This document shows, piece after piece, positions 1 through 47,106 of a stretch of 47,106 bases of DNA (position 1 is the first letter of the stretch; every line of letters begins with the position of its first letter). Source of the stretch: Candidatus Parcubacteria bacterium (lineage in GTDB: Bacteria; Patescibacteriota; Minisyncoccia; Phycocordibacterales; PALSA-1337); the NCBI GenBank assembly GCA_028286835.1, contig JAQBQT010000025.1:1-47106 (forward strand), given 5' to 3'. A program made the position numbers and the translations under genes. Under the pieces are notes generated by a model. That model was not told the origin of the DNA. It made no database searches and worked only from the letters and a program-made list of their open reading frames with translations.

Positions 1-5
1 CACTC

Positions 6-1535
6 CTACCTCGCGAATTCCACGGATCTCATTTCACGGATGATGGTCACTTTGATTTCACCAGGGTATTTGAGGTCCTTTTCGATCTTGAGGGCGATAT
101 CGCGGGCCAGGTTCTTGGCCTCCATGTCCCCGATCTCTTCAGGCCGTACGAATATGCGTATTTCACGGCCTGCTTGAAGAGCGTAGGACTTCTCGATGCC
201 TTTGAAGGAATTGGCCAGTGCTTCGAGGTCTCCCAAACGCTTGAGATAGTTCTCTACATTGTCGCGGCGTGCTCCTGGACGGGCGCCGGAGATTGCGTCA
301 GCTGTCTGAACGATGCGTGATTCAGCTGTTTCATACGGATATTCCTCGTGGTGAGCCTGCATAGCTTTCACGACTTCTTCAGGGGCGCCGAACTTCTGGA
401 GGATGCGGCGGCCTATCTCGACGTGCGTACCGGCGACTTCGTGGTCGAGAGCCTTGCCTAAGTCATGAAGGAGGGCTCCTGCCTTGGCGACCTGAACGTT
501 CGCTCCTATCTCTTCGGCGATCATGCCGGCGATATGAGCCATTTCTATGGAGTGCTGGAGCACATTCTGGCCATAGCTGGTGCGGAAATGGAGGCGTCCA
601 AGAATGAGGAGTATGCGCGGATCAAGTCCGACGACTCCGCATTCGTATGCGGCCTGTTCGCCCTTTTCCTTGATGGTCTTATTGATGTCCTGGCGGGCTT
701 TTTCAACGACCTGCTCGATGCGGGCCGGCTGGATGCGGCCATCCTTGATGAGCTCGCGAAGAGCCATCCCTGCGACGTGGCGGCGGACCGGGTCAAAGGA
801 AGATATCGTAATGGCGCCGGGAGAATCATCCACGAGGACTTCCACACCGGTGGCTCGTTCGAAAGCCTTGATGTTGCGGCCTTCTTTGCCGATGATCTTG
901 CCTTTGACGTCATCGCTCGGGATCTCTATGGTCGAGGACATGAAGTCTGACGCGACGGATGAGGCCAGACGCTGAATGGAGATAGCCAGGATGTCCTTGG
1001 CTTTCTGTTCGAGCATTTCTTCGCCCTGCATCTCGAGCTTCCTCATTCGGACCGTGAAATCTTCCTCGTTCTGCTTCTCGAGCATGCGGATTATCTCGGC
1101 CTTGGCGTCTTCTGCAGATAGTCGGGCTGCTTTTTCGAGCGCAGCAAGCCTGTCGTGCTCGAGTTTGTCGGCTTTGTCGCGGATAACCCGTATCTCATTG
1201 GCTTTTTCCTTGATGAGATCGACTTCCTTGTCTATGTCTAACTGGCGCTTGTCGAGGAGGTCCTCTTTCTTGATGAGGCGGTCTTCGGTCTGGCGGATTT
1301 TGTTCTCTTTCTCCTTTATTTCTATCGTTGCTGCATTGAGGGTTTGGGAGGCCTTAGCCTCTGCGTCAGCGGTGATCTTCTTGGCATCTTCTCTGGCGGC
1401 CAAAAGCATCTCTTTGACTTCGAGCTCCATGGACCCTTTCTTGCCCAAGGTGATGAGATAGCGGAGGTAATATCCGATCGCTATCCCGACAACCCCTGCA
1501 ATCGAGAGGAATAGGGCTACTTCTTTTAATGGCAT
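6..1535 (-). CDS. rny: Ribonuclease Y
   Basis: N-terminal TM helix, coiled coil, KH domain (KGKIIGKEGRNI), HD domain (LLHDLGK), C-terminal YPGEIKVT. Confidence 0.97.
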   Translation of the reverse strand: MPLKEVALFLSIAGVVGIAIGYYLRYLITLGKKGSMELEVKEMLLAAREDAKKITADAEAKASQTLNAATIEIKEKENKIRQTEDRLIKKEDLLDKRQLDIDKEVDLIKEKANEIRVIRDKADKLEHDRLAALEKAARLSAEDAKAEIIRMLEKQNEEDFTVRMRKLEMQGEEMLEQKAKDILAISIQRLASSVASDFMSSTIEIPSDDVKGKIIGKEGRNIKAFERATGVEVLVDDSPGAITISSFDPVRRHVAGMALRELIKDGRIQPARIEQVVEKARQDINKTIKEKGEQAAYECGVVGLDPRILLILGRLHFRTSYGQNVLQHSIEMAHIAGMIAEEIGANVQVAKAGALLHDLGKALDHEVAGTHVEIGRRILQKFGAPEEVVKAMQAHHEEYPYETAESRIVQTADAISGARPGARRDNVENYLKRLGDLEALANSFKGIEKSYALQAGREIRIFVRPEEIGDMEAKNLARDIALKIEKDLKYPGEIKVTIIREMRSVEFAR

Positions 1536-1544
1536 ATGCGGTGG

Positions 1545-1645
1545 CGACCCGCTCTTCGGGAGCTATGGTGATATCAAGATATGATCGTGTCGGGGGTTGG
1601 AATATTTCATACGTTGGGTGTCACGAACTTCAGGAAGGCGGGTCG
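1545..1645 (-). ncRNA. Long imperfect hairpin in the rny 5' leader (structured leader or 6S-like RNA candidate)
   Basis: CGACCCGC (1545-52) pairs with GCGGGTCG (1638-45); inner arms GTGATATCAA/TTGGGTGTCAC and TATGA/TCATA; strand not certain. Confidence 0.4.
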
Positions 1646-1670
1646 GAATTTAATATTTGGTAACGCCTCC

Positions 1671-1699
1671 ATGATATACCGCTCTTTACTTTTCCGCAA
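1671..1699 (-). promoter_or_regulatory. sigma70-like promoter for rny
   Basis: Minus strand TTGCGG-N17-TATCAT. Confidence 0.55.
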
Positions 1700-1738
1700 C
1701 TCCACGATATATTTTTAACCTAATCAACACTACTATAT

Positions 1739-2320
1739 ATGCTTATTCCCACAGTTATTGAAAAATCGAGCTTTGGCGAGCGTGCATATGACATATATTC
1801 ACGCCTTTTGAAGGATAATGTCATCTTTTTGGGCGGCCAGATCGATGATCATATGGCTAACCTTATCATCGCCCAGCTCCTTTTCCTCCAGTCCGAGGAT
1901 CCGAAAAAGGACATCAGCATGTACATAAACTCTCCGGGTGGCTCAGTTACTTCAACATTGGCCATCGTAGATACCATGCAGCACGTCAAGAATGACATTT
2001 CTACTGTATGCGTAGGCATGGCAGCTTCCGGCGCGGCCATGGTTCTCTCCGCAGGAACCAAGGGCAAGCGCATGGCCCTTCCGACTTCCGAAGTGATGAT
2101 CCATCAGCCTCTCGGCGGCGCAGAAGGACAGGCCTCCGATATCGAGATCAGCGCCCGCCACATCCTCAAAATGCGAGCCACGCTCAACAAGATGCTCGCC
2201 AAGAATACCGGCCAGACCCTCGCCAAGATCGAAAAGGACGTCGATCGCGATTTCTTCATGGATGCCGAAGAGGCAAAGAAGTACGGCATCATCGACCAGG
2301 TCGTCGCCTCAAAGAAATAA
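1739..2320 (+). CDS. clpP: ATP-dependent Clp protease proteolytic subunit
   Basis: [24 protein letters not shown] (catalytic Ser), MIHQP (His), DRDFFM. Confidence 0.98.
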
Positions 2321-2332
2321 TCCCTGCGCCAT

Positions 2333-3037
2333 ATGCGCCTGCATAGATTTTTTATAGCGGAAACTATCGGCGGCAAGGCCGAGATTTCTGTTTCCTCTGC
2401 AGAGCTCGCTCATCAGATGAGTCATGTTTTTCGCTTGGGGAAAGGGGACCACATCATTTTGTTCGATGGTTCAGGCTCGGACAGTGAATGCGAGATCCTA
2501 GAAATCGGAAAAGAGACATTGAAGTTTCGCGTCGTCTCATCCGAAGCTAGCCGGTATATGCCTTCGCGAAAGGTGTATCTCTATGCCGCTATCGTGAAAA
2601 AGGGTAATTTCGAATTTATTGTCGAGAAGGCTACCGAGCTCGGCGTAACCGATATCATTCCCGTCATGGCCGAGCGGAGCGAAAAGAAATCACTGAATGA
2701 AGAGAGGCTCACAAAGATCGCCGTAGAGGCAAGCGAACAGAGCGGTCGGGGCAGTGTGCCCAAGATCCACGGGATCACGTCTCTGGGAGACTCGATCAAC
2801 CACGCGAAAAAAGAAACGGATACCCAGGAGGCATTTCATACTGAAGGGGAGCCTTTTGACTCTGCAGTCGTTTCAAAGACTGGGGCAGTCGCTATTTTTA
2901 TAGGTCCGGAGGGTGGCTGGTCGCCATCTGAATTGGAGCTGTTTCATGCTCAATGTATCGACGTGGCTTGTCTTGGCGCACAGGTTCTCCGAGCTGAGAC
3001 AGCAGTTATTGCAGCACTTTCAGTTGTCGTATTCTAA
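2333..3037 (+). CDS. rsmE: 16S rRNA m3U1498 methyltransferase
   Basis: HVFRL, KATELGV, EASEQSGR, IGPEGGW, LRAETA. Confidence 0.95.
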   Translation: MRLHRFFIAETIGGKAEISVSSAELAHQMSHVFRLGKGDHIILFDGSGSDSECEILEIGKETLKFRVVSSEASRYMPSRKVYLYAAIVKKGNFEFIVEKATELGVTDIIPVMAERSEKKSLNEERLTKIAVEASEQSGRGSVPKIHGITSLGDSINHAKKETDTQEAFHTEGEPFDSAVVSKTGAVAIFIGPEGGWSPSELELFHAQCIDVACLGAQVLRAETAVIAALSVVVF

Positions 3038-3062
3038 AAAGAGCCGATTTACAAGCTCTTTT
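3037..3062. terminator. Bidirectional intrinsic terminator after rsmE
   Basis: AAAAGAGC...GCTCTTTT inverted repeat between convergent genes. Confidence 0.55.
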
Positions 3063-3119
3063 ATGTCATATATAAAAATGACGACCATATGATCGTCATC
3101 GTTGTCTCTGAATGATTAC

Positions 3120-3410
3120 TTATCCTTCGCCCAGCAGATTTTTACCGTCGCGGGTTAATGGGTCAATGAAGCCAATTCCATGAATATGAGTCATTCGTGG
3201 ACGGGAATCGAGATACTCCTTTATCGCTATTCCCGCAACTGCAATTGATGCTTTCCATCGAGCATCGCATTCTGGACACCTGGGCCCTGCTCTCAGAAAA
3301 GGATCGCCGCATGTAGGACAGTGAATTTCCCGCCAAAGTCTATCTTGTTCTGGACTACCAACGCTTGTAATCAAAATTGCATATCCTTGCACAGTATTTT
3401 CGTACGCCAT
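3120..3410 (-). CDS. Small hypothetical zinc-ribbon protein
   Basis: CPTC-x10-CPEC; upstream TTGCAT-N16-TAGTAT and AGGAG SD; AT-richer than neighbours. Confidence 0.6.
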   Translation of the reverse strand: MAYENTVQGYAILITSVGSPEQDRLWREIHCPTCGDPFLRAGPRCPECDARWKASIAVAGIAIKEYLDSRPRMTHIHGIGFIDPLTRDGKNLLGEG

Positions 3411-3481
3411 AGTTTTTGTCTCCTTCTAAGAAAGATACTAGCATTAAGGCATGCAAATGCAATTCAGAGCCAAATAATGCC

Positions 3482-4561
3482 TTATTTCCCCGCCTGCGCT
3501 TCCAGAAACTCAAAAACCTTCTCGTTCGTGAGGACCGTCTCTGCGTAGACTGCTGCGCGTTCACGATCGGCGTCCTTATAGTGCTCGACGATGTGATTGA
3601 CTTCGGCTTCGATCTCTTCGGGTTTCGGAGCGATCATTTCAGCCTTTGAGATGGCGTTCAGGATGAGCTGAAGCTTGGCTTTCTTCTCGGCGCTGGGCTT
3701 CCATTCTGCGCGCAGGTCCTCGATAGTTTTCTTGGCATGCTTGAGATAGTCCTCGAGGGTGAGGCCCATGCGCTCGATGTCGGCGCGGAATTGGGCTTCG
3801 GTTCGGCTGAGTTCGCTTTCTATCATGATGTCAGGCAATTCGAGTTTCACAGCTGCGGACAAGGAGTCGGCTATCTGAATGCGGCGCTTCTCACGAGCCG
3901 CGGACTTCTTGTCTTCGGCGAGCATCTCCGACAGCTTATTCCGGAAATCAGGCACGTCATTGAATGTTCCGATCTTCTGTACGAACTCGTCGGTCAGTTC
4001 GGGGAGGTTCTCCATGACTGACTTCTCGTGCTCTTCCGGAGTCATCTTGTCGTGATCGTGGCCTTCATGCGATGCGTGCGTCTTGCGGATGCGCAGGATT
4101 GCGTCCTCGATATCCTTGTCTGTGACGGCCTCTTCTTTCTTCGTGTCAGATTCAGCGAGGGCTTTGGCGGCTAGCTTCTTATAGTCGGGAAGTTCCAGAG
4201 AGGGGACTACGGCGGTGACGGCCTTGAATTCAAGCGCGTTGCCTGCGGCGAGCTTCATCACCTGGATCATCGGCTTGCCGATCGCATCTATATTCTTGGC
4301 CACGAGAACCTCTACATATGCTTTTGGCACGGCCAATTCTGCCATCTCTTCAAGGATAGCCATCTCGCCGACTTTGGCGATAAGGACTTTTTCAGGGATG
4401 TTGCCTTTGCGGAATCCATCTATCGAAACTGAGTCGTTGATGTTCTTCAGGGCCTTGGCACGGAACTTTTCCCATACGGCGGTGGGAATTGATGCGGTGA
4501 TCTCGACGCGGGAGCCGTCGAGCGCTTTCACCGAGGCTTCGGAGGGTGTTTTGTTTTCCAT
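3482..4561 (-). CDS. tig: Trigger factor lacking the FKBP PPIase domain
   Basis: Ribosome-binding motif IDGFRKGNIP; LPELTDEF and the C-terminal domain follow after only a short linker. Confidence 0.93.
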   Translation of the reverse strand: MENKTPSEASVKALDGSRVEITASIPTAVWEKFRAKALKNINDSVSIDGFRKGNIPEKVLIAKVGEMAILEEMAELAVPKAYVEVLVAKNIDAIGKPMIQVMKLAAGNALEFKAVTAVVPSLELPDYKKLAAKALAESDTKKEEAVTDKDIEDAILRIRKTHASHEGHDHDKMTPEEHEKSVMENLPELTDEFVQKIGTFNDVPDFRNKLSEMLAEDKKSAAREKRRIQIADSLSAAVKLELPDIMIESELSRTEAQFRADIERMGLTLEDYLKHAKKTIEDLRAEWKPSAEKKAKLQLILNAISKAEMIAPKPEEIEAEVNHIVEHYKDADRERAAVYAETVLTNEKVFEFLEAQAGK

Positions 4562-4576
4562 AAATCGCAGTCTACC

Positions 4577-4894
4577 TTAGAAATTCTGATTGTCCAGGCC
4601 GTTTGTAGAAGCGTCTAGGTCTGCCTGCATTGATTTCACGTCAGTCGAAGTGCTTGTGATGGTTTTGACTGTTGTCGAAGCGGCCTGATCGTCAGTGGAA
4701 GATGCTGTGTCATCGGGAATGACAGGGGAAGTGATGCGAGCCGCAAATAGATAGAGCGCGACGAAAATGAGAACAAGGACGATGATCAGGCTGGCGATGA
4801 TGGGACCGACCTTCTTGTCGCCCTGCGGTTCTGGAGCTGGGGAAGGAGTAGGCGTATACGGGGTGTTTATCGGTGGCTGGTTGCTTGGTTCCAT
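4577..4894 (-). CDS. Hypothetical single-pass membrane protein
   Basis: Pro-rich N-terminus, one TM helix (IIASLIIVLVLIFVALYLF), S/T/D-rich tail; co-oriented with tig. Confidence 0.75.
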   Translation of the reverse strand: MEPSNQPPINTPYTPTPSPAPEPQGDKKVGPIIASLIIVLVLIFVALYLFAARITSPVIPDDTASSTDDQAASTTVKTITSTSTDVKSMQADLDASTNGLDNQNF

Positions 4895-4939
4895 GAGGCT
4901 AGTGATTTAGTTTTTATAGTATGACAATAATACTATACA

Positions 4940-5689
4940 TTATTCGTGAAGAGAAACTCCGAGGGCTTTTGCGATGGCGATGACGACCTCGTTGAGGGCT
5001 CGGCGCGCATCAGAGACAGCCTTGATCGCATTGCCTCCGATCTCGCGCGGCTTGCCGAGGTCGATCGTGGTAGTGGCGCTAACGCCGGCTGTAGTAGTTG
5101 CTGCAGGTGCAAAAGATTTTAGATCCTGAATGGCCTTGTCGGCGAGGGATATTTTGTCATCGGCGGCTGAAAGGAGGGTTTTTGCCGAGGTCATATCCTT
5201 GCCGTTGCCTGTTTCGAGGGAGATGCGGGCTGAGATGCGGCCGCGGATCTGCTTCAGGTTGTTGAGAGCGTGCGTGAGCTCATCGGTGAGATGGGTGAGC
5301 ATCCGAGCGAATACTTCCTTGTGCACCTGCTCAGAGCGTCCGCGATTTTCATGCTCTTCCGTCGAAGAAGCGAGCTTTCGCATAAAGGCTGGAGGAGCGA
5401 AATGAGTGCTCGTGCCTTCTTCGTGGCGTATCTCGCCTTCTATCTTTGCCTTGAGCAAAAGGGGATGGCTTGGCGCGCCGTCTTGGCCGTCACGAGGCGT
5501 GGTCGAAGCATGCTCTGAGCGCTTTTCCAAGATAGCGTTGCGATAATCCTCGTTATTGTGCACGTTCTCAGCGTATGTCTGGTAGTTCAGCTGCAGTTTC
5601 TGCTTGACTGTTTCGGCGTTGGCGATAAGCGGCAGAGCCATGCTTATGGCAACGGCTGCATATGCGGCAATAAAGGGATATTTTTTCAT
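4940..5689 (-). CDS. Hypothetical secreted helical protein
   Basis: Signal peptide MKKYPFIAAYAAVAISMALPLIANA; coiled-coil-like C-terminal half. Confidence 0.8.
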   Translation of the reverse strand: MKKYPFIAAYAAVAISMALPLIANAETVKQKLQLNYQTYAENVHNNEDYRNAILEKRSEHASTTPRDGQDGAPSHPLLLKAKIEGEIRHEEGTSTHFAPPAFMRKLASSTEEHENRGRSEQVHKEVFARMLTHLTDELTHALNNLKQIRGRISARISLETGNGKDMTSAKTLLSAADDKISLADKAIQDLKSFAPAATTTAGVSATTTIDLGKPREIGGNAIKAVSDARRALNEVVIAIAKALGVSLHE

Positions 5690-5728
5690 AAATGGATTAT
5701 ATCATGGCGGCAGTGGGCCGCCGGGAGG

Positions 5729-6250
5729 CTATTTTTTAGCCTTTTTATAGAGGGCGATGCCTTCCGCGAAGGCTGCTTTGGCTGCCGCGGCGCCTTTGAA
5801 GCCTGATACGGCTACTTTTTTGTTCTGAAGATGCTTGTAGGTCACGTAGAAGTGCTCGATCTCGCGAAGGGTGTGCTCATTCACGTCCGAAATGTCCTGT
5901 ACTTTGTTCCAACGCGGGTCCGAGACGGGAACGGCGATGATCTTGTCGTCTTCGTCACCGGAATCATTCATGCTCATGATGGCGACAGGACGAACCTCGA
6001 CGAGAATGCCAGCGAGAAGAGGGTGAGTGGTCAGAACGATGACATCGAGCGCGTCTCCGTCATGCCAGAGGGTCTGGGGCACGAAGCCGTAGTCGAACGG
6101 GAAATGCTGGGCGGTATGCATGACGCGGTCCAGCTTGATGAGGCCGGAAGCCTTGTCTATCTCGTATTTGTTCGCAGAACCCTTGGGGATCTCAATGATG
6201 ACATTGATAGCTTCAGGGGTGCCTGGCTCCATATCGTGAAGTAGATGCAT
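5729..6250 (-). CDS. ppa: Family I inorganic pyrophosphatase
   Basis: IEIPKGS.NKYE, DYGFVPQT, DGDALDV, DDKIIAVP. Confidence 0.97.
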   Translation of the reverse strand: MHLLHDMEPGTPEAINVIIEIPKGSANKYEIDKASGLIKLDRVMHTAQHFPFDYGFVPQTLWHDGDALDVIVLTTHPLLAGILVEVRPVAIMSMNDSGDEDDKIIAVPVSDPRWNKVQDISDVNEHTLREIEHFYVTYKHLQNKKVAVSGFKGAAAAKAAFAEGIALYKKAKK

Positions 6251-6294
6251 ATGATTGTGTGATTAGCGGATAGAATAGGGAAAGTTTAGCAGAT

Positions 6295-7479
6295 TTATGC
6301 GGCTGCTGGAGCGGTTTCTGTCTTTGTTTCATCCGCATCCTCGTCTTCTTTGTCCTCTTCCTTGTCGCCGCTCGCGGACTTGATGTCGATCTTCCAGCCG
6401 GTGAGCTTGGCTGCGAGGCGCACGTTCTGGCCGCCCTTACCGATGGCAAGAGACTGTTCGTCTTCGGTGACGATGACGATGGCGCGGTGCTGCTCGTCTA
6501 TAAGCTCGAGGGAAACCACTTCGGCAGGAGAGAGAGCCTCTTCGATGAAGAGAGCCGGATCCTCATTCCATTCGACGATATCTATCTTCTCGCCTGAGAG
6601 CTCGCTCGTGACTGTCGAAACGCGAACACCGCGCTGTCCGACGAGGGAACCGATCGGATCGATGTGGGAATCATGAGAGATGACGGCCACCTTGGAGCGT
6701 GAGCCGGCTTCGCGGGCGATAGCCTTGATCTCGACTGTGCCTGCCGCGATCTCCGGTGCTTCGGTCTCGAAGAGCTTGGCCAGGAATTTAGGATGGGCGC
6801 GTGAGAGCTTGAGGACGATGCCGCGAGGAGTTTCCTCCACTGCATAGAGATATGCGCGGATGCGGTCGCCGGTTTTCCAGCGCTCGCTCGGGATCTGCTC
6901 TTCGTACGGGATGACGCCGACTGCGCGGCCCATATCGATATGGACGACGCCGCGTTCGACACGCTCTACGATGCCCGCGACGATCTCGCCCTCTTTCTGG
7001 CCGTATTCTCCCATGACGGAGACTTTTTCGGCTTCGCGGATCTTTTGGATGATGATCTGCTTTGCTGTCTGGGCTGCGATGCGGCCGAAATCAGCCTTCA
7101 TTTCGAGGGGGAATACGAGCTCGTCGCCGATGGCGGCGTCTTTCTTGATGCGGCGGGCGTCTTCTATGAGCATGTGCTGTTCCGGGTTGAAGCGGATCTT
7201 GATGTCTTCGACGGCCGTATCCTTGAGATCGGTCTCGGGCTCCTCGTCGCCTTCCATGATGACCTGGTTGCGGTCTACGACGATCTTCACCTGCCAGAAC
7301 TCTACTGAGCCGCTATTCTGGTCGAATGATGCGCGGACTATCTGGCCTTTTTTGCCGTATTCCTTCTTATAGGCTGTGGCGAAAGCCATGGCGATGGCCT
7401 CGAGGGTCTTGTCGCGGGGGATGCCGCGTTCCTCTTCGAGCTGCTGCACTACTGAATTGATTGTTTTGAGATCAAACAT
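6295..7479 (-). CDS. nusA: Transcription factor NusA
   Basis: FGRIAAQTAKQ, S1 domain, AREAGSRSKVAV, SLAIGKGGQNVRLAAKLTGWKIDI. Confidence 0.98.
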   Translation of the reverse strand: MFDLKTINSVVQQLEEERGIPRDKTLEAIAMAFATAYKKEYGKKGQIVRASFDQNSGSVEFWQVKIVVDRNQVIMEGDEEPETDLKDTAVEDIKIRFNPEQHMLIEDARRIKKDAAIGDELVFPLEMKADFGRIAAQTAKQIIIQKIREAEKVSVMGEYGQKEGEIVAGIVERVERGVVHIDMGRAVGVIPYEEQIPSERWKTGDRIRAYLYAVEETPRGIVLKLSRAHPKFLAKLFETEAPEIAAGTVEIKAIAREAGSRSKVAVISHDSHIDPIGSLVGQRGVRVSTVTSELSGEKIDIVEWNEDPALFIEEALSPAEVVSLELIDEQHRAIVIVTEDEQSLAIGKGGQNVRLAAKLTGWKIDIKSASGDKEEDKEDEDADETKTETAPAAA

Positions 7480-7514
7480 GATATTACGTTGTTATTCTGC
7501 TGTTATTAAGTTGT

Positions 7515-7600
7515 ACGGCCTGGGCCGTTTAACGGACAAATTCGCCTTTCGGGCGAATGTACTAATGGCATAAATATACCAGAATCGTATGAAAAAGCAA
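7515..7600 (-). promoter_or_regulatory. nusA promoter and leader hairpins (possible attenuator)
   Basis: TTGCTT-N16-TATATT with extended TG; leader hairpin ATTCGCC-CGAAA-GGCGAAT followed by TTGTCCGTT; second hairpin ACGGC-CCAG-GCCGT. Confidence 0.45.
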
Positions 7601-7692
7601 TGTCCACATTGGACACCCTCTTCAGAACGTGGTATTTATTATGTGGATCAAAAACTCGTTACAACCCAAAAAATCAACATTTAGGATCACAC

Positions 7693-8232
7693 ATGTCCGA
7701 TGAAATTAAAGGAAAAGAGGCCACTGTCATGCTCGTGTCGAGAGTTTTCTCTCTTTTTTCCGGAGTCACCACATTCAGGGCGCTGGTTGAAAAATATGTA
7801 CTGAATGACCGGGCGCTTCATGCGCAAGGAAAATGGGATCCTCGTAATCCCAATCTGATAGTTAATAAGATCAAGTCCTGCCTCATTGATATGGACCCTG
7901 TATATCTTCCAGAGGTGCATTCCGATTATCGAGCAGATATCCTCTGGTCTTGGTACCGCAAGGCTATACCATCCGTTTGGATGATGCATGAGTCGATTGC
8001 CGGCGAAAAACACGAGCTCGCCTGCATGTATCTGTCTGAATTGATGCAGATGGAGTGGTCTGCTGATCAAAAGCGCCAACTCGAGCACGCCCAGCTCGCT
8101 CGCATCTGGTTGTTCCTTCATCATGGGGATCATGAAGAAGCAGAGCAGTGGATACCGACCCTGAAGTCCTTGGACCATCAGAAGATGGCACGCGAAGTCC
8201 TTAATTCATCGAATAGGTCGTGCGCAGCTTAG
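7693..8232 (+). CDS. Hypothetical protein (likely start MSDEIKG at 7693)
   Basis: Open frame 7600-8232; AGGA upstream of ATG 7693; terminator downstream; no recognisable motif. Confidence 0.6.
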   Translation: MSDEIKGKEATVMLVSRVFSLFSGVTTFRALVEKYVLNDRALHAQGKWDPRNPNLIVNKIKSCLIDMDPVYLPEVHSDYRADILWSWYRKAIPSVWMMHESIAGEKHELACMYLSELMQMEWSADQKRQLEHAQLARIWLFLHHGDHEEAEQWIPTLKSLDHQKMAREVLNSSNRSCAA

Positions 8233-8257
8233 TCATCAGCTGAATTTTCTCAGTCTC

Positions 8258-8289
8258 GCCCCTCGGTTTCAAACCGGAGGGGCTTTTTT
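8258..8289 (+). terminator. Intrinsic terminator
   Basis: GCCCCTCGGTTT/AAACCGGAGGGGC followed by TTTTTT. Confidence 0.7.
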
Positions 8290-8351
8290 ATTGGTTCAAG
8301 CAAGTTTTCCTCATCTTCGTTGGGCTGCTGCCGTGTTACAATTACCTTAAT

Positions 8352-10100
8352 ATGCTCGTCGAAGACACCCAGCTCTATAAGTTCATTCTCGATTCTGGCC
8401 TCGTGTCCAAGACCGACCTCGAGGATGCCAAGAAAGATGCCGAAAATAAGGGCAAGCGCATCGGCGAGATCCTTGTCACTGCCGGCAAAATGACGCCGGA
8501 CAACCTCCGCCGCATGCAGGCCTACATGCTCGGCATCCCATTCGTGGACCTCAAGGGCAAAAAGATCCCGTTCGAGACCTTGTCGCTCATTCCTGAGCCG
8601 ATTGCCCGCACCCACAACATCGTCGCATTCAAGAAGAACGACGTGTCGCTCGAAGTAGCCATGCTCGATGTGGACGACCTATCCGCCATAGAATTCATAA
8701 AGAAGAAGGTTAACCTGAAGATCCTGCCGCGCCTCACCAATGCAGATTCCATCAAGGACTGCCTCATCCAATATCAGAAATCGCTCAAGGCCGAATTCGG
8801 CGACATCATCCAGAAGGAAACTGAGACCCTGAAGATGATCTCGGACGAGAAGGGTGAGGCCGTGACCGAAGCCGATCTCAAGAAGATCGCCGAGGATCTG
8901 CCGGTGGTGCGCATCGTGGACACGCTTATCAAGCATGCCATCATCCAGGACGCGTCCGACATCCATATAGAGCCGATGGAGGAGCAGGTTCTCGTACGCT
9001 ACCGCATCGACGGTCTTCTTCATGACGCAATGGTCTTACCGCGTCAGGCCGGACCTTCGATTTCCGCACGCATCAAAGTTCTGTCCAACCTCAAGCTCGA
9101 CGAAAAGCGCCTGCCGCAGGACGGCCGCTTCAAGGTGGATATGAATAGCGAAAAGGTTTCGTTCCGCGTATCTCTTCTGCCGACATACTACGGCGAGAAG
9201 ATCGTCATGCGTCTCCTCCGAGAGAGCATTTCTGGTTTCACGCTGGAATATCTGCACTTTCACGGCTCAGGCCTCGAGCGCATCCATAAGGCGCTTAATC
9301 TTACGACGGGCATGATCCTTACGACCGGACCGACTGGTTCCGGAAAAACGACATCGCTCTATACAATGCTTGATATCTTGAACCAGCCGGACGTGAATAT
9401 TTCGACCATTGAGGACCCGATCGAGTATCAGATGGCCCGCATCAATCAGACGGCTGTGCGCCCTGAGATCGGTTTCACGTTCGCGAGCGGCATCCGCACG
9501 CTCGTTCGTCAGGATCCTGACATCATCATGGTGGGAGAGATCCGCGACGGAGAAACTGCTGCGCTTGCCGTGAATGCAGCCCTCACAGGCCACTTGGTGC
9601 TGTCGACGTTGCATACCAACTCGGCTGCCGGTGCCATTCCGCGCCTTATGGACATGAAGGTCGAGCCGTTCCTCCTTGTTTCGACGCTCGACATCGTCAT
9701 TGGCCAGCGCCTCGTCCGCGCCCTCACTGATACCAAGACGCCATATTTCCTCACGAAGGATGAGATCGCCCAGCTCGAGCGCCTGGCCGACATGGATCGC
9801 GTGCTCGAGGCTCTTAAGGCTGAGAAGATAGTAAAGCCAGGCGACACGTGGCCGAAGATCCAATTCTGGAAGCCGACACCCGGTAATGACGACGATGGAT
9901 ATAAGGGCCGCGTTGGCATCCATGAGGTCCTGAAGATGAGCCCGGCCATCCGCGATCTCATCATGAAGAGCTCGACAACAGGCGATATCGAGCAGCAGGC
10001 ACGCAAGGAAGGCATGCTGACTATGCTCGAAGACGGCATCTTCATGTGCGTGCAGGGGCTCACCACCATCGAAGAGGTTTTGCGCGTCGTGTCCGAATAG
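8352..10100 (+). CDS. pilB: Type IV pilus/T2SS assembly ATPase (PilB/GspE family)
   Basis: ASDIHIEP, RYRIDG, RLPQDGR, Walker A GPTGSGKTT, EDPIEY, RQDPDIIMVGEIRD, TGHLVLSTLHTN. Confidence 0.95.
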   Translation: MLVEDTQLYKFILDSGLVSKTDLEDAKKDAENKGKRIGEILVTAGKMTPDNLRRMQAYMLGIPFVDLKGKKIPFETLSLIPEPIARTHNIVAFKKNDVSLEVAMLDVDDLSAIEFIKKKVNLKILPRLTNADSIKDCLIQYQKSLKAEFGDIIQKETETLKMISDEKGEAVTEADLKKIAEDLPVVRIVDTLIKHAIIQDASDIHIEPMEEQVLVRYRIDGLLHDAMVLPRQAGPSISARIKVLSNLKLDEKRLPQDGRFKVDMNSEKVSFRVSLLPTYYGEKIVMRLLRESISGFTLEYLHFHGSGLERIHKALNLTTGMILTTGPTGSGKTTSLYTMLDILNQPDVNISTIEDPIEYQMARINQTAVRPEIGFTFASGIRTLVRQDPDIIMVGEIRDGETAALAVNAALTGHLVLSTLHTNSAAGAIPRLMDMKVEPFLLVSTLDIVIGQRLVRALTDTKTPYFLTKDEIAQLERLADMDRVLEALKAEKIVKPGDTWPKIQFWKPTPGNDDDGYKGRVGIHEVLKMSPAIRDLIMKSSTTGDIEQQARKEGMLTMLEDGIFMCVQGLTTIEEVLRVVSE

Positions 10101-10121
10101 CCGGAAGATTTCCATACATTC

Positions 10122-11345
10122 ATGTCTCACTTCATTTTCAAAGCAAAAAAGCCATCGGGCGAAATATACAAAGGCGAAAAAGACGCCGCTGATCGTTTCG
10201 AGCTCTATAAGATGCTCCGTGAGGCAGGGGAGGAGGTGGTTTCCGTCGAGGAGAAGGCGGCTTCGAAGGGGCTTCATGTCGAGATCAACTTCGGCGGCCT
10301 CTTCGGCAGGGTGAAGACCATCGACAAGATCAACTTCGCCCGCAATCTCGGTCTCATGCTGGAGGCAGGCCTCGCTTTGTCACGAGCCCTTGCCGTTCTC
10401 GAGCGCCAATCCAAGAGCCAGGCTCTGAAGAAGGTCGTGCTCGACGTGGCTGCAAGCGTGAACACAGGCATGACGTTTTCGGATGCGCTGGCAAAGCACT
10501 CCAAGGTCTTTCCGCCCATCTTCATATCCATGGTCCATGCCGGCGAGCAGTCAGGCACCCTCGCAGACTCGCTCAAATCCGTCGGTGATCAGATGGACGC
10601 GAGCTTCACCCTTACTCGCCGCATCAAGGGGGCGATGATATATCCGGGAGTCATCATGGCTGTGATGGTAATCATCGGGATCCTCATGATGATATTCGTG
10701 GTGCCGACCCTCCTGAAGACGTTCACCGAGCTCAATGTGGCCCTACCGCCTGCGACGCAGTTCGTGCTCAACGTGAGCAATCTGTTCCAGCATGACGGCC
10801 TGCTCGTTCTTGCAGTCGTGCTCGTGGTCTCGATCTCGCTCTGGTATTGGGCCAAGCGCGACTCGGGCAAGAAGTTTTTCCATATGCTGACCCTTAAGCT
10901 TCCCATTGTCGGACCTCTTTCGCATGAAGTGAATGCAGCGCGCACGGCTCGGACCCTTTCGTCGCTCCTTTCCTCTGGCGTCGAAGTGGTCGAGTCAGTG
11001 AGCATCACAGCCGCCGTTGTCCAGAACGTCTATTTCCGTGCCGTCCTGAAACAGGCCGAAGAGGCCATCAAGAAGGGCGAGCTCATGTCGAAGACATTCT
11101 CAGCGCACGAGAACCTCTATCCGGCATTCTTCGCAGAGATGCTCTCGGTCGGCGAAGAAACGGGCCGAATCGGCGACATGCTCCTCAACGTCGCGAAATA
11201 TTATGAGAGCGATATCGAACAGAAGACCAAGGATATGTCGACCATCGTCGAGCCGGTCCTCATCGTCATCATCGGCGCGGCCGTCGGCTTCTTTGCGATC
11301 GCCATGATCCAGCCTATGTATTCGCTCGTCGATGCCGTCCATTAA
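10122..11345 (+). CDS. pilC: Type IV pilus platform protein (PilC/GspF family)
   Basis: Two T2SSF repeats (AGEQSGTL, VGEETGRI), AMIYP, EPVLIV, three TM segments. Confidence 0.94.
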   Translation: MSHFIFKAKKPSGEIYKGEKDAADRFELYKMLREAGEEVVSVEEKAASKGLHVEINFGGLFGRVKTIDKINFARNLGLMLEAGLALSRALAVLERQSKSQALKKVVLDVAASVNTGMTFSDALAKHSKVFPPIFISMVHAGEQSGTLADSLKSVGDQMDASFTLTRRIKGAMIYPGVIMAVMVIIGILMMIFVVPTLLKTFTELNVALPPATQFVLNVSNLFQHDGLLVLAVVLVVSISLWYWAKRDSGKKFFHMLTLKLPIVGPLSHEVNAARTARTLSSLLSSGVEVVESVSITAAVVQNVYFRAVLKQAEEAIKKGELMSKTFSAHENLYPAFFAEMLSVGEETGRIGDMLLNVAKYYESDIEQKTKDMSTIVEPVLIVIIGAAVGFFAIAMIQPMYSLVDAVH

Positions 11346-11348
11346 TTC

Positions 11349-13118
11349 ATGAATATAAGCCTGAAAAAGAAAGGCTTCACTCTCGTCGAAATCGTCGTCG
11401 GCACGGCGGTCTTCCTTGTCGTAGCGATATCAGCATATAACGCATATGTGGCGCTCATCAGGCTCGCCAATGCGAGCCAGGCCCGCATCCTCGGCGTTGA
11501 GCTCGCCGACGAGCAGTTCGAGATCATCCGCAATATGCCGTACGTGAATGTAGGCCTCACCGACGGCATCCCGCTCGGGGTATTGCCTCGGAATCAGACG
11601 GTGACTCGCGGCGGCTTCACCTTCAATATCGGATTGGTCGTGCGCAGCCTGGATCTTTCCACGAGCACAGTCCAAGCGTCGACCAAGCAGGTGGAAGTAG
11701 ATATAGATTGCACGAGCTGCACGAATTTCACGACCATCGCCCTTACGGGACAAGTCTCGCCGGCGAATCTCGCCTCTGCGGCAAGCGGGGGAGCTCTCGT
11801 GGTCCAGGTCTTCGATTCTTCAGGCGTGCCCATTCAGGGTGCGACTGTCGTCGTTCAGAGCACGGCTACTTCTTCGGTGACAGATACTGACACCACAAAC
11901 AAAGAAGGCCTTCTCGATATCGTGGGAGTGCCGCCGGGCGCTAACGTATACCGCGTCACGGTGACCAAGGCGGGATACTCGACCGCACGCACGTATCCTT
12001 TGGGCGGAGCGGGAAATCCCAATCCGACATTGCCTGACGTGACCGTCGCTTCCGGCACCGTTACCCAAGTGAGCCTTTCCATAGACAAGCTGTCGACCCT
12101 GAATTTTTCCTCGGTGAATCTTTTATGCGCGGTGGTGCCGAACTTGCATTTTCATATGACAGGCGCGAAGCAGATCGGTGCGAGCGTGCCGAAATATTCC
12201 CAGGACCTGGTGACGGGTGCGAGCGGCGCCCTCAGCCTGCCGTCCATGGAATGGGATACATACACCATCACTCCAACTGATTCGGCATATGACGTGAGCG
12301 GCATCACGCCGTTCAATCCGTTCGCCCTGAATGCTGGTAACACGCAGAGACTGCAATTCATCGCCACGCCGAATAATCCGAGGACGCTCCAGATCGCCGT
12401 CGCGGATAGCGTCACCAAGCTGCCGCTTTCCGGCGCTATCGTCCAGCTTTCCAACGGGGCAGGGTACGACGAGACAAACATCACCGGTCAAGGCTATGTG
12501 AGCCAGACGGACTGGTCGGGCGGATCGGGGCAGACTGACTATTCTGTGGCCAACAGGTATTATTTCGGCGATGGAAATGTGGATACCTCTACTTCTTCGG
12601 GCAGCATCGTCATGTCACAGGCATTCGGGCTCTATAACACGTCAGCCACGGCGACTCTCGAGTCATCGACGTTCGACACGGGTACGACAAGCAATTTCTA
12701 TGCCCTGAACTGGAAGCCCCTGAGTCAGCCAGCTCTTGCCGGTCCGGCGCCGCTCAAATTCCAATTCGCCACTAACCCCACCTCGACTTCGACAGTGTGG
12801 ACCTACCTCGGACCTGACGGCACTCCGAATACATATTTTACCGTGCCGGGAACCCAGGTGAGCGCAACCCATAACGGCAATGAATTTGCGCGCTACGCCG
12901 CATATCTCACGACAGACACGGCAACCATAACGCCGAGCGTGAATGATGTCTCCTTTACCTATACTTCCGGATGCACGCCGCCCGGCCAGGTGATATTCCA
13001 GGGCCTTTCCAGCGGGGCATATACTCTTACGGTCTCTAAGGCGGGATACACGACCTCTGTTACGCCGGTCACTATAAGCGGCAATTGGCAGAATCAGACG
13101 GTGCTGTTGGGGCTGTAG
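11349..13118 (+). CDS. Large minor pilin with C-terminal beta-sandwich (carboxypeptidase-regulatory-like) repeats
   Basis: Prepilin motif KKKG|FTLVE; repeats V.D..G.P..GA.V and YRVTVTKAGY / YTLTVSKAGY. Confidence 0.85.
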   Translation: MNISLKKKGFTLVEIVVGTAVFLVVAISAYNAYVALIRLANASQARILGVELADEQFEIIRNMPYVNVGLTDGIPLGVLPRNQTVTRGGFTFNIGLVVRSLDLSTSTVQASTKQVEVDIDCTSCTNFTTIALTGQVSPANLASAASGGALVVQVFDSSGVPIQGATVVVQSTATSSVTDTDTTNKEGLLDIVGVPPGANVYRVTVTKAGYSTARTYPLGGAGNPNPTLPDVTVASGTVTQVSLSIDKLSTLNFSSVNLLCAVVPNLHFHMTGAKQIGASVPKYSQDLVTGASGALSLPSMEWDTYTITPTDSAYDVSGITPFNPFALNAGNTQRLQFIATPNNPRTLQIAVADSVTKLPLSGAIVQLSNGAGYDETNITGQGYVSQTDWSGGSGQTDYSVANRYYFGDGNVDTSTSSGSIVMSQAFGLYNTSATATLESSTFDTGTTSNFYALNWKPLSQPALAGPAPLKFQFATNPTSTSTVWTYLGPDGTPNTYFTVPGTQVSATHNGNEFARYAAYLTTDTATITPSVNDVSFTYTSGCTPPGQVIFQGLSSGAYTLTVSKAGYTTSVTPVTISGNWQNQTVLLGL

Positions 13119-13143
13119 TTTTTATCCATGCTAAAATATTCCT

Positions 13144-13755
13144 GTGAATAGAACTTCTCATTCCGGCATGACACTGGTGGAAACGATGATCGCCCTCGCC
13201 CTCTTCGCGGTCGTGATCGTGGCGGTCGGCTCATTCCAGGTCAGCCTCTTCACGAATCAGAAAGTCGTCTCGGGCTCGCTCCAGACCGCGCAGGATTCCC
13301 AGATCATCCTGAAGACCATGCTCACCGAGCTGCGTTCGGCCGCTCCCGGCATGAATGGGGCATACCCTATAGTGTCCGCGGCCACATCGAGCATCATTTT
13401 CTTTTCCGATGCGAACAACGACGGCAAGACCGAACAGATAACCTACAAGCTGGCGAGCACTACTATATATAGAAGCGTCATTCCGCCTACGGGATCCCCG
13501 GCGGTCTATAGCGGCGCGAATCAGTCGACGTCGACCATTCTATATAATGTGCGCAACTCGACATCCACGGCCATATTCCAGTACTTCGATCAGAATTATA
13601 CGGGGACGAGCACGCCGCTTGCATATCCCATTAGCCTCGCATCCGTGCGGCTGGTGCAGATCAGCCTCACGCTCGACGTGAATCCGAACCTCTCCCCGAT
13701 ACCGCGCACGTATACCGTTCAGGCCAGCCTGAGGAATCTCAAGACCAATCTATAA
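13144..13755 (+). CDS. Minor pilin (PilW/GspJ-like)
   Basis: Prepilin motif HSG|MTLVE and hydrophobic helix; ELRSA. Confidence 0.85.
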   Translation: MNRTSHSGMTLVETMIALALFAVVIVAVGSFQVSLFTNQKVVSGSLQTAQDSQIILKTMLTELRSAAPGMNGAYPIVSAATSSIIFFSDANNDGKTEQITYKLASTTIYRSVIPPTGSPAVYSGANQSTSTILYNVRNSTSTAIFQYFDQNYTGTSTPLAYPISLASVRLVQISLTLDVNPNLSPIPRTYTVQASLRNLKTNL

Positions 13756-13758
13756 TCC

Positions 13759-15249
13759 ATGAAGCATTTCGGCCTAAAAAATCGCGGCGTGAAAAATAGG
13801 GGTGACATTCTCATTTCTGTCGTGGTCTTTGCAGCGATCACCGTTACGGTCACGATAGGGCTCGTGAATTGGGGAGCGGCCATGCTCGCGGGCATACGCA
13901 CGACGCAGGCAAAAGAACAGGCGTTCCAGATCGCCGAGGCAGGAATAGATTATTATCGCTGGCACTTGGCGCAATTCCCGACTGACTACACCGATGGCAC
14001 AACCGGGCCCTCGCCGTATTATCACGCGGTCACAGACAAGAACGACGTTGTCATCGGCGGATACGCGCTGACCATCACACCTCCGCCTCTCGGCTCGACA
14101 AAGGTCGTCATCACTTCGACAGGAACCACCACGGCCAATCCGAATGTATCCAGGACTGTCCAGGCGACTCTGGCCCAGCCTTCCTTGGCCCAATATGCAG
14201 TCATCGCGAACGACAACCTTCGCTTCGGAGCGGGCACGACCATTTATGGCCCAGTCTCGTCCAATCAGGGCATTCATTTCGACGGTGTCGCATTCAATGT
14301 CGTCTCGAGCGCGCTCGCAACAGATACTGATCCCGACAATTCCTGCACTCCTCAGCCTGCATGCGCGGTCGAATGGGGCGTTTTCACCCAATCCGGCACT
14401 GATGATCCTTCGCCGCCGACGGCCGCGAACAATCGGCCCGATGTCTTTGCGGCAGGAAGGCAATACCCGGTGCCCGCATTCCCGTTCGCCACGCTTGCCG
14501 TGAATCTGTCGAGCCTCCTTACGCTTTCAACGCCGGGCGGCGTGTGCTCGGCTCCGCGCTGCTGGGTATCTTCCGGGGCGCAGGGATACTACATGCATCT
14601 CAATACCAACAATACGTACGATATGTATACCGTGAATACGCTCAAGGCTGCTCCGAGCGGCTGCACGAGCGTCGCCAGCCAATCGCAGTGGGGGACATGG
14701 AGCATCAATACCAAGACCCTCATCGGCGCCGGATATGCGATACCGACGAACGGGATAGTCTTTGTGAAGGATAACCTCTGGATCGACGGACAGATAAATG
14801 GCAGCCGCCTGACCGTCGCTGCAGCGGACATCGGCCAGACGGATCCGACAAAATATCTCAATATCACCGTAAATAACGACCTTCTCTACACTAATTTTGA
14901 CGGCACCGACGTCATCGGCCTCATAGCCCAGAACAATGTGAATGTCGGGCTCTTCAGCGCCGACAGCTTCACCATCGATGCCGCGCTCGTGGCTGAGATC
15001 GGCAGGGTGGGGCGCTTCTATTACAACTCGAACTGCAGGAGCGGCGGCGTGAGCTACTATGACCGCTCGTCGCTTACATTGAATGGCATGATCGCAACTG
15101 CGATCCGCTACGGCTTCGCCTATACTGATGGCACGGGATATACCACGCGCAATATCAATTATGACGGCAATCTCCTCTATAGCCCGCCGCCGTCATTCCC
15201 GCTCGCCTCGACGCAGTATCAGACGATCTCCTGGAAACAGCTGAAGTAG
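13759..15249 (+). CDS. Minor pilin (PilX/GspK-like)
   Basis: KNRG|DILIS without Glu5; QAFQIAEAGI motif; C-terminal ISWKQ. Confidence 0.8.
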   Translation: MKHFGLKNRGVKNRGDILISVVVFAAITVTVTIGLVNWGAAMLAGIRTTQAKEQAFQIAEAGIDYYRWHLAQFPTDYTDGTTGPSPYYHAVTDKNDVVIGGYALTITPPPLGSTKVVITSTGTTTANPNVSRTVQATLAQPSLAQYAVIANDNLRFGAGTTIYGPVSSNQGIHFDGVAFNVVSSALATDTDPDNSCTPQPACAVEWGVFTQSGTDDPSPPTAANNRPDVFAAGRQYPVPAFPFATLAVNLSSLLTLSTPGGVCSAPRCWVSSGAQGYYMHLNTNNTYDMYTVNTLKAAPSGCTSVASQSQWGTWSINTKTLIGAGYAIPTNGIVFVKDNLWIDGQINGSRLTVAAADIGQTDPTKYLNITVNNDLLYTNFDGTDVIGLIAQNNVNVGLFSADSFTIDAALVAEIGRVGRFYYNSNCRSGGVSYYDRSSLTLNGMIATAIRYGFAYTDGTGYTTRNINYDGNLLYSPPPSFPLASTQYQTISWKQLK

Positions 15250-15304
15250 GGCCGGAATCCAGATTCCCGGGCATGCGCCGCTCGGCATGTGCTAGAATTA
15301 TTCC

Positions 15305-16090
15305 ATGCCATCGAAATATCTCGTAGTAGGAAACTGGAAGATGCATCCCGCCACCGTGGATGAGGCCAAGGTCATCGCAAAAAAGAGCCGGCTCATCGCC
15401 GGGAAGCTCGTGCGCACCGAAGTGGTGGCATGTCCGCCCTTCGCATTCATCCCGGCCAGCGTTTCGCGTACGCAAGCGGAAAATTTCTCCATCGGAGCCC
15501 AGTCGGTCTCGGGCGATGAGGGCGGCGCACATACCGGGGAAGTGGGAGCCGCCATGCTGAAGAGCCTGGGTGTTTCATATGTCATTGCCGGCCATTCTGA
15601 ACAGCGCGCTGCGGGAGATACGGACGAGATGATCTCGAGAAGGATCGGCCGCGCCCTCGATGCGGGCTTGTCTGTGATCGCCTGCGTTGGCGAGAAGGTC
15701 CGCGAAGAGAGCGGCTCGCACTTTGCATTCATCAAGGAGCAGATCAAGAACAGCCTCGCTAATGTGTCGGAAGACAAGAGAAGCCGCATCATCCTGGCTT
15801 ACGAGCCTGTCTGGGCCATCGGCGCACAGGATGCCATGGCTCCCGAGCAGATATATGAGATGTCTCTTTTTGTGAAGAAAGCTTTTGCTGACGCATTCGG
15901 CCCGGAAGCTGGGCTCAAGGTGAAAGTCCTGTACGGGGGCTCGGTCAATTTCAGGAATGCAGCCGATATCATCGTGCGCGGCAAAGTCGACGGGCTCCTT
16001 GTCGGCCGCGAGAGCGTGAATATGCCGGGATTCAGCGAGCTTCTGAAGGCGGTGGATGGGATCGGAACAGGGCAGGCTCAGACCGCATAG
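15305..16090 (+). CDS. tpiA: Triosephosphate isomerase
   Basis: GNWKM, GAHTGEV, GHSEQR, AYEPVWAIG, LYGGSV. Confidence 0.96.
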   Translation: MPSKYLVVGNWKMHPATVDEAKVIAKKSRLIAGKLVRTEVVACPPFAFIPASVSRTQAENFSIGAQSVSGDEGGAHTGEVGAAMLKSLGVSYVIAGHSEQRAAGDTDEMISRRIGRALDAGLSVIACVGEKVREESGSHFAFIKEQIKNSLANVSEDKRSRIILAYEPVWAIGAQDAMAPEQIYEMSLFVKKAFADAFGPEAGLKVKVLYGGSVNFRNAADIIVRGKVDGLLVGRESVNMPGFSELLKAVDGIGTGQAQTA

Positions 16091-16111
16091 TTATCCATAT
16101 ACGCCTTACAT

Positions 16112-17248
16112 ATGCCCATGAAATCAATCCGCGACATAGAACATCTTGAAGGCGTGCGCATCCTCGTGCGCGTCGATTTCAATGTGCCCATCAAGAATGG
16201 GGCCATCGCGGACGATATCCGCATCCGCTCGGCGTTGCCGACCATCAACTTCTTGCGCGAAAAGGGGGCGAAGCTCATCCTGATAAGCCATCTCGAAGTC
16301 ATCGAGGGAGAGAGGGCTACCCTCGAACCCGTCGCACGCAAACTGGGGGAGCTCGGCATACCGGTCGCTTTCGTGAAGGACTACGCGAAAGTCGTACAGA
16401 TGCTCGAGCATGAAGTCGGGAACGGCAGCGTCATCCTCCTAGAAAATCTGCGCACATACGAAGGGGAGAAGGAAAATGACCCGAAATTCGCCAAGGAGCT
16501 CGCCTCGCTTGCCGACGTATACGTGAATGACGCTTTTTCCGTGTCGCATCGCGAGCACGCTTCCATCGTCGGGGTACCCAAGCTTTTGCCAGGCTATGCG
16601 GGCTTCCAGCTAGAAAAGGAAGTCACGAATATCGCAAAGGCGTTCGACCCCGACCATCCATTCCTTTTTATTCTGGGCGGCTCGAAGTTCGCCACCAAGC
16701 TCCCGCTCCTCCTCAAATTCATGGAAAAGGCCGATGCCGTTTTCGTGGGAGGCGCTTTGGCGAACGATTTCTTCAAGGCCAAAGGGTATGAAGTCGGCAC
16801 CTCGCTTCTGTCCGAGGGCTCATTTGATTTCAATGTCTTTCTCAATAATCCAAAACTGCTTTTGCCTATAGATGTCGTAACCGAAAAGCACGAGACCAAG
16901 CCGGCGGACGGCGTGGCTGCTGGTGACAAGATACTCGATGTCGGGCCGAAGACTATAGAGATGCTCCGCGAAAAGATTTCCTCAATGAAGTTCATTCTTT
17001 GGAATGGCCCGCTGGGAATGTATGAGGACGGATACACCGGACCGACCCTGGAGCTTGCCCGCATGATCGGCGACGCGACGAGCGCAGATACCGCTACTAT
17101 CGTCGGGGGAGGCGACACCTTGGCTGCAATAGCAGCGCTCGGCATCGAGGATAAATTCACTTTCGTTTCTACGGCTGGCGGAGCGATGCTCGACTTCTTG
17201 TCCAAGGGAACATTGCCGGGAATAGAGGCTCTGGAAAAGTCGGAATAA
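16112..17248 (+). CDS. pgk: Phosphoglycerate kinase
   Basis: RVDFNVP, LLENLR, VNDAFSVSHR, WNGPLG, GGGDT, STAGGA. Confidence 0.97.
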   Translation: MPMKSIRDIEHLEGVRILVRVDFNVPIKNGAIADDIRIRSALPTINFLREKGAKLILISHLEVIEGERATLEPVARKLGELGIPVAFVKDYAKVVQMLEHEVGNGSVILLENLRTYEGEKENDPKFAKELASLADVYVNDAFSVSHREHASIVGVPKLLPGYAGFQLEKEVTNIAKAFDPDHPFLFILGGSKFATKLPLLLKFMEKADAVFVGGALANDFFKAKGYEVGTSLLSEGSFDFNVFLNNPKLLLPIDVVTEKHETKPADGVAAGDKILDVGPKTIEMLREKISSMKFILWNGPLGMYEDGYTGPTLELARMIGDATSADTATIVGGGDTLAAIAALGIEDKFTFVSTAGGAMLDFLSKGTLPGIEALEKSE

Positions 17249-17263
17249 GCAAGCCGGGAATAG

Positions 17264-17638
17264 CTACTTCAGATTCGCAAGGATCTTTTCCTTGTTGCCG
17301 GCGAAGTCGTTCTTCTCGCCCTTCGTTTCGTTGAGGGGGTACACCCAGATATGGGCGTGCGGCACTTCGTCGCCGAAGATCTTGCTCACCACCCATTCCG
17401 TGCCGAAGGCTTTGCGCTGGGCGAGCGCGATCGTGCGCGCGATCTCGAAATATGCGCCGGCATCCGGCACATCCCATACCCAGCGATGATGCTCCTTGGG
17501 TATGACTTGGACATGTCCTGTCGAAAGCGGATGGATATCGAGGAAGGCCATGAAGTCATCGTCCTCGTATACGATGTGAGCAGGGATTTCCTTAGCGACG
17601 ATTTTGCAGAAGATGCAGTCGGCTGGGGCGTTTTTCAT
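17264..17638 (-). CDS. HIT family nucleotide hydrolase
   Basis: DCIFCKI, FLDIHP, GHVQVIPK, VPHAHIW (third His of the triad is Trp). Confidence 0.9.
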   Translation of the reverse strand: MKNAPADCIFCKIVAKEIPAHIVYEDDDFMAFLDIHPLSTGHVQVIPKEHHRWVWDVPDAGAYFEIARTIALAQRKAFGTEWVVSKIFGDEVPHAHIWVYPLNETKGEKNDFAGNKEKILANLK

Positions 17639-17644
17639 ATGGCC

Positions 17645-17664
17645 ATTGTACTACATGATATACT
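17645..17664. promoter_or_regulatory. Back-to-back -10 elements for HIT and recJ
   Basis: Minus TACAAT (17645-50) 6 nt before the HIT ATG; plus TGaTATACT (-10 at 17659-64) 7 nt before the recJ ATG. Confidence 0.5.
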
Positions 17665-17671
17665 GCATTTC

Positions 17672-19390
17672 ATGCCTGCGTACGCCACCCGCAAACCTCT
17701 GACAGTCGATGAGAAGAACAATCTTTCTTCGCATTCTGACCTTCTTGCACACCTTTTATTTCACCGCGGGATCACTGATTCCGAAGCCGCCGGGAGATTC
17801 CTTGCGCCAGAATATGACCGCGACACTCACGACCCGTTCCTCTTGAAGGATGCAGACAAGGCGGCTGCGCGCATCATCCAGGCCGTCCAGAGCGGCGAGA
17901 AGATCGCCGTGTATGCCGACTATGACGCCGACGGCATCCCTGGCGCCGCGCTTTTCAATGATCTTTTTTCCCGCATAGGCTATACGAATTTCGTCGTGTA
18001 CATTCCGCATCGCCACAACGAGGGCTTCGGCCTCCATGAGGGGGCCATCGATGAGCTCGCCGCTTCAGGCGTGAAGCTCCTCATCACAGTCGACTGCGGG
18101 ATCTCTGACAGGGCCGCGGCCGAGCATGCGCGCGAGAAAGGCATCGAAGTCATCATCACCGATCACCACGAGCCGCCAGGAGAATTGCCGCACGCGGTCG
18201 CAGTCATCGACCCCAAGCAGCCGGGTTGTGTATATCCTGACAAGAATCTCTGCGGCACAGGCGTCGCCTTCAAGCTCATTCAGGCCATCCTCGCCAAGAA
18301 CCGATTCGGCCTCAAGGATGGAATGGAAAAGTGGCTGCTCGATCTCGTGGGCATCGCGACGCTTTCCGACATGGTGCCGCTCACGGGGGAGAACCGCGTC
18401 TTCGCCCACTATGGCATGACCGTCCTCAGGAAAACCCAGCGCCTTGGCCTGAAGAGGCTTTTCACTAAGCTCAAGATCGCGCAGGCGCATCTCACTGAGG
18501 ACGACATCACCTTCATGATCACGCCGCGCATAAACGCAGCGTCTCGCATGGGGGTGCCTATGGATGCATTCCGTCTGCTCGCCGCCCAGGACGAAGCGAC
18601 CGCAAAAGAGTGCGCCGATCATTTGGATGAGATCAATAATGAGCGCAAAGGCGTCGTAGCCGCGCTCGTAAAGGACGTCAAAAAGAAAGTGCGCGAACGC
18701 CACGCCGGTATCATCCCGAGCGTCATCGTGTTGGGCAATCCGGAATGGCGTCCGTCCCTCCTCGGACTTGCTGCCAATTCATGCGCGGAAGAATTCCGTC
18801 GGCCAGTATTTCTCTGGGGACGCGATGGCGAGAATGCGCTCAAGGGATCATGTCGCTCTGAGGGCACGACGAATGTCGTCGAGCTCATGCGCGCGGTCCC
18901 TGCCGGAGTGTTCATGGAATTCGGCGGGCACAAGCACTCGGGCGGATTCAGTGTCGAGAGCGAGGCTGTGCATTTTCTGGAGAAGCATCTGAATGATGCA
19001 GCCGGTGTCGCGAGCGCGGAGAGTGCGAACAGTGCGCCGGACATGGTTGATGCGGAACTGTCGCTCGATGCGATCACGTCGCGCCTCCATGATGACATCG
19101 CCCGCCTTGCGCCCTTCGGCCTCGGCAACCCGAAGCCCCTCTTCGTGTTCAGGAATGTGAAACCCGTTTCTGTGCGGCGATTCGGCAAGGGCAATGATCA
19201 CGTCGAGCTCACGTTCGCGAAGGGGAACGGGTACAAAGTCTCCGCCATTTCTTTTTTCGGAGTGACCGAGGAATGGGCCGCCACGACCGAAGCCGGCATG
19301 AATATCGATCTCATCGCGTCGGTGGAGAAGTCGATGTTCCGCGGCCGGCCGGAATTGCGCCTGCGCGTCGTCGACGTCGTGCGTGCGTAG
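17672..19390 (+). CDS. recJ: ssDNA-specific exonuclease RecJ (start reassigned to 17672)
   Basis: DYDADG, TVDCG, TDHH, LCGTGVAFKL, DMVPL, PRINAASR, FGGH, PFGLGNPKP. Confidence 0.95.
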   Translation: MPAYATRKPLTVDEKNNLSSHSDLLAHLLFHRGITDSEAAGRFLAPEYDRDTHDPFLLKDADKAAARIIQAVQSGEKIAVYADYDADGIPGAALFNDLFSRIGYTNFVVYIPHRHNEGFGLHEGAIDELAASGVKLLITVDCGISDRAAAEHAREKGIEVIITDHHEPPGELPHAVAVIDPKQPGCVYPDKNLCGTGVAFKLIQAILAKNRFGLKDGMEKWLLDLVGIATLSDMVPLTGENRVFAHYGMTVLRKTQRLGLKRLFTKLKIAQAHLTEDDITFMITPRINAASRMGVPMDAFRLLAAQDEATAKECADHLDEINNERKGVVAALVKDVKKKVRERHAGIIPSVIVLGNPEWRPSLLGLAANSCAEEFRRPVFLWGRDGENALKGSCRSEGTTNVVELMRAVPAGVFMEFGGHKHSGGFSVESEAVHFLEKHLNDAAGVASAESANSAPDMVDAELSLDAITSRLHDDIARLAPFGLGNPKPLFVFRNVKPVSVRRFGKGNDHVELTFAKGNGYKVSAISFFGVTEEWAATTEAGMNIDLIASVEKSMFRGRPELRLRVVDVVRA

Positions 19391-19437
19391 GTCCGGTATG
19401 ATTATTTTATCCCGCTTTATTTTTTTATCTTACTTCC

Positions 19438-20175
19438 ATGAAAGAATTCCAGACAACTATTTTCACTGACGGATCGTCGCGCGGGAATCCAGGACCAGGT
19501 GGATGGGGCGCGCTCGTCATCGCTGAGGATACAGTTCCTTGCGTGAAGGAGCTCGGCGGCGGAGAGGCTGACACGACGAACAACCGCATGGAGATCAAGG
19601 CCGCCATCGAAGGCCTCCGGCATTCGGATAAGAATTCAAAAATTATCGTGAACACGGATTCGTCATACCTTATAAATGGCATCACGAAGTGGGTGAAGGG
19701 TTGGAAGCGGAACGGCTGGAAAACGAAAACAAAAGACGAGGTGCTCAATCGCGATCTCTGGGAGGAGCTTCACGACCTAGCCGAGGGTCGCACGATCACG
19801 TGGTCGTATGTCGGAGGTCATGTCGGCGTTCTAGGCAACGAACGATGCGATCATATTGCAACGGCCTTTGCTGATGGCCGCGAATTGAAGCTCTACGACG
19901 GCCCGCTCGCCGGCTATGACCTTCCGAATGTACTCGATGTTTCACGCAATGAAATGAAGGCGGTCACAAAAAAATCCAGCTCGTCCCATTCGCGCGCACC
20001 GGCTCATTCATATGTGAGCTCTGTCGGGGGAGTGATAGAGACTCACCGCACATGGGCTGAATGCGAGAAGCGCGTAAAAGGTGCGCGGGGAGCCAGATAC
20101 AAAAAATCCACGAGTGCAGAAAATGAAGCGAGCATCATCGAAGAGTTCGGGGCGTTCGGAAATGAAATTGGGTAG
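19438..20175 (+). CDS. rnhA: Ribonuclease HI with C-terminal hybrid-binding (viroplasmin-like) domain
   Basis: FTDGSSRGNPGPGGWG, TNNRME, TDSSY, NRDLW, GNERCD; C-terminal TWAECEKRVKG..GARYKK. Confidence 0.93.
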   Translation: MKEFQTTIFTDGSSRGNPGPGGWGALVIAEDTVPCVKELGGGEADTTNNRMEIKAAIEGLRHSDKNSKIIVNTDSSYLINGITKWVKGWKRNGWKTKTKDEVLNRDLWEELHDLAEGRTITWSYVGGHVGVLGNERCDHIATAFADGRELKLYDGPLAGYDLPNVLDVSRNEMKAVTKKSSSSHSRAPAHSYVSSVGGVIETHRTWAECEKRVKGARGARYKKSTSAENEASIIEEFGAFGNEIG

Positions 20176-20184
20176 CGCGTTTAT

Positions 20185-20244
20185 TTTTCTTCACGAAAAA
20201 TTGAATATTTTTTGAAGCGGATTTGAACCGCTTTCGGATAGTAT
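20185..20244 (+). promoter_or_regulatory. comEC upstream box, copy 1 (TTGAA x3 at 11-bp period plus -10)
   Basis: TTGAA at 20201, 20212, 20223; -10 TAGTAT 20239-44; ungapped match to 22193-22252. Confidence 0.7.
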
Positions 20245-20250
20245 GTGCCC

Positions 20251-21627
20251 ATGCGAAAGGGCACATTTATTTTTTGGAGTCTGTTTGTTGCGGCTGCGGC
20301 GGTGCGCATCGGCATGTCGTTCACGAGGTCGCTTCCGGATGCGGGTGCGTGCCTGATGCATGTCGACTTTGGAACGGGCACCGTTGCTGAAGATCCTGAA
20401 CGCAAAGATTCAGGACAGGTATTCGTCGTGGCTGCGGAAAAAATTTTTGTGATGCCGCAGGATCTGTGCGCGCACGATATCCTCATCCGTATCAAGACGA
20501 AGCTCTATCCGCGGTTCGCGTATGGTGATCGCATCGTTTTCACGGGCAAGCTCTTAGCACCAAGGAATTTTTCTAGTGACAGCGGCCGGGTCTTCGACTA
20601 TCAGGGATACCTCGCGAAGGACGACGTGTTCTATGAGATGAAAAGCGCGGTCGCGGTCATGGCTACAAGCTCAGGAAAGTTTTCTCTGCCGTCATCATTG
20701 TTCACTATCAAGCGACGCTTTGTCGCGCACCTCGAGCGCGCGCTTGGTGAGCCGCATGCGGCTCTGGCAGCGGGGCTTGTCGTGGGGGAGAAGAGCGCGC
20801 TCGGCAAAGATCTTCTTGATGACTTCCGCATCGTCGGGCTCATCCATGTCGTCGTCTTGTCCGGTTTCAATATCACCATCGTCGGCATCGCGCTCCGTCG
20901 GCTTTTGTCGCGGCTGCCACGGGTGTGGGGCATCGCAGTGGGCGGCATCGGGATCATGCTCTTCGGCATCCTCGTAGGAGGAGGCGCGACAGTGGTGCGC
21001 TCATGTTTCATGGCAGGCATCGCTCTCGTCGCCGATCTGATCCGCCGCGACTACAGCGTCCATCGGGCGCTCGCGTTCGCGGCCCTCATCATGCTCATCC
21101 AGAATCCCTTCATCCTGCTTCACGATCCTTCTTTCCAGCTCTCATTCCTGGCGACCGTCGGGCTCCTCCTCTTGGCCGGACCTGTCGAGTCCAAGCTCGG
21201 CTGGATCCCGGATGCGTTCGGCATGAGGGGCACTGTCGCTTCGTGCTTGGCAACGCAGATCTTTGTCTCGCCCTTCATTCTCTATATGATGGGGCAGATC
21301 TCTCTTATCGGTATTCTGGTCAACATCATTGTTCTCCCATTCATTCCCGCCACGATGCTTCTCGTGTTCCTCACTGGCGCGCTCGGCTTTGTTTCATATC
21401 CGCTGTCGCTCGCCGCCGGATGGGGAGCGCATCTTCTGCTGCAGTACGAATTATTCACTGTGACCCATTTCGCCAGGCTCCCGTTCGCCGCAATGCACAT
21501 ACCACCCTTCTCGGGGTGGTATGTGGGCGCATTCTATATTTTGTTTTGTGCCGCGTATCTTTTTAGAGGGAAGCCCCGCTCGCTTTTTGAAAATTCTGCT
21601 CGATCACGGACCAGTTCAGATTATTGA
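20251..21627 (+). CDS. comEC: ComEC/Rec2 DNA-uptake channel (OB-like plus Competence domain, no beta-lactamase domain)
   Basis: FDYQGYL, GLIHVVVLSGFNI, VVRSCFMA, NP, SFQLSFLAT; start is GTG 20245 or ATG 20251. Confidence 0.93.
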   Translation: MRKGTFIFWSLFVAAAAVRIGMSFTRSLPDAGACLMHVDFGTGTVAEDPERKDSGQVFVVAAEKIFVMPQDLCAHDILIRIKTKLYPRFAYGDRIVFTGKLLAPRNFSSDSGRVFDYQGYLAKDDVFYEMKSAVAVMATSSGKFSLPSSLFTIKRRFVAHLERALGEPHAALAAGLVVGEKSALGKDLLDDFRIVGLIHVVVLSGFNITIVGIALRRLLSRLPRVWGIAVGGIGIMLFGILVGGGATVVRSCFMAGIALVADLIRRDYSVHRALAFAALIMLIQNPFILLHDPSFQLSFLATVGLLLLAGPVESKLGWIPDAFGMRGTVASCLATQIFVSPFILYMMGQISLIGILVNIIVLPFIPATMLLVFLTGALGFVSYPLSLAAGWGAHLLLQYELFTVTHFARLPFAAMHIPPFSGWYVGAFYILFCAAYLFRGKPRSLFENSARSRTSSDY

Positions 21628-22168
21628 AGAAGTCCTCGATGTAATTCTTCTTGCCGGAAGGCTGGTAGTCTGCGACATACGAATGCTCCCACATATCCAT
21701 GCCGAGGATCATCGTGCAGTTCTGCAGCTGGCCGAGGTGCTGCTCGTCCACCCATGAATTGAGGAGGCGCTTGTCAGCATTGTCATACCAGAGGACCGCC
21801 CAGCCGATGCCGCGCGTGAGGCCGAGCGCTTTGAATTCCATGAGCCACGCATCGAATGAGCCCCATGTTCCGGCGATGAGCTTCCTGAGTTGGCTTGAAT
21901 CGGACAAGGCAGCAGCCCCGCCCTGCAGGGAAGCGAAATACGCTTCATGATTGCGCATGCCGTTGAATTCGAAGCTGAAGCGGCGCATCAGCTCTCCGAG
22001 CGCGTACGCATTTTTTTCGGAGTCCTTCTTGCATTCGTCGATCTTCTCGAAGATAGTATTGGCGTTCTTCACATAGCCCTGATAGAGCTTGAGATGCTCC
22101 TCTATGGTCTTTGCCGAGATGCCCTTGAGGGCGGGGATCGTAAACGTCTGCGCGGTGAATGGTTTCAT
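21563..22168 (-). CDS. Fe/Mn superoxide dismutase family protein
   Basis: EEHLKLYQGYV, NHEAYF, GIGWA, DMWEHSY: all four metal ligands present. Confidence 0.9.
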   Translation of the reverse strand: MKPFTAQTFTIPALKGISAKTIEEHLKLYQGYVKNANTIFEKIDECKKDSEKNAYALGELMRRFSFEFNGMRNHEAYFASLQGGAAALSDSSQLRKLIAGTWGSFDAWLMEFKALGLTRGIGWAVLWYDNADKRLLNSWVDEQHLGQLQNCTMILGMDMWEHSYVADYQPSGKKNYIEDFFNNLNWSVIEQNFQKASGASL

Positions 22169-22192
22169 GGTTGTATTGGTTATGAATTTAAC

Positions 22193-22252
22193 TTTTCTTC
22201 ATGAAGATTTGAATCTTTTTTGAACACGCCTTGAACTGCTATTTATTATACT
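22193..22252 (+). promoter_or_regulatory. comEC upstream box, copy 2
   Basis: TTGAA at 22209, 22220, 22231; -10 TATACT 22247-52, overlapping a minus-strand TATAAT for sod. Confidence 0.7.
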
Positions 22253-22261
22253 CGATTTGTA

Positions 22262-23176
22262 ATGATAAAAGGCGCATCAAAACAAGTCTTCGTACTTGCC
22301 GCCGGAGCAGCTGCTCTGGCCGGGGCGGGAGGCTACGCCTGGTATGAATCGCGCCGTCCGGCTGTCTTTGAGGCATATATCTTCAATACTCCTGGCTCGC
22401 TCTCTGCTTTCATCCGCACGCCAGATGATTCGAGGATCCTTATCGGAGGGGGATCCAATGCGGATATCGTCAGGCGCCTTACCGGCGTTCTACCTTTCTA
22501 CTCCCGCCGCATCGATGCGCTTATCGTCCCCAACACCGATACCAGGAGCGTCACCGGTCTTGCGGAAGTGGTAGGCCGATATGATGTCAGAAAAGTCCTT
22601 ATTCCGAGTTTGACTCTCTTCAGTCTTGGCCTAGTCAGCACACGTGATCCGGCCTACGCCGCTTTTCTGGAAACGGTAGCCGCTCGCCATATTCCCGTTG
22701 AAGAATATTCGGCTGGCACGCATCTTTCATTCGGGACTGTGAATGCGTCAGTTCTATTTCCGATCTCAGAAGATTCATTCAGGTATTCAAAAGCCAGCAG
22801 TCCGGAATTATGCCTGCGCGTATCATATGGAGAGGCGTCACTCCTCTTCATAGGCGCGGCGACTCCCAAGGTTCAGAAGTTTGTCGCAGCCTCCAGTACC
22901 GAAAGCAACGCCCTTATCGTCTCGCAGAGCACTGGTCAAGGAAATATTTCCAGGGAATTATTGGAAGCCGTTCGCCCTGGCTATCTCGTGTATTCCCAGG
23001 CGCTCTCAAAATCCTCTTCGAAGCCGAAGCTCAAATCCGCAGCCAAGACAAATAAAAAAGCGGCGAACAAAAAAGCCGACTCGCTGGCCGGCATTCTTTT
23101 GGATCATCATTTCAATATCAGAGAAAGGGGAGAGGTCAAGATCACCTCGGACGGAACGAGCGTAGAGATTATTTGA
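22262..23176 (+). CDS. Stand-alone ComEC-type metallo-beta-lactamase-fold protein with degenerate active site
   Basis: N-terminal TM; FIRTPD..RILIGGG, LPFYSRRID, GLAEVVGRYDV, LRVSYGEASLLFIG, LLEAVRP, G.V.ITSDG; no HxHxDH. Confidence 0.75.
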   Translation: MIKGASKQVFVLAAGAAALAGAGGYAWYESRRPAVFEAYIFNTPGSLSAFIRTPDDSRILIGGGSNADIVRRLTGVLPFYSRRIDALIVPNTDTRSVTGLAEVVGRYDVRKVLIPSLTLFSLGLVSTRDPAYAAFLETVAARHIPVEEYSAGTHLSFGTVNASVLFPISEDSFRYSKASSPELCLRVSYGEASLLFIGAATPKVQKFVAASSTESNALIVSQSTGQGNISRELLEAVRPGYLVYSQALSKSSSKPKLKSAAKTNKKAANKKADSLAGILLDHHFNIRERGEVKITSDGTSVEII

Positions 23177-23414
23177 TAATGCCTGCTGTGCGAAGGGCGC
23201 TGAAGGCTCCATTCTTCTCGATGGTGCGGAGGCCGCGAGCGGAAACCGTGAGGACGAATGTCTTCTTCAATTCCGGCACGTAGATGCGCTTCTTCTGAAG
23301 GTTCGGATAGCGGCGTATCTTTCCGCATGGGTTGAACTGGGTAGCACGCGTGCGGTTGGAGTACCGTCCGCCGTTCATTGAGCCCCTCTTTGTTATGTCG
23401 CAGACTTTAGCCAT
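23169..23414 (-). CDS. rpmB: 50S ribosomal protein L28
   Basis: MAKVCDIT, RRYPNLQKKRI, VSARGLRTI. Confidence 0.93.
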   Translation of the reverse strand: MAKVCDITKRGSMNGGRYSNRTRATQFNPCGKIRRYPNLQKKRIYVPELKKTFVLTVSARGLRTIEKNGAFSALRTAGIIK

Positions 23415-23477
23415 AAATATAGTTAGAATCGTATGCTATCATAGGCTTATTCCAAGTTCAAGCCTCATCCGCACGCC

Positions 23478-24083
23478 ATGCTCACCATTCTTTCCATAGC
23501 CATCCTCATAGTCTCGGTCATCCTCCATGAAGTCTCACATGGCTATATGGCTGATTTCCTAGGCGATCCGACGGCCAGGCTTTCGGGAAGGCTCACTCTG
23601 AATCCTATAAAACACATAGATCCCATGGGCTCCATTATCGTGCCCTTCATCACCTCTCTGGCAGGTTTCACCTTCGGCTGGGCCAAGCCTGTTCCATATA
23701 ATCCATATAACCTGAAGAACAAGCGGACGGGCGAGTTTCTCATTGCCGCAGCCGGCCCGGCTTCCAATCTGCTCATCGCCCTCATATTCGGCACCGTCCT
23801 CCGTTTCACTGTCACCGATGCAGCGTCCATCACACCGTTCATCACCATCGTTTCATATATAGTCATCATCAATATCGTCCTCGCCGTCTTCAATCTTATC
23901 CCTCTCCCGCCGCTCGATGGCTCCAAGCTCCTATTCTCGATCCTGCCTGCGCAGTACGGCCGTGTCAGATATTTCCTGGAATCATACGAGTCTATCTTTG
24001 CCCTCATTGTGGTTATCTTCCTCTGGCAGTTCGTTTCACCTGTCGTTCCTTATATATTCCAGCTTTTTACGGGCCTGAGGTAG
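23478..24083 (+). CDS. Site-2 protease (M50 family)
   Basis: HEVSH, GRLTLNPIKHIDP, GWAKPVP, AGPASN, FNLIPLPPLDG. Confidence 0.94.
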   Translation: MLTILSIAILIVSVILHEVSHGYMADFLGDPTARLSGRLTLNPIKHIDPMGSIIVPFITSLAGFTFGWAKPVPYNPYNLKNKRTGEFLIAAAGPASNLLIALIFGTVLRFTVTDAASITPFITIVSYIVIINIVLAVFNLIPLPPLDGSKLLFSILPAQYGRVRYFLESYESIFALIVVIFLWQFVSPVVPYIFQLFTGLR

Positions 24084-24138
24084 TTATTCACCGGGGTTCT
24101 TTACATTTTGGTTCGTCTGCACTATTCTTTACCACCGT

Positions 24139-24363
24139 ATGCGCGTTATGTTCTTTGTCGGGGCCATGGCGGTTGTTCAGACATACCTGACCTGTCTCAT
24201 CCTTGAGAACTTTTGGGGTTTAATGCACTCTCAGGTTGAGATTGGTCAGCTACCGAACAAAGTATCGGCTGAACAGCTGGCACTGTTAGGTCATAGTCGC
24301 GCCGAGTCAGCGTACGTATATTGGTATCCGTACGACTGGCTCGACGAACCGGCTATTTATTGA
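24139..24363 (+). CDS. Small hypothetical protein
   Basis: 74-aa ORF with hydrophobic N-terminus; -10-like TATTCT upstream and strong terminator downstream. Confidence 0.4.
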   Translation: MRVMFFVGAMAVVQTYLTCLILENFWGLMHSQVEIGQLPNKVSAEQLALLGHSRAESAYVYWYPYDWLDEPAIY

Positions 24364-24416
24364 TGGTTTGTGGGGAACTTAAATAAAAGTCCATTTGGGT
24401 TTATTGCATAAAATGC

Positions 24417-24453
24417 GCCGCAGTATCCAGGAAAAGGATTCTGCGGCTTTTTT
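24417..24453 (+). terminator. Intrinsic terminator
   Basis: GCCGCAGTATCC...GGATTCTGCGGC followed by TTTTTT. Confidence 0.75.
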
Positions 24454-24456
24454 ATT

Positions 24457-24485
24457 AAAACACCCACTTGTGTTAAAAGTGGGTG
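24457..24485 (-). terminator. Intrinsic terminator for the 24518-25024 gene
   Basis: CACCCACTT/AAGTGGGTG stem with a T-tract on the minus strand. Confidence 0.65.
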
Positions 24486-24517
24486 GGCAAAAGAAATCAA
24501 CCGTGATTCGATAAGGG

Positions 24518-25024
24518 CTATGCTAAGCCGGCTCTCTCTAGAATAATACTCGCGTATGGGCTAAGTACATTAGGGTGAGTATAGACGTAAGTCGTTTGAT
24601 ACATTTTTGGGTTTTCAATGTGATTCACCGTAAGGGAAAGCTGGGTCTTCATTCCTTCCAGCATATCAATAAGACTTTTAGAGAAGCTTTTTTTATTTAA
24701 ATCCAAACAAAAATCAAAACAATCAGAATTTTCTCTTAGGTCAAGTCCTAAAGGCCTTAGTTTGTTCCACAGGATACCCCTCAGAGTCAGTATTTCCTCT
24801 TTGTTTAATTCTCTGTGAAAATTATAAAGGATATATTTGTATATCCATGAATGAGGGCACTCGGCTACTAGTTCAAACCTACAGAAGGCATCCGGATCAT
24901 TTTCCCGATGTTCCAAATACAGAGATACGATTTGATAGGTGATTTTGTTGGGAAACATCGCAGGAAGTTCCAGGGGGAGCCGTTTAATCCCGCATTTGAA
25001 TGCGGTTGATCTTTTAGTTTTCAT
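24518..25024 (-). CDS. Hypothetical protein, AT-rich
   Basis: 168-aa ORF with own terminator; composition unlike core genes. Confidence 0.6.
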   Translation of the reverse strand: MKTKRSTAFKCGIKRLPLELPAMFPNKITYQIVSLYLEHRENDPDAFCRFELVAECPHSWIYKYILYNFHRELNKEEILTLRGILWNKLRPLGLDLRENSDCFDFCLDLNKKSFSKSLIDMLEGMKTQLSLTVNHIENPKMYQTTYVYTHPNVLSPYASIILERAGLA

Positions 25025-25114
25025 TATGTTAACGAGTATCCATAGACTTCCAGCGTTATGCTAGAAGTGGTCGATATCATATCGATCCTTTTGGATATTC
25101 TAGGGCCTAGATTA

Positions 25115-25135
25115 GACTTAAGTATGACTTAAGTC
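25115..25135. repeat. Tandem palindromic operator-like site
   Basis: GACTTAAGT-AT-GACTTAAGTC: two self-complementary ACTTAAGT cores 11 bp apart. Confidence 0.55.
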
Positions 25136-25155
25136 AATTAGTGCGATTCAAAACT

Positions 25156-25303
25156 TGGACAGGGCAATTTAGGTATGATAAGGTACTGCCACGGCCCACA
25201 GGGGCAAAAATTACATTATCAGGCAAGAATGAGTAATCATTCAGGTCCGCTCGGACCGAAAATGGTGAAAACAGTCAGTCTTGCGGCCAATTAAGCATTA
25301 CAA
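25156..25303 (+). promoter_or_regulatory. rpsL promoter and structured leader
   Basis: TGGACA-N17-TAAGGT with extended TG; hairpins GAATGA-GTAA-TCATTC and GGTCC-GCTC-GGACC inside GCAAGA/TCTTGC. Confidence 0.45.
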
Positions 25304-25726
25304 ATGCCTACAATCAACCAGCTTACAAAATCATCAAGGAAGCGCTTCAAGAGGAAGTCAAAGTCCATCGCCCTCACGCGCACCTTCAATTCGATCGCGA
25401 ACCGACCGATCTTCTTTCCGGCTCCGTTCAAGCGCGGCGTATGCGTCAAAGTGACGACGAAGACCCCGAAGAAGCCGAACTCAGCCATCCGCAAGATCGC
25501 TCGTGTCCGCCTCACCAACGGCCTTGAAGTCACAGCATATGTTCCAGGCATGGGTCACAACCTCCAGGAACACTCAGTGGTCCTCCTCCGCGGCGGCCGC
25601 GTCAAAGACGTAGGTCTCCGCTATTCAGTCGTGCGCGGCGTTTTGGACTGCGCAGGCGTCGAAGCTCGCAGAAAAGGTCGCAGCCAATACGGTAACAAGC
25701 GTCCGAAGGCCGCTAAGACCGCCTAA
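25304..25726 (+). CDS. rpsL: 30S ribosomal protein S12
   Basis: [29 protein letters not shown]. Confidence 0.99.
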
Positions 25727-25750
25727 CTCAGGTAATTTTCATCTACTACT

Positions 25751-26221
25751 ATGCGACGCAAACTCAACATCAAAAGGGAATTGAAGCCTGACGCGAACTA
25801 CGATTCGCTCAAGCTCGCCAAATTTACGAACTACGTCATGGAATCCGGCAAGAAGACGACGGCCCGTGCCATCGTTGCCGACTGTATGACTGCTATCAAG
25901 GAGAAGGCCAAAGTTGAAAATCCGATGGAAGTCTTCGAGACAGCCCTCAAGAACACGTCGCCTGCCATGGAAGTCCGCTCACGCCGCGTTGGCGGTGCCA
26001 ACTACCAGGTTCCACGCGAAGTCCGCCCGGAGCGCAAGAATGCCATGTCCATGAAGTGGATCATCGAGGCAGCCCGCGCCAAGAAGGGAGCTCCTATGCA
26101 CCTCAAGCTCGCCGACGAGATCATCGCCGCCTCCAAGAATGAAGGCGAAGCAGTGAAGAAGCGCGAGAATGTCCACAAGATGGCCGAAGCCAACAAGGCT
26201 TTCGCTCACTTTGCCTGGTAG
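25751..26221 (+). CDS. rpsG: 30S ribosomal protein S7
   Basis: [28 protein letters not shown]. Confidence 0.99.
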
Positions 26222-26245
26222 CCTCCGCCGAGGATCCTATAGCAG

Positions 26246-26274
26246 AAAACCGACCCTTATCTGGGCCGGTTTTT
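26246..26274. terminator. Bidirectional terminator after rpsG
   Basis: AAAACCGACCC...GGGCCGGTTTT. Confidence 0.65.
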
Positions 26275-26304
26275 GTTTATGTCAGTTTTTGCCCCCCCAT
26301 GTTG

Positions 26305-26778
26305 CTACTTGCTGTCTTTCTTTTCCTTAAACTCCTTGGCTTTGCCTTCGACATCCTTCTTGGCCTTGGAGATGGTCTCTTCGATGTCATCGCCGATCTC
26401 TTCCCAGCGCTCACGGAGGCGGTCTGCCAATGCTGCCATTTCATCCTTGCTCACTCCTTCGAGGTCAGCATATTTCTCTTTGAGCAGGGCAGACATGTCG
26501 GCGTAGACTTCCTTGCTCGCTTCCGTAAGCTCGTTGCCGCGTTCCATCGCCTTGTCTTTGAGGTCCATAGCCTTATCCATGGCACGGTCTTTCATGTCGA
26601 GAGCCTTATCCTTGGCGTTGCCTGCAGCCTTCTTTATCTTTTCGCGCGTTTTGGCTCCGTCCTTCGTGCCATATAGATAGTAGGTGGCTACGGCTGCCGC
26701 AGCTGCTGCAGCGATGCCGACTCCTACGGCTGCGCCCTTTCCTGAAGATTTCTTTTCGAAAAGATGATTTTTGCTCAT
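26305..26778 (-). CDS. YtxH-like general stress protein
   Basis: Gly/Ala TM followed by YLYGTKDGAKTREKI and KDKA repeats. Confidence 0.7.
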   Translation of the reverse strand: MSKNHLFEKKSSGKGAAVGVGIAAAAAAAVATYYLYGTKDGAKTREKIKKAAGNAKDKALDMKDRAMDKAMDLKDKAMERGNELTEASKEVYADMSALLKEKYADLEGVSKDEMAALADRLRERWEEIGDDIEETISKAKKDVEGKAKEFKEKKDSK

Positions 26779-26799
26779 GGTATTGGTTGGTTATTAGTT

Positions 26800-27060
26800 T
26801 TAGTTATAGCGCGAGATCAATCGACGGACAAACCTGAACAATGCCCGGGCGCCGAACGATTGCGTATGCAGGCGTTCCCGGAGATCGCCCAACTCTTCTA
26901 TGATGAATTCACCCTCTATCCGGGCCTTATCCGTGAGCTTTTTGACATTGGCGAGGATCTTGATGATGTATATCCAGGCGACAATGGCCAGAATCGTAAG
27001 GACTACGATGCAGATGGTCGTTATAAAGAAGAAGATGTCCGCGTGTATAAGGGTATTCAT
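26800..27060 (-). CDS. Small membrane protein (YtxG/DUF948-like)
   Basis: One TM plus coiled coil, immediately upstream of the YtxH-like gene. Confidence 0.65.
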   Translation of the reverse strand: MNTLIHADIFFFITTICIVVLTILAIVAWIYIIKILANVKKLTDKARIEGEFIIEELGDLRERLHTQSFGARALFRFVRRLISRYN

Positions 27061-27070
27061 TCAATTGGTG

Positions 27071-27098
27071 ATGACGTTTTGATAAGGGTGGTCTTACA
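27071..27098 (-). promoter_or_regulatory. Putative ECF sigma promoter
   Basis: Minus strand TGTAAG-N16-CGTCAT ending 10 nt before ATG 27060; same boxes as 41719-41746. Confidence 0.65.
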
Positions 27099-27130
27099 GT
27101 GCCTACTGATAGTATACTACACAGACATTC

Positions 27131-27589
27131 ATGGTAACCCCGGAACTCGTCTCCTATATCTACGCCGAACGCAAAAAGGGCGTGGCGGACCATATCATCA
27201 AAGCTTATCTCGCCACCCAGAATTGGAGCGAGGCGGATTTTTATGAAGCCGTACGAACCCTGCCTCCCCGGGGGAGTACTCCTGTAGGAAAGCCTGATGA
27301 GGCGGCCGAAGGCAAGATAAAAGGCGCCGACCTTCGGACCCTTGATCAGAATGCGGTCTGGCGGACGCCCGACGGCAAGGCAGATATGCCTGCTCGACCG
27401 GTCATCAAGGAACATAAGGGCCTCATTAAGGCCATAGTGCTTATTCTTCTTATTGTTATTTTAGGAGCTCTCATCTACCTATATAAGGACATCCTCTGGC
27501 CCATGATCCTCGGCTATTACGCTGAAGCCAAGCCCTTTCTGGATCAGGCCGTGACCGTCATCAGGATGGCGACCGACTTCAGCCATTAG
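27131..27589 (+). CDS. Hypothetical membrane protein
   Basis: N-terminal helical motif (ELVSYI...GV...IKAYL..QNWSEAD), one C-proximal TM. Confidence 0.7.
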   Translation: MVTPELVSYIYAERKKGVADHIIKAYLATQNWSEADFYEAVRTLPPRGSTPVGKPDEAAEGKIKGADLRTLDQNAVWRTPDGKADMPARPVIKEHKGLIKAIVLILLIVILGALIYLYKDILWPMILGYYAEAKPFLDQAVTVIRMATDFSH

Positions 27590-27601
27590 AAGCCTGCTTA
27601 T

Positions 27602-27630
27602 TTGATTATTTAGGCAATTTCCTGTATCTT
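27602..27630 (+). promoter_or_regulatory. sigma70-like promoter for fusA
   Basis: TTGATT-N17-TATCTT. Confidence 0.45.
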
Positions 27631-27720
27631 ACCCCTTACCTAAAGCAATCTCTGCTTTTTTAGTTTAGAGCGAGCGTTTGACCAAATTAATAGCAGCATA
27701 TAACAGTATTTAATCATTTT

Positions 27721-29865
27721 ATGAACCGCGATTATCCGCTTGAACGAGTCCGAAACTTCGGCATCATTGCCCACATCGATGCAGGCAAGACGACTACGTC
27801 TGAACGCATCCTTTACTACACCGGCATGATCCACAAGATCGGCGAGGTGCACGAAGGCGAGACCACGACCGACTGGATGGAACAGGAGCGCGAGCGCGGC
27901 ATCACCATCACGGCCGCCGCTATCACATGCTTCTGGAATCCGACCTATATGCCGGCGACAGATCTCTCCAAGAAAGTCCGTTTCAACATCATCGATACTC
28001 CGGGCCATATCGACTTCACTGTGGAAGTGAAGCGCTCCCTCCGCGTCTTGGACGGCGCAGTCGTCGTATTCGACGGCGTTGCCGGCGTTGAGCCTCAGTC
28101 AGAGACAAACTGGCGCTATGCAGACGAAAGCAATGTGCCTCGCCTCTGCTTCATCAACAAGATGGACCGAATGGGTGCCTCATTCGAGCGCTCATACGCT
28201 TCCATTCTCGACCGCCTCAACAAGAGGGCAGTCCGCTTCCAGCTCCCGATCGGTACCGAGAGCTCTCATGAAGGCGTCGTTGACCTCATGCGCATGAAGG
28301 CTTTCTTCTTCGAAGGCGAGAAGGGTATCAATATCATAGAGAAGGAGATCCCGGCAGACATGATGGATGACGCCAAGAAATACCGCGCAGAGATGGTCGA
28401 GAAGATCGTCGAGACAGACGATGCAGCTATGAGCGAGTTCCTCGAAGGCAAGGAGTTCACCATGGACGAGCTCAAGAAGCTCTGCCGCGCCGCAGTCATC
28501 GCCAACAAGATCTTCCCGGTCTTCACCGGCTCAGCCCTCAAGAACGTCGGCGTTCAGCTCGTGCTCGATGCCGTCGTCGACTATCTCCCGTCTCCTCTCG
28601 ATCTTCCTCCGGTCAAAGGCATCAACCCGAACACGGGCGAAGAGATCCTCCGCCATGCGTCCGATGAAGAGCCGTTCGCGGCGCTTGCCTTCAAGCTCCA
28701 GAACGACCCATTCGTCGGTCAGCTGACATTCTTCCGCGTCTACTCAGGCACCATCGAAGCAGGCACATATATATACAACGTCACGACAGGCAAGAAGGAA
28801 CGCCTCGGCCGCATCGTGCGCCTTCAGGCCGACAAGCGTGAAGAGGTCAAGAAGGTCTTCGCCGGCGAGATTGCCGCAGCCGTAGGCCTCAAGGACGCCC
28901 TCACATCTCACACATTCTGCGACGAAGCCAATCCTATCGTCCTCGAAGTCATCAAATTCATGGCACCGGTCGTCTCGCTCCGCATCGAGCCGAAGACAAA
29001 GGCCGACCAGGAGAAAATGGGTATGGCTCTCCGCAAGCTCGGCATGGAAGATCCGACGTTCCATATCTCTTCGAACCAGGAAACAGGCGAGACCATCATC
29101 TCAGGCATGGGAGAACTCCACCTCGAGATCATGGTTGACCGCATGAAGCGCGAGTTCGGCGTTGAAGCCAATGTCGGCGCGCCTCAGGTGGCATATCGCG
29201 AAACCATCCTCAACGAAGCCGAGGCCGAATACAAATATATCAAGCAGACAGGCGGTAAGGGTCAGTACGGCCACGTGCGTCTCTCAGTCCGTCCGATGGT
29301 CCCTCTCGTAGAAGGAGAGAAAGTCCCTAAGAACGTCAAGCGCTACGATGATTTCGAATTCATCAACTCCATCAAGGGTGGCGTCATTCCGAACGAATTC
29401 ATTCCGGCCGTCGAAAAGGGCGTCCGCGAAGCTCTCGATCGCGGTATCGTCGCTGGCTACAAGCTGGTGAATGTTTCCTGCGAGCTCACATTCGGTTCAT
29501 ATCACGACGTCGACTCGTCCGAGATCGCCTATAAGATCGCCGCGTCCCAGGCTTTCCAAGATGCAGCCAAGCGCGCCAAGCCGGTCATCCTTGAGCCGAT
29601 CATGAGGCTCGAAGTGGTCGCCCCTGAAAAATACATGGGTGATGTGAACGGCTCCGTCGCTTCCAAGCGCGGCCAGGTCGAGGGTTCCGAACCTCGCGGT
29701 CAGGCTATCGCCATTCATGCCAAGGTTCCGCTCTCAGAGATGTTCGGATATACGACACAGCTCCGCTCTATGACCTCAGGTCAGGGAAGCGCGATGATGG
29801 AATTCGATCACTACGAAGTGGTTCCGGCCAACGTGGCTCTCGAGATCGCAGAGAAAAGGAAATAA
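27721..29865 (+). CDS. fusA: Elongation factor G
   Basis: AHIDAGKTT, ERERGITI, DTPGH, NKMD, GMGELHLE, YHDVDSSE. Confidence 0.99.
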   Translation: MNRDYPLERVRNFGIIAHIDAGKTTTSERILYYTGMIHKIGEVHEGETTTDWMEQERERGITITAAAITCFWNPTYMPATDLSKKVRFNIIDTPGHIDFTVEVKRSLRVLDGAVVVFDGVAGVEPQSETNWRYADESNVPRLCFINKMDRMGASFERSYASILDRLNKRAVRFQLPIGTESSHEGVVDLMRMKAFFFEGEKGINIIEKEIPADMMDDAKKYRAEMVEKIVETDDAAMSEFLEGKEFTMDELKKLCRAAVIANKIFPVFTGSALKNVGVQLVLDAVVDYLPSPLDLPPVKGINPNTGEEILRHASDEEPFAALAFKLQNDPFVGQLTFFRVYSGTIEAGTYIYNVTTGKKERLGRIVRLQADKREEVKKVFAGEIAAAVGLKDALTSHTFCDEANPIVLEVIKFMAPVVSLRIEPKTKADQEKMGMALRKLGMEDPTFHISSNQETGETIISGMGELHLEIMVDRMKREFGVEANVGAPQVAYRETILNEAEAEYKYIKQTGGKGQYGHVRLSVRPMVPLVEGEKVPKNVKRYDDFEFINSIKGGVIPNEFIPAVEKGVREALDRGIVAGYKLVNVSCELTFGSYHDVDSSEIAYKIAASQAFQDAAKRAKPVILEPIMRLEVVAPEKYMGDVNGSVASKRGQVEGSEPRGQAIAIHAKVPLSEMFGYTTQLRSMTSGQGSAMMEFDHYEVVPANVALEIAEKRK

Positions 29866-29892
29866 TCTCAGCACCCTATAGCGCCTCAAAAG

Positions 29893-29918
29893 AAAAGCCG
29901 GCTTCTGCCGGTTTTTTT
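29893..29918 (+). terminator. Intrinsic terminator after fusA
   Basis: GCCGGC-TTCT-GCCGGT followed by TTTTTT. Confidence 0.75.
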
Positions 29919-29973
29919 GCACAGAAACTTTCCACTTGCGCGTACGTCATATAAGCATCACACTATATACCAT

Positions 29974-31476
29974 ATGAAAAAATATCTCATAGCCATCGCC
30001 GCAGTGCTCGTCGTCTCAGTCTCGTATGCCCACGCCCAGAATTACTCATATTCCCGTGATCTCTATATAGGATCATCAGGTCCTGACGTTGCTGCGCTGC
30101 AGAATTGGCTTCTCTCTAACGGATACGACATTCCTGCCTTGCGCGCAGGGATCACGCCTCAAGGCTATTTTGGTTTCCAGACGCAGGCGGCTCTCGCCCG
30201 CTATCAGGCATCAGTCGGCCTGCCTCCTAACGGATATTTCGGTGCGCTCACCCGCGCGCGCATGAATGGCTCTGTCGGGGGTTATCCCGGTACACCAACT
30301 CCAGTCCCTGTTCCCACCGCTTTTATAAGGGTAATGTCACCCAACGGAGGTGAAACCCTTCAGAGGGGAACTTCATATATGATCACTTGGACGAGTACAG
30401 GACTCTCACAGCAATGGCCAGGAACAGGCACCATAGAGCTCCAGCCTGCGCTTCCGGCCTGTGCCGAACCGACCCAGCCCATCCGCTGCATGATCATGGT
30501 GCGCGCTCCGTATCCTATCGCTCAGAATGTGAATCTCGCCTCTCAATCGTATTCATGGAGCGTTCCCGATGTTCTATCTTTGGGTGATCAGCCCCTGGGC
30601 AATCAGCCCATCCAGGCAGCTCCGGATGGCTCGTACAAGATAAAGATCTGTCAGACATCTACGAACATATGTGATACGAGCGATGCGTACTTCACGGTGA
30701 CATCATCTTCTGTTGGCGGAACAACGGGAGGTGCCGGCCCTCTCGCCATCGTCTCACCGAATGGCGGGGAATCATGGCAGAAAGGCAGCATCCAAACTAT
30801 CCGCTGGACCTCGCCGTATTATTTCCAGGCCGCCTATGGCGATATCAGGCTCGTCCGCTATATGCCTCCATGCTCCGGCATATGTCCTATGTATATGGTC
30901 GCTCCCTATACTATCGCAAGCAATATCAGCATAAATCAGAATTCTTACGCATGGACTGTTGGAGATGCGGCTCAGCAGGGCAGCACGAATGGTCAGCGCA
31001 TCACCGTGCCTGATGGTCAGTACACAGTTCAGATCTGCCAGACAGGCTCAGGATCATGTGTTTCAAGCACTGGCCCCTTCACTATATGTGGGGACACGAC
31101 AGTGAATCCTGGCGGACAGTCGCCTGTGATCTCAGGTGTCACCGCCCCTACCAGTCTTTCAATAGGGCAAACCAGTACATGGACTGTACGTGCATATGAT
31201 CCACTGAATGGCTCCCTTACATATTCTGTCGACTGGGGCGATCAGCCCCAGAACAATCCTTATTATCTGAGCGCCGCATCTTCTCCTCAGTTTGCCCAGA
31301 CAAGCTCATTCACGCATTCATATGCCAATCCCGGCACGTATCAGATCACGTTTACGGTCAGAAATGCGAGCGGCATGACCGCTCAGGCCAAAACGACCGT
31401 GAATGTAGGCGGGGTGAATTGCCCTCCAGGATACATGTGCGCCACTCGGTCGCCGTACATGACGCCGTACATATAG
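29974..31476 (+). CDS. Secreted protein: peptidoglycan-binding domain, two SPNGGE Ig-like repeats, PKD-like domain
   Basis: Signal peptide MKKYLIAIAA..AHA; DL.IGSSGPDVAALQ..GYFG; SPNGGE x2; YSVDWGD..HSYANPGTY. Confidence 0.85.
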   Translation: MKKYLIAIAAVLVVSVSYAHAQNYSYSRDLYIGSSGPDVAALQNWLLSNGYDIPALRAGITPQGYFGFQTQAALARYQASVGLPPNGYFGALTRARMNGSVGGYPGTPTPVPVPTAFIRVMSPNGGETLQRGTSYMITWTSTGLSQQWPGTGTIELQPALPACAEPTQPIRCMIMVRAPYPIAQNVNLASQSYSWSVPDVLSLGDQPLGNQPIQAAPDGSYKIKICQTSTNICDTSDAYFTVTSSSVGGTTGGAGPLAIVSPNGGESWQKGSIQTIRWTSPYYFQAAYGDIRLVRYMPPCSGICPMYMVAPYTIASNISINQNSYAWTVGDAAQQGSTNGQRITVPDGQYTVQICQTGSGSCVSSTGPFTICGDTTVNPGGQSPVISGVTAPTSLSIGQTSTWTVRAYDPLNGSLTYSVDWGDQPQNNPYYLSAASSPQFAQTSSFTHSYANPGTYQITFTVRNASGMTAQAKTTVNVGGVNCPPGYMCATRSPYMTPYI

Positions 31477-31507
31477 GCCCGTTCGTTCTCCCCAAAAGGG
31501 TAATAAT

Positions 31508-31635
31508 TTGCACGTTTCTTTCGCGTATGCTAACCTGAGCTTTACGCGCTTCCTAAGCGTTTTTATTAGTCCCCATTAATAATTTATCTTTGACTCTCGC
31601 TGCTTGGCATCACGCCCAGACAATGCGAGTCAAAG
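31508..31635 (+). promoter_or_regulatory. tuf promoter and hairpin leader
   Basis: TTGCAC-N17-TAACCT with TG; GCGCTT-CCT-AAGCGT-TTTT; long stem CTTTGAC (31588)...GTCAAAG (31635). Confidence 0.45.
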
Positions 31636-31653
31636 CACTAAATCAATAATCAT

Positions 31654-32841
31654 ATGGCAGCAGAATTCAATCGCACAAAGCCGCACGTTAACGTCGGTAC
31701 CATCGGTCACATCGACCACGGAAAGTCGACGCTCACGGCAGCTATCGTCGCAGTTCAGGCCCGCAAAGGCATGGCCAAAGAGAAGGCTTACGCCGAAATT
31801 ACAAAGGGTGGTACCGTCCGCGATGCTTCAAAGACAGTCACTATCTCTCTTTCTCATGTTGAGTACGAGAGTAACAAGCGCCACTACGCTCACATCGACG
31901 CTCCAGGCCACGCCGACTATATCAAGAACATGATCACAGGTGCCGCCCAGATGGACGGAGCCATTCTCGTGGTTTCCGCTCTCGACGGCGTTATGCCTCA
32001 GACGCGTGAGCACATCCTTCTCGCCGAGCAGATCGGTGTTCCGAAGGTAGTTATCTTCCTCAACAAGTGCGATGCAGTCGAGGAAAAGGACCTTATCGAC
32101 CTCGTGGAGGAAGAAGTGCGTGACCTCCTTACGAAGTATCACTTTGACGGCAAGAATGTCCCGGTCATCCGCGGCTCAGCCCTCAAGGCCCTCGAGAACG
32201 ATCCAGCATGGAATGCAAAGATCGACGAGCTTATGGATGCTCTCGATAGCTACATCCCTGATCCGATCCGTGAAGTAGATAAGCCGTTCCTCATGCCGAT
32301 CGAAGACATCTTCTCGATCGAAGGCCGTGGAACAGTGGTCACAGGCCGCATCGAGCGCGGTGTTATCAAGGTAGGTGAAGAAGTCGAGATCGTCGGCTTC
32401 CGCGACACCGTCAAGACGACCATCACTGGCATCGAGATGTTCAACAAGTCCCTCAAGGAGGGTATGGCAGGCGACAACGCAGGTCTTCTTCTCCGCGGCA
32501 CAGCCAAGGACGACGTATCCCGCGGTCAGGTTCTCGCCAAGACTGGCTCAGTCAAGCCTCACACAGAGTTCGAGGCCGAAGTATATATCTTGAAGAAAGA
32601 AGAGGGAGGCCGCCACACGCCGTTCTTCACAGGATATAAGCCTCAGTTCTATATCCGCACGACAGACGTTACAGGTGAAGTGACTCTCGCCGAAAAGGTT
32701 GAGATGGTCATGCCGGGTGACACAGTGACCTTCAAGGTGAAGCTCGTCGCTCCGGTCGCTCTCGAAGCCCCTCAGCGCTTTGCAGTCCGCGAAGGAGGCA
32801 AGACAGTAGGTTCAGGCGTCATTACTAAAGTAGTCGCATAA
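31654..32841 (+). CDS. tuf: Elongation factor Tu
   Basis: [48 protein letters not shown]. Confidence 0.99.
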
Positions 32842-32868
32842 AGCACGCTTTACCGCACGCATAATCAT

Positions 32869-33252
32869 ATGGCAGCCGCAAAGGAAACAACAAAGAAAGC
32901 AGCAGCAAAGCCGGTCCGCGCCAAAAAGGCAAAGGCTGAAGGAGCTGCTCCGCACCTCAGGATCCGAGTGCGCGCCTATGAGCACAAGATTCTCGACGCA
33001 TCCCTCCGCCAGATCATGGACACTGCCGCCCGCTACGATGCAGAGATCAACGGCCCTGTTCCGCTTCCGACAGAGATCAAGAAGTACACAGTCAACCGTT
33101 CCTCATTCATCGACAAGAATGCCCGCGAGCAGTTCGAGATGCGCGTACACAAGCGTCTCATCGACATTGTGAACCCGAATCCGAAGGTCATCGAGGCGTT
33201 GACGAACCTCAGCTTGCCTTCAGGCGTGAATATAGACGTAAAAATGATGTAG
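32869..33252 (+). CDS. rpsJ: 30S ribosomal protein S10
   Basis: GPVPLPT, AREQFEMRVHKRLIDI; Ala/Lys N-terminal extension. Confidence 0.98.
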   Translation: MAAAKETTKKAAAKPVRAKKAKAEGAAPHLRIRVRAYEHKILDASLRQIMDTAARYDAEINGPVPLPTEIKKYTVNRSSFIDKNAREQFEMRVHKRLIDIVNPNPKVIEALTNLSLPSGVNIDVKMM

Positions 33253-33274
33253 ACGAGAGTCTCTCCCCACCGAC

Positions 33275-33886
33275 ATGAAATTCATTACCGGACGAAAACT
33301 GAATATGACTCAGATCTATAGCGAGAAGGGCGAAGCCATTCCTGTCACGGCTGTTGTCGTCCGCGGCAACGTCGTCACCCAGATCCGCACGAAGGACGTA
33401 GATGGCTACGAAGCAGTGCAGATCGGCGAAGGCTCCCGCAATCCGAACCGCATCGCCAAGCCGCAGAAAGGCCAGTTCAAGGATCTCGGCAGCTTCGCCT
33501 TCGTCAAGGAATTCCGCATGGAATCCCCGAGCATGAAGGTCGGCGACAAGATCGAGCTCTCCCAGTTCAAGGCAGGGGACATGGTCGAGGTGAGCGCCAT
33601 CTCCAAGGGCAAGGGCTTCCAGGGCGTGGTCAAGCGCCACGGCTTCCATGGCGGTCCCCGCACTCACGGTCAGAAGCACTCCGAGCGCGAACCGGGCTCC
33701 ATCGGCGGAGGTCTCCGCAACCGCGTGCCGGTCGGCATGCGCATGGCCGGCCGCATGGGCTCAGACCGCATCACGGTGAGGAATCTCAAGGTCGTTCATA
33801 TTGACCAAGACGACAGCATCCTGTATGTTTCTGGAGCGATTCCAGGACGCCGCGGCACTCTCGTAGAGATCGTCGCCGAAAAATAA
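33275..33886 (+). CDS. rplC: 50S ribosomal protein L3
   Basis: DGYEAVQIG, SKGKGFQGVVKRHGF, PGSIG, MAGRMG. Confidence 0.98.
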   Translation: MKFITGRKLNMTQIYSEKGEAIPVTAVVVRGNVVTQIRTKDVDGYEAVQIGEGSRNPNRIAKPQKGQFKDLGSFAFVKEFRMESPSMKVGDKIELSQFKAGDMVEVSAISKGKGFQGVVKRHGFHGGPRTHGQKHSEREPGSIGGGLRNRVPVGMRMAGRMGSDRITVRNLKVVHIDQDDSILYVSGAIPGRRGTLVEIVAEK

Positions 33887-33912
33887 TCCCTATCATCCTT
33901 ACTCCCACTATC

Positions 33913-34566
33913 ATGGACGCCCCTATTTATAATCAGCAAGGCCAGTCAGCAGGCAAAATAACCCTTCCTAAGGGGATCTTCGACCTGAACTGGAATGCCG
34001 ACCTTGTCCACGAGATCATCCGTCTCATGAACTCGAATTCGCGTTCTCCGGTCGCTCATGCCAAGACTCGCGGAGAAGTCCGCGGTGGCGGTAAGAAGCC
34101 ATGGCAGCAGAAGGGTACAGGCCGCGCCCGTCACGGTTCCTCACGTTCGCCTATCTGGGTCGGTGGTGGTACGACCCACGGTCCGCGCAACGAAAAGAAT
34201 TTCGAGCGCAAGATCAACAAGAAGGCCCGCTCCAAGGCTCTCCTCACGATCCTTTCACGCAAGTTCAAGGATGGCGAAGTACTTTTCATCGATTCGTTCA
34301 GCTTCAATGCGCCAAAGGCAAAGGAGGCAAAGACGATCCTCACTTCGCTTTCCAAGATCAAAGGCTATGAGAAGCTCGCCACCAAGAAGGTGAACACGGC
34401 CATGATCACGATGGACAAGAAGTCCGACTCCGTCTCCAAGAGTTTCCGCAATTTCGGAAACATCTCGGTCGAGGAGTTCCGCAACATCAACCCGGTATCG
34501 CTCATGAACCATACGTACCTCATCATTTCCAATCCAGCCGAGTCCCTTAAGACCCTTGCTAAATAA
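33913..34566 (+). CDS. rplD: 50S ribosomal protein L4
   Basis: KTRGEVRGGGKKPWQQKGTGRARHGS. Confidence 0.98.
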   Translation: MDAPIYNQQGQSAGKITLPKGIFDLNWNADLVHEIIRLMNSNSRSPVAHAKTRGEVRGGGKKPWQQKGTGRARHGSSRSPIWVGGGTTHGPRNEKNFERKINKKARSKALLTILSRKFKDGEVLFIDSFSFNAPKAKEAKTILTSLSKIKGYEKLATKKVNTAMITMDKKSDSVSKSFRNFGNISVEEFRNINPVSLMNHTYLIISNPAESLKTLAK

Positions 34567-34573
34567 AACTACC

Positions 34574-35065
34574 ATGCCGATGTTCTGGTCAAAAAAATCA
34601 AAAGCCGACAAAAACTACAGCGAAGCCGCAGCGCCCGCCAAGGCTAAGAACGTAGGTTCTAAGAACGCTCCGGCAAAGGCTCGCGTAGCCAAGTCGACTG
34701 CCGCCAAGGCGGTCAAAGCCCCAAAGAAGTCCCAAGGACGATCTGGGGGATCGGAAGTCGTCCTTTCGACAGGCACTCCTTCCGCCTCGTTCATCGGCGC
34801 AGATGCCATTCTCCGCCCACATATCACCGAGAAGGCCGGACAGCTCGCCCAGAACAACGTGTATACATTCCAGGTCTCCAAGGATGCAAACAAGCCGACT
34901 ATCGCCAAGGCCATCTTCAGCCTCTATAAGGTCAAGCCGACGAAGATCGCGGTCATCAACCTTCCGTCCAAGAATGTCTTCGTGAAGGGCCGCTGGGGCG
35001 TTGTCTCAGGAACCCGCAAGGCCATGGTCACCCTGAAGAAAGGGGACAAGATAGATTTTGTATAA
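34574..35065 (+). CDS. rplW: 50S ribosomal protein L23 with long Ala/Lys N-terminal extension
   Basis: PHITEKA, YTFQV, ANK..I, RKAMVTLKKG; start at 34574 or 34580. Confidence 0.93.
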   Translation: MPMFWSKKSKADKNYSEAAAPAKAKNVGSKNAPAKARVAKSTAAKAVKAPKKSQGRSGGSEVVLSTGTPSASFIGADAILRPHITEKAGQLAQNNVYTFQVSKDANKPTIAKAIFSLYKVKPTKIAVINLPSKNVFVKGRWGVVSGTRKAMVTLKKGDKIDFV

Positions 35066-35086
35066 TCCCGCATCCATTTAATTATC

Positions 35087-35941
35087 ATGAAAACCTACCG
35101 ACCTACAACAAAGTCCCGCCGCAATATGACGACACTCCCGTTCAAGGAGTATCTCACTGCTTCAGAGCCGTACAAGCCTTTGACGCTCGGCTTCAAGCGC
35201 GACATGGGACGCAATGCGCACGGCCGCATCACGGTCCGCCACAAGGGAGGAGGCCATAAGAAGCTCTATCGCATCATCGATTTCTTGTACGAGAAGAAAG
35301 ATATCATCGCCACGATCAAGACCGTCGAATACGATCCGTTCCGCACCGGCTACATCGGCCTCGTCTCCTATAAGGACGGCGCAAAGCGCTACATCCTCCT
35401 TCCGAAGACAATGAAGGTCGGCAATTCCTTCATCGTTTCCGAGAAAGCTCCGATCGAGACAGGCAACCGCCTTCCTCTCAAGAATATCCCGGTCGGTACG
35501 TTCGTATACAACGTCGAGATCAAGCCAGGCTCAGGGGCCAAGCTCGTACGCTCTGCCGGGTCCTTCGGCCAGGTCATCGCTAACGACGCAGGCTACACCC
35601 ACATCAAGATGCCTTCGACGGAAGTCCGCAAAGTCCACCAGGACGCATGGGCATCAATCGGAGCTGTTTCCAACGAAGAGAATCGCCTCGTCAATATCGG
35701 CAAAGCCGGACGCTCGCGCTGGATGGGTATCCGCCCGACAGTCCGCGGTACCGCCCAGAACCCGGTAGACCACCCATACGGTGGTGGTGAACAGCGCCAG
35801 GGCCGCGGTCTCCGCCGCCTCAAGACCCGCTGGGGTAAGCCAGCCGGCAAGGGCCAGAAGACCCGCACTCCGAAGAAGTACTCCAACGTATTCGTGGTGT
35901 CCCGCCGCCAGCCTGGCCGCCTCATGAGGAGCGGTTCGTAG
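35087..35941 (+). CDS. rplB: 50S ribosomal protein L2
   Basis: GRITVRHKGGGHK, EYDPFR, RPTVRG, NPVDHP.GGGE. Confidence 0.99.
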   Translation: MKTYRPTTKSRRNMTTLPFKEYLTASEPYKPLTLGFKRDMGRNAHGRITVRHKGGGHKKLYRIIDFLYEKKDIIATIKTVEYDPFRTGYIGLVSYKDGAKRYILLPKTMKVGNSFIVSEKAPIETGNRLPLKNIPVGTFVYNVEIKPGSGAKLVRSAGSFGQVIANDAGYTHIKMPSTEVRKVHQDAWASIGAVSNEENRLVNIGKAGRSRWMGIRPTVRGTAQNPVDHPYGGGEQRQGRGLRRLKTRWGKPAGKGQKTRTPKKYSNVFVVSRRQPGRLMRSGS

Positions 35942-35983
35942 TCTCTCCGCAGGCCTTTTCGCCTGATCTCCGTCGCGACGCCT

Positions 35984-36106
35984 ATGAGCGATCCGAAACC
36001 ACAACAGAAAAAACTCCGGGAGCACTCGCCTATGATCGGCTTCTTCGTCAAAAGGGTGAAGGCATTCGTCGAATTCCTGATATATTCCATCGTAGGGAAG
36101 AAGTAG
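35984..36106 (+). CDS. Candidate 40-aa small protein (not in the ORF track)
   Basis: MSDPKPQQKKLREHSPMIGFFVKRVKAFVEFLIYSIVGKK*; fills the gap and ends 8 nt before the next ATG. Confidence 0.45.
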   Translation: MSDPKPQQKKLREHSPMIGFFVKRVKAFVEFLIYSIVGKK

Positions 36107-36114
36107 CTCTTTCC

Positions 36115-36627
36115 ATGAAGAGATTCAACATCAATTACGCGCATCTAGTCGCCGCCCTGCTTGGCGGGCTTTATTTTTTCTCATGCGCGGTCAATCCCAC
36201 ATTCGGCCACCTCATCGACTATGTCGATCTCGTCATCCATGAAGCAGGACATGTGTTCATGGCCCCGTTCGGCATGTTTATATATATTCTTGGCGGTTCA
36301 GCTTTCCAGGTCGTCGTCCCGAGCCTTTTTGTCGGCTATTTTTACTTCAGGCGTGAATATTTTTCGGCCTCGATGATCCTGTTGTGGGTCGGATACAACA
36401 TCGTGAACATCTCGGCATACATGGGCGACGCAGTATCGACGCAGATGCTCCTATTGGGAGGGGAGGGAGTCATCCATGACTGGAATTATCTTCTGTCGGC
36501 ACTAGGAGTGCTCGACTATACGCATGACCTGGCCTCGATAACGCACGGGTTCGGCATGGCCGTTATGATAGCCGCAGCCGCCTTCTGCCTCAAATTCAGC
36601 TTCAGCAACGAAGCGCATAAGGTATAA
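36115..36627 (+). CDS. Membrane HExxH protein (M50-like putative zinc metalloprotease)
   Basis: IHEAGH in a TM segment, GGSAFQ, YMGDA, HDWNYLL. Confidence 0.75.
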   Translation: MKRFNINYAHLVAALLGGLYFFSCAVNPTFGHLIDYVDLVIHEAGHVFMAPFGMFIYILGGSAFQVVVPSLFVGYFYFRREYFSASMILLWVGYNIVNISAYMGDAVSTQMLLLGGEGVIHDWNYLLSALGVLDYTHDLASITHGFGMAVMIAAAAFCLKFSFSNEAHKV

Positions 36628-36636
36628 TATCTTTCA

Positions 36637-37050
36637 ATGAAGTATTTTCGCCTCGAGAAGGCCGGCTCGTTCACTACATGGAGGATATTGGTGAATTTCT
36701 GGAGCGTCGTCCTCTTTGCTGCGATAATCTACGATTTCTTTACGACCAATAGCCTTTCCGAGCACGAGATCCTGTTGGCGATCTCAGCCATCTACGGCGC
36801 AGCCCTGGCGATATATAGTGCGGAAAAGGAATTCCGCCGATGGCACCGCATGCATACGTCGCTCCATCCGGGAGAGCTATACGCGGTATTGTGGACGATC
36901 CTTATCGTCGCTCTCATCGTCGGGACCATTGCATATAATCCTTCATACCATCTTCCGGCTGAAGTCAGCGCCGCTTATATCGGCGTGATCGGTATACTCG
37001 CTATCACGCGCGAATCGAAGAACTTCTACAGAAGGCGCGAGAAAAAATAA
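36637..37050 (+). CDS. Hypothetical 4-TM membrane protein
   Basis: Four hydrophobic segments; TATAAT 8 nt before ATG. Confidence 0.75.
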   Translation: MKYFRLEKAGSFTTWRILVNFWSVVLFAAIIYDFFTTNSLSEHEILLAISAIYGAALAIYSAEKEFRRWHRMHTSLHPGELYAVLWTILIVALIVGTIAYNPSYHLPAEVSAAYIGVIGILAITRESKNFYRRREKK

Positions 37051-37089
37051 AACCAAATAAAACCAGCGGAGTAAGGCCGACCGTATCTG

Positions 37090-37872
37090 CTAATTTGCGA
37101 GGGGAAGTATGAGGCTGAATGTGGATCCTTTGCCAACTCCTTCCGAATAGGCCTGGATGCTTCCGCCGTGCCGTTTCATAACACTCTGTGCCAGGAATAG
37201 CCCTACGCCAAGGCCTTCCGTGTCCATGGACTGAGCATCCTTGGTCCGATAGAACTTGCTGAACATGTGCGACAAGTTGTGCGGGTCGATACCTATTCCA
37301 TTGTCCGTGACGGACAGGATGGCCTTGCGCTTGTTCACGGTTATATCTACCGAGATGTTGCGGCCCGGAGGGGTATAGGAGCAGGCGTTCTCCATGAGCG
37401 TGCCGATGACGAAATCCAAACGCGGCCGGTCTGCTTTGACCATGACTTCAGGCTGAACGCTGGTGAGGGACATGAAGAGGTTCTTTTCATGGAATGCGGT
37501 CTTTGATGTTTCCATGATGCTGCGGGCAAGATCGCAGAGATTGAGGACCTCGAAATTATATGTCGAGTGGCCCTTGCCCGCGGCGTCCGTGAGCTCGACC
37601 AGCGTGCCGGTGAGCTTGATGAGATTCTCATTGGATTTTCTCAGGTCATCGAGCTGCTGCTTCTTATATTGGTCCTGCTCTTCAGTGATAAGCCCTTCAG
37701 TGGTCCACTTGATCTGGGTGAGGGGAGTGCGGAATTTATGAGCGATGATGGTGATGAACTCATACTTCAGGCTCTCGTTCTCGCGCAGCTTGCGGTATAT
37801 GATGACTCCGACAAGGCTCGTGACCGCTACGATGACGATTGCTGCGAGAGAAATAAGGATGAGTGTGTCCAT
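37090..37872 (-). CDS. Orphan histidine kinase (TM-HisKA-HATPase_c)
   Basis: H-box AHKFRTPLT, N-box ENACSYT, DNGIGI, F-box FSKFYR, GLGVGL, GKGSTF. Confidence 0.93.
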   Translation of the reverse strand: MDTLILISLAAIVIVAVTSLVGVIIYRKLRENESLKYEFITIIAHKFRTPLTQIKWTTEGLITEEQDQYKKQQLDDLRKSNENLIKLTGTLVELTDAAGKGHSTYNFEVLNLCDLARSIMETSKTAFHEKNLFMSLTSVQPEVMVKADRPRLDFVIGTLMENACSYTPPGRNISVDITVNKRKAILSVTDNGIGIDPHNLSHMFSKFYRTKDAQSMDTEGLGVGLFLAQSVMKRHGGSIQAYSEGVGKGSTFSLILPLAN

Positions 37873-37936
37873 GGAAGATAATGTGAGAAATATATCATTC
37901 AGTATATCACTAGTAGCAGGGAGGACATACCTAAAT

Positions 37937-37990
37937 TTGACGGCCTAAAACCGCTATGCTACGATAGCCCAACAAGCTCTTCGGAGCTGT
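37937..37990 (+). promoter_or_regulatory. Internal promoter and UUCG hairpin before rpsS
   Basis: TTGACG-N17-TACGAT with TG; AGCTC-TTCG-GAGCT. Confidence 0.6.
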
Positions 37991-38001
37991 TTTAATTCAC
38001 T

Positions 38002-38352
38002 ATGCCTAGGTCACTCAAAAAAGGGCCATACGTCGAGGAGATCCTCCTCAAGAAAATTGCCGGCAAAAAGCCAGGCAGTTTGCCTGCGATCAAAACGTGG
38101 GCACGCCGCTCTCAGATTTCACCGGAAATGGTGGGATTCACATTTGGCGTTCACAACGGCAGGCAGCATCTGGATGTATTGGTCACCGAGGATATGGTTG
38201 GACACCGCCTCGGTGAATTTGCGCTTACCCGCAAGTTCGTCCGCCACGGTGGCAAGATGCAGAAGGAGATCGAAATGAAGGCCAAGGAGGCCGAGATCGC
38301 ATCTGCACAGGCCGCCAAGGGAGCCGCTGCTGACGCCTCAGCCAAGAAATAA
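38002..38352 (+). CDS. rpsS: 30S ribosomal protein S19
   Basis: [28 protein letters not shown]. Confidence 0.99.
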
Positions 38353-38361
38353 CATACTCCC

Positions 38362-38739
38362 ATGATCACCGCCTCACTTCAGAACTACAGGATCTCGCCG
38401 CGAAAAGTACGCCTCGTTGCGGATATGATCCGCGGCAAGACCGTTGCTGAGGCCAAGATCATCCTTACGCACGCTTCCAAGAAGGCGCGTCACCCTATCC
38501 ATGACCTCATAGACTCAGCTGTAGCCAACGCCTCGCACAATTTCAAGATCGACAACACAGCCTTGTTCGTGAAGGAGATCCGCGTAGATCAGGGATATGT
38601 CCTCAAGCGCTCGATCCCGATGGCCCGCGGTTCAGCATTCCCGATGAAGAAGCGCACAAGCCACGTCAAAGTGGTCCTTGCTCCGGTCGTCGAGAAGGCC
38701 TCCAAGAAGAAGGCTGTCGCAGCCCCAAAGACCAAATAA
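38362..38739 (+). CDS. rplV: 50S ribosomal protein L22
   Basis: ISPRKVRLVADMIRG, SAVANA, KRTSHV. Confidence 0.98.
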   Translation: MITASLQNYRISPRKVRLVADMIRGKTVAEAKIILTHASKKARHPIHDLIDSAVANASHNFKIDNTALFVKEIRVDQGYVLKRSIPMARGSAFPMKKRTSHVKVVLAPVVEKASKKKAVAAPKTK

Positions 38740-38743
38740 TTTT

Positions 38744-39424
38744 ATGTCACACACCGTACATCCATATTCACACCGCTTGGGCATCATCCGCGATTGGCGC
38801 AGCCGCTGGTTCTCCATGCACAAGAGCTACCGCACGTCTCTCAAGACGGACGTCCTCATCCGCGAATTCCTTCAGGTCGAGCTCCGACCGTTCTATCTCG
38901 GCGGCATCGAAATAGAGCGCACCCAGAAGACGCTCCGTGTCGTCATCAAGACTTCGCGCCCAGGCATGCTCATCGGCAAGACCGGTGACGGCGTCGTCAA
39001 GCTCCGCGCAAAGATCCTCAAGCTTCTCCGCAAGGAAAAGATCGACCTCGGCACCCAGGAGCTCAAGCTCGACATCGAAGAGATCCGCAACCCGGAGGGA
39101 AGCGCCGCCATCATAGGCCTTATGATCGCCGAATCTCTCGAGAAGCGCCTCCCGTTCCGCCGTGTCATGAAGCAGACGATCGAGAAGATCATCGCCAACA
39201 AGGAAGTGAAGGGTGTCCGCATCTATCTCGGCGGTCGCTTGGGCGGCGCTGAGATCGCCCGCTCCGAAGAGATGAAGAGGGGACGCGTTCCGCTTCAGAC
39301 CCTTCGCGCCGACATCGATTTCGCCCGCGAAAAGGCCCACATGACGTATGGCGACATCGGCATCAAGGTCTGGATCTACAAGGGTCAGGTCTTCAAGAAG
39401 GACCAGAAGGATGGCGCCAAATAA
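38744..39424 (+). CDS. rpsC: 30S ribosomal protein S3 (start reassigned to 38744)
   Basis: HPYSHRLGI, RPGMLIGK, GRLGGAEIAR, GRVPLQTLRADID. Confidence 0.98.
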   Translation: MSHTVHPYSHRLGIIRDWRSRWFSMHKSYRTSLKTDVLIREFLQVELRPFYLGGIEIERTQKTLRVVIKTSRPGMLIGKTGDGVVKLRAKILKLLRKEKIDLGTQELKLDIEEIRNPEGSAAIIGLMIAESLEKRLPFRRVMKQTIEKIIANKEVKGVRIYLGGRLGGAEIARSEEMKRGRVPLQTLRADIDFAREKAHMTYGDIGIKVWIYKGQVFKKDQKDGAK

Positions 39425-39439
39425 TTTTCATATACTCCC

Positions 39440-39865
39440 ATGATTTTCCCCAAAAAAGTTAAATACAGGAAGTGGTTCACCATGCGCCAGCATCCTGATA
39501 AGGAGGCTTCCCATGCAGATACCCGCGGAACGACATTGGCGTTCGGCTCATACGGCCTCAAGGCTGTGAAGTACGCCCGTATCACGTCGAACCAGCTTGA
39601 AGCTGCCCGCAAGGTCATCGCCCACTCCGCAACGAAATCCGGTAAGATCTGGATCCGCGTCTTCCCGGACCATCCGTATACTCAGAAGCCTGCCGAAGTA
39701 AAAATGGGAAAAGGAAAGGGTGATCCTCAGGGCTTCATCGCCGAGGTCAAGCCGGGCCGCATCATGTTCGAGATCGACGGCGTCGAGCCGAAGGTCGCCG
39801 CAGAGGCGCTCCGCAAGGCTGGAACCAAGCTTCCGGTCAAGACCAAGATCATCAGCCGCGCATAA
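39440..39865 (+). CDS. rplP: 50S ribosomal protein L16
   Basis: QLEAAR, IWIRVFPD, MGKGKG, KLPVKT. Confidence 0.98.
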   Translation: MIFPKKVKYRKWFTMRQHPDKEASHADTRGTTLAFGSYGLKAVKYARITSNQLEAARKVIAHSATKSGKIWIRVFPDHPYTQKPAEVKMGKGKGDPQGFIAEVKPGRIMFEIDGVEPKVAAEALRKAGTKLPVKTKIISRA

Positions 39866-39876
39866 TACATACCTTT

Positions 39877-40092
39877 ATGAAGATGAAAGAAATCACAACT
39901 AAGACCTCCACTGACCTGCAGAAGATGCTCGGCGACAAGCGCGAAGCCCTCCGCGTATTCCGCTTCGGCGCCGCCGGTGCCAAGAGCAAGAACGTCAGGG
40001 AAGGCAGGGCTATCCGCAAGGATATCGCACGCATGCTTACGGCTATGACCGCGCAGAAGGCTGCGGCCAAGAGCGCCCCGGCGAAGAAATAA
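39877..40092 (+). CDS. rpmC: 50S ribosomal protein L29
   Basis: LRVFRF, IRKDIARMLT; position between rplP and rpsQ. Confidence 0.92.
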   Translation: MKMKEITTKTSTDLQKMLGDKREALRVFRFGAAGAKSKNVREGRAIRKDIARMLTAMTAQKAAAKSAPAKK

Positions 40093-40133
40093 AGTAGACA
40101 AAGCATCAATATTCACGTAGACTCCAAATTCAC

Positions 40134-40397
40134 ATGGCCAACAACACCGTACAAGAGAATAAGACCGAAGTTCGCCGCCAGACATTCACTGGTACGGTGG
40201 TTTCTGCGAAGATGAAGGATACCTGCGTCGTCGAGGTCAAGCGCTACATCAAGCACTCCGTGTACGGCAAGTTCATGAACAAGAGCACCAAGCTCATGGC
40301 TCACGATCCAGGCAACACAAAGAAAGAAGGGGACAAGGCCACGGTCGAAGCATGCCGCCCACTATCCAAGCGTAAGAACTTCAAAGTCATCGCCTAA
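40134..40397 (+). CDS. rpsQ: 30S ribosomal protein S17
   Basis: GTVVSAKMKDT, H..YGK, AHD, CRPLSKRK. Confidence 0.97.
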   Translation: MANNTVQENKTEVRRQTFTGTVVSAKMKDTCVVEVKRYIKHSVYGKFMNKSTKLMAHDPGNTKKEGDKATVEACRPLSKRKNFKVIA

Positions 40398-40418
40398 TAC
40401 GCGATCCATTTCAATACC

Positions 40419-40790
40419 ATGATACAGCCACGTTCTATCGTAAATATCGCAGATAACTCAGGAGCCAAGATCGGCCGCATCTTCAAGGTGCTCGGAGCTT
40501 CCAAGAAGCGCTATGCCGAGCTCGGCGAGATCGTCGTGCTTTCAGTGCAGAAGGCGGAGCCTCGCAAAGCCGTGAAGAAGAAAGACGTTCTCCATGCCGT
40601 CGTCGTCCGCCAGGTCAAGGCTACCCGCAGAAAGGATGGCTCATACGTGCGCTTCGATGAGAACGCAGTCGTCATCATCGAGAAAGGCAAGAAGGAGCCG
40701 ATCGCCGGACGTATCTTCGGCCCGATCCCGCGCGAGATCCAGGAAGCAGGTTTCAAGACCATCGCTTCTCGCGCAGCCGAAATAGTGTAA
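40419..40790 (+). CDS. rplN: 50S ribosomal protein L14
   Basis: ADNSGAK, RRKDGSYVRFDENA, RIFGP. Confidence 0.99.
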   Translation: MIQPRSIVNIADNSGAKIGRIFKVLGASKKRYAELGEIVVLSVQKAEPRKAVKKKDVLHAVVVRQVKATRRKDGSYVRFDENAVVIIEKGKKEPIAGRIFGPIPREIQEAGFKTIASRAAEIV

Positions 40791-40811
40791 CCTCCAATTT
40801 TAATTACTACC

Positions 40812-41102
40812 ATGCATATCAAGAAAGGAGATCTCGTGACCGTTCGCTCAGGCGATGACAAAGGCAAGACAGCCAAGGTCATCATGGCTCTTCCGCGCGA
40901 GAACAAAGTCGTCGTCGAAGGCGTTAACGTCATGAAGAAGCACCAGCGTCCGATGGGCCAGGGCAAGAAGGGATCTCTTGTCGAGGTCGCCATGCCTATG
41001 TCGGTCTCCAACCTCATCAAGGCTGACGAGGCTAAGAAAGAGGCCAAGGAATCCAAGGCCGAGGCCAAAAAAGAGCCTAAGAAGGACTCTAAGAAGAAAT
41101 AA
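40812..41102 (+). CDS. rplX: 50S ribosomal protein L24
   Basis: IKKGD.V.V.SGDDKGK, VVVEGVN; C-terminus is an E/K-rich tail. Confidence 0.96.
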   Translation: MHIKKGDLVTVRSGDDKGKTAKVIMALPRENKVVVEGVNVMKKHQRPMGQGKKGSLVEVAMPMSVSNLIKADEAKKEAKESKAEAKKEPKKDSKKK

Positions 41103-41110
41103 ATACCACC

Positions 41111-41680
41111 ATGACCACCGCATATAAAACAACGCAGGAGCTCAACAAGACTTCATTCAAGGCATTGAAGGATACGCTCGCGCTCGCGAATCCGATGCAG
41201 GCTCCGCGCCTCATGAAGATCGTCGTTTCGAGCGGTTTCGGTTCCATCAAGGACAAGAAGAAGATCGAGATCATCGCTGACCGCCTTGCCAGGATCACTG
41301 GCCAGAAGCCTGCTACCCGCGTCACCAAGAAGGCTATCGCTACATTCAAGACCCGCGTAGGCGATCCTGTCGGCTACCAGATCACTCTCAGGGGGAACCG
41401 CATGAATGAATTCTTCGACCGCTTGGTCCATATCGCCTTGCCTCGCACAAAGGACTTCCGCGGCCTCTCGAGGACTGCCATCGATGATATGGGCAACTAC
41501 ACGCTCGGCATCCGCGAACACACGATTTTCCCTGAAACGGCCGACGAAGACCTCAAGGACGTATTCGGCCTTTCCATCACCCTCGTCACCTCATCCCGAG
41601 ACAAGAAAGCCACATTGGCCTTCCTGGAATACCTCGGTTTGCCCCTCAAGCGCGAAGAAAGCACCAAAAGCTCAAAATAG
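41111..41680 (+). CDS. rplE: 50S ribosomal protein L5
   Basis: NPMQAPRL, ITGQKP, TLRG, LPRTKDFRG, GNYTLG. Confidence 0.98.
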   Translation: MTTAYKTTQELNKTSFKALKDTLALANPMQAPRLMKIVVSSGFGSIKDKKKIEIIADRLARITGQKPATRVTKKAIATFKTRVGDPVGYQITLRGNRMNEFFDRLVHIALPRTKDFRGLSRTAIDDMGNYTLGIREHTIFPETADEDLKDVFGLSITLVTSSRDKKATLAFLEYLGLPLKREESTKSSK

Positions 41681-41718
41681 GGTATAGTATAAATACAGGG
41701 CAGCGCCTTTCTTATTCA

Positions 41719-41746
41719 TGTAAGAAACCGCCCGTCCGACCGTCAT
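41719..41746 (+). promoter_or_regulatory. Putative autoregulatory ECF promoter
   Basis: TGTAAG-N16-CGTCAT immediately before the sigma ATG at 41749. Confidence 0.6.
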
Positions 41747-41748
41747 TT

Positions 41749-42309
41749 ATGTCGAACCACGATTCGCTGCAATTAACCTTCGACAAGCTGTTCCAGTCCG
41801 AAGCAGACGCTATATTCAGGTTCTGCGTCTTAAGGGTATCGGATAGGGAACAGGCGCGGGATCTCGTTCAGGAGACGTTCGTACGTCTCTGGCAGACGCT
41901 TCAGAAAGGGACGGAAATGACCAACGCACGGGCATTTCTCTTCACTGTAGCTCACAGGCTCATCATTGACTGGTACCGCAAGAAAAAGGCGGTTTCAATG
42001 GAAAGCCTATCGGACGAGGCCACCGATGAATCATATGATCCGGCAGATGAAGGAACTCTCCCGGACAATCTCGAATTGGGGTCAGAAGGCCGCTTTCTTA
42101 TGAGCAAGATCAAAGAATTGAATGACTCCTATCGTCAGGCGGTATTTTTAAGATATGCGGAGGGGCTTTCTCCACCGGAGATAGGCAAAGTCCTGGGCAT
42201 ATCGGCGAACGCCGCATCAGTGAGGGTCAACCGCGGGATCCAGGAATTGCGGCAATTGACCGGGTACGATATCATGGAGTCCGAACAACCATCTCCTTCG
42301 AATACATAA
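41749..42309 (+). CDS. ECF-type sigma70 factor
   Basis: Region 2 DLVQETFVRLW..RAFLFTVAHRLIIDWYRK; region 4 EGLSPPEIGKVLGIS..SVRVNRG. Confidence 0.93.
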   Translation: MSNHDSLQLTFDKLFQSEADAIFRFCVLRVSDREQARDLVQETFVRLWQTLQKGTEMTNARAFLFTVAHRLIIDWYRKKKAVSMESLSDEATDESYDPADEGTLPDNLELGSEGRFLMSKIKELNDSYRQAVFLRYAEGLSPPEIGKVLGISANAASVRVNRGIQELRQLTGYDIMESEQPSPSNT

Positions 42310-42317
42310 TTTAATAT

Positions 42318-42797
42318 ATGAACAACTCACGTTTTACAACGGCAATCAAGCAATTGCAGTCTATAAGGATGAATCCGGAAGAGAAGAGCGCGCTTCATGC
42401 AAGCATTCTCTCCAAGATACAGAACAAGCAGGCCGGGGGAGCCGCTGAGCCTTTTGTCATAGGCGAAGCAGCGCAGCCGGTTTTGAGCCCATGGTCCATC
42501 CAGTCATTCAGGGAGTGGGGATCAAAGCATCGCATCGCTTCCATAGTGGTTATTGTTCTCGCTGTCGCGACGCTCGATGGAGCGCGCGCCTTTATCACTC
42601 ATGGCACCTTGGACGAGTCAGCGCCGAGGGAGATCCAAGCTTTGGCCGCGCCCGCTACTACTGCCGGGATCAAGTCGGTCAAAACGATCATCAAGGAAAC
42701 GGGAGCAGCTGTAACTGCGGTGAGCAGCGTGCCGACTGCCGACGCAGCCACCACGAGCAAGGCGACTTCAGTGCATTCTCCGTCAAAGGCTCGCTAA
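42318..42797 (+). CDS. Putative membrane anti-sigma factor
   Basis: 8 nt after the ECF gene; short cytoplasmic N-terminus, one TM, Ala/Thr-rich C-terminus. Confidence 0.6.
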   Translation: MNNSRFTTAIKQLQSIRMNPEEKSALHASILSKIQNKQAGGAAEPFVIGEAAQPVLSPWSIQSFREWGSKHRIASIVVIVLAVATLDGARAFITHGTLDESAPREIQALAAPATTAGIKSVKTIIKETGAAVTAVSSVPTADAATTSKATSVHSPSKAR

Positions 42798-42800
42798 CGC

Positions 42801-42946
42801 TTGACGCCTTCGCGCGCCTTTGCTAGTATCACCACACCTCTCAATACCCTGTATTTTCGAGGATGAGCGATTGGAAGCCATGTCCCGCAAGGGCAAGCTA
42901 ACCAATCCCCTTTATTTTTGAAGGAGCAGGGAACGAGGAACTTAGC
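42801..42946 (+). promoter_or_regulatory. Promoter and multi-helix leader before rpsN
   Basis: TTGACG-N17-TAGTAT with TG; nested stems CCTC/GAGG, CCCTG/CAGGG, GATTGG/CCAATC, CCC-GCAA-GGG, CCTT/AAGG. Confidence 0.6.
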
Positions 42947-43132
42947 ATGGCGAAAACATCAGTAATAGCGCGATCGAAGAAAAAGCCGAAATTCAAGTCG
43001 CGCGTTGTTCGGCGCTGTTTCCGCTGTGGTAGGAAGCACGGCTATATGAGAGATTTCGATCTCTGCCGCATTTGCTTCCGCGAATTCGCCAACGAAGGCG
43101 TCATTCCCGGCATCAGAAAATCATCATGGTAA
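42947..43132 (+). CDS. rpsN: 30S ribosomal protein S14 (zinc-binding, 61-aa type)
   Basis: RCFRCGR, LCRICFRE, IPGIRKSSW. Confidence 0.98.
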   Translation: MAKTSVIARSKKKPKFKSRVVRRCFRCGRKHGYMRDFDLCRICFREFANEGVIPGIRKSSW

Positions 43133-43521
43133 CCGACCTCATAGCAGACCTCATCATCCGCCTCAAGAACGCTTCTGACGCAAAGAAGCCGGTTGTTGAT
43201 ATGCCGTATTCGAAGTTCGCAGAGAATGTGGCCCACGCCCTCAAGAAGGCGGGCTATGTCGATTCAGTCGCCACTTCGGGCAAGCTCTTCAGCCGCAGCC
43301 TCCAGATAGGCCTCATGTACTACGAGGGAACAGGCGCCCGCATCCACGGAGTCGATCGCATCTCGAAGCCGTCCCGCCGCGTGTACCAGAAGTCGAGCGA
43401 CATCAGGACGTACCGCAGCGGTTTCGGAAATACATTCCTTTCAACCCCGAAGGGAGTCATGGCAGACGAGGAAGCCCGCAAGCTCAAGGTCGGCGGGGAA
43501 GTCCTCTTCAAAATCTGGTAA
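43126..43521 (+). CDS. rpsH: 30S ribosomal protein S8 (start reassigned to 43126)
   Basis: TDLIADLIIRLKNA, RISKPSRRVY, LSTPKGVM, GGEVL. Confidence 0.98.
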   Translation: MVTDLIADLIIRLKNASDAKKPVVDMPYSKFAENVAHALKKAGYVDSVATSGKLFSRSLQIGLMYYEGTGARIHGVDRISKPSRRVYQKSSDIRTYRSGFGNTFLSTPKGVMADEEARKLKVGGEVLFKIW

Positions 43522-43540
43522 TCATTTTTATACTACTATC

Positions 43541-44077
43541 ATGTCACGCCTCGCAAAAAAGCCCATCACTCTCCCGCCGAAAACTGAAGTTTCATACTCA
43601 GGCGGCATTGTGACAGTCAAAGGCCCTCTCGGCACTCTCACGAAGGCTTTCAAGCCTAATGTGAATATCGTCGTCGAGAAGGACGGAACCATCCAGGTCT
43701 CTCCGGCCAACGAAGCTCCTGAGACAGGGGTCCTCCTCGGCACGTATGTCGCTCATCTCAAGAACATGATCTCCGGCGTCAACAAGCCGTTCGAGAAGAA
43801 GCTCATCGTCGAAGGCATCGGCTTCAAGGCAGACGTGAAGGGCACGACCCTCGCTCTCGCTCTCGGTTTCTCTCACCCGATCAATATGACGATCCCAGCC
43901 GATCTCAAAGTCGTCTCCGAAAAGAACGTCGTCACCATCTCGGGCATAGACCGCGAGAAGGTCGGCCAGTTCGCCGCGAACGTGCGCGCTTTCAAGAAGC
44001 CTGAACCATACCTCGGCAAAGGCGTCCGCTACTCCGACGAAGTCGTGAGAAGGAAGGAAGGCAAGAAGGCTGCATAA
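43541..44077 (+). CDS. rplF: 50S ribosomal protein L6
   Basis: VKGPLG, LGFSHP, KPEPYLGKGVRY. Confidence 0.98.
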   Translation: MSRLAKKPITLPPKTEVSYSGGIVTVKGPLGTLTKAFKPNVNIVVEKDGTIQVSPANEAPETGVLLGTYVAHLKNMISGVNKPFEKKLIVEGIGFKADVKGTTLALALGFSHPINMTIPADLKVVSEKNVVTISGIDREKVGQFAANVRAFKKPEPYLGKGVRYSDEVVRRKEGKKAA

Positions 44078-44083
44078 ACCATC

Positions 44084-44434
44084 ATGAACATCCTACAGAA
44101 AAAACAAGCAATATTCGCCCGCAGGAAAGCCCGCATTCGTGCCAAGATCACTGGTACGGCAGAACGCCCGCGCCTTACGATCTTCAAGTCGCACAAATAC
44201 ATCTACGCCCAGATCATCGATGACACCAAGGGCCACACTCTTCTCTCGACGGATACCAAGAATGCCAAGGGCAAGACTCCTGTCGATCGCGCCAAGGAGG
44301 TCGGCATCGAGGTTGCCAAGAAGGCAAAAGCGGCTAATATAACCAAGGTCGTCTTCGATCGCAACGGATACCTGTACGCAGGTAAGATCAAGACGGTCGC
44401 CGACGCAGCCCGCGAAGGAGGCCTGGAATTTTAA
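44084..44434 (+). CDS. rplR: 50S ribosomal protein L18
   Basis: GTAERPRL, YAQIIDD, VVFDRNGY, AREGGLEF. Confidence 0.98.
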   Translation: MNILQKKQAIFARRKARIRAKITGTAERPRLTIFKSHKYIYAQIIDDTKGHTLLSTDTKNAKGKTPVDRAKEVGIEVAKKAKAANITKVVFDRNGYLYAGKIKTVADAAREGGLEF

Positions 44435-44440
44435 ATATAT

Positions 44441-45133
44441 ATGAACGAACAAGAAACAAAGCCGAATACAGCCGCAGCAGCCCCGACAGAGGCAGCTGTT
44501 TCTGCTCCTGCCGCAGCTCCGGCCGGCAAGGTCACTCCAGGTCGCAGGATGCGCGACTCAGCAGCAGGCGCCAGCTCCCGCGGTCCTCGCACAGGCGGAG
44601 CACCGGGCCAGCGCTCTGGAGGCAGGGATAGCAGGGGAGGCGGCCGTGGCGGAGAAAACCGCGAGCGCGTCAAGCCTGAGTTCGATTCCAAGATCATCGA
44701 TATCCGCCGCGTTACCCGCGTCACATCAGGAGGCCGCCGCATGAACTTCAGCGTTGCTGTCGTCGTAGGCGACCATAAGGGCCGCGTAGGCGTCGGCTTG
44801 GGCAAGGCTACCGATACGGCCCTTGCCGTCGAGAAGGCGACCCGCGAAGGAAGGAAGCACCTCATCAAGGTCCCTCTTTCTGCTCAGATGACCATCCCTC
44901 ACGCCGTCGAAGCCAAGTGGGGCAGCGCCAAGATCAAGATCTTCCCGGCACGCGGTTCAGGCGTTGTCGCTGGATCCTCGGCCCGCGCCGTCATCGAGCT
45001 TGCAGGCATCAAAGATGTCTGCGCCAAGTACCTTTCAGGCAGCAAGAACAAGCTTAACAACGCCCGCGTAGCCATTGCCGCCCTTCAGAAACTGATCACG
45101 ATGCCTCGCGCAACCCTCAAACTCAAGAAATAA
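44441..45133 (+). CDS. rpsE: 30S ribosomal protein S5
   Basis: RVTRVTSGGRR, VVVGD.KGRVGVG.GKA, TIPH, GVVAG; long N-terminal extension. Confidence 0.98.
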   Translation: MNEQETKPNTAAAAPTEAAVSAPAAAPAGKVTPGRRMRDSAAGASSRGPRTGGAPGQRSGGRDSRGGGRGGENRERVKPEFDSKIIDIRRVTRVTSGGRRMNFSVAVVVGDHKGRVGVGLGKATDTALAVEKATREGRKHLIKVPLSAQMTIPHAVEAKWGSAKIKIFPARGSGVVAGSSARAVIELAGIKDVCAKYLSGSKNKLNNARVAIAALQKLITMPRATLKLKK

Positions 45134-45134
45134 C

Positions 45135-45716
45135 ATGCAGATCAACTCCCTTACACGCGTCCACCCGAACAAGAAGCGAATGACTGTCGCCCGCGGCGGC
45201 AAGCGCGGCAAGACCTCCGGTCGCGGAGGCAAAGGCCAGAGCGCCCGTGCCGGTAACAAGCGCCGCCCAGAATGGCGCGATATCATCAAGAAGCTTCCGA
45301 AGCTTCGCGGCCGCGGCAAGAACTCCAACAAGACCGTCGTCACGAACGTGCAGAAGCCTGCGATCGTCAACCTCGGCGCTTTGCAGGGAGCCTTCAAGGC
45401 AGGTGCTTCGATCACCCCAGCCATCCTCGTCGAGAGCGGAGTCGTCTCGATCTGGTCCGGCAAGATCCCTCGCATCAAGATCCTCGGCGACGGGGAACTC
45501 ACGATCGCCCTCAAGATCTCAGGCTGCGATGTTTCCGAAACAGCCAAAGCCCAGATCATGAAGGCCGGCGGCACCATCGAGCCTGTCCGTCCTGAAGTAG
45601 AAGAGAAAGTCTTCGTTCAGGCTCCGAAGCCAGCAGCGAAAGCGGCTGAGCCGAAGGCTCCAAAGGCCAAGGCTCCGAAGGCAGCCTCTGAAAAGAAGCC
45701 CGCCCCAAAGAAATAA
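45135..45716 (+). CDS. rplO: 50S ribosomal protein L15
   Basis: GKTSGRGGKGQSARAG, KILGDGEL, I.KAGG; Ala/Lys/Pro tail. Confidence 0.97.
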   Translation: MQINSLTRVHPNKKRMTVARGGKRGKTSGRGGKGQSARAGNKRRPEWRDIIKKLPKLRGRGKNSNKTVVTNVQKPAIVNLGALQGAFKAGASITPAILVESGVVSIWSGKIPRIKILGDGELTIALKISGCDVSETAKAQIMKAGGTIEPVRPEVEEKVFVQAPKPAAKAAEPKAPKAKAPKAASEKKPAPKK

Positions 45717-45722
45717 GCATCC

Positions 45723-47015
45723 ATGCAAAACTTTTTCGGAAAAATCATCATCGCCTTCAAAGACCCGGTCCTCCGGAAGAGGATAGGCTTTACGATAGGC
45801 GCTCTGATCGTATTCCGCCTTCTCGCCACCATTCCGATACCGAGCGTCAATCCAGCCACGCTTGCCCAGCTTCTCACGACAAGCCAGTTCTTCGGCTTCC
45901 TTAATATATTTTCCGGTGGCGGTCTTTCAAATCTTTCCATTGTCATGCTGGGCGTCGGTCCTTTTATCACGGCATCCATCATCATCCAGGTCTTCACCAT
46001 GGTCTTCCCGAAGTGGAAGGCTCTCATGCATGAAGAAGGGGAGGCTGGCCGCTTGAAGCTTTCTCAATACTCACGCCTCCTCGCCGCACCGCTCGCCATC
46101 CTCCAGGGTATCGGCTATATCGTCCTTTTCCAGTCCCAGAACGTCATCCCGCATCTGGCGCCTTTCGCATATGCTCTCACGCTCATCGTCATCGCCGCGG
46201 GATCCATGCTCCTCATGTGGATCGGCGAGCTCATCTCTGAATTCGGCATCGGCAACGGCGTATCCCTCATCATCTTCGCAGGCATCATCTCGCGCCTGCC
46301 GATCTCGATCGTGCAGAACTACCAGAAGCTCGTCGCCAGCGGCTTCGCCAATCTGCCGTTCTACATATTTGTGCTCGCTCTCGCCATCCTAGCTGTCGCC
46401 GGCGTCATCTATGTGACTGAGGCTGAACGCTCGGTTCCAGTCACATATGCCAAGCAGGTCCGCGGCAATAAGGTATATGGAGGCGCTTCCACATACATCC
46501 CGCTCCGCCTCAACCAGAGCGGCGTCATTCCGATAATCTTCGCCCTTTCCATCCTTTTGTTCCCTCAGATCATCTTCAACGCTCTCGCTAAGTGGGCAGC
46601 ACATCCGTCCCTCGCCGCCTGGTCGCAGTCGGCTGCGGTTCTCCTTACTCCTCCGTCCTGGATCTACGGCGCGCTCTACTTCGTCATGGTGGTCCTCTTC
46701 ACGTATTTCTACACGGCAGTCACGTTCGATCCTCAGATGATCTCCGAGAACCTTCAGCGCTCAGGCGCGTTCATCCCAGGCGTGCGCCCAGGCGAACATA
46801 CCCGCGATCATCTCGGCAACATCGTCACCCGCATCACGCTCATCGGCGCTCTCTTCCTCGGTTTCGTCGCCATCCTCCCGCTCATCATCCAGGCCTTCTC
46901 GCCGGACAATACCCAGTCCTTCGCAGTCGGCGGTACAGCCCTCCTCATCGTCGTGTCAGTCATGCTCGATCTCCTGAAGAAGATAGACGCCCAGGTAGCG
47001 ATGCGCGAATACTAA
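45723..47015 (+). CDS. secY: Preprotein translocase SecY
   Basis: SIVMLGVGPFITASII, GIGNGVSLIIF, SGVIPIIFA, FIPGVRPG, GGTALLIVV. Confidence 0.99.
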   Translation: MQNFFGKIIIAFKDPVLRKRIGFTIGALIVFRLLATIPIPSVNPATLAQLLTTSQFFGFLNIFSGGGLSNLSIVMLGVGPFITASIIIQVFTMVFPKWKALMHEEGEAGRLKLSQYSRLLAAPLAILQGIGYIVLFQSQNVIPHLAPFAYALTLIVIAAGSMLLMWIGELISEFGIGNGVSLIIFAGIISRLPISIVQNYQKLVASGFANLPFYIFVLALAILAVAGVIYVTEAERSVPVTYAKQVRGNKVYGGASTYIPLRLNQSGVIPIIFALSILLFPQIIFNALAKWAAHPSLAAWSQSAAVLLTPPSWIYGALYFVMVVLFTYFYTAVTFDPQMISENLQRSGAFIPGVRPGEHTRDHLGNIVTRITLIGALFLGFVAILPLIIQAFSPDNTQSFAVGGTALLIVVSVMLDLLKKIDAQVAMREY

Positions 47016-47040
47016 TAGATGTATCCCAGGTGTGGCGAAT

Positions 47041-47068
47041 AAAAAACAGCTTCCTAAGCTGTTTTTTT
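47041..47068. terminator. Intrinsic terminator after secY
   Basis: AAAAAACAGCTT-CCT-AAGCTGTTTTTTT. Confidence 0.75.
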
Positions 47069-47106
47069 GTGCTAGTATCCGAACAGGTTATTTAACAAAA
47101 GGACAT

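Follow-up and report, generated by a model that had tools for sequence, protein, structure and literature searches.

An array of 11-bp-phased half-sites precedes both parts of a split ComEC and seven further promoters in a Parcubacteria genome: putative activator sites of a single OmpR/PhoB-family response regulator

The window analysed here, a stretch of 47,106 nt from a contig of a Candidatus Parcubacteria bacterium (GCA_028286835.1, JAQBQT010000025.1), carries a split ComEC, of which both the channel part and the C-terminal MBL-fold part are present, as two separate genes each preceded by an array of short repeats (Table 1). The gene for an RNase H lies upstream of the first array, and a superoxide dismutase gene occupies the interval between the two ComEC genes on the opposite strand, its start codon lying 14 nt from the edge of the second array. 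The channel protein contains the DUF4131 and Competence domains and is without an MBL domain; the NCBIfam ComEC models match it, but under their equivalog cut-offs. The 304-aa product of the downstream gene found no Pfam match at E <= 0.01; it aligns with solved ComEC structures in their beta-lactamase-like C-terminal domain (9ic4_A, E 4.1e-07; 30bt_A, residues 547-747), and its Atlas model has the MBL fold, with TM 0.74-0.79 to Lactamase_B clusters and to clusters of full-length ComEC. Domain and structure matches thus agree with the original prediction, made from the letters of this DNA, that the two genes encode a ComEC channel and a separate ComEC MBL-fold protein. The metal-binding motif of MBL nuclease domains is of the HxHxDH type. 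In the printed alignment, this motif is absent from the 304-aa protein and the metal-ligand positions are mostly replaced, with 'sthpdadhigg' of the solved domain standing opposite 'vpntdtrsvtg' and 'phhgs' opposite 'sqstg'.

Table 1. Features of the split ComEC locus, with positions in the window
Feature	Position	Strand	Details
rnhA (RNase H)	19438..20175	+	Pfam RNase_H E 1.6e-42; stop 9 nt before array 1
Array 1	20185..20228	+	4 half-sites in 11-bp phase, starts 20190, 20201, 20212, 20223; two 22-bp units
-10-like TAGTAT	20239..20244	+	10 nt past last half-site hexamer; 6 nt before comEC ATG
Hairpin and T-rich tail	20243..20276	+	hairpin 20243-20266, comEC ATG in loop; terminator-like match
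comEC channel gene	20251..21627	+	458 aa; PF03772 Competence E 3.4e-48, PF13567 DUF4131 E 6.1e-10
Fe/Mn superoxide dismutase	21563..22168	-	Pfam Sod_Fe_C E 2e-21, Sod_Fe_N; between the two ComEC genes
Array 2	22182..22236	+	5 half-sites in 11-bp phase, starts 22187, 22198, 22209, 22220, 22231
-10 region of box 2	22244..22252	+	TATACT (22247-22252) 10 nt past last half-site; overlaps TATTAT (22244-22249)
Stand-alone ComEC C-terminal MBL-like homologue	22262..23176	+	304 aa, N-terminal membrane anchor

The similarity of the two upstream regions had been described for a pair of 60-mers at 20185-20244 (box 1) and 22193-22252 (box 2), whose sequences match those quoted at the time. The boxes align without gaps, with 39 of the first 50 and 42 of all 60 positions identical; TTGAA starts at 20201, 20212 and 20223 in box 1 and at 22209, 22220 and 22231 in box 2, in exact 11-bp steps, and the -10-like hexamers stand at an equal offset in both. 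The reported coordinates, identity, repeat spacing and -10 position were thus all reproduced, and the GAAC-N7-GAAC read in copy 2 is indeed present in box 2. TTGAA-N6-TTGAA occurs four times in the window, always within the boxes (mean of 0.14 in shuffles, 0 of 100 reaching four), and exact matches to TTTTCTTCAYGAA are confined to the two boxes both in the window and in the whole genome. A scan of the boxes for sigma-70 -35/-10 pairs returned one at box 2 alone (TTGAAC, 18-nt spacer, TATTAT; 9/12) and none at box 1. Array 2 comprises two full 22-bp units and one additional upstream half-site; a sixth TTNA assigned to it by the phase count lies within the -10 region. Collectively, these results support the view that both boxes represent a single putative regulatory element, present in two copies, that links the ComEC genes.

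The same element occurs elsewhere in the genome. At least four TTNA in 11-bp phase are found at exactly nine places in the 698-kb sequence and at none in the reversed genome, and only these 9 promoters among ~690 genes have an array. A PWM of the 22-bp unit recovered 20 unit pairs at 10 places, corresponding to the same nine arrays and one weak site, and had 0 matches in each of 10 Markov shuffles; given that it was built from these same arrays, its counts are partly circular, and the PWM-free TTNA-phase count is used instead. The nine arrays contain 4-8 half-sites in 11-bp phase. Each 22-bp unit consists of two unlike 11-bp half-sites (consensus aTtTcTTcAtgAgGATTTGAAn) and, by eye, the number of half-sites is even (4, 6 or 8) in all arrays except array 2. 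Also by eye, the last half-site hexamer is separated from a TAnnnT -10 by 10 nt in 8 of the 9 arrays and by 9 nt in one, and most of the nine are without a usable, properly spaced -35. T-runs come back every 11 bp, the two unlike half-sites alternate and, within each genome, the non-T letters show sharp conservation from one locus to the next; 33 of 60 positions are common to the comEC, MBL and rpsF copies of this genome. The TTCAyGAA near-palindrome formerly singled out in the boxes dissolves into this pattern, being simply the first half-site of the array, with the trailing GAA read by eye in 4 of the 9 arrays.

Genes downstream of the arrays include, besides comEC and the MBL-like gene, rpsF-ssb-rpsR-recA, scpAB-ftsW-murG, envelope genes and one conserved RNA; a secreted LCAT-like protein, a DD-carboxypeptidase and small unknown proteins are also among the targets. 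Five of the nine arrays serve functions other than DNA uptake or processing. The original prediction, in which one regulator co-controls two DNA-uptake genes from an operator over the -35 region, accordingly requires revision: the shared element at both ComEC genes stands, and a regulon confined to DNA uptake does not, there being seven further arrays, mostly at genes of other functions. The operator over the -35 is better read as a set of putative activator sites taking the place of the -35. Among the genes at which further copies were to be sought, the rpsF-ssb-rpsR-recA operon has an array upstream and dprA has none in this genome. Two relatives, designated G013 and G019, have arrays upstream of comEC, the MBL gene, rpsF-ssb-rpsR, the LCAT-like gene and a 104-aa gene, as well as of comM and a pilB/pilC-like operon, and the scpAB-ftsW array was seen in G013. 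G019 carries ~15 nearly identical arrays, some of them before tRNA-like and tmRNA-like sequences; ARAGORN recognised no tRNA in the tRNA-like sequences behind two of these arrays, for which Rfam gave only a weak tmRNA match (24.6 bits against a gathering score of 47).

Conservation of the arrays extends through the genus and beyond it. They are found upstream of comEC in 23 of 28 genus orthologs and upstream of the MBL gene in 12 of 16, compared with 0/28 reversed, 0/560 shuffled and 4/300 random windows; it was by such periodicity of the TTGAA type in orthologous upstream regions that a regulatory element was to be told from a neutral local duplication. The order rnhA-array-comEC is conserved as well: synteny holds for the majority of the 30 genus loci and for every one of the 5 distant families examined, 3 of which have an array between rnhA and comEC. 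The preferred letters of the half-sites vary by species (TTGAAC/TTCAYG, TTTATC/TTCATC, GTwATC), and TTnA and the 11-bp phasing alone are constant across species. The start of comEC shows a further conserved feature, a hairpin whose upstream arm lies between the -10 and the ATG. Its arms covary among 30 genus orthologs, the native mean being -7.56 kcal/mol and the chimeric one -4.42 kcal/mol (0/2000 permutations reached the native mean).

A candidate protein for these sites emerged from a search with the Trans_reg_C profile, which has one match in the genome (G000:C21:20425-21117). The 230-aa product, with a receiver and a winged-helix domain, is the single OmpR/PhoB-family response regulator of the genome and scores 172.9 bits relative to a PhoB equivalog cut-off of 296.2; a regulator search across the contigs of other genomes gave only generic OmpR-family matches from other phyla. 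One of the arrays begins 28 nt past the stop of the regulator gene, and at least four phased half-sites lie within 200 nt downstream of this gene in 26 of 29 genus orthologs versus 1 of 29 reversed. This array precedes a conserved RNA that starts just behind the regulator gene and has no Rfam match at E <= 0.1. Identity with SRP RNA was considered, as RF00169 and RF01854 find nothing in the genome, with nothing for RF00169 in 41 genus genomes, and was not adopted; since the consensus structure is limited to the 5' hairpin of the RNA, no identity is claimed. The recognition helix of the regulator (SNTVEAHIRNLRKK) is nearly invariant in the genus; in a by-eye comparison that amounts to a single data point, the genome G045 differs both in the helix (AHMARLRKK) and in the sites (GTwATC). 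Across 80 other families of the order, an array of five phased half-sites is present in 7 of the 10 genomes that match the regulator best and in 2 of the 70 others (Fisher p 1.3e-6, at a cut chosen after seeing the data), and when the comparison takes in every genome matching the regulator at E <= 1e-20 (27 in total), the counts are 7/27 and 2/53 (p 0.006). The association has exceptions in both directions: 3 of the 10 best matches come from genomes without strict arrays, and the genome G109 (96% complete) has long arrays, yet lacks a regulator match at E <= 1e-20. The regulator gene has no cognate kinase gene next to it. A gene for a 7TM histidine kinase (on contig C15) was tried and rejected as being linked to the arrays: an array lies downstream in 1 of 17 orthologs, that of the studied genome itself (17 of 20 loci, 3 being dropped because the C-terminus did not align), and therefore no kinase partner emerges.

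We propose, with a probability of roughly 0.6, that the nine arrays are activator binding sites, most likely of this OmpR/PhoB-family response regulator, and that the predicted regulon is rich in DNA-uptake genes yet wider than DNA uptake. A response regulator of the OmpR/PhoB type had been one of the binders originally suggested, and it is now the best candidate, with one Trans_reg_C gene in the genome and a matching array geometry. The arrays have the properties of class II activator sites, namely, 11-bp direct repeats in pairs of ~22 bp and a proximal site ~10 bp upstream of the -10, and a regulator of the appropriate family is encoded, its presence going with that of the arrays. The 2-4 tandem 22-bp units of each array would suit dimers arranged head to tail along a single face of the helix. 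The promoter-proximal regulator molecule would replace the -35 contact and recruit RNA polymerase, presumably by class II activation as at pho boxes. The phosphorylated regulator would thereby co-induce the ComEC channel, the ComEC MBL-like protein, rpsF-ssb-rpsR-recA and scpAB-ftsW-murG, and the same induction would extend to envelope proteins and the regulator-adjacent RNA. Regulator binding, activation as opposed to repression, and the transcription start sites are all what we infer from sequence patterns.

That another sequence-specific protein binds the arrays appears rather unlikely to us. Since the neighbouring array is situated on the downstream side of the regulator gene and serves a different transcript, the adjacency could be plain synteny, reflecting the conserved position of the array-driven RNA gene; moreover, the recognition helix hardly changes within the genus while the half-site letters vary by species, G109 has arrays and no regulator match at the threshold applied, and our inventory of DNA-binding proteins covered Trans_reg_C, Response_reg, LexA_DNA_bind and Sigma70_r4 alone. 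Nevertheless, the combination of an 11-bp period, 22-bp units and 10 nt to the -10 is a signature of the OmpR/PhoB family, and the arrays track close orthologs of the regulator across families. A promoter class intrinsic to the polymerase, in which phased T-rich tracts, through DNA curvature or UP-element-like contacts, or else an alternative sigma factor would serve strongly expressed genes with no dedicated regulator, is in our view unlikely. The recurring T-runs would suit such a class, as would the persistence of phasing and TTnA across species while the other letters drift, and the genome contains 6 Sigma70_r4 matches, 5 of them above the family cut-off. The targets, too, with rpsF-ssb-rpsR, an abundant-looking RNA and the tRNA-like and tmRNA-like sequences of G019, form a mixed regulon, extending from ribosomal proteins to cell division, that would also be compatible with a general strong-promoter class. 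Curvature alone, however, does not account for non-T letters that are sharply conserved within a genome or for the alternation of two unlike half-sites, and a sigma factor reads a single -35 at a set distance instead of a series of 4-9 repeats; the nearest hexamer is 9-10 nt from the -10 and the next 20-21 nt, neither of which suits a -35. The restriction of the element to so few promoters in the genome also argues against an intrinsic class.

LexA, named in the original prediction as a possible co-regulator, is excluded as the binder by its own genes, and we regard the arrays as direct-repeat SOS boxes with very little credence. The idea drew on the GAAC-N7-GAAC of copy 2 and is in keeping with the presence of recA and ssb in an array-driven operon and with a 188-aa LexA-like ORF (winged helix and S24-like C-terminal part, by eye) that has a paralog. 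However, both lexA paralogs carry an upstream GAAC-N4-GTTC palindrome (C16:120, C19:6153), TGAAC-N4-GTTCA lies within 350 nt upstream in 19 of 30 genus lexA loci, and an array on either strand accompanies 0 of the 30. This inverted repeat is a Gram-positive-type LexA box, which has GAAC letters in common with some half-sites and is separate from the arrays. The half-sites of most species (TTTATC/TTCATC) are without GAAC, and up to 8-9 repeats at -35-less promoters suit an activator rather than a repressor. The LexA regulon of Patescibacteria is reportedly treated by Sanchez-Osuna et al. (2017). Equally improbable, and disfavoured here, is that the arrays spread as a promoter cassette or arose by neutral local duplication, without any common regulation. 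Similarity among the copies of one genome is high, as seen in the positions common to the comEC, MBL and rpsF copies and in the nearly identical arrays of G019, but arrays stand at orthologous positions in the genus and in other families despite diverged sequence, and their distance to the -10 is fixed. Because the phasing is kept in orthologous upstream regions, the two boxes do not behave as a neutral local duplication.

The proposed activation by the response regulator has close counterparts in well-studied systems. The Pho boxes of E. coli are described as direct repeats of 8 bp, joined by a 3-bp linker, that stand 10 bp upstream of a -10 TAN3T (PMC1906773). Like the arrays, the Pho boxes of PhoB in E. 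coli and SphR in Synechocystis are 11-bp tandem repeats, at least 2-3 in number, with no -35, and the cyanobacterial Pho half-site given in the same source, CTTAACCT, resembles the TTTAAC/CTTGAAG half-sites found here (PMC1906773). Unlike in the Pho regulon, the targets here are DNA-uptake, chromosome and envelope genes and not those of phosphate scavenging; a classical Pho regulon is ruled out, PhoU (PF01895) and PstS-type PBP_like_2 (PF12849) not being found in the genome (96.6% complete). PhoP has been depicted as a head-to-tail dimer overlapping the -35 element, and in M. tuberculosis it is described as binding repeated boxes through cooperative head-to-tail dimers, of which the downstream one overlaps the -35 (PMC11825685). 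PhoP is a global regulator of the OmpR family, and here too a mixed regulon would be served by one regulator. Unlike M. tuberculosis PhoP, the present regulator would be the sole member of its family in a 0.7-Mb genome, with no adjacent cognate kinase, and is known to us from sequence.

Competence is governed by ComE/ComX in streptococci and by Sxy/CRP-S in Haemophilus and Vibrio, and CtrA acts on DNA-import genes in Rhodobacter. The proposed control of comEC, ssb and recA by one regulator is akin to such regulons, as are the arrays at comM and at the pilus ATPase/platform operon in the relatives G013 and G019. Unlike in known competence regulons, the candidate regulator belongs to another family, the motif is a different one, dprA is without the element, and cell-division, envelope and ribosomal protein genes are included. 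It is tempting to carry the proposal further and to make the orphan OmpR-type regulator the master switch for both natural competence and the remodelling of the cell surface, although we consider this extended scheme, taken together with the steps that follow, as tentative and rather doubtful. The nearly leaderless promoters of both ComEC parts and of ssb/recA would be activated directly via the -35-replacing arrays, as would comM and the pilus operon in relatives, and the conserved small RNA behind the regulator gene might constitute a post-transcriptional arm. With the comEC promoter nested in a terminator hairpin, read-through from rnhA would stop at this point, and only regulator-started transcripts, devoid of the upstream hairpin arm, would enter comEC. 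The system would be older than the genus, given that other families of the order also have the arrangement rnhA-array-comEC and the pairing of regulator and RNA.

In the literature searched, no response-regulator motif or comEC regulon is described for Patescibacteria. Natural competence has recently been shown in cultivated Saccharibacteria, in which transformation needs comEC, and the activity of competence across Patescibacteria has been named a key open question (PMC10633639). As the mechanism proposed here is a classical one, the value of the finding lies in the regulon and the lineage and not in a new principle. It gives a testable hypothesis, namely, one regulator, one motif and nine promoters, and the array promoters represent defined parts that might potentially be used to induce competence or to drive genes in relatives of this bacterium.

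The two 60-bp boxes lie where the original prediction placed them, upstream of a ComEC channel gene and a separate ComEC MBL-like gene, and align without gaps at 39 of their first 50 and 42 of all 60 positions. TTGAA-N6-TTGAA occurs 4 times in the 47-kb window, every time within these boxes, against a mean of 0.14 in 100 dinucleotide-preserving shuffles, which never reached 4. A matrix built from the boxes recovered a third strong copy on contig C4 and weaker copies elsewhere in the source genome (698 kb, 27 contigs, 96.6% complete; the window is contig C5). Printed in 11-nt steps, the copies reveal the true unit, a 22-bp repeat of two unlike half-sites with the consensus aTtTcTTcAtgAgGATTTGAAn, present in 2 to 4 tandem copies per array. 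By a matrix-independent criterion (at least 4 TTNA at exact 11-bp phase), the genome contains exactly 9 arrays and the reversed genome none. Eight of the 9 comprise 4, 6, or 8 half-sites, and array 2, at the second box, comprises 5. The last hexamer is followed by TAnnnT after exactly 10 nt in 8 arrays and after 9 nt in one. Counting back from the -10, the two closest hexamers are 9-10 and 20-21 nt away, distances at which neither is usable as a -35; a sigma-70 scan called a -35/-10 pair at box 2 only. At comEC, the MBL-like gene, and a gene for a 104-aa protein on contig C25, the start codon stands 6-9 nt past the -10, a distance that points to mRNAs with little or no leader. Six Sigma70_r4 matches (five above the cut-off) were found in the 0.7-Mb genome, including on contigs C6, C21, and C5.

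Positions of features in the window or, where named, on other contigs (C) and fetched loci (L)
Feature	Position	Remark
Box 1	20185-20244	upstream of ComEC channel gene
Hairpin at comEC start	20243-20266	T-rich tail to 20276
ComEC channel gene	20251-21627	Competence and DUF4131 domains
Overlap of comEC and sod 3' ends	21563-21627	65 nt, convergent ORFs
Superoxide dismutase gene (sod)	start codon 22168, minus strand	between the ComEC genes, opposite strand
Interval holding array 2	22169-22261	from sod start codon to MBL-like gene
Box 2	22193-22252	upstream of MBL-like gene
TATAAT, perfect	22250-22245, minus strand	overlaps plus-strand -10 of MBL promoter
ComEC MBL-like gene	22262-23176	no Pfam match
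Histidine kinase gene	about 37096-37431, minus strand	
Sigma70_r4 match	42109-42255	
Response regulator gene	G000:C21:20425-21117	G000, source genome
Regulator-adjacent RNA	L085:2309-2480 (G000:C21)	
GAAC-N4-GTTC palindrome	G000:C16:120-131 (L018)	before small ORF (189-395), itself ahead of lexA
GAAC-N4-GTTC palindrome	G000:C19:6153-6164 (L135)	upstream of lexA paralog
dprA	C23:5378-6328	no array (TTNA-phase scan of genome)
tRNA-like sequences, relative G019	L127, about 380-460; L131, 404-476	

The original proposal that one regulator serves both ComEC genes is upheld, but the regulon is not limited to DNA uptake, the 9 targets being more numerous and more mixed. Besides the ComEC genes, arrays precede rpsF-ssb-rpsR-recA(-efp), a 73-aa ORF followed by scpA-scpB-ftsW-murG, a gene for a 948-aa LCAT-like secreted protein, a 64-aa ORF followed by a DD-carboxypeptidase gene, and the gene of the 104-aa protein, which has no assigned family and is divergent from dnaB. 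The remaining two stand before a stretch of approximately 600 nt that holds no clear gene and follows a histidine kinase gene (C15), and before a non-coding stretch starting behind a response regulator gene (C21).

The MBL-like product resembles the C-terminal, beta-lactamase-like domain seen in solved ComEC structures (E = 4e-7) and is predicted to adopt an MBL fold in its Atlas model (TM 0.74-0.79). Most of its metal-ligand positions are gone ("sthpdadhigg" of the solved domain faces "vpntdtrsvtg," and "phhgs" faces "sqstg"), and the stand-alone protein is probably not a nuclease. The sod start codon is just 14 nt away from array 2, and thus any sod promoter must overlap both this array and the MBL promoter. 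At the other ComEC gene, a hairpin that a scan flags as terminator-like encloses the start codon in its loop. Its arms covary over 30 orthologs, with a native mean of -7.56 kcal/mol versus -4.42 for chimeras joining the upstream arm of one species to the coding arm of another, and the native mean was not attained in any of 2000 permutations. The upstream arm is placed between the -10 and the ATG, such that a transcript initiating at the normal spacing from the array-promoter -10 would be without it, whereas read-through from rnhA would carry it. Since the arm would be present in read-through only, a terminator insulating comEC from upstream transcription is a reasonable reading: it may stop rnhA read-through while array-promoter transcripts escape.

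Within the genus, the phased half-site pattern recurs in 14 of 24 genomes, with practically nothing for the backwards control, and the preferred half-site letters are species-specific. By a letter-poor TTNA-phase criterion (at least 4 phased half-sites), arrays are found upstream of comEC in 23/28 relatives, upstream of the MBL gene in 12/16, and at most 200 nt past the regulator gene in 26/29; controls gave 0/28 and 1/29 (reversed), 0/560 (shuffled), and 4/300 (random windows taken from these loci). Synteny of rnhA-comEC-sod(opposite strand)-MBL is widespread in the genus. In two relatives (G013 and G019; 20 fetched regions), arrays again stand before rpsF-ssb-rpsR and the MBL, LCAT-like, and 104-aa genes, as well as comM, a pilB/pilC-like ATPase operon, and MazF-like and unknown genes; scpAB-ftsW behind an array was seen in G013. 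The comM gene (approximately 510 aa; L120 of G013, L129 of G019) had no tblastn match in the source genome, where it is either lost or unassembled. Among five other families, picked for having arrays, three carry one between rnhA and comEC. This conservation at orthologous places in the genus and beyond rules out both a neutral duplication and an element private to one genome. Some arrays of G019 precede tRNA-like sequences with GGTTCGATCCC- and GGGTTCGACTCCC-type terminal arms; ARAGORN calls none of these, and Rfam gives one weak tmRNA match (24.6 bits).

Which protein reads the arrays? LexA, suggested in the original prediction, is not borne out: both LexA-like genes of the source genome have an upstream GAAC-N4-GTTC palindrome, TGAAC-N4-GTTCA is kept at 19/30 genus lexA loci, and arrays occur at 0/30, which argues that LexA has its own ordinary operator. 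The source genome encodes one Trans_reg_C (OmpR/PhoB winged-helix) protein, of 230 aa with receiver and winged helix, and no kinase gene adjoins it in its neighbourhood. Array geometry, gene linkage, and phyletic association make this lone response regulator the best candidate reader, with a probability of about 0.6. Pho boxes are described as paired sites of 11-bp period that stop 10 nt short of a TAN3T -10 and lack a -35 (PMC1906773), and head-to-tail dimers of OmpR/PhoB-family proteins have been seen overlapping the -35 position (PMC11825685); the geometry here matches the Pho-box description in period, site pairs, 10-nt spacing, and lack of a -35. One array starts 28 nt past the regulator stop codon, an arrangement kept in 26/29 genus genomes. 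A comparison of 80 further families of the order found arrays of five phased half-sites in 9 genomes and regulator matches (E ≤ 1e-20) in 27; arrays accompany 7/10 of the best matches versus 2/70 others (Fisher p = 1.3e-6, with a post hoc cut-off) and 7/27 of all matches versus 2/53 genomes without one (p = 0.006).

Against the response regulator as reader, its recognition helix hardly varies in the genus although the half-site letters drift, the family of G109 has arrays and no regulator match at E ≤ 1e-20, and three families with good matches are without strict arrays. In the relative G045 (L102, L071), half-sites read GTTATC/GTAATC and the recognition helix AHMARLRKK versus AHIRNLRKK, which may be a case of co-change between reader and site. 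Also counting against the regulator, the array behind the C15 kinase gene is kept in just 1/17 orthologs, and no kinase partner emerges. Membership in a Pho regulon was rejected, as neither PhoU nor PstS was found in the 96.6% complete genome and the regulator scores well below the PhoB equivalog cut-off.

The predicted transcript from the array behind the regulator gene opens with a conserved hairpin, GGTTATGnGTCGACATAACC. Over 28 of 30 loci (two wrongly anchored loci were left out), 86.9% of cells are paired, compared with 28-53% in slid controls, 6 of 8 pairs show double changes, and none of 500 shuffles reached the covariation score. Other conserved stretches are CTTAyNAA, GTGATGA, ATCTTCC, and GGCAGGC; the source-genome copy folds with z = -3.2, and similar GTCGA-loop hairpins lie behind orthologs of the regulator in several further families of the order. 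An Rfam search with this RNA gave no match. Bacteria_small_SRP found no SRP RNA in 41 genomes (the source genome and 40 of the genus), nor did the large-SRP model in the source genome; any SRP RNA in the lineage must have diverged beyond the reach of these models.

By analogy, the element would be like the pho box in its working, but outside any Pho regulon. The proposed architecture, with its activator sites, is of a classical kind. What is new is the regulon and its occurrence in this lineage; the lineage's own protein cluster is most common in Minisyncoccota.

Follow-up and report, generated by a model that had tools for sequence, protein, structure and literature searches.

A putative ECF-type promoter word before envelope-related genes inserted in a ribosomal gene cluster of a Parcubacteria bacterium

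The sigma factor gene and its neighbour

In the window, which here means the whole 47,106-nt stretch of DNA that was analysed, a gene for a 186-residue extracytoplasmic function (ECF) sigma factor (P0001; 41749..42309, plus strand) lies as an insertion between the genes for L5 and S14. Its product was searched against Pfam, which placed Sigma70_r2 (PF04542) at residues 14–80 and Sigma70_r4_2 (PF08281) at residues 119–167. The architecture is that of ECF (group 4) factors, with region 2 and region 4 only. The assignment as an ECF sigma factor in the first-pass annotation was borne out by these domains and by a score of 88.1 bits against TIGR02937 (cutoff 42.9). The DxxR motif (D74-W-Y-R77) was invariant in 23 of 23 sequences. 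A total of 683 homologues were found; among the 119 listed, sequence identities were 55–87%, and some of these are named Parcubacteria or Paceibacterota. The N-terminus MSNHDS is common to homologues and supports the ATG at 41749. A later start codon was rejected, as homologues share this N-terminus and no further in-frame ATG, GTG or TTG occurs before codon 57.

P0001 scored far below the curated cutoff of every named ECF equivalog model of NCBIfam shown (SigW, SigM, SigX, SigZ, SigE and others). The best specific models were NF058625 (82.2 bits, cutoff 130) and SigZ (81.7 bits, cutoff 168.65); SigW, SigM and SigX gave 72.1, 58.3 and 61.1 bits (cutoffs 209, 199 and 260, respectively). Among solved ECF sigma factors, the best sequence matches were Mycobacterium tuberculosis SigE (9m9d_F; E = 6e-16), Bacillus subtilis SigW (5wuq_A; E = 2e-14) and M. 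tuberculosis SigL (6dv9_F; E = 9e-14), each covering both domains; this is a distant likeness only and implies no common regulon or signal.

The sigma stop codon is followed after 8 nt by a gene for a 159-residue single-pass membrane protein (P0002; 42318..42797, plus strand), a candidate anti-sigma factor. No family or known anti-sigma domain was found in it by Pfam and other profile searches, and a word-based homologue search returned nothing. An exhaustive search returned four relatives of 300–310 residues that match residues 1–102; DUF5667 is present in all four and missing from P0002. The complex of the sigma factor with P0002 residues 1–72 was modelled with scores of 0.72, 0.73 and 0.72, compared with 0.00 for the best of three controls; partner pLDDT did not fall below 59, nor contact agreement below 63%. 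Of 80 solved complexes, 58 reach the mark applied to such models, as do two of 110 mismatched pairs. Contacts in the model involve P0002 residues 4–34 and sigma residues 8–48 and 108–118. The model supports binding of P0001 by P0002, and its pass may reflect likeness to known complexes, because sigma/anti-sigma complexes have already been solved. A sigma-70-like TTGACG-17-TAGTAT with TG in front, a consensus match only, lies 5' of the S14 gene (42801..42829, plus strand); from a promoter at this position, transcription of the ribosomal operon would resume beyond the insertion.

Candidate target genes

Two further inserted units were considered. The first is a pair of minus-strand genes encoding an 86-residue protein with an N-terminal membrane helix (P0003; 26800..27060) and a 157-residue protein (P0004; 26305..26778). 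P0004 is a member of the YtxH family (PF12732; 47.3 bits, cutoff 37.5, E = 2.8e-12). P0003 gave no Pfam match up to E = 5, and so has no DUF948 (PF06103) match of its own; ten of its 32 relatives match DUF948 weakly (best E 3.1e-4), and JGI names two relatives YoxC. From the Atlas searches came leads only, with a value of 0.84 for P0003. From these sequence relationships P0003 is plausibly DUF948/YtxG/YoxC-like. The earlier description of a YtxG/YtxH-like pair therefore stands for the 157-residue member and is plausible for the 86-residue member.

The second unit, between the EF-G and EF-Tu genes, encodes a secreted protein whose signal peptide is accompanied by PG_binding_1, Ig-like and PKD domains (29974..31476, plus strand). 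It is preceded by a terminator after EF-G, CCGGC-TTCT-GCCGG followed by seven T (29898..29918, plus strand); this hairpin was read from the sequence, and the scan also reports its stem, on the minus strand.

The putative promoter word in the window

The pattern TGTAAG-N16-CGTCAT has only two exact copies in the window. The first (W1; 41719..41746, plus strand) has TGTAAG at 41719–41724, a 16-nt spacer and CGTCAT at 41741–41746; it sits in the 68-nt intergenic gap directly 5' of the sigma gene, with CGTCAT 2 nt from the ATG. The second (W2; 27071..27098, minus strand) has TGTAAG at 27098–27093 and CGTCAT at 27076–27071, and is followed after 10 nt by the ATG at 27060 of the 86-residue ORF, with the 157-residue ORF next. 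The seventh base is also common to both copies, giving TGTAAGA-N15-CGTCAT. On direct reading the spacers are identical at six of 16 positions and are therefore unrelated. The placement of both copies and the unrelated spacers, as first annotated, were thus confirmed. The −35 box ends in AAG, where the usual ending is AAC. A third site (W3; AGAAAC-N16-CGTCAT, 29923..29950, plus strand) lies 23 nt 5' of the ATG at 29974, just 3' of the terminator; its −10 box and spacing are those of W1 and W2, and its variant −35 box differs from TGTAAG at three of six positions.

Other readings of these regions were considered. TGTAAGA as an extended −10 element of sigma-70 was rejected on direct reading, since TAAGAA and TAAGAC at W1 and W2 end without the final T. 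A sigma-28 type promoter was rejected because P0001 is a two-domain ECF factor and the −10 box differs from the sigma-28 consensus. Farther 5' of the sigma gene, TGAAAC at 41533–41538 was discarded as part of another ECF-type site, as by direct reading its distance to CGTA is 21 nt, which is too far. An Rfam search of the window gave no matches to known RNA elements, and a search around the sites for a larger repeat or mobile element found none.

Recurrence of the word was compared with chance. The pattern had its two exact matches in the window and no match in any of 100 shuffles. Allowing up to two mismatches gave four matches, compared with 2.77 expected, and thus no wider enrichment of a looser word. 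The word was picked post hoc, and a fair control, the sharing of any 6-N16-6 word, gives much weaker support: 567 of 1272 (45%) 68-nt stretches of the real window have some such word elsewhere in the window. When the 70 nt upstream of each of 58 genes were compared, a common 6-N16-6 word was also seen in two other independent pairs of genes; genes 19 and 21 have four, in shared DNA of low complexity. At least one common word was found in 361 of 2000 shuffled upstream sets (18%). Recurrence within the window, taken alone, is weak evidence and is not significant post hoc. A relaxed pattern matched three times in the window (0.07 expected), once 5' of each inserted envelope-type unit; it was derived from the sites themselves, and this test is therefore circular.

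The word in related loci

Related loci (n = 80; 1,188,757 nt, both strands) were fetched with L4 as the query and a 10 kb flank on each side, L4 being chosen so that one locus would span both sites. The pre-specified 13-nt word TGTAAGA-N15-CGTCAT occurred twice, compared with 0.043 copies expected from a composition model (Poisson P = 9e-4); 58 of 60 Markov simulations contained no copy. The exact words are at 5099–5126 of locus L008, 22 nt 5' of an ATG at 5149, and at 4–31 of locus L017, 21 nt 5' of an ATG at 53. Near-copies were found in L014 (TGTAATA..CGTCAT, 5592–5619) and L015 (TGTAAGA..CGTTAC, 1938–1965). All four sites are 5' of orthologues of the secreted PG-binding/PKD gene of the window. 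Together with W3, a site precedes five of the six orthologues of this gene, with the boxes kept and the spacers differing; the remaining orthologue, in L036, has a TATAAT box only. The only orthologue of the P0003/P0004 pair, in L004, has a degenerate TGTAAT-N16-CGGCCT in the same register, with the T of CGT missing. The relaxed pattern was not enriched across the 80 loci (10 matches, compared with 1–14 in ten simulations). The word is kept across genomes before an envelope gene, and its real support is this occurrence in relatives, not its recurrence in the window.

No homologue of the sigma factor or of P0002 was found in the 80 loci by tblastn (E ≤ 1e-4). In the closest relatives (L001–L015) the 10-kb flank stops before L5 because of large inserts after L2.

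These data bear on the reading in which W1 and W2 are identical by chance, W1 has no function and the element before the PG-binding gene is real and unrelated to the sigma gene. The high background of shared words described above and the predicted W1 start inside an ORF (see below) speak for it. Against it, W1 is an exact copy, including the seventh base, of a cross-genome 13-nt word expected 0.043 times per 1.19 Mb, and it occupies the 68-nt intergenic gap immediately 5' of a gene whose family is the only one known to read words of this kind. We consider this reading improbable.

More doubtful still is that the word is not a promoter and serves as the operator of some DNA-binding regulator, such as an unseen response regulator of the histidine kinase encoded at 37090–37872. 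W1 overlaps the position at which a start site or start codon would be occluded, and sigma-70-like −10 boxes lie 3' of the word at W3 and in L008, L014 and L015, as if it modulated another promoter. The distance from the word to these boxes varies from 6 to 13 nt, however, and the two boxes of the word make up no palindrome and no good direct repeat. Their 22-bp period and free spacer are typical of −35/−10 pairs and not of dimer sites, and no regulator gene adjoins.

Predicted start sites and autoregulation

Start sites were predicted by placing CGTC at −13 to −10, as mapped for Thermoanaerobacter tengcongensis RpoE1 (Tt-RpoE1; PMC3397946). The predicted start for W2 is at about 27063. For W1 it is at about 41754, inside the sigma ORF and 5 nt past the A of the ATG at 41749, and simple positive autoregulation therefore does not fit. 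W1, a genuine copy of the word, stands too near the ATG to yield, with the usual geometry, a sigma mRNA that can be translated; the start site there is atypical, or else W1 has a role other than positive autoregulation. About half of ECF sigma factors autoregulate, and these factors need near-consensus promoters, according to PMC7776599.

W1 may instead be placed so that sigma-dependent mRNA starts inside the sigma ORF, providing negative feedback only, although we regard this as rather unlikely. The W1 transcript could not yield sigma factor and would still carry the anti-sigma gene, which has its own AT-rich start region; basal sigma factor would be supplied by transcription reading through from the ribosomal operon. 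If so, active sigma factor would raise its inhibitor but not its own level, and the response would be a self-limiting pulse coupled to the transcription of ribosomal-protein genes.

Interpretation

We infer, with a probability of about 0.6, that TGTAAGA-N15-CGTCAT is a conserved ECF-type promoter of a Taylorbacteria-like Parcubacteria lineage, most likely read by P0001. P0001 is probably kept inactive at the membrane by P0002, encoded 8 nt downstream. On its release, the holoenzyme would initiate at W2 some 3 nt 5' of the first codon of the DUF948-like/YtxH pair, and the mRNA would have almost no leader, as many in this genome do. At W3, which has the variant −35 box, the start would fall about 16 nt 5' of the ATG for the secreted PG-binding/PKD protein. 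The short distance from W2 to its ATG fits this genome, in which sigma-70 −10 boxes lie 6–12 nt before many ATGs; Shine–Dalgarno sequences are rare in it.

What links the word to P0001 is adjacency alone. The word could be an ECF-type promoter read by a different alternative sigma factor encoded elsewhere, the copy before P0001 reflecting cross-regulation or coincidence. The 47 kb of genome in view, the word-bearing relatives with no sigma gene within 10 kb on either side of L4 and the poor placement of W1 for autoregulation would all agree with this. Set against it are the exact copy directly 5' of P0001 and the position of P0001 as the only sigma factor in the 47-kb view, with a DxxR motif of the kind that PMC3397946 ties to reading of the −12G in CGTC. 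The wide distribution of the P0001 family in Parcubacteria also fits a main alternative sigma factor. A different sigma factor is, in our judgement, unlikely.

P0001 remains the preferred reader of the word. The single envelope/stress regulon proposed in the first-pass annotation is partly supported by the ECF and YtxH assignments, the promoter form and the cross-genome word, and the idea extends to a third unit (29974–31476); simple positive autoregulation does not fit the predicted W1 start, and the degenerate L004 site weighs against the proposal. The word, which resembles the promoter of a stress sigma factor, precedes three small envelope-related gene sets inserted in a ribosomal gene cluster and recurs in relatives; as a regulon it is of an ordinary kind, and only its setting is unusual.

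To our knowledge, almost nothing is known of how Parcubacteria and the other candidate-phyla bacteria regulate their genes, and a literature search found no paper on ECF sigma factors in them. For organisms beyond the reach of cultivation, the candidate word and its three candidate target units would offer a first regulon open to testing; these units are the DUF948-like/YtxH membrane pair, the secreted peptidoglycan-binding protein and the locus of the sigma factor and its candidate anti-sigma factor. The mechanism is a textbook one; the gain is concrete testability in vitro and not a new principle.

Comparison with known systems

The ytxG-ytxH general stress genes of B. subtilis likewise encode a small DUF948-like membrane protein beside a YtxH protein. 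The Bacillus pair is under sigma-B control, whereas here an ECF-type word precedes the pair, and P0003 is below Pfam significance for DUF948.

The sigma-W, sigma-X, sigma-M and sigma-V regulons of B. subtilis have AAC-type −35 boxes with CGTA, CGTC or CGAC −10 boxes, autoregulated sigma operons with membrane anti-sigma factors and targets that act on the envelope (PMC5758882). Here, P0001 is not an equivalog of these factors (SigW, SigM and SigX scores above), P0002 has no known anti-sigma domain and the −35 box ends in AAG. A parallel in layout was drawn with Tt-RpoE1, which, according to PMC3397946, has a TGT-type −35 box (TGTTAC, −35 to −30), a 16-nt gap and a critical CGTC −10 box at −13 to −10, together with DxxR in region 2.4 and an anti-sigma gene directly downstream (here a candidate). 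Its −35 box ends in AC and its mapped start is 39 nt 5' of the start codon, whereas here the −35 box has the ending AG and the predicted start lies 5 nt within the sigma ORF. The ECF-like promoter form proposed at the outset agrees in spacing and in its CGTC −10 box with the mapped ECF promoters described in both sources (PMC3397946, PMC5758882).

Locus organization

The window has a G+C content of 54%, and from 25.3 to 47 kb it carries the ribosomal genes of the str/S10/spc cluster (S12 through SecY), interrupted by four insertions. Between S7 and EF-G are genes for a 157-aa YtxH protein (26305–26778, minus strand), an 86-aa, plausibly DUF948/YtxG-like membrane protein (26800–27060, minus strand) and a divergent 152-aa membrane protein (27131–27589, plus strand). 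The gene between EF-G and EF-Tu encodes a secreted protein that combines PG_binding_1, Ig-like and PKD domains; translation from its true start, ATG 29974, yields the signal peptide MKKYLIAIAAV.... The L2/S19 insertion comprises two small membrane proteins and a histidine kinase, and the L5/S14 insertion comprises an ECF sigma factor (P0001, 41749–42309) and a 159-aa single-pass membrane protein (P0002, 42318–42797). Judging by how the sigma homologs and the related loci are named, the genome is of Parcubacteria/Paceibacteria type.

The histidine kinase (37090–37872, minus strand; 260 aa) consists of HisKA and HATPase_c domains without a sensor or membrane region, and adjoins no response regulator; several close relatives also carry it between L2 and S19. 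Type IV pilus genes form a block at 8352–15249, with a PilB-like ATPase, PilC-like platform protein and two N_methyl prepilin-type proteins, followed by TIM, PGK, RecJ, RNase H, ComEC and SOD. Several ribosomal ORFs (32869–33252, 34556–35065, 44441–45133 and 45135–45716) extend N-terminally beyond their Pfam domains, which begin at residue 31 of S10, 83 of L23, 81 of S5 and 77 of L15. The long L23 ORF, with a TTG start, may have been called too early. No ORF was found between the S5 and L15 genes of the window, where the L30 gene usually lies.

The two-box word within the window

The first-pass annotation had reported the word TGTAAG-N16-CGTCAT before the sigma gene (site W1) and before the 86-aa/YtxH pair (site W2), and this was confirmed: the copies at 41719–41746 (plus strand) and 27098–27071 (minus strand) are exact and are the only exact copies in the window. 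The seventh base is also shared (TGTAAGA in both); of the 16 spacer positions, 6 are identical. The sigma ATG follows W1 after 2 nt, and the ATG of the 86-aa gene follows W2 after 10 nt. A near-palindrome, GTAGTATACTAT, occupies 27099–27130 in the 70-nt gap that separates the 86-aa gene from the divergent 152-aa gene; it supplies the plus-strand ATG with a TATACT box at a distance of 12 nt, placed back to back with the −35 box of W2.

Shuffling of the window, with the word taken as fixed, gave no match in any of 100 shuffles, a control valid for a word fixed in advance, although this one was found by looking. Under a fairer control, 567 of 1272 68-nt stretches of the real window (45%) shared a 6-N16-6 word with another part of it. 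When the 70 nt upstream of each of 58 genes were compared, two further independent pairs had such a word in common (leaving aside low-complexity words common to genes 19 and 21), and 361 of 2000 shuffled upstream sets contained at least one shared word. Since shared words are commonplace under these controls, recurrence within the window proves little by itself. Relaxed patterns showed no overall enrichment in the window (four matches versus 2.77 expected); the scan of the source genome covers 47 kb.

Conservation in related genomes

Related loci were retrieved with ribosomal protein L4 as the query, so that both sites fit one 20-kb locus, and the best 80 of 478 relatives were kept (L4 identity 60–82%). 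The titles of these 80 are mostly Taylorbacteria, Parcubacteria and Paceibacterota, with many Saccharibacteria. With its sequence set beforehand from the window, the word TGTAAGA-N15-CGTCAT was found two times in the 1,188,757 nt of these loci, where 0.043 occurrences of the 13-nt word are expected (Poisson P = 9 × 10⁻⁴); Markov simulations gave none in 58 of 60 runs and one in 2 of 60. A relaxed pattern was not enriched in these loci (ten matches, versus 1–14 in simulations).

Both exact copies precede orthologs of the PG-binding/PKD gene, 22 nt before ATG 5149 in locus L008 (5099–5126) and 21 nt before ATG 53 in L017 (4–31). Near-copies precede two further orthologs, in L014 (TGTAATA-N15-CGTCAT) and L015 (TGTAAGA-N15-CGTTAC); upstream of a sixth ortholog, in L036, only a TATAAT box and no word was found. 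The window's own PG-binding/PKD gene is preceded, 23 nt before its ATG, by AGAAAC-N16-CGTCAT (W3, 29923–29950), shortly after a hairpin and run of T (29898–29918). The window therefore holds three sites, one for each of three inserted units. The spacers vary among sites while both boxes stay conserved, which looks like the pattern left by selection on a two-box site.

A single ortholog of the 86-aa/YtxH pair was found, in L004; it occupies the same S7/EF-G position and is preceded by TGTAAT-N16-CGGCCT-N10-ATG, identical to W2 in register but with a damaged −10 box. The 152-aa divergent protein had no match in L004 (tblastn), where a different gene takes the divergent position, and the pair thus lies in a variable neighbourhood. 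The ORF divergent from the 86-aa ortholog in L004 (3587–3800), translated by eye, reads MTKMKLTPVIKRDKNWFIAWIKEIPG....

Predicted start sites

Start sites were predicted by setting the last C of CGTC at −10, following PMC3397946; Todor et al. (PMC7776599) place the start 9–10 nt past the flipped −10 base. The predicted start of W3 (29958) leaves a 16-nt leader and that of W2 (27063) falls 3 nt before the ATG. The latter fits this genome, because most genes lack a Shine–Dalgarno sequence and sigma-70 −10 boxes (TAnnnT) lie 6–12 nt before many ATGs, among them many of first-in-operon genes. Upstream of the ATG, a stretch of 10–15 nt is low in G and enriched in A, T and C (tactactATG, atactcccATG and aataccaccATG are examples), as at the gene starts 25751, 38362, 39440, 40419, 41111 and 43541; GGAG-like sequences precede a few genes (3120–3410, and S14 at 42947). 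The placement of the TAnnnT boxes suggests frequent leaderless or very short-leader mRNAs.

The predicted start of W1 (41754) lies downstream of the sigma ATG, 5 nt past its A. That ATG is backed by homologs (MSNHDS.. aligns and F11 is invariant), and the ORF has no further ATG, GTG or TTG before codon 57. Since the predicted start is inside the ORF, W1 cannot act as a promoter for simple positive autoregulation; either transcription starts there at an unusual position, or W1 serves a different function, such as making transcripts from which only the candidate anti-sigma factor is translatable. After the L5 stop and upstream of W1, a weak hairpin (5 pairs) with a T-rich tail lies at 41697–41709. 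This hairpin and the strong terminator preceding W3 suggest partial insulation of the inserted units from the ribosomal operon.

The sigma factor and its candidate partner

Profile matches identify P0001 as a two-domain ECF sigma factor, and the profile search found it to be no equivalog of any named sigma. Its DxxR motif, D74-W-Y-R77, is unchanged in all 23 aligned homologs. The family is large in Parcubacteria (683 matches; 55–87% identity among the 119 listed). No homolog of P0001 or P0002 was found in the best 80 of 478 related loci, 34 of which hold both L5 and S14. The sigma insertion at this junction is either lineage-specific or confined to close relatives whose fetched loci ended too early. 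The L5/S14 gap is 45–259 nt in 20 of these 34 loci; the other 14 carry inserts of 571–2936 nt with unrelated cargo (L018, L019, L024, L026, L033, L034, L036, L037, L040, L051, L055, L062, L063 and L075). Judged by eye, the cargo includes ORF6N/KilA-N-type or transposase-like ORFs, a 706-aa secreted protein and others; the junction that houses the window's sigma module is an insertion hot spot.

No family was found for P0002. An exhaustive search returned four relatives of 300–310 aa, alike over its first 102 residues, with a DUF5667 domain after the membrane helix. P0002 keeps the N-terminal domain, membrane helix and C-terminal tail but lacks ∼150 residues including DUF5667, and looks like a shortened form of this ∼305-aa family. 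If it is an anti-sigma factor, the outer sensing domain is missing. Models of P0001 with P0002 residues 1–72 scored 0.72, 0.73 and 0.72 (best of three controls 0.00), passing a mark reached by 58 of 80 solved complexes and 2 of 110 mismatched pairs, although sigma/anti-sigma complexes have already been solved and the pass may reflect likeness to those. Partner pLDDT was ≥59 and contact agreement ≥63%. P0002 residues 4–34 are placed against sigma residues 8–48 and 108–118, so that the modelled segment lies between the two sigma domains, as in known anti-sigma complexes. The modelling supports P0002 as a putative binding partner of P0001.

Nature of the site and comparison with known systems

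The Rfam search of the window gave no match, and no larger repeat was found around the sites. The two boxes are not palindromic and match poorly as a direct repeat, which makes a dimeric regulator less likely. In our view it is highly probable that the word is a genuine ECF-type promoter-like element, conserved and associated with envelope genes. The neighbouring P0001 is likely to read it (probability about 0.6), to judge by its adjacency, its DxxR motif and general background. The proposal in the first-pass annotation of one envelope/stress regulon spanning two insertions holds in part: a probable ECF-type element accompanies envelope genes, at three insertions rather than two, and the odd placement of W1 counts against it.

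The literature search found no paper on ECF sigmas in Parcubacteria or other candidate phyla. By its layout, the word is of the ECF promoter form. According to PMC3397946, the Thermoanaerobacter tengcongensis RpoE1 promoter, with a start mapped by primer extension, has TGTTAC at −35 to −30 and a critical CGTC at −13 to −10, and the region 2.4 DxxR motif of RpoE1 reads −12G; the 16-nt gap between its boxes is the same as in the window word. For Bacillus sigma-W, -X, -M and -V, PMC5758882 gives AAC in the −35 and CGTA, CGTC or CGAC in the −10 element.

Follow-up and report, generated by a model that had tools for sequence, protein, structure and literature searches.

Elongation factor Tu (EF-Tu) ranks among the most conserved proteins, and its effector loop, switch I, is in contact with nucleotide, tRNA and ribosome. 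In the canonical protein, Asp50 binds a water molecule that coordinates the Mg2+ ion. A planctomycete-specific EF-Tu signature, an 11-residue motif, is said to have been described by Jenkins and Fuerst in 2001 (J Mol Evol 52:405). The parts worth following in the present case are a cassette-like discordance between loop and body and a coupling of residues 25 and 50. Concerning the nucleotide site, the accessible text of PMC6144822 describes a contact between Thr25 of EF-Tu and the β-phosphate, and that of a review on translational GTPases (PMC4342817) describes the binding of a monovalent cation through an Asp of the P-loop and a Gly of switch I. For EF-Tu switch I in Planctomycetes, the same portion of this review does not describe the loop discussed here. 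A literature search with most subscription journals outside its reach found neither the motif string GGTVRD nor, within the same coverage, any work linking EF-Tu switch I with Patescibacteria.

The mobility of tuf, the gene for EF-Tu, has been approached from two sides. Salmonella carries duplicate tuf genes, tufA and tufB, between which gene conversion is documented in the accessible part of PMC5485169, a known mechanism by which short stretches pass from one tuf copy to the other within a cell. According to that part, conversion homogenises near-identical copies within one species, whereas in the present case we infer that a divergent cassette passed between distant lineages. On the level of whole genes, the accessible text of a study on groundwater Patescibacteria (PMC12455944) names tuf as one of the genes that these organisms have acquired and passed on. 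It treats whole genes found by automated detection and makes no mention of switch I in that text, unlike the cassette-level discordance described below.

We analysed a stretch of 47,106 nucleotides from a Candidatus Parcubacteria bacterium (JAQBQT010000025.1), hereafter called the window. The gene of interest and its neighbours are as follows.

25304-25726, + strand: rpsL (NCBIfam equivalog)
25751-26221, + strand: rpsG (NCBIfam equivalog)
within 25304..29865, + strand: two small ORFs between rpsG and fusA, with no family match
27721-29865, + strand: fusA, encoding EF-G (NCBIfam equivalog)
29917..31476, + strand: 519-aa ORF between fusA and tuf, with peptidoglycan-binding and PKD/Ig-like domains (Pfam PF01471, PF18911, PF10342)
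31654..32841, + strand: tuf, housekeeping elongation factor Tu, 395 aa plus stop (ORF, TIGR00485, Pfam and PDB matches)
32869-33252, + strand: rpsJ (NCBIfam equivalog)
33275-33886, + strand: rplC (NCBIfam equivalog)

The tuf product scores 668.4 bits against the NCBIfam equivalog model TIGR00485, above the cut-off of 522.4. The three domains GTP_EFTU, D2 and D3 are all intact in Pfam (PF00009 at residues 9-202, PF03144 at 226-295 and PF03143 at 299-393), and a search of the PDB matched 268 distinct sequences, the top one with an end-to-end alignment at an E-value of 4e-185. The AlphaFold model has a mean pLDDT of 84.7 and a pTM of 0.81. All genes listed lie on one strand, and because of the order rpsL-rpsG-fusA-[ORF]-tuf-rpsJ-rplC this tuf is the housekeeping copy of the str/S10 region. 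The genome, one of the Parcubacteria (Paceibacteria), thus has its housekeeping EF-Tu gene between fusA and rpsJ. The 519-aa ORF, which belongs to the context and not to the altered loop, shows a weak match to a PamR-like CPR pilus protein. Two ORFs overlapping tuf, 31604..31933 (+) and 31828..32142 (-), are frame by-products.

What drew attention to this gene was its switch I. The original prediction had claimed that the usual effector region, D.IDxAPEExxRGITI, is replaced, and alignments with E. coli and with PDB sequences agree, placing the change in a loop that is two residues longer. The flagged segment translates as claimed, to residues 30-72 of the 395-aa ORF, and the other protein strings quoted alongside it all lie in this same ORF; the opposite strand of the segment contains a stop. 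The relevant features within tuf are listed here.

31705..31731, + strand: P-loop (G1) GHIDHGKST, residues 18-26, with Ser25 instead of the ordinary Thr (E. coli alignment)
31741..31869, + strand: segment flagged in the original prediction, residues 30-72 (translation, 43 residues)
31792..31845, + strand: alternative switch-I cassette, residues 47-64 (identity windows against other EF-Tu groups)
31801..31803, + strand: codon of Thr50, at the position of E. coli Asp50, covarying with residue 25 (alignment, 363-sequence count)
31840..31842, + strand: codon of Thr63, the retained switch-I threonine, Thr61 in E. coli (E. coli alignment)
31897..31911, + strand: switch II DAPGH, D82-H86 (E. coli D80-H84), retained (E. 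coli alignment)
32062..32073, + strand: guanine-specificity motif NKCD, residues 137-140, retained (E. coli alignment)

In comparison with canonical EF-Tu of the E. coli/Thermus type (TIGR00485), the window protein shares the length, the three-domain architecture, the operon position and the nucleotide motifs: G1, G3, G4, G5 and the catalytic His all align to E. coli (P-loop, DxxGH, NKxD, SAL). Apart from Ser25 of the P-loop, the difference from E. coli and the solved structures is confined to the effector loop, in which residues 47-64 are replaced with a gain of two residues. Asp50 becomes T50, A52-P53 become G52-G53, T54-V55 are inserted, E54-E55 are replaced by R56-D57, and R58, G59 and I60 by K60, T61 and V62. 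Asp50, the APEE stretch, Arg58 and Gly59 are therewith lost, and of the canonical IDxAPEExxRGITI only T63, equivalent to E. coli T61, and the final isoleucine are kept. The EF-G encoded in the window retains the usual ERERGITI switch I, so the loop change is specific to EF-Tu.

In place of the usual loop, residues 51-64 show the block KGGTVRDxxK[T/I/V][V/L]TI together with the 2-residue insertion. Eight of its residues, K51, G52, G53, T54, V55, R56, D57 and K60, are invariant in 50/50 sequences of our alignment A1, as is T63. Judged by sequence, the cassette of about 18 residues, with the consensus I[T/A]KGGTVRDxxK[T/I/V][V/L]TI, contains an exact conserved block, and chance resemblance is ruled out.

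How widespread is this loop among the relatives of the window? Of the 3189 candidates in a search with residues 26-68, 3075 reached E<=1e-3; the best 120 of them are 79-100% identical in the segment and carry the block without exception (120/120). Fourteen of these 120 come with organism names, all of them from the Patescibacteria group (Paceibacterota, Taylorbacteria, Minisyncoccia, 'Patescibacteria group'). Among the best 120 matches to the body (residues 80-395), which are 87-93% identical, the block is again found in 120/120, in the form KT.TI in 33 and K[IV][VL]TI in 87, and every organism name is Parcubacteria or Patescibacteria. This bears out the earlier statement that the rest of the protein is Parcubacteria-like, and also the alternative offered with it, a lineage-wide CPR variant, as the block is present in all 240 listed rows. 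Cassette-bearing Parcubacteria contigs reach 856 kb, and the Tayloriibacteriota, a member of the Parcubacteria group, carry the cassette as well. These Parcubacteria bearers form one clade both in the N-terminal tree (support 100/94) and in the body tree (100/99). The cassette is the normal state of the window's clade and is fixed in a large clade of Parcubacteria.

These observations bear directly on the possibility that the window genome recently acquired the segment from a planctomycete donor by intragenic recombination, or that its contig is a chimeric assembly. Short metagenomic contigs can indeed carry chimeric tuf genes: the proteins P0014, P0365 and P0378, from contigs 2.2-3.6 kb long, are sharp mosaics, 95-100% identical to different parents on either side. 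The third-position GC content of the flagged segment is also low, 0.512 as compared to a gene mean of 0.654, and the fourth lowest of 353 overlapping windows. We rejected this dip as a signal of import, however; it amounts to about 2.3 standard deviations among only about nine independent windows and was judged not significant. The same combination of loop and body recurs in at least 240 listed rows from independent assemblies, two of which (P0003 and P0007) have a segment identical to that of the window on a body 92% identical. Since this combination is clade-wide in independent assemblies, a recent planctomycete import or a chimeric window contig is excluded, and we give this explanation next to no weight. 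The clade is, moreover, monophyletic for loop segment and body alike, and the segment is closest to those of other Parcubacteria.

The loop is not restricted to this clade. In a scan of species-representative genomes with the degenerate pattern KGGTVRDxxKTxTI we obtained at least 120 matches, and all 120 listed lie inside tuf reading frames. They come mostly from Planctomycetota (Pirellulales, Phycisphaerales, Isosphaeraceae, Rhodopirellula baltica) and Verrucomicrobiota (Opitutales, Limisphaerales and others), the remainder from Polyangia (Sorangium, Polyangium), Bdellovibrionota, one Elusimicrobia, one Omnitrophica and one Parcubacteria-type MAG (L029). That so few Parcubacteria were listed is an artefact of the pattern, because it called for K-T, absent from most Parcubacteria. 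In Planctomycetota, Verrucomicrobiota and Elusimicrobia the variant tuf lies between tRNA-Thr(-Tyr-Gly-Thr) and tRNA-Trp; in Myxococcota, Bdellovibrionota and L029 it adjoins fusA, rpsJ or both (in L029 rpsJ only), and in Polyangiaceae both contexts, tRNA-tuf-tRNA-Trp and fusA-tuf-rpsJ, are found. These are standard contexts of tuf, so the variant is the working, housekeeping EF-Tu of those organisms.

The motif that the original prediction had given for planctomycetes is indeed there: Planctomycetota loci, including that of Rhodopirellula baltica (L114), contain KGGTVRDxxKTVTI, the same block as the window protein. In the rest of its length, the window protein shares only some 66% of its residues with Planctomycetota EF-Tu and falls among the EF-Tus of the CPR. 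A planctomycete source in particular finds no backing. The cassette is not a planctomycete speciality, being present in six or more other phyla, and the nearest N-terminal segments outside the clade are those of Verrucomicrobiota and Elusimicrobia of the Ser25/Thr50 subtype, joined by a weak branch (84/92).

One alternative to recombination is a single origin of the whole gene. Under such an explanation variant EF-Tu arose once and reached each phylum by vertical descent or whole-gene transfer, and the Parcubacteria protein is no mosaic at all. Our first body tree (residues 80-395; 63 rows, with ten canonical outgroups from mislabelled records of the 'plasmids' collection and no canonical CPR rows) placed the Parcubacteria clade beside canonical Actinobacteria and Mycoplasmopsis. 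Two outgroup candidates, a frameshifted Bacteroides sequence (L128) and a divergent Planktothrix plasmid copy (L127), had been dropped. With this sampling, lacking canonical CPR rows, a topology uniting all 53 variants survived an approximately unbiased (AU) test (lnL difference 0.51, p 0.48), and the body data are to that extent compatible with a single origin; the backbone of the EF-Tu tree is poorly resolved in both body trees.

A search among representatives at 50% identity gave mostly fragments or fusions, 109 of 150 having no recognisable P-loop, and yielded no usable canonical CPR sequence. A third homologue search, with the body of P0014 as query, added 62 proteins, among them 23 with the usual loop, whose clusters bear the names Candidatus Moranbacteria or Moraniibacteriota, a taxon within the Parcubacteria group, and lie on contigs of up to 1.05 Mb. 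The cassette motif is therefore probably not ancestral across all CPR or all Parcubacteria; an ancestral motif across the CPR clade had been named beforehand as speaking against recombination. A third type of loop is found on the Parcubacteria-like bodies of P0397 and P0416. P0014 itself, the 'most basal' row of the first tree, was rejected in that role; it combines a crown-type N-terminal half with a Moranbacteria-type C-terminal half on a 2.2-kb contig.

Because proteins from short contigs had proved to be sharp mosaics, we rebuilt the data set from long contigs only. The resulting 49 rows leave out P0014, P0365, P0378, P0388 and P0363 (contigs of 2-3.6 kb). In the body tree of these rows, again over residues 80-395, the Parcubacteria variants are sister to the Moranbacteria-like canonical EF-Tus with support of 99/95. 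Based on seven closely related Moranbacteria-like rows and one substitution model, the AU test now rejects one clade of all 32 variants (lnL difference 53.8, p 0.0058), and does so even with the Bdellovibrionota rows left free (lnL difference 36.9, p 0.0061). These latter rows are unstable, grouping with Elusimicrobia and Verrucomicrobiota in the first tree and with Sinorhizobium in the 49-row tree. Over residues 80-395, the tests thus speak against whole-gene common descent with the variants of the PVC phyla. The converse test on the N-terminal 80 columns, in which the clade and the Moranbacteria-like rows were held together, costs 27.2 lnL units and is borderline (p 0.053).

Mean identities locate the conflict along the protein.

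Parcubacteria variants versus Moranbacteria-like EF-Tus: 74.8% over residues 80-395, 27.5% over residues 47-64
Parcubacteria variants versus other variant-loop EF-Tus (PVC/Myxococcota/Elusimicrobia): 66.2% over residues 80-395, 84.8% over residues 47-64
Parcubacteria variants versus other canonical EF-Tus: 66.5% over residues 80-395, 22.3% over residues 47-64

The Moranbacteria protein has the closest body outside the clade, whereas its loop is of the usual kind, xxIDKAPEExERGITI. Residues 47-64 are the only stretch in which the clade is closer to the variants of other phyla than to canonical CPR EF-Tu; residues 30-46 are a tie between both, and in every window from residue 65 on the Moranbacteria-like sequences are closer. 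Exclusive columns tell the same story. Those common only to the clade and the Moranbacteria-like sequences number 6 (strict) or 16 (relaxed) and all lie outside the cassette, while the ten common only to the clade and the other variants fall at residues 20, 52-57 and 60-62, with none in the body. Taken with the AU tests, this makes a single origin of the whole gene quite improbable in our view. The discordant piece would thus be a cassette some 18 residues long, with an upper limit near 35.

The claim of intragenic recombination can accordingly be kept in part: AU tests and identity windows give loop and body discordant histories, but the event is not one of this genome, being clade-wide. It had been anticipated that recombination would fail if both segments grouped with one clade; among near relatives they do, in the same Parcubacteria family in both searches and both trees, and it is the deeper histories that diverge.

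Which lineage was replaced? The discordance itself does not tell, and the cassette might be ancestral to Parcubacteria or to a wider part of the CPR, the Moranbacteria having returned to the usual loop through recombination with a canonical tuf, so that the mosaic would be the other lineage. The third loop type of P0397 and P0416 shows that this region is labile in Parcubacteria. Against this, RGITI is the general state of EF-Tu and also that of the window's own EF-G, and for this reason retention of the usual loop in Moranbacteria is the simpler reading; we consider a regain unlikely. Over residues 47-64, Moranbacteria-like and other canonical EF-Tus are 81.2% identical, a value that fits either direction.

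We regard it as probable that the window carries a housekeeping EF-Tu with a body of CPR descent and a cassette of foreign ancestry, the result of an old short-tract replacement in the ancestor of the clade that altered the shell of the nucleotide site. The data support an old mosaic in so far as the short loop seems to have an ancestry different from that of the rest of EF-Tu. The cassette most likely entered the ancestor of the clade by replacement of a short tract. A plausible route would start with the acquisition of a foreign tuf copy, proceed by gene conversion between the two copies and end with the loss of one of them; among the genomes covered here, none with one tuf copy of each type came up.

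A further trait of the cassette is its coupling to the P-loop. In 363 cassette sequences we count Ser25 with Thr50 in 190, Thr25 with Ala50 in 173, and mixed states in 0; canonical EF-Tus have Thr25 in 76/76. The window protein shows the coupled state Ser25/Thr50, as do the Phycisphaerae, and Pirellulales are Thr25/Ala50. Both subtypes are present in Planctomycetota, Verrucomicrobiota and Parcubacteria. On a tree of 285 rows the state changes 11 times, 5 of them inside Parcubacteria, and an independent-pairs test, underpowered with only 4 pairs on well-supported branches, gives p 0.125. As both subtypes of the Parcubacteria lie in one N-terminal clade (100/94), the Thr/Ala subtype arose in place within this group. 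The switch was accompanied by further change: the window protein differs from its Thr/Ala relatives by 25-29% over residues 20-70 and by only 8-12% elsewhere (Fisher p about 0.001). Part of the coupling may stem from linkage within a single exchanged segment.

The recurrence of the switch from Ser25/Thr50 to Thr25/Ala50 inside the Parcubacteria clade can be read in favour of convergence, that is, of the same cassette having arisen independently in Parcubacteria and in other phyla as an alternative switch I. The extreme constraint on the block once it is present, seen in the eight residues invariant throughout alignment A1, points the same way. Yet convergence needs at least nine identical replacements and the same 2-residue insertion in the same place, and the homologue searches, with 247 variant and 23 canonical sequences, contain no intermediates. 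We hold this explanation to be very improbable.

What would an exchanged cassette mean for the function of the protein? Asp50 is lost, position 50 is coupled to position 25, and the switch-I glycine is lost as well: of the residues that bind the monovalent cation, the P-loop Asp is kept as D21 and the glycine of RGITI is absent. For these reasons the cassette appears to rebuild the second shell of the Mg2+/nucleotide site, with the threonine that serves Mg2+ and the γ-phosphate kept. As far as can be judged from its sequence, the window EF-Tu should still deliver aminoacyl-tRNA, possibly with altered behaviour in nucleotide handling or GTPase activation. In the AlphaFold model, computed with alignment A1, the pLDDT falls below 50 over residues 52-65; a weak hairpin of 54-57 and 60-63 appears there, where the model is unreliable.

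For translation and deep phylogeny alike, the interest of this case lies in a wholesale alternative to the effector loop, fixed in several phyla, coupled to a change in the P-loop and discordant in ancestry with the body that carries it. Since tuf serves as a phylogenetic marker and is also listed among horizontally transferred genes, both uses can be misled by chimeric short contigs and by a cassette whose history is separate; chimeric short contigs could inflate calls of horizontal tuf transfer such as those of PMC12455944. A more far-reaching idea, possible but doubtful at present, is that the switch-I cassette is a functionally distinct, horizontally exchangeable module of EF-Tu that has been grafted onto unrelated tuf backbones more than once, through recombination of short tracts. 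If this holds, grafts would have occurred at the base of the large Parcubacteria clade and possibly also in Bdellovibrionota, and the cassette may have been kept for a changed handling of Mg2+ and nucleotide, or for the loss of a target site that the effector loop offers to a toxin, an antibiotic or a phage factor.

The str/S10 gene order around tuf is otherwise conserved in the window, and it is interrupted between fusA and tuf by a 519-residue open reading frame. Two small reading frames separate rpsG from fusA, and the gene for ribosomal protein S10 follows tuf:

26299–26676, forward strand: 125-residue reading frame in the rpsG–fusA interval
26764–27246, forward strand: 160-residue reading frame in the same interval
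29917–31476, forward strand: 519-residue reading frame with peptidoglycan-binding and PKD/Ig-like domains (Pfam)
32869–33252, forward strand: ribosomal protein S10 gene, with the family match beginning at residue 29

The 519-residue product has a hydrophobic N-terminus and is weakly matched by the CPR pilus protein PamR. For the 125- and 160-residue frames, searches of NCBIfam and Pfam returned no matches. Ahead of its family match, S10 is extended at the N-terminus by some 28 residues rich in Lys and Ala.

Among the homologous EF-Tu proteins, P0397, P0416 and P0133 display a third loop type, ...VAKA[SD][AE]K..(R)RD[AP][TS]KI[IL]T[IV]AI..., which is longer than the cassette. In P0397 and P0416 this loop sits on Parcubacteria-like bodies with 78–82% identity to the window EF-Tu; the body of P0133 is more distant.

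The placement of the variant-loop bodies from Bdellovibrionota, namely the loci L013 and L034 (the latter labelled Proteobacteria), differs between trees. They group with Elusimicrobia and Verrucomicrobiota in the 63-row body tree, and with an alphaproteobacterial canonical EF-Tu (100/94) in the 49-row tree of long contigs. Either the cassette was grafted a second time or long branches distort the tree; both could account for these positions.

Three loci from metagenome-assembled genomes labelled Chitinophagaceae (L061), Chlorobiaceae (L077) and Akkermansia muciniphila (L092) have tuf N-termini of Pirellulales or Opitutales type; L092 agrees with the type of the Opitutales locus L009 over almost the whole printed N-terminus, with a difference at the final printed residue. 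Such matches point to contigs that were mis-binned or records that were mislabelled. Many of the tuf-carrying records in the plasmid collection (matches H1–H40 and locus L127) reach megabase size and resemble chromosomes under a wrong label. Planktothrix plasmids bear a divergent copy of tuf that has GHINHGK in its P-loop, L127 being plasmid p2 of Planktothrix agardhii.

A further group comprises the tuf genes of P0014, P0365 and P0378 (also P0388), which lie on contigs of 2.2–3.6 kb and pass abruptly from one of two parents to the other, at 95–100% identity. P0014, for example, joins a crown-Parcubacteria G domain to domains II–III of Moranbacteria. These genes probably arose as chimeras during assembly or by very recent recombination, and short-contig mosaics of this kind are able to mimic horizontal transfer of tuf.
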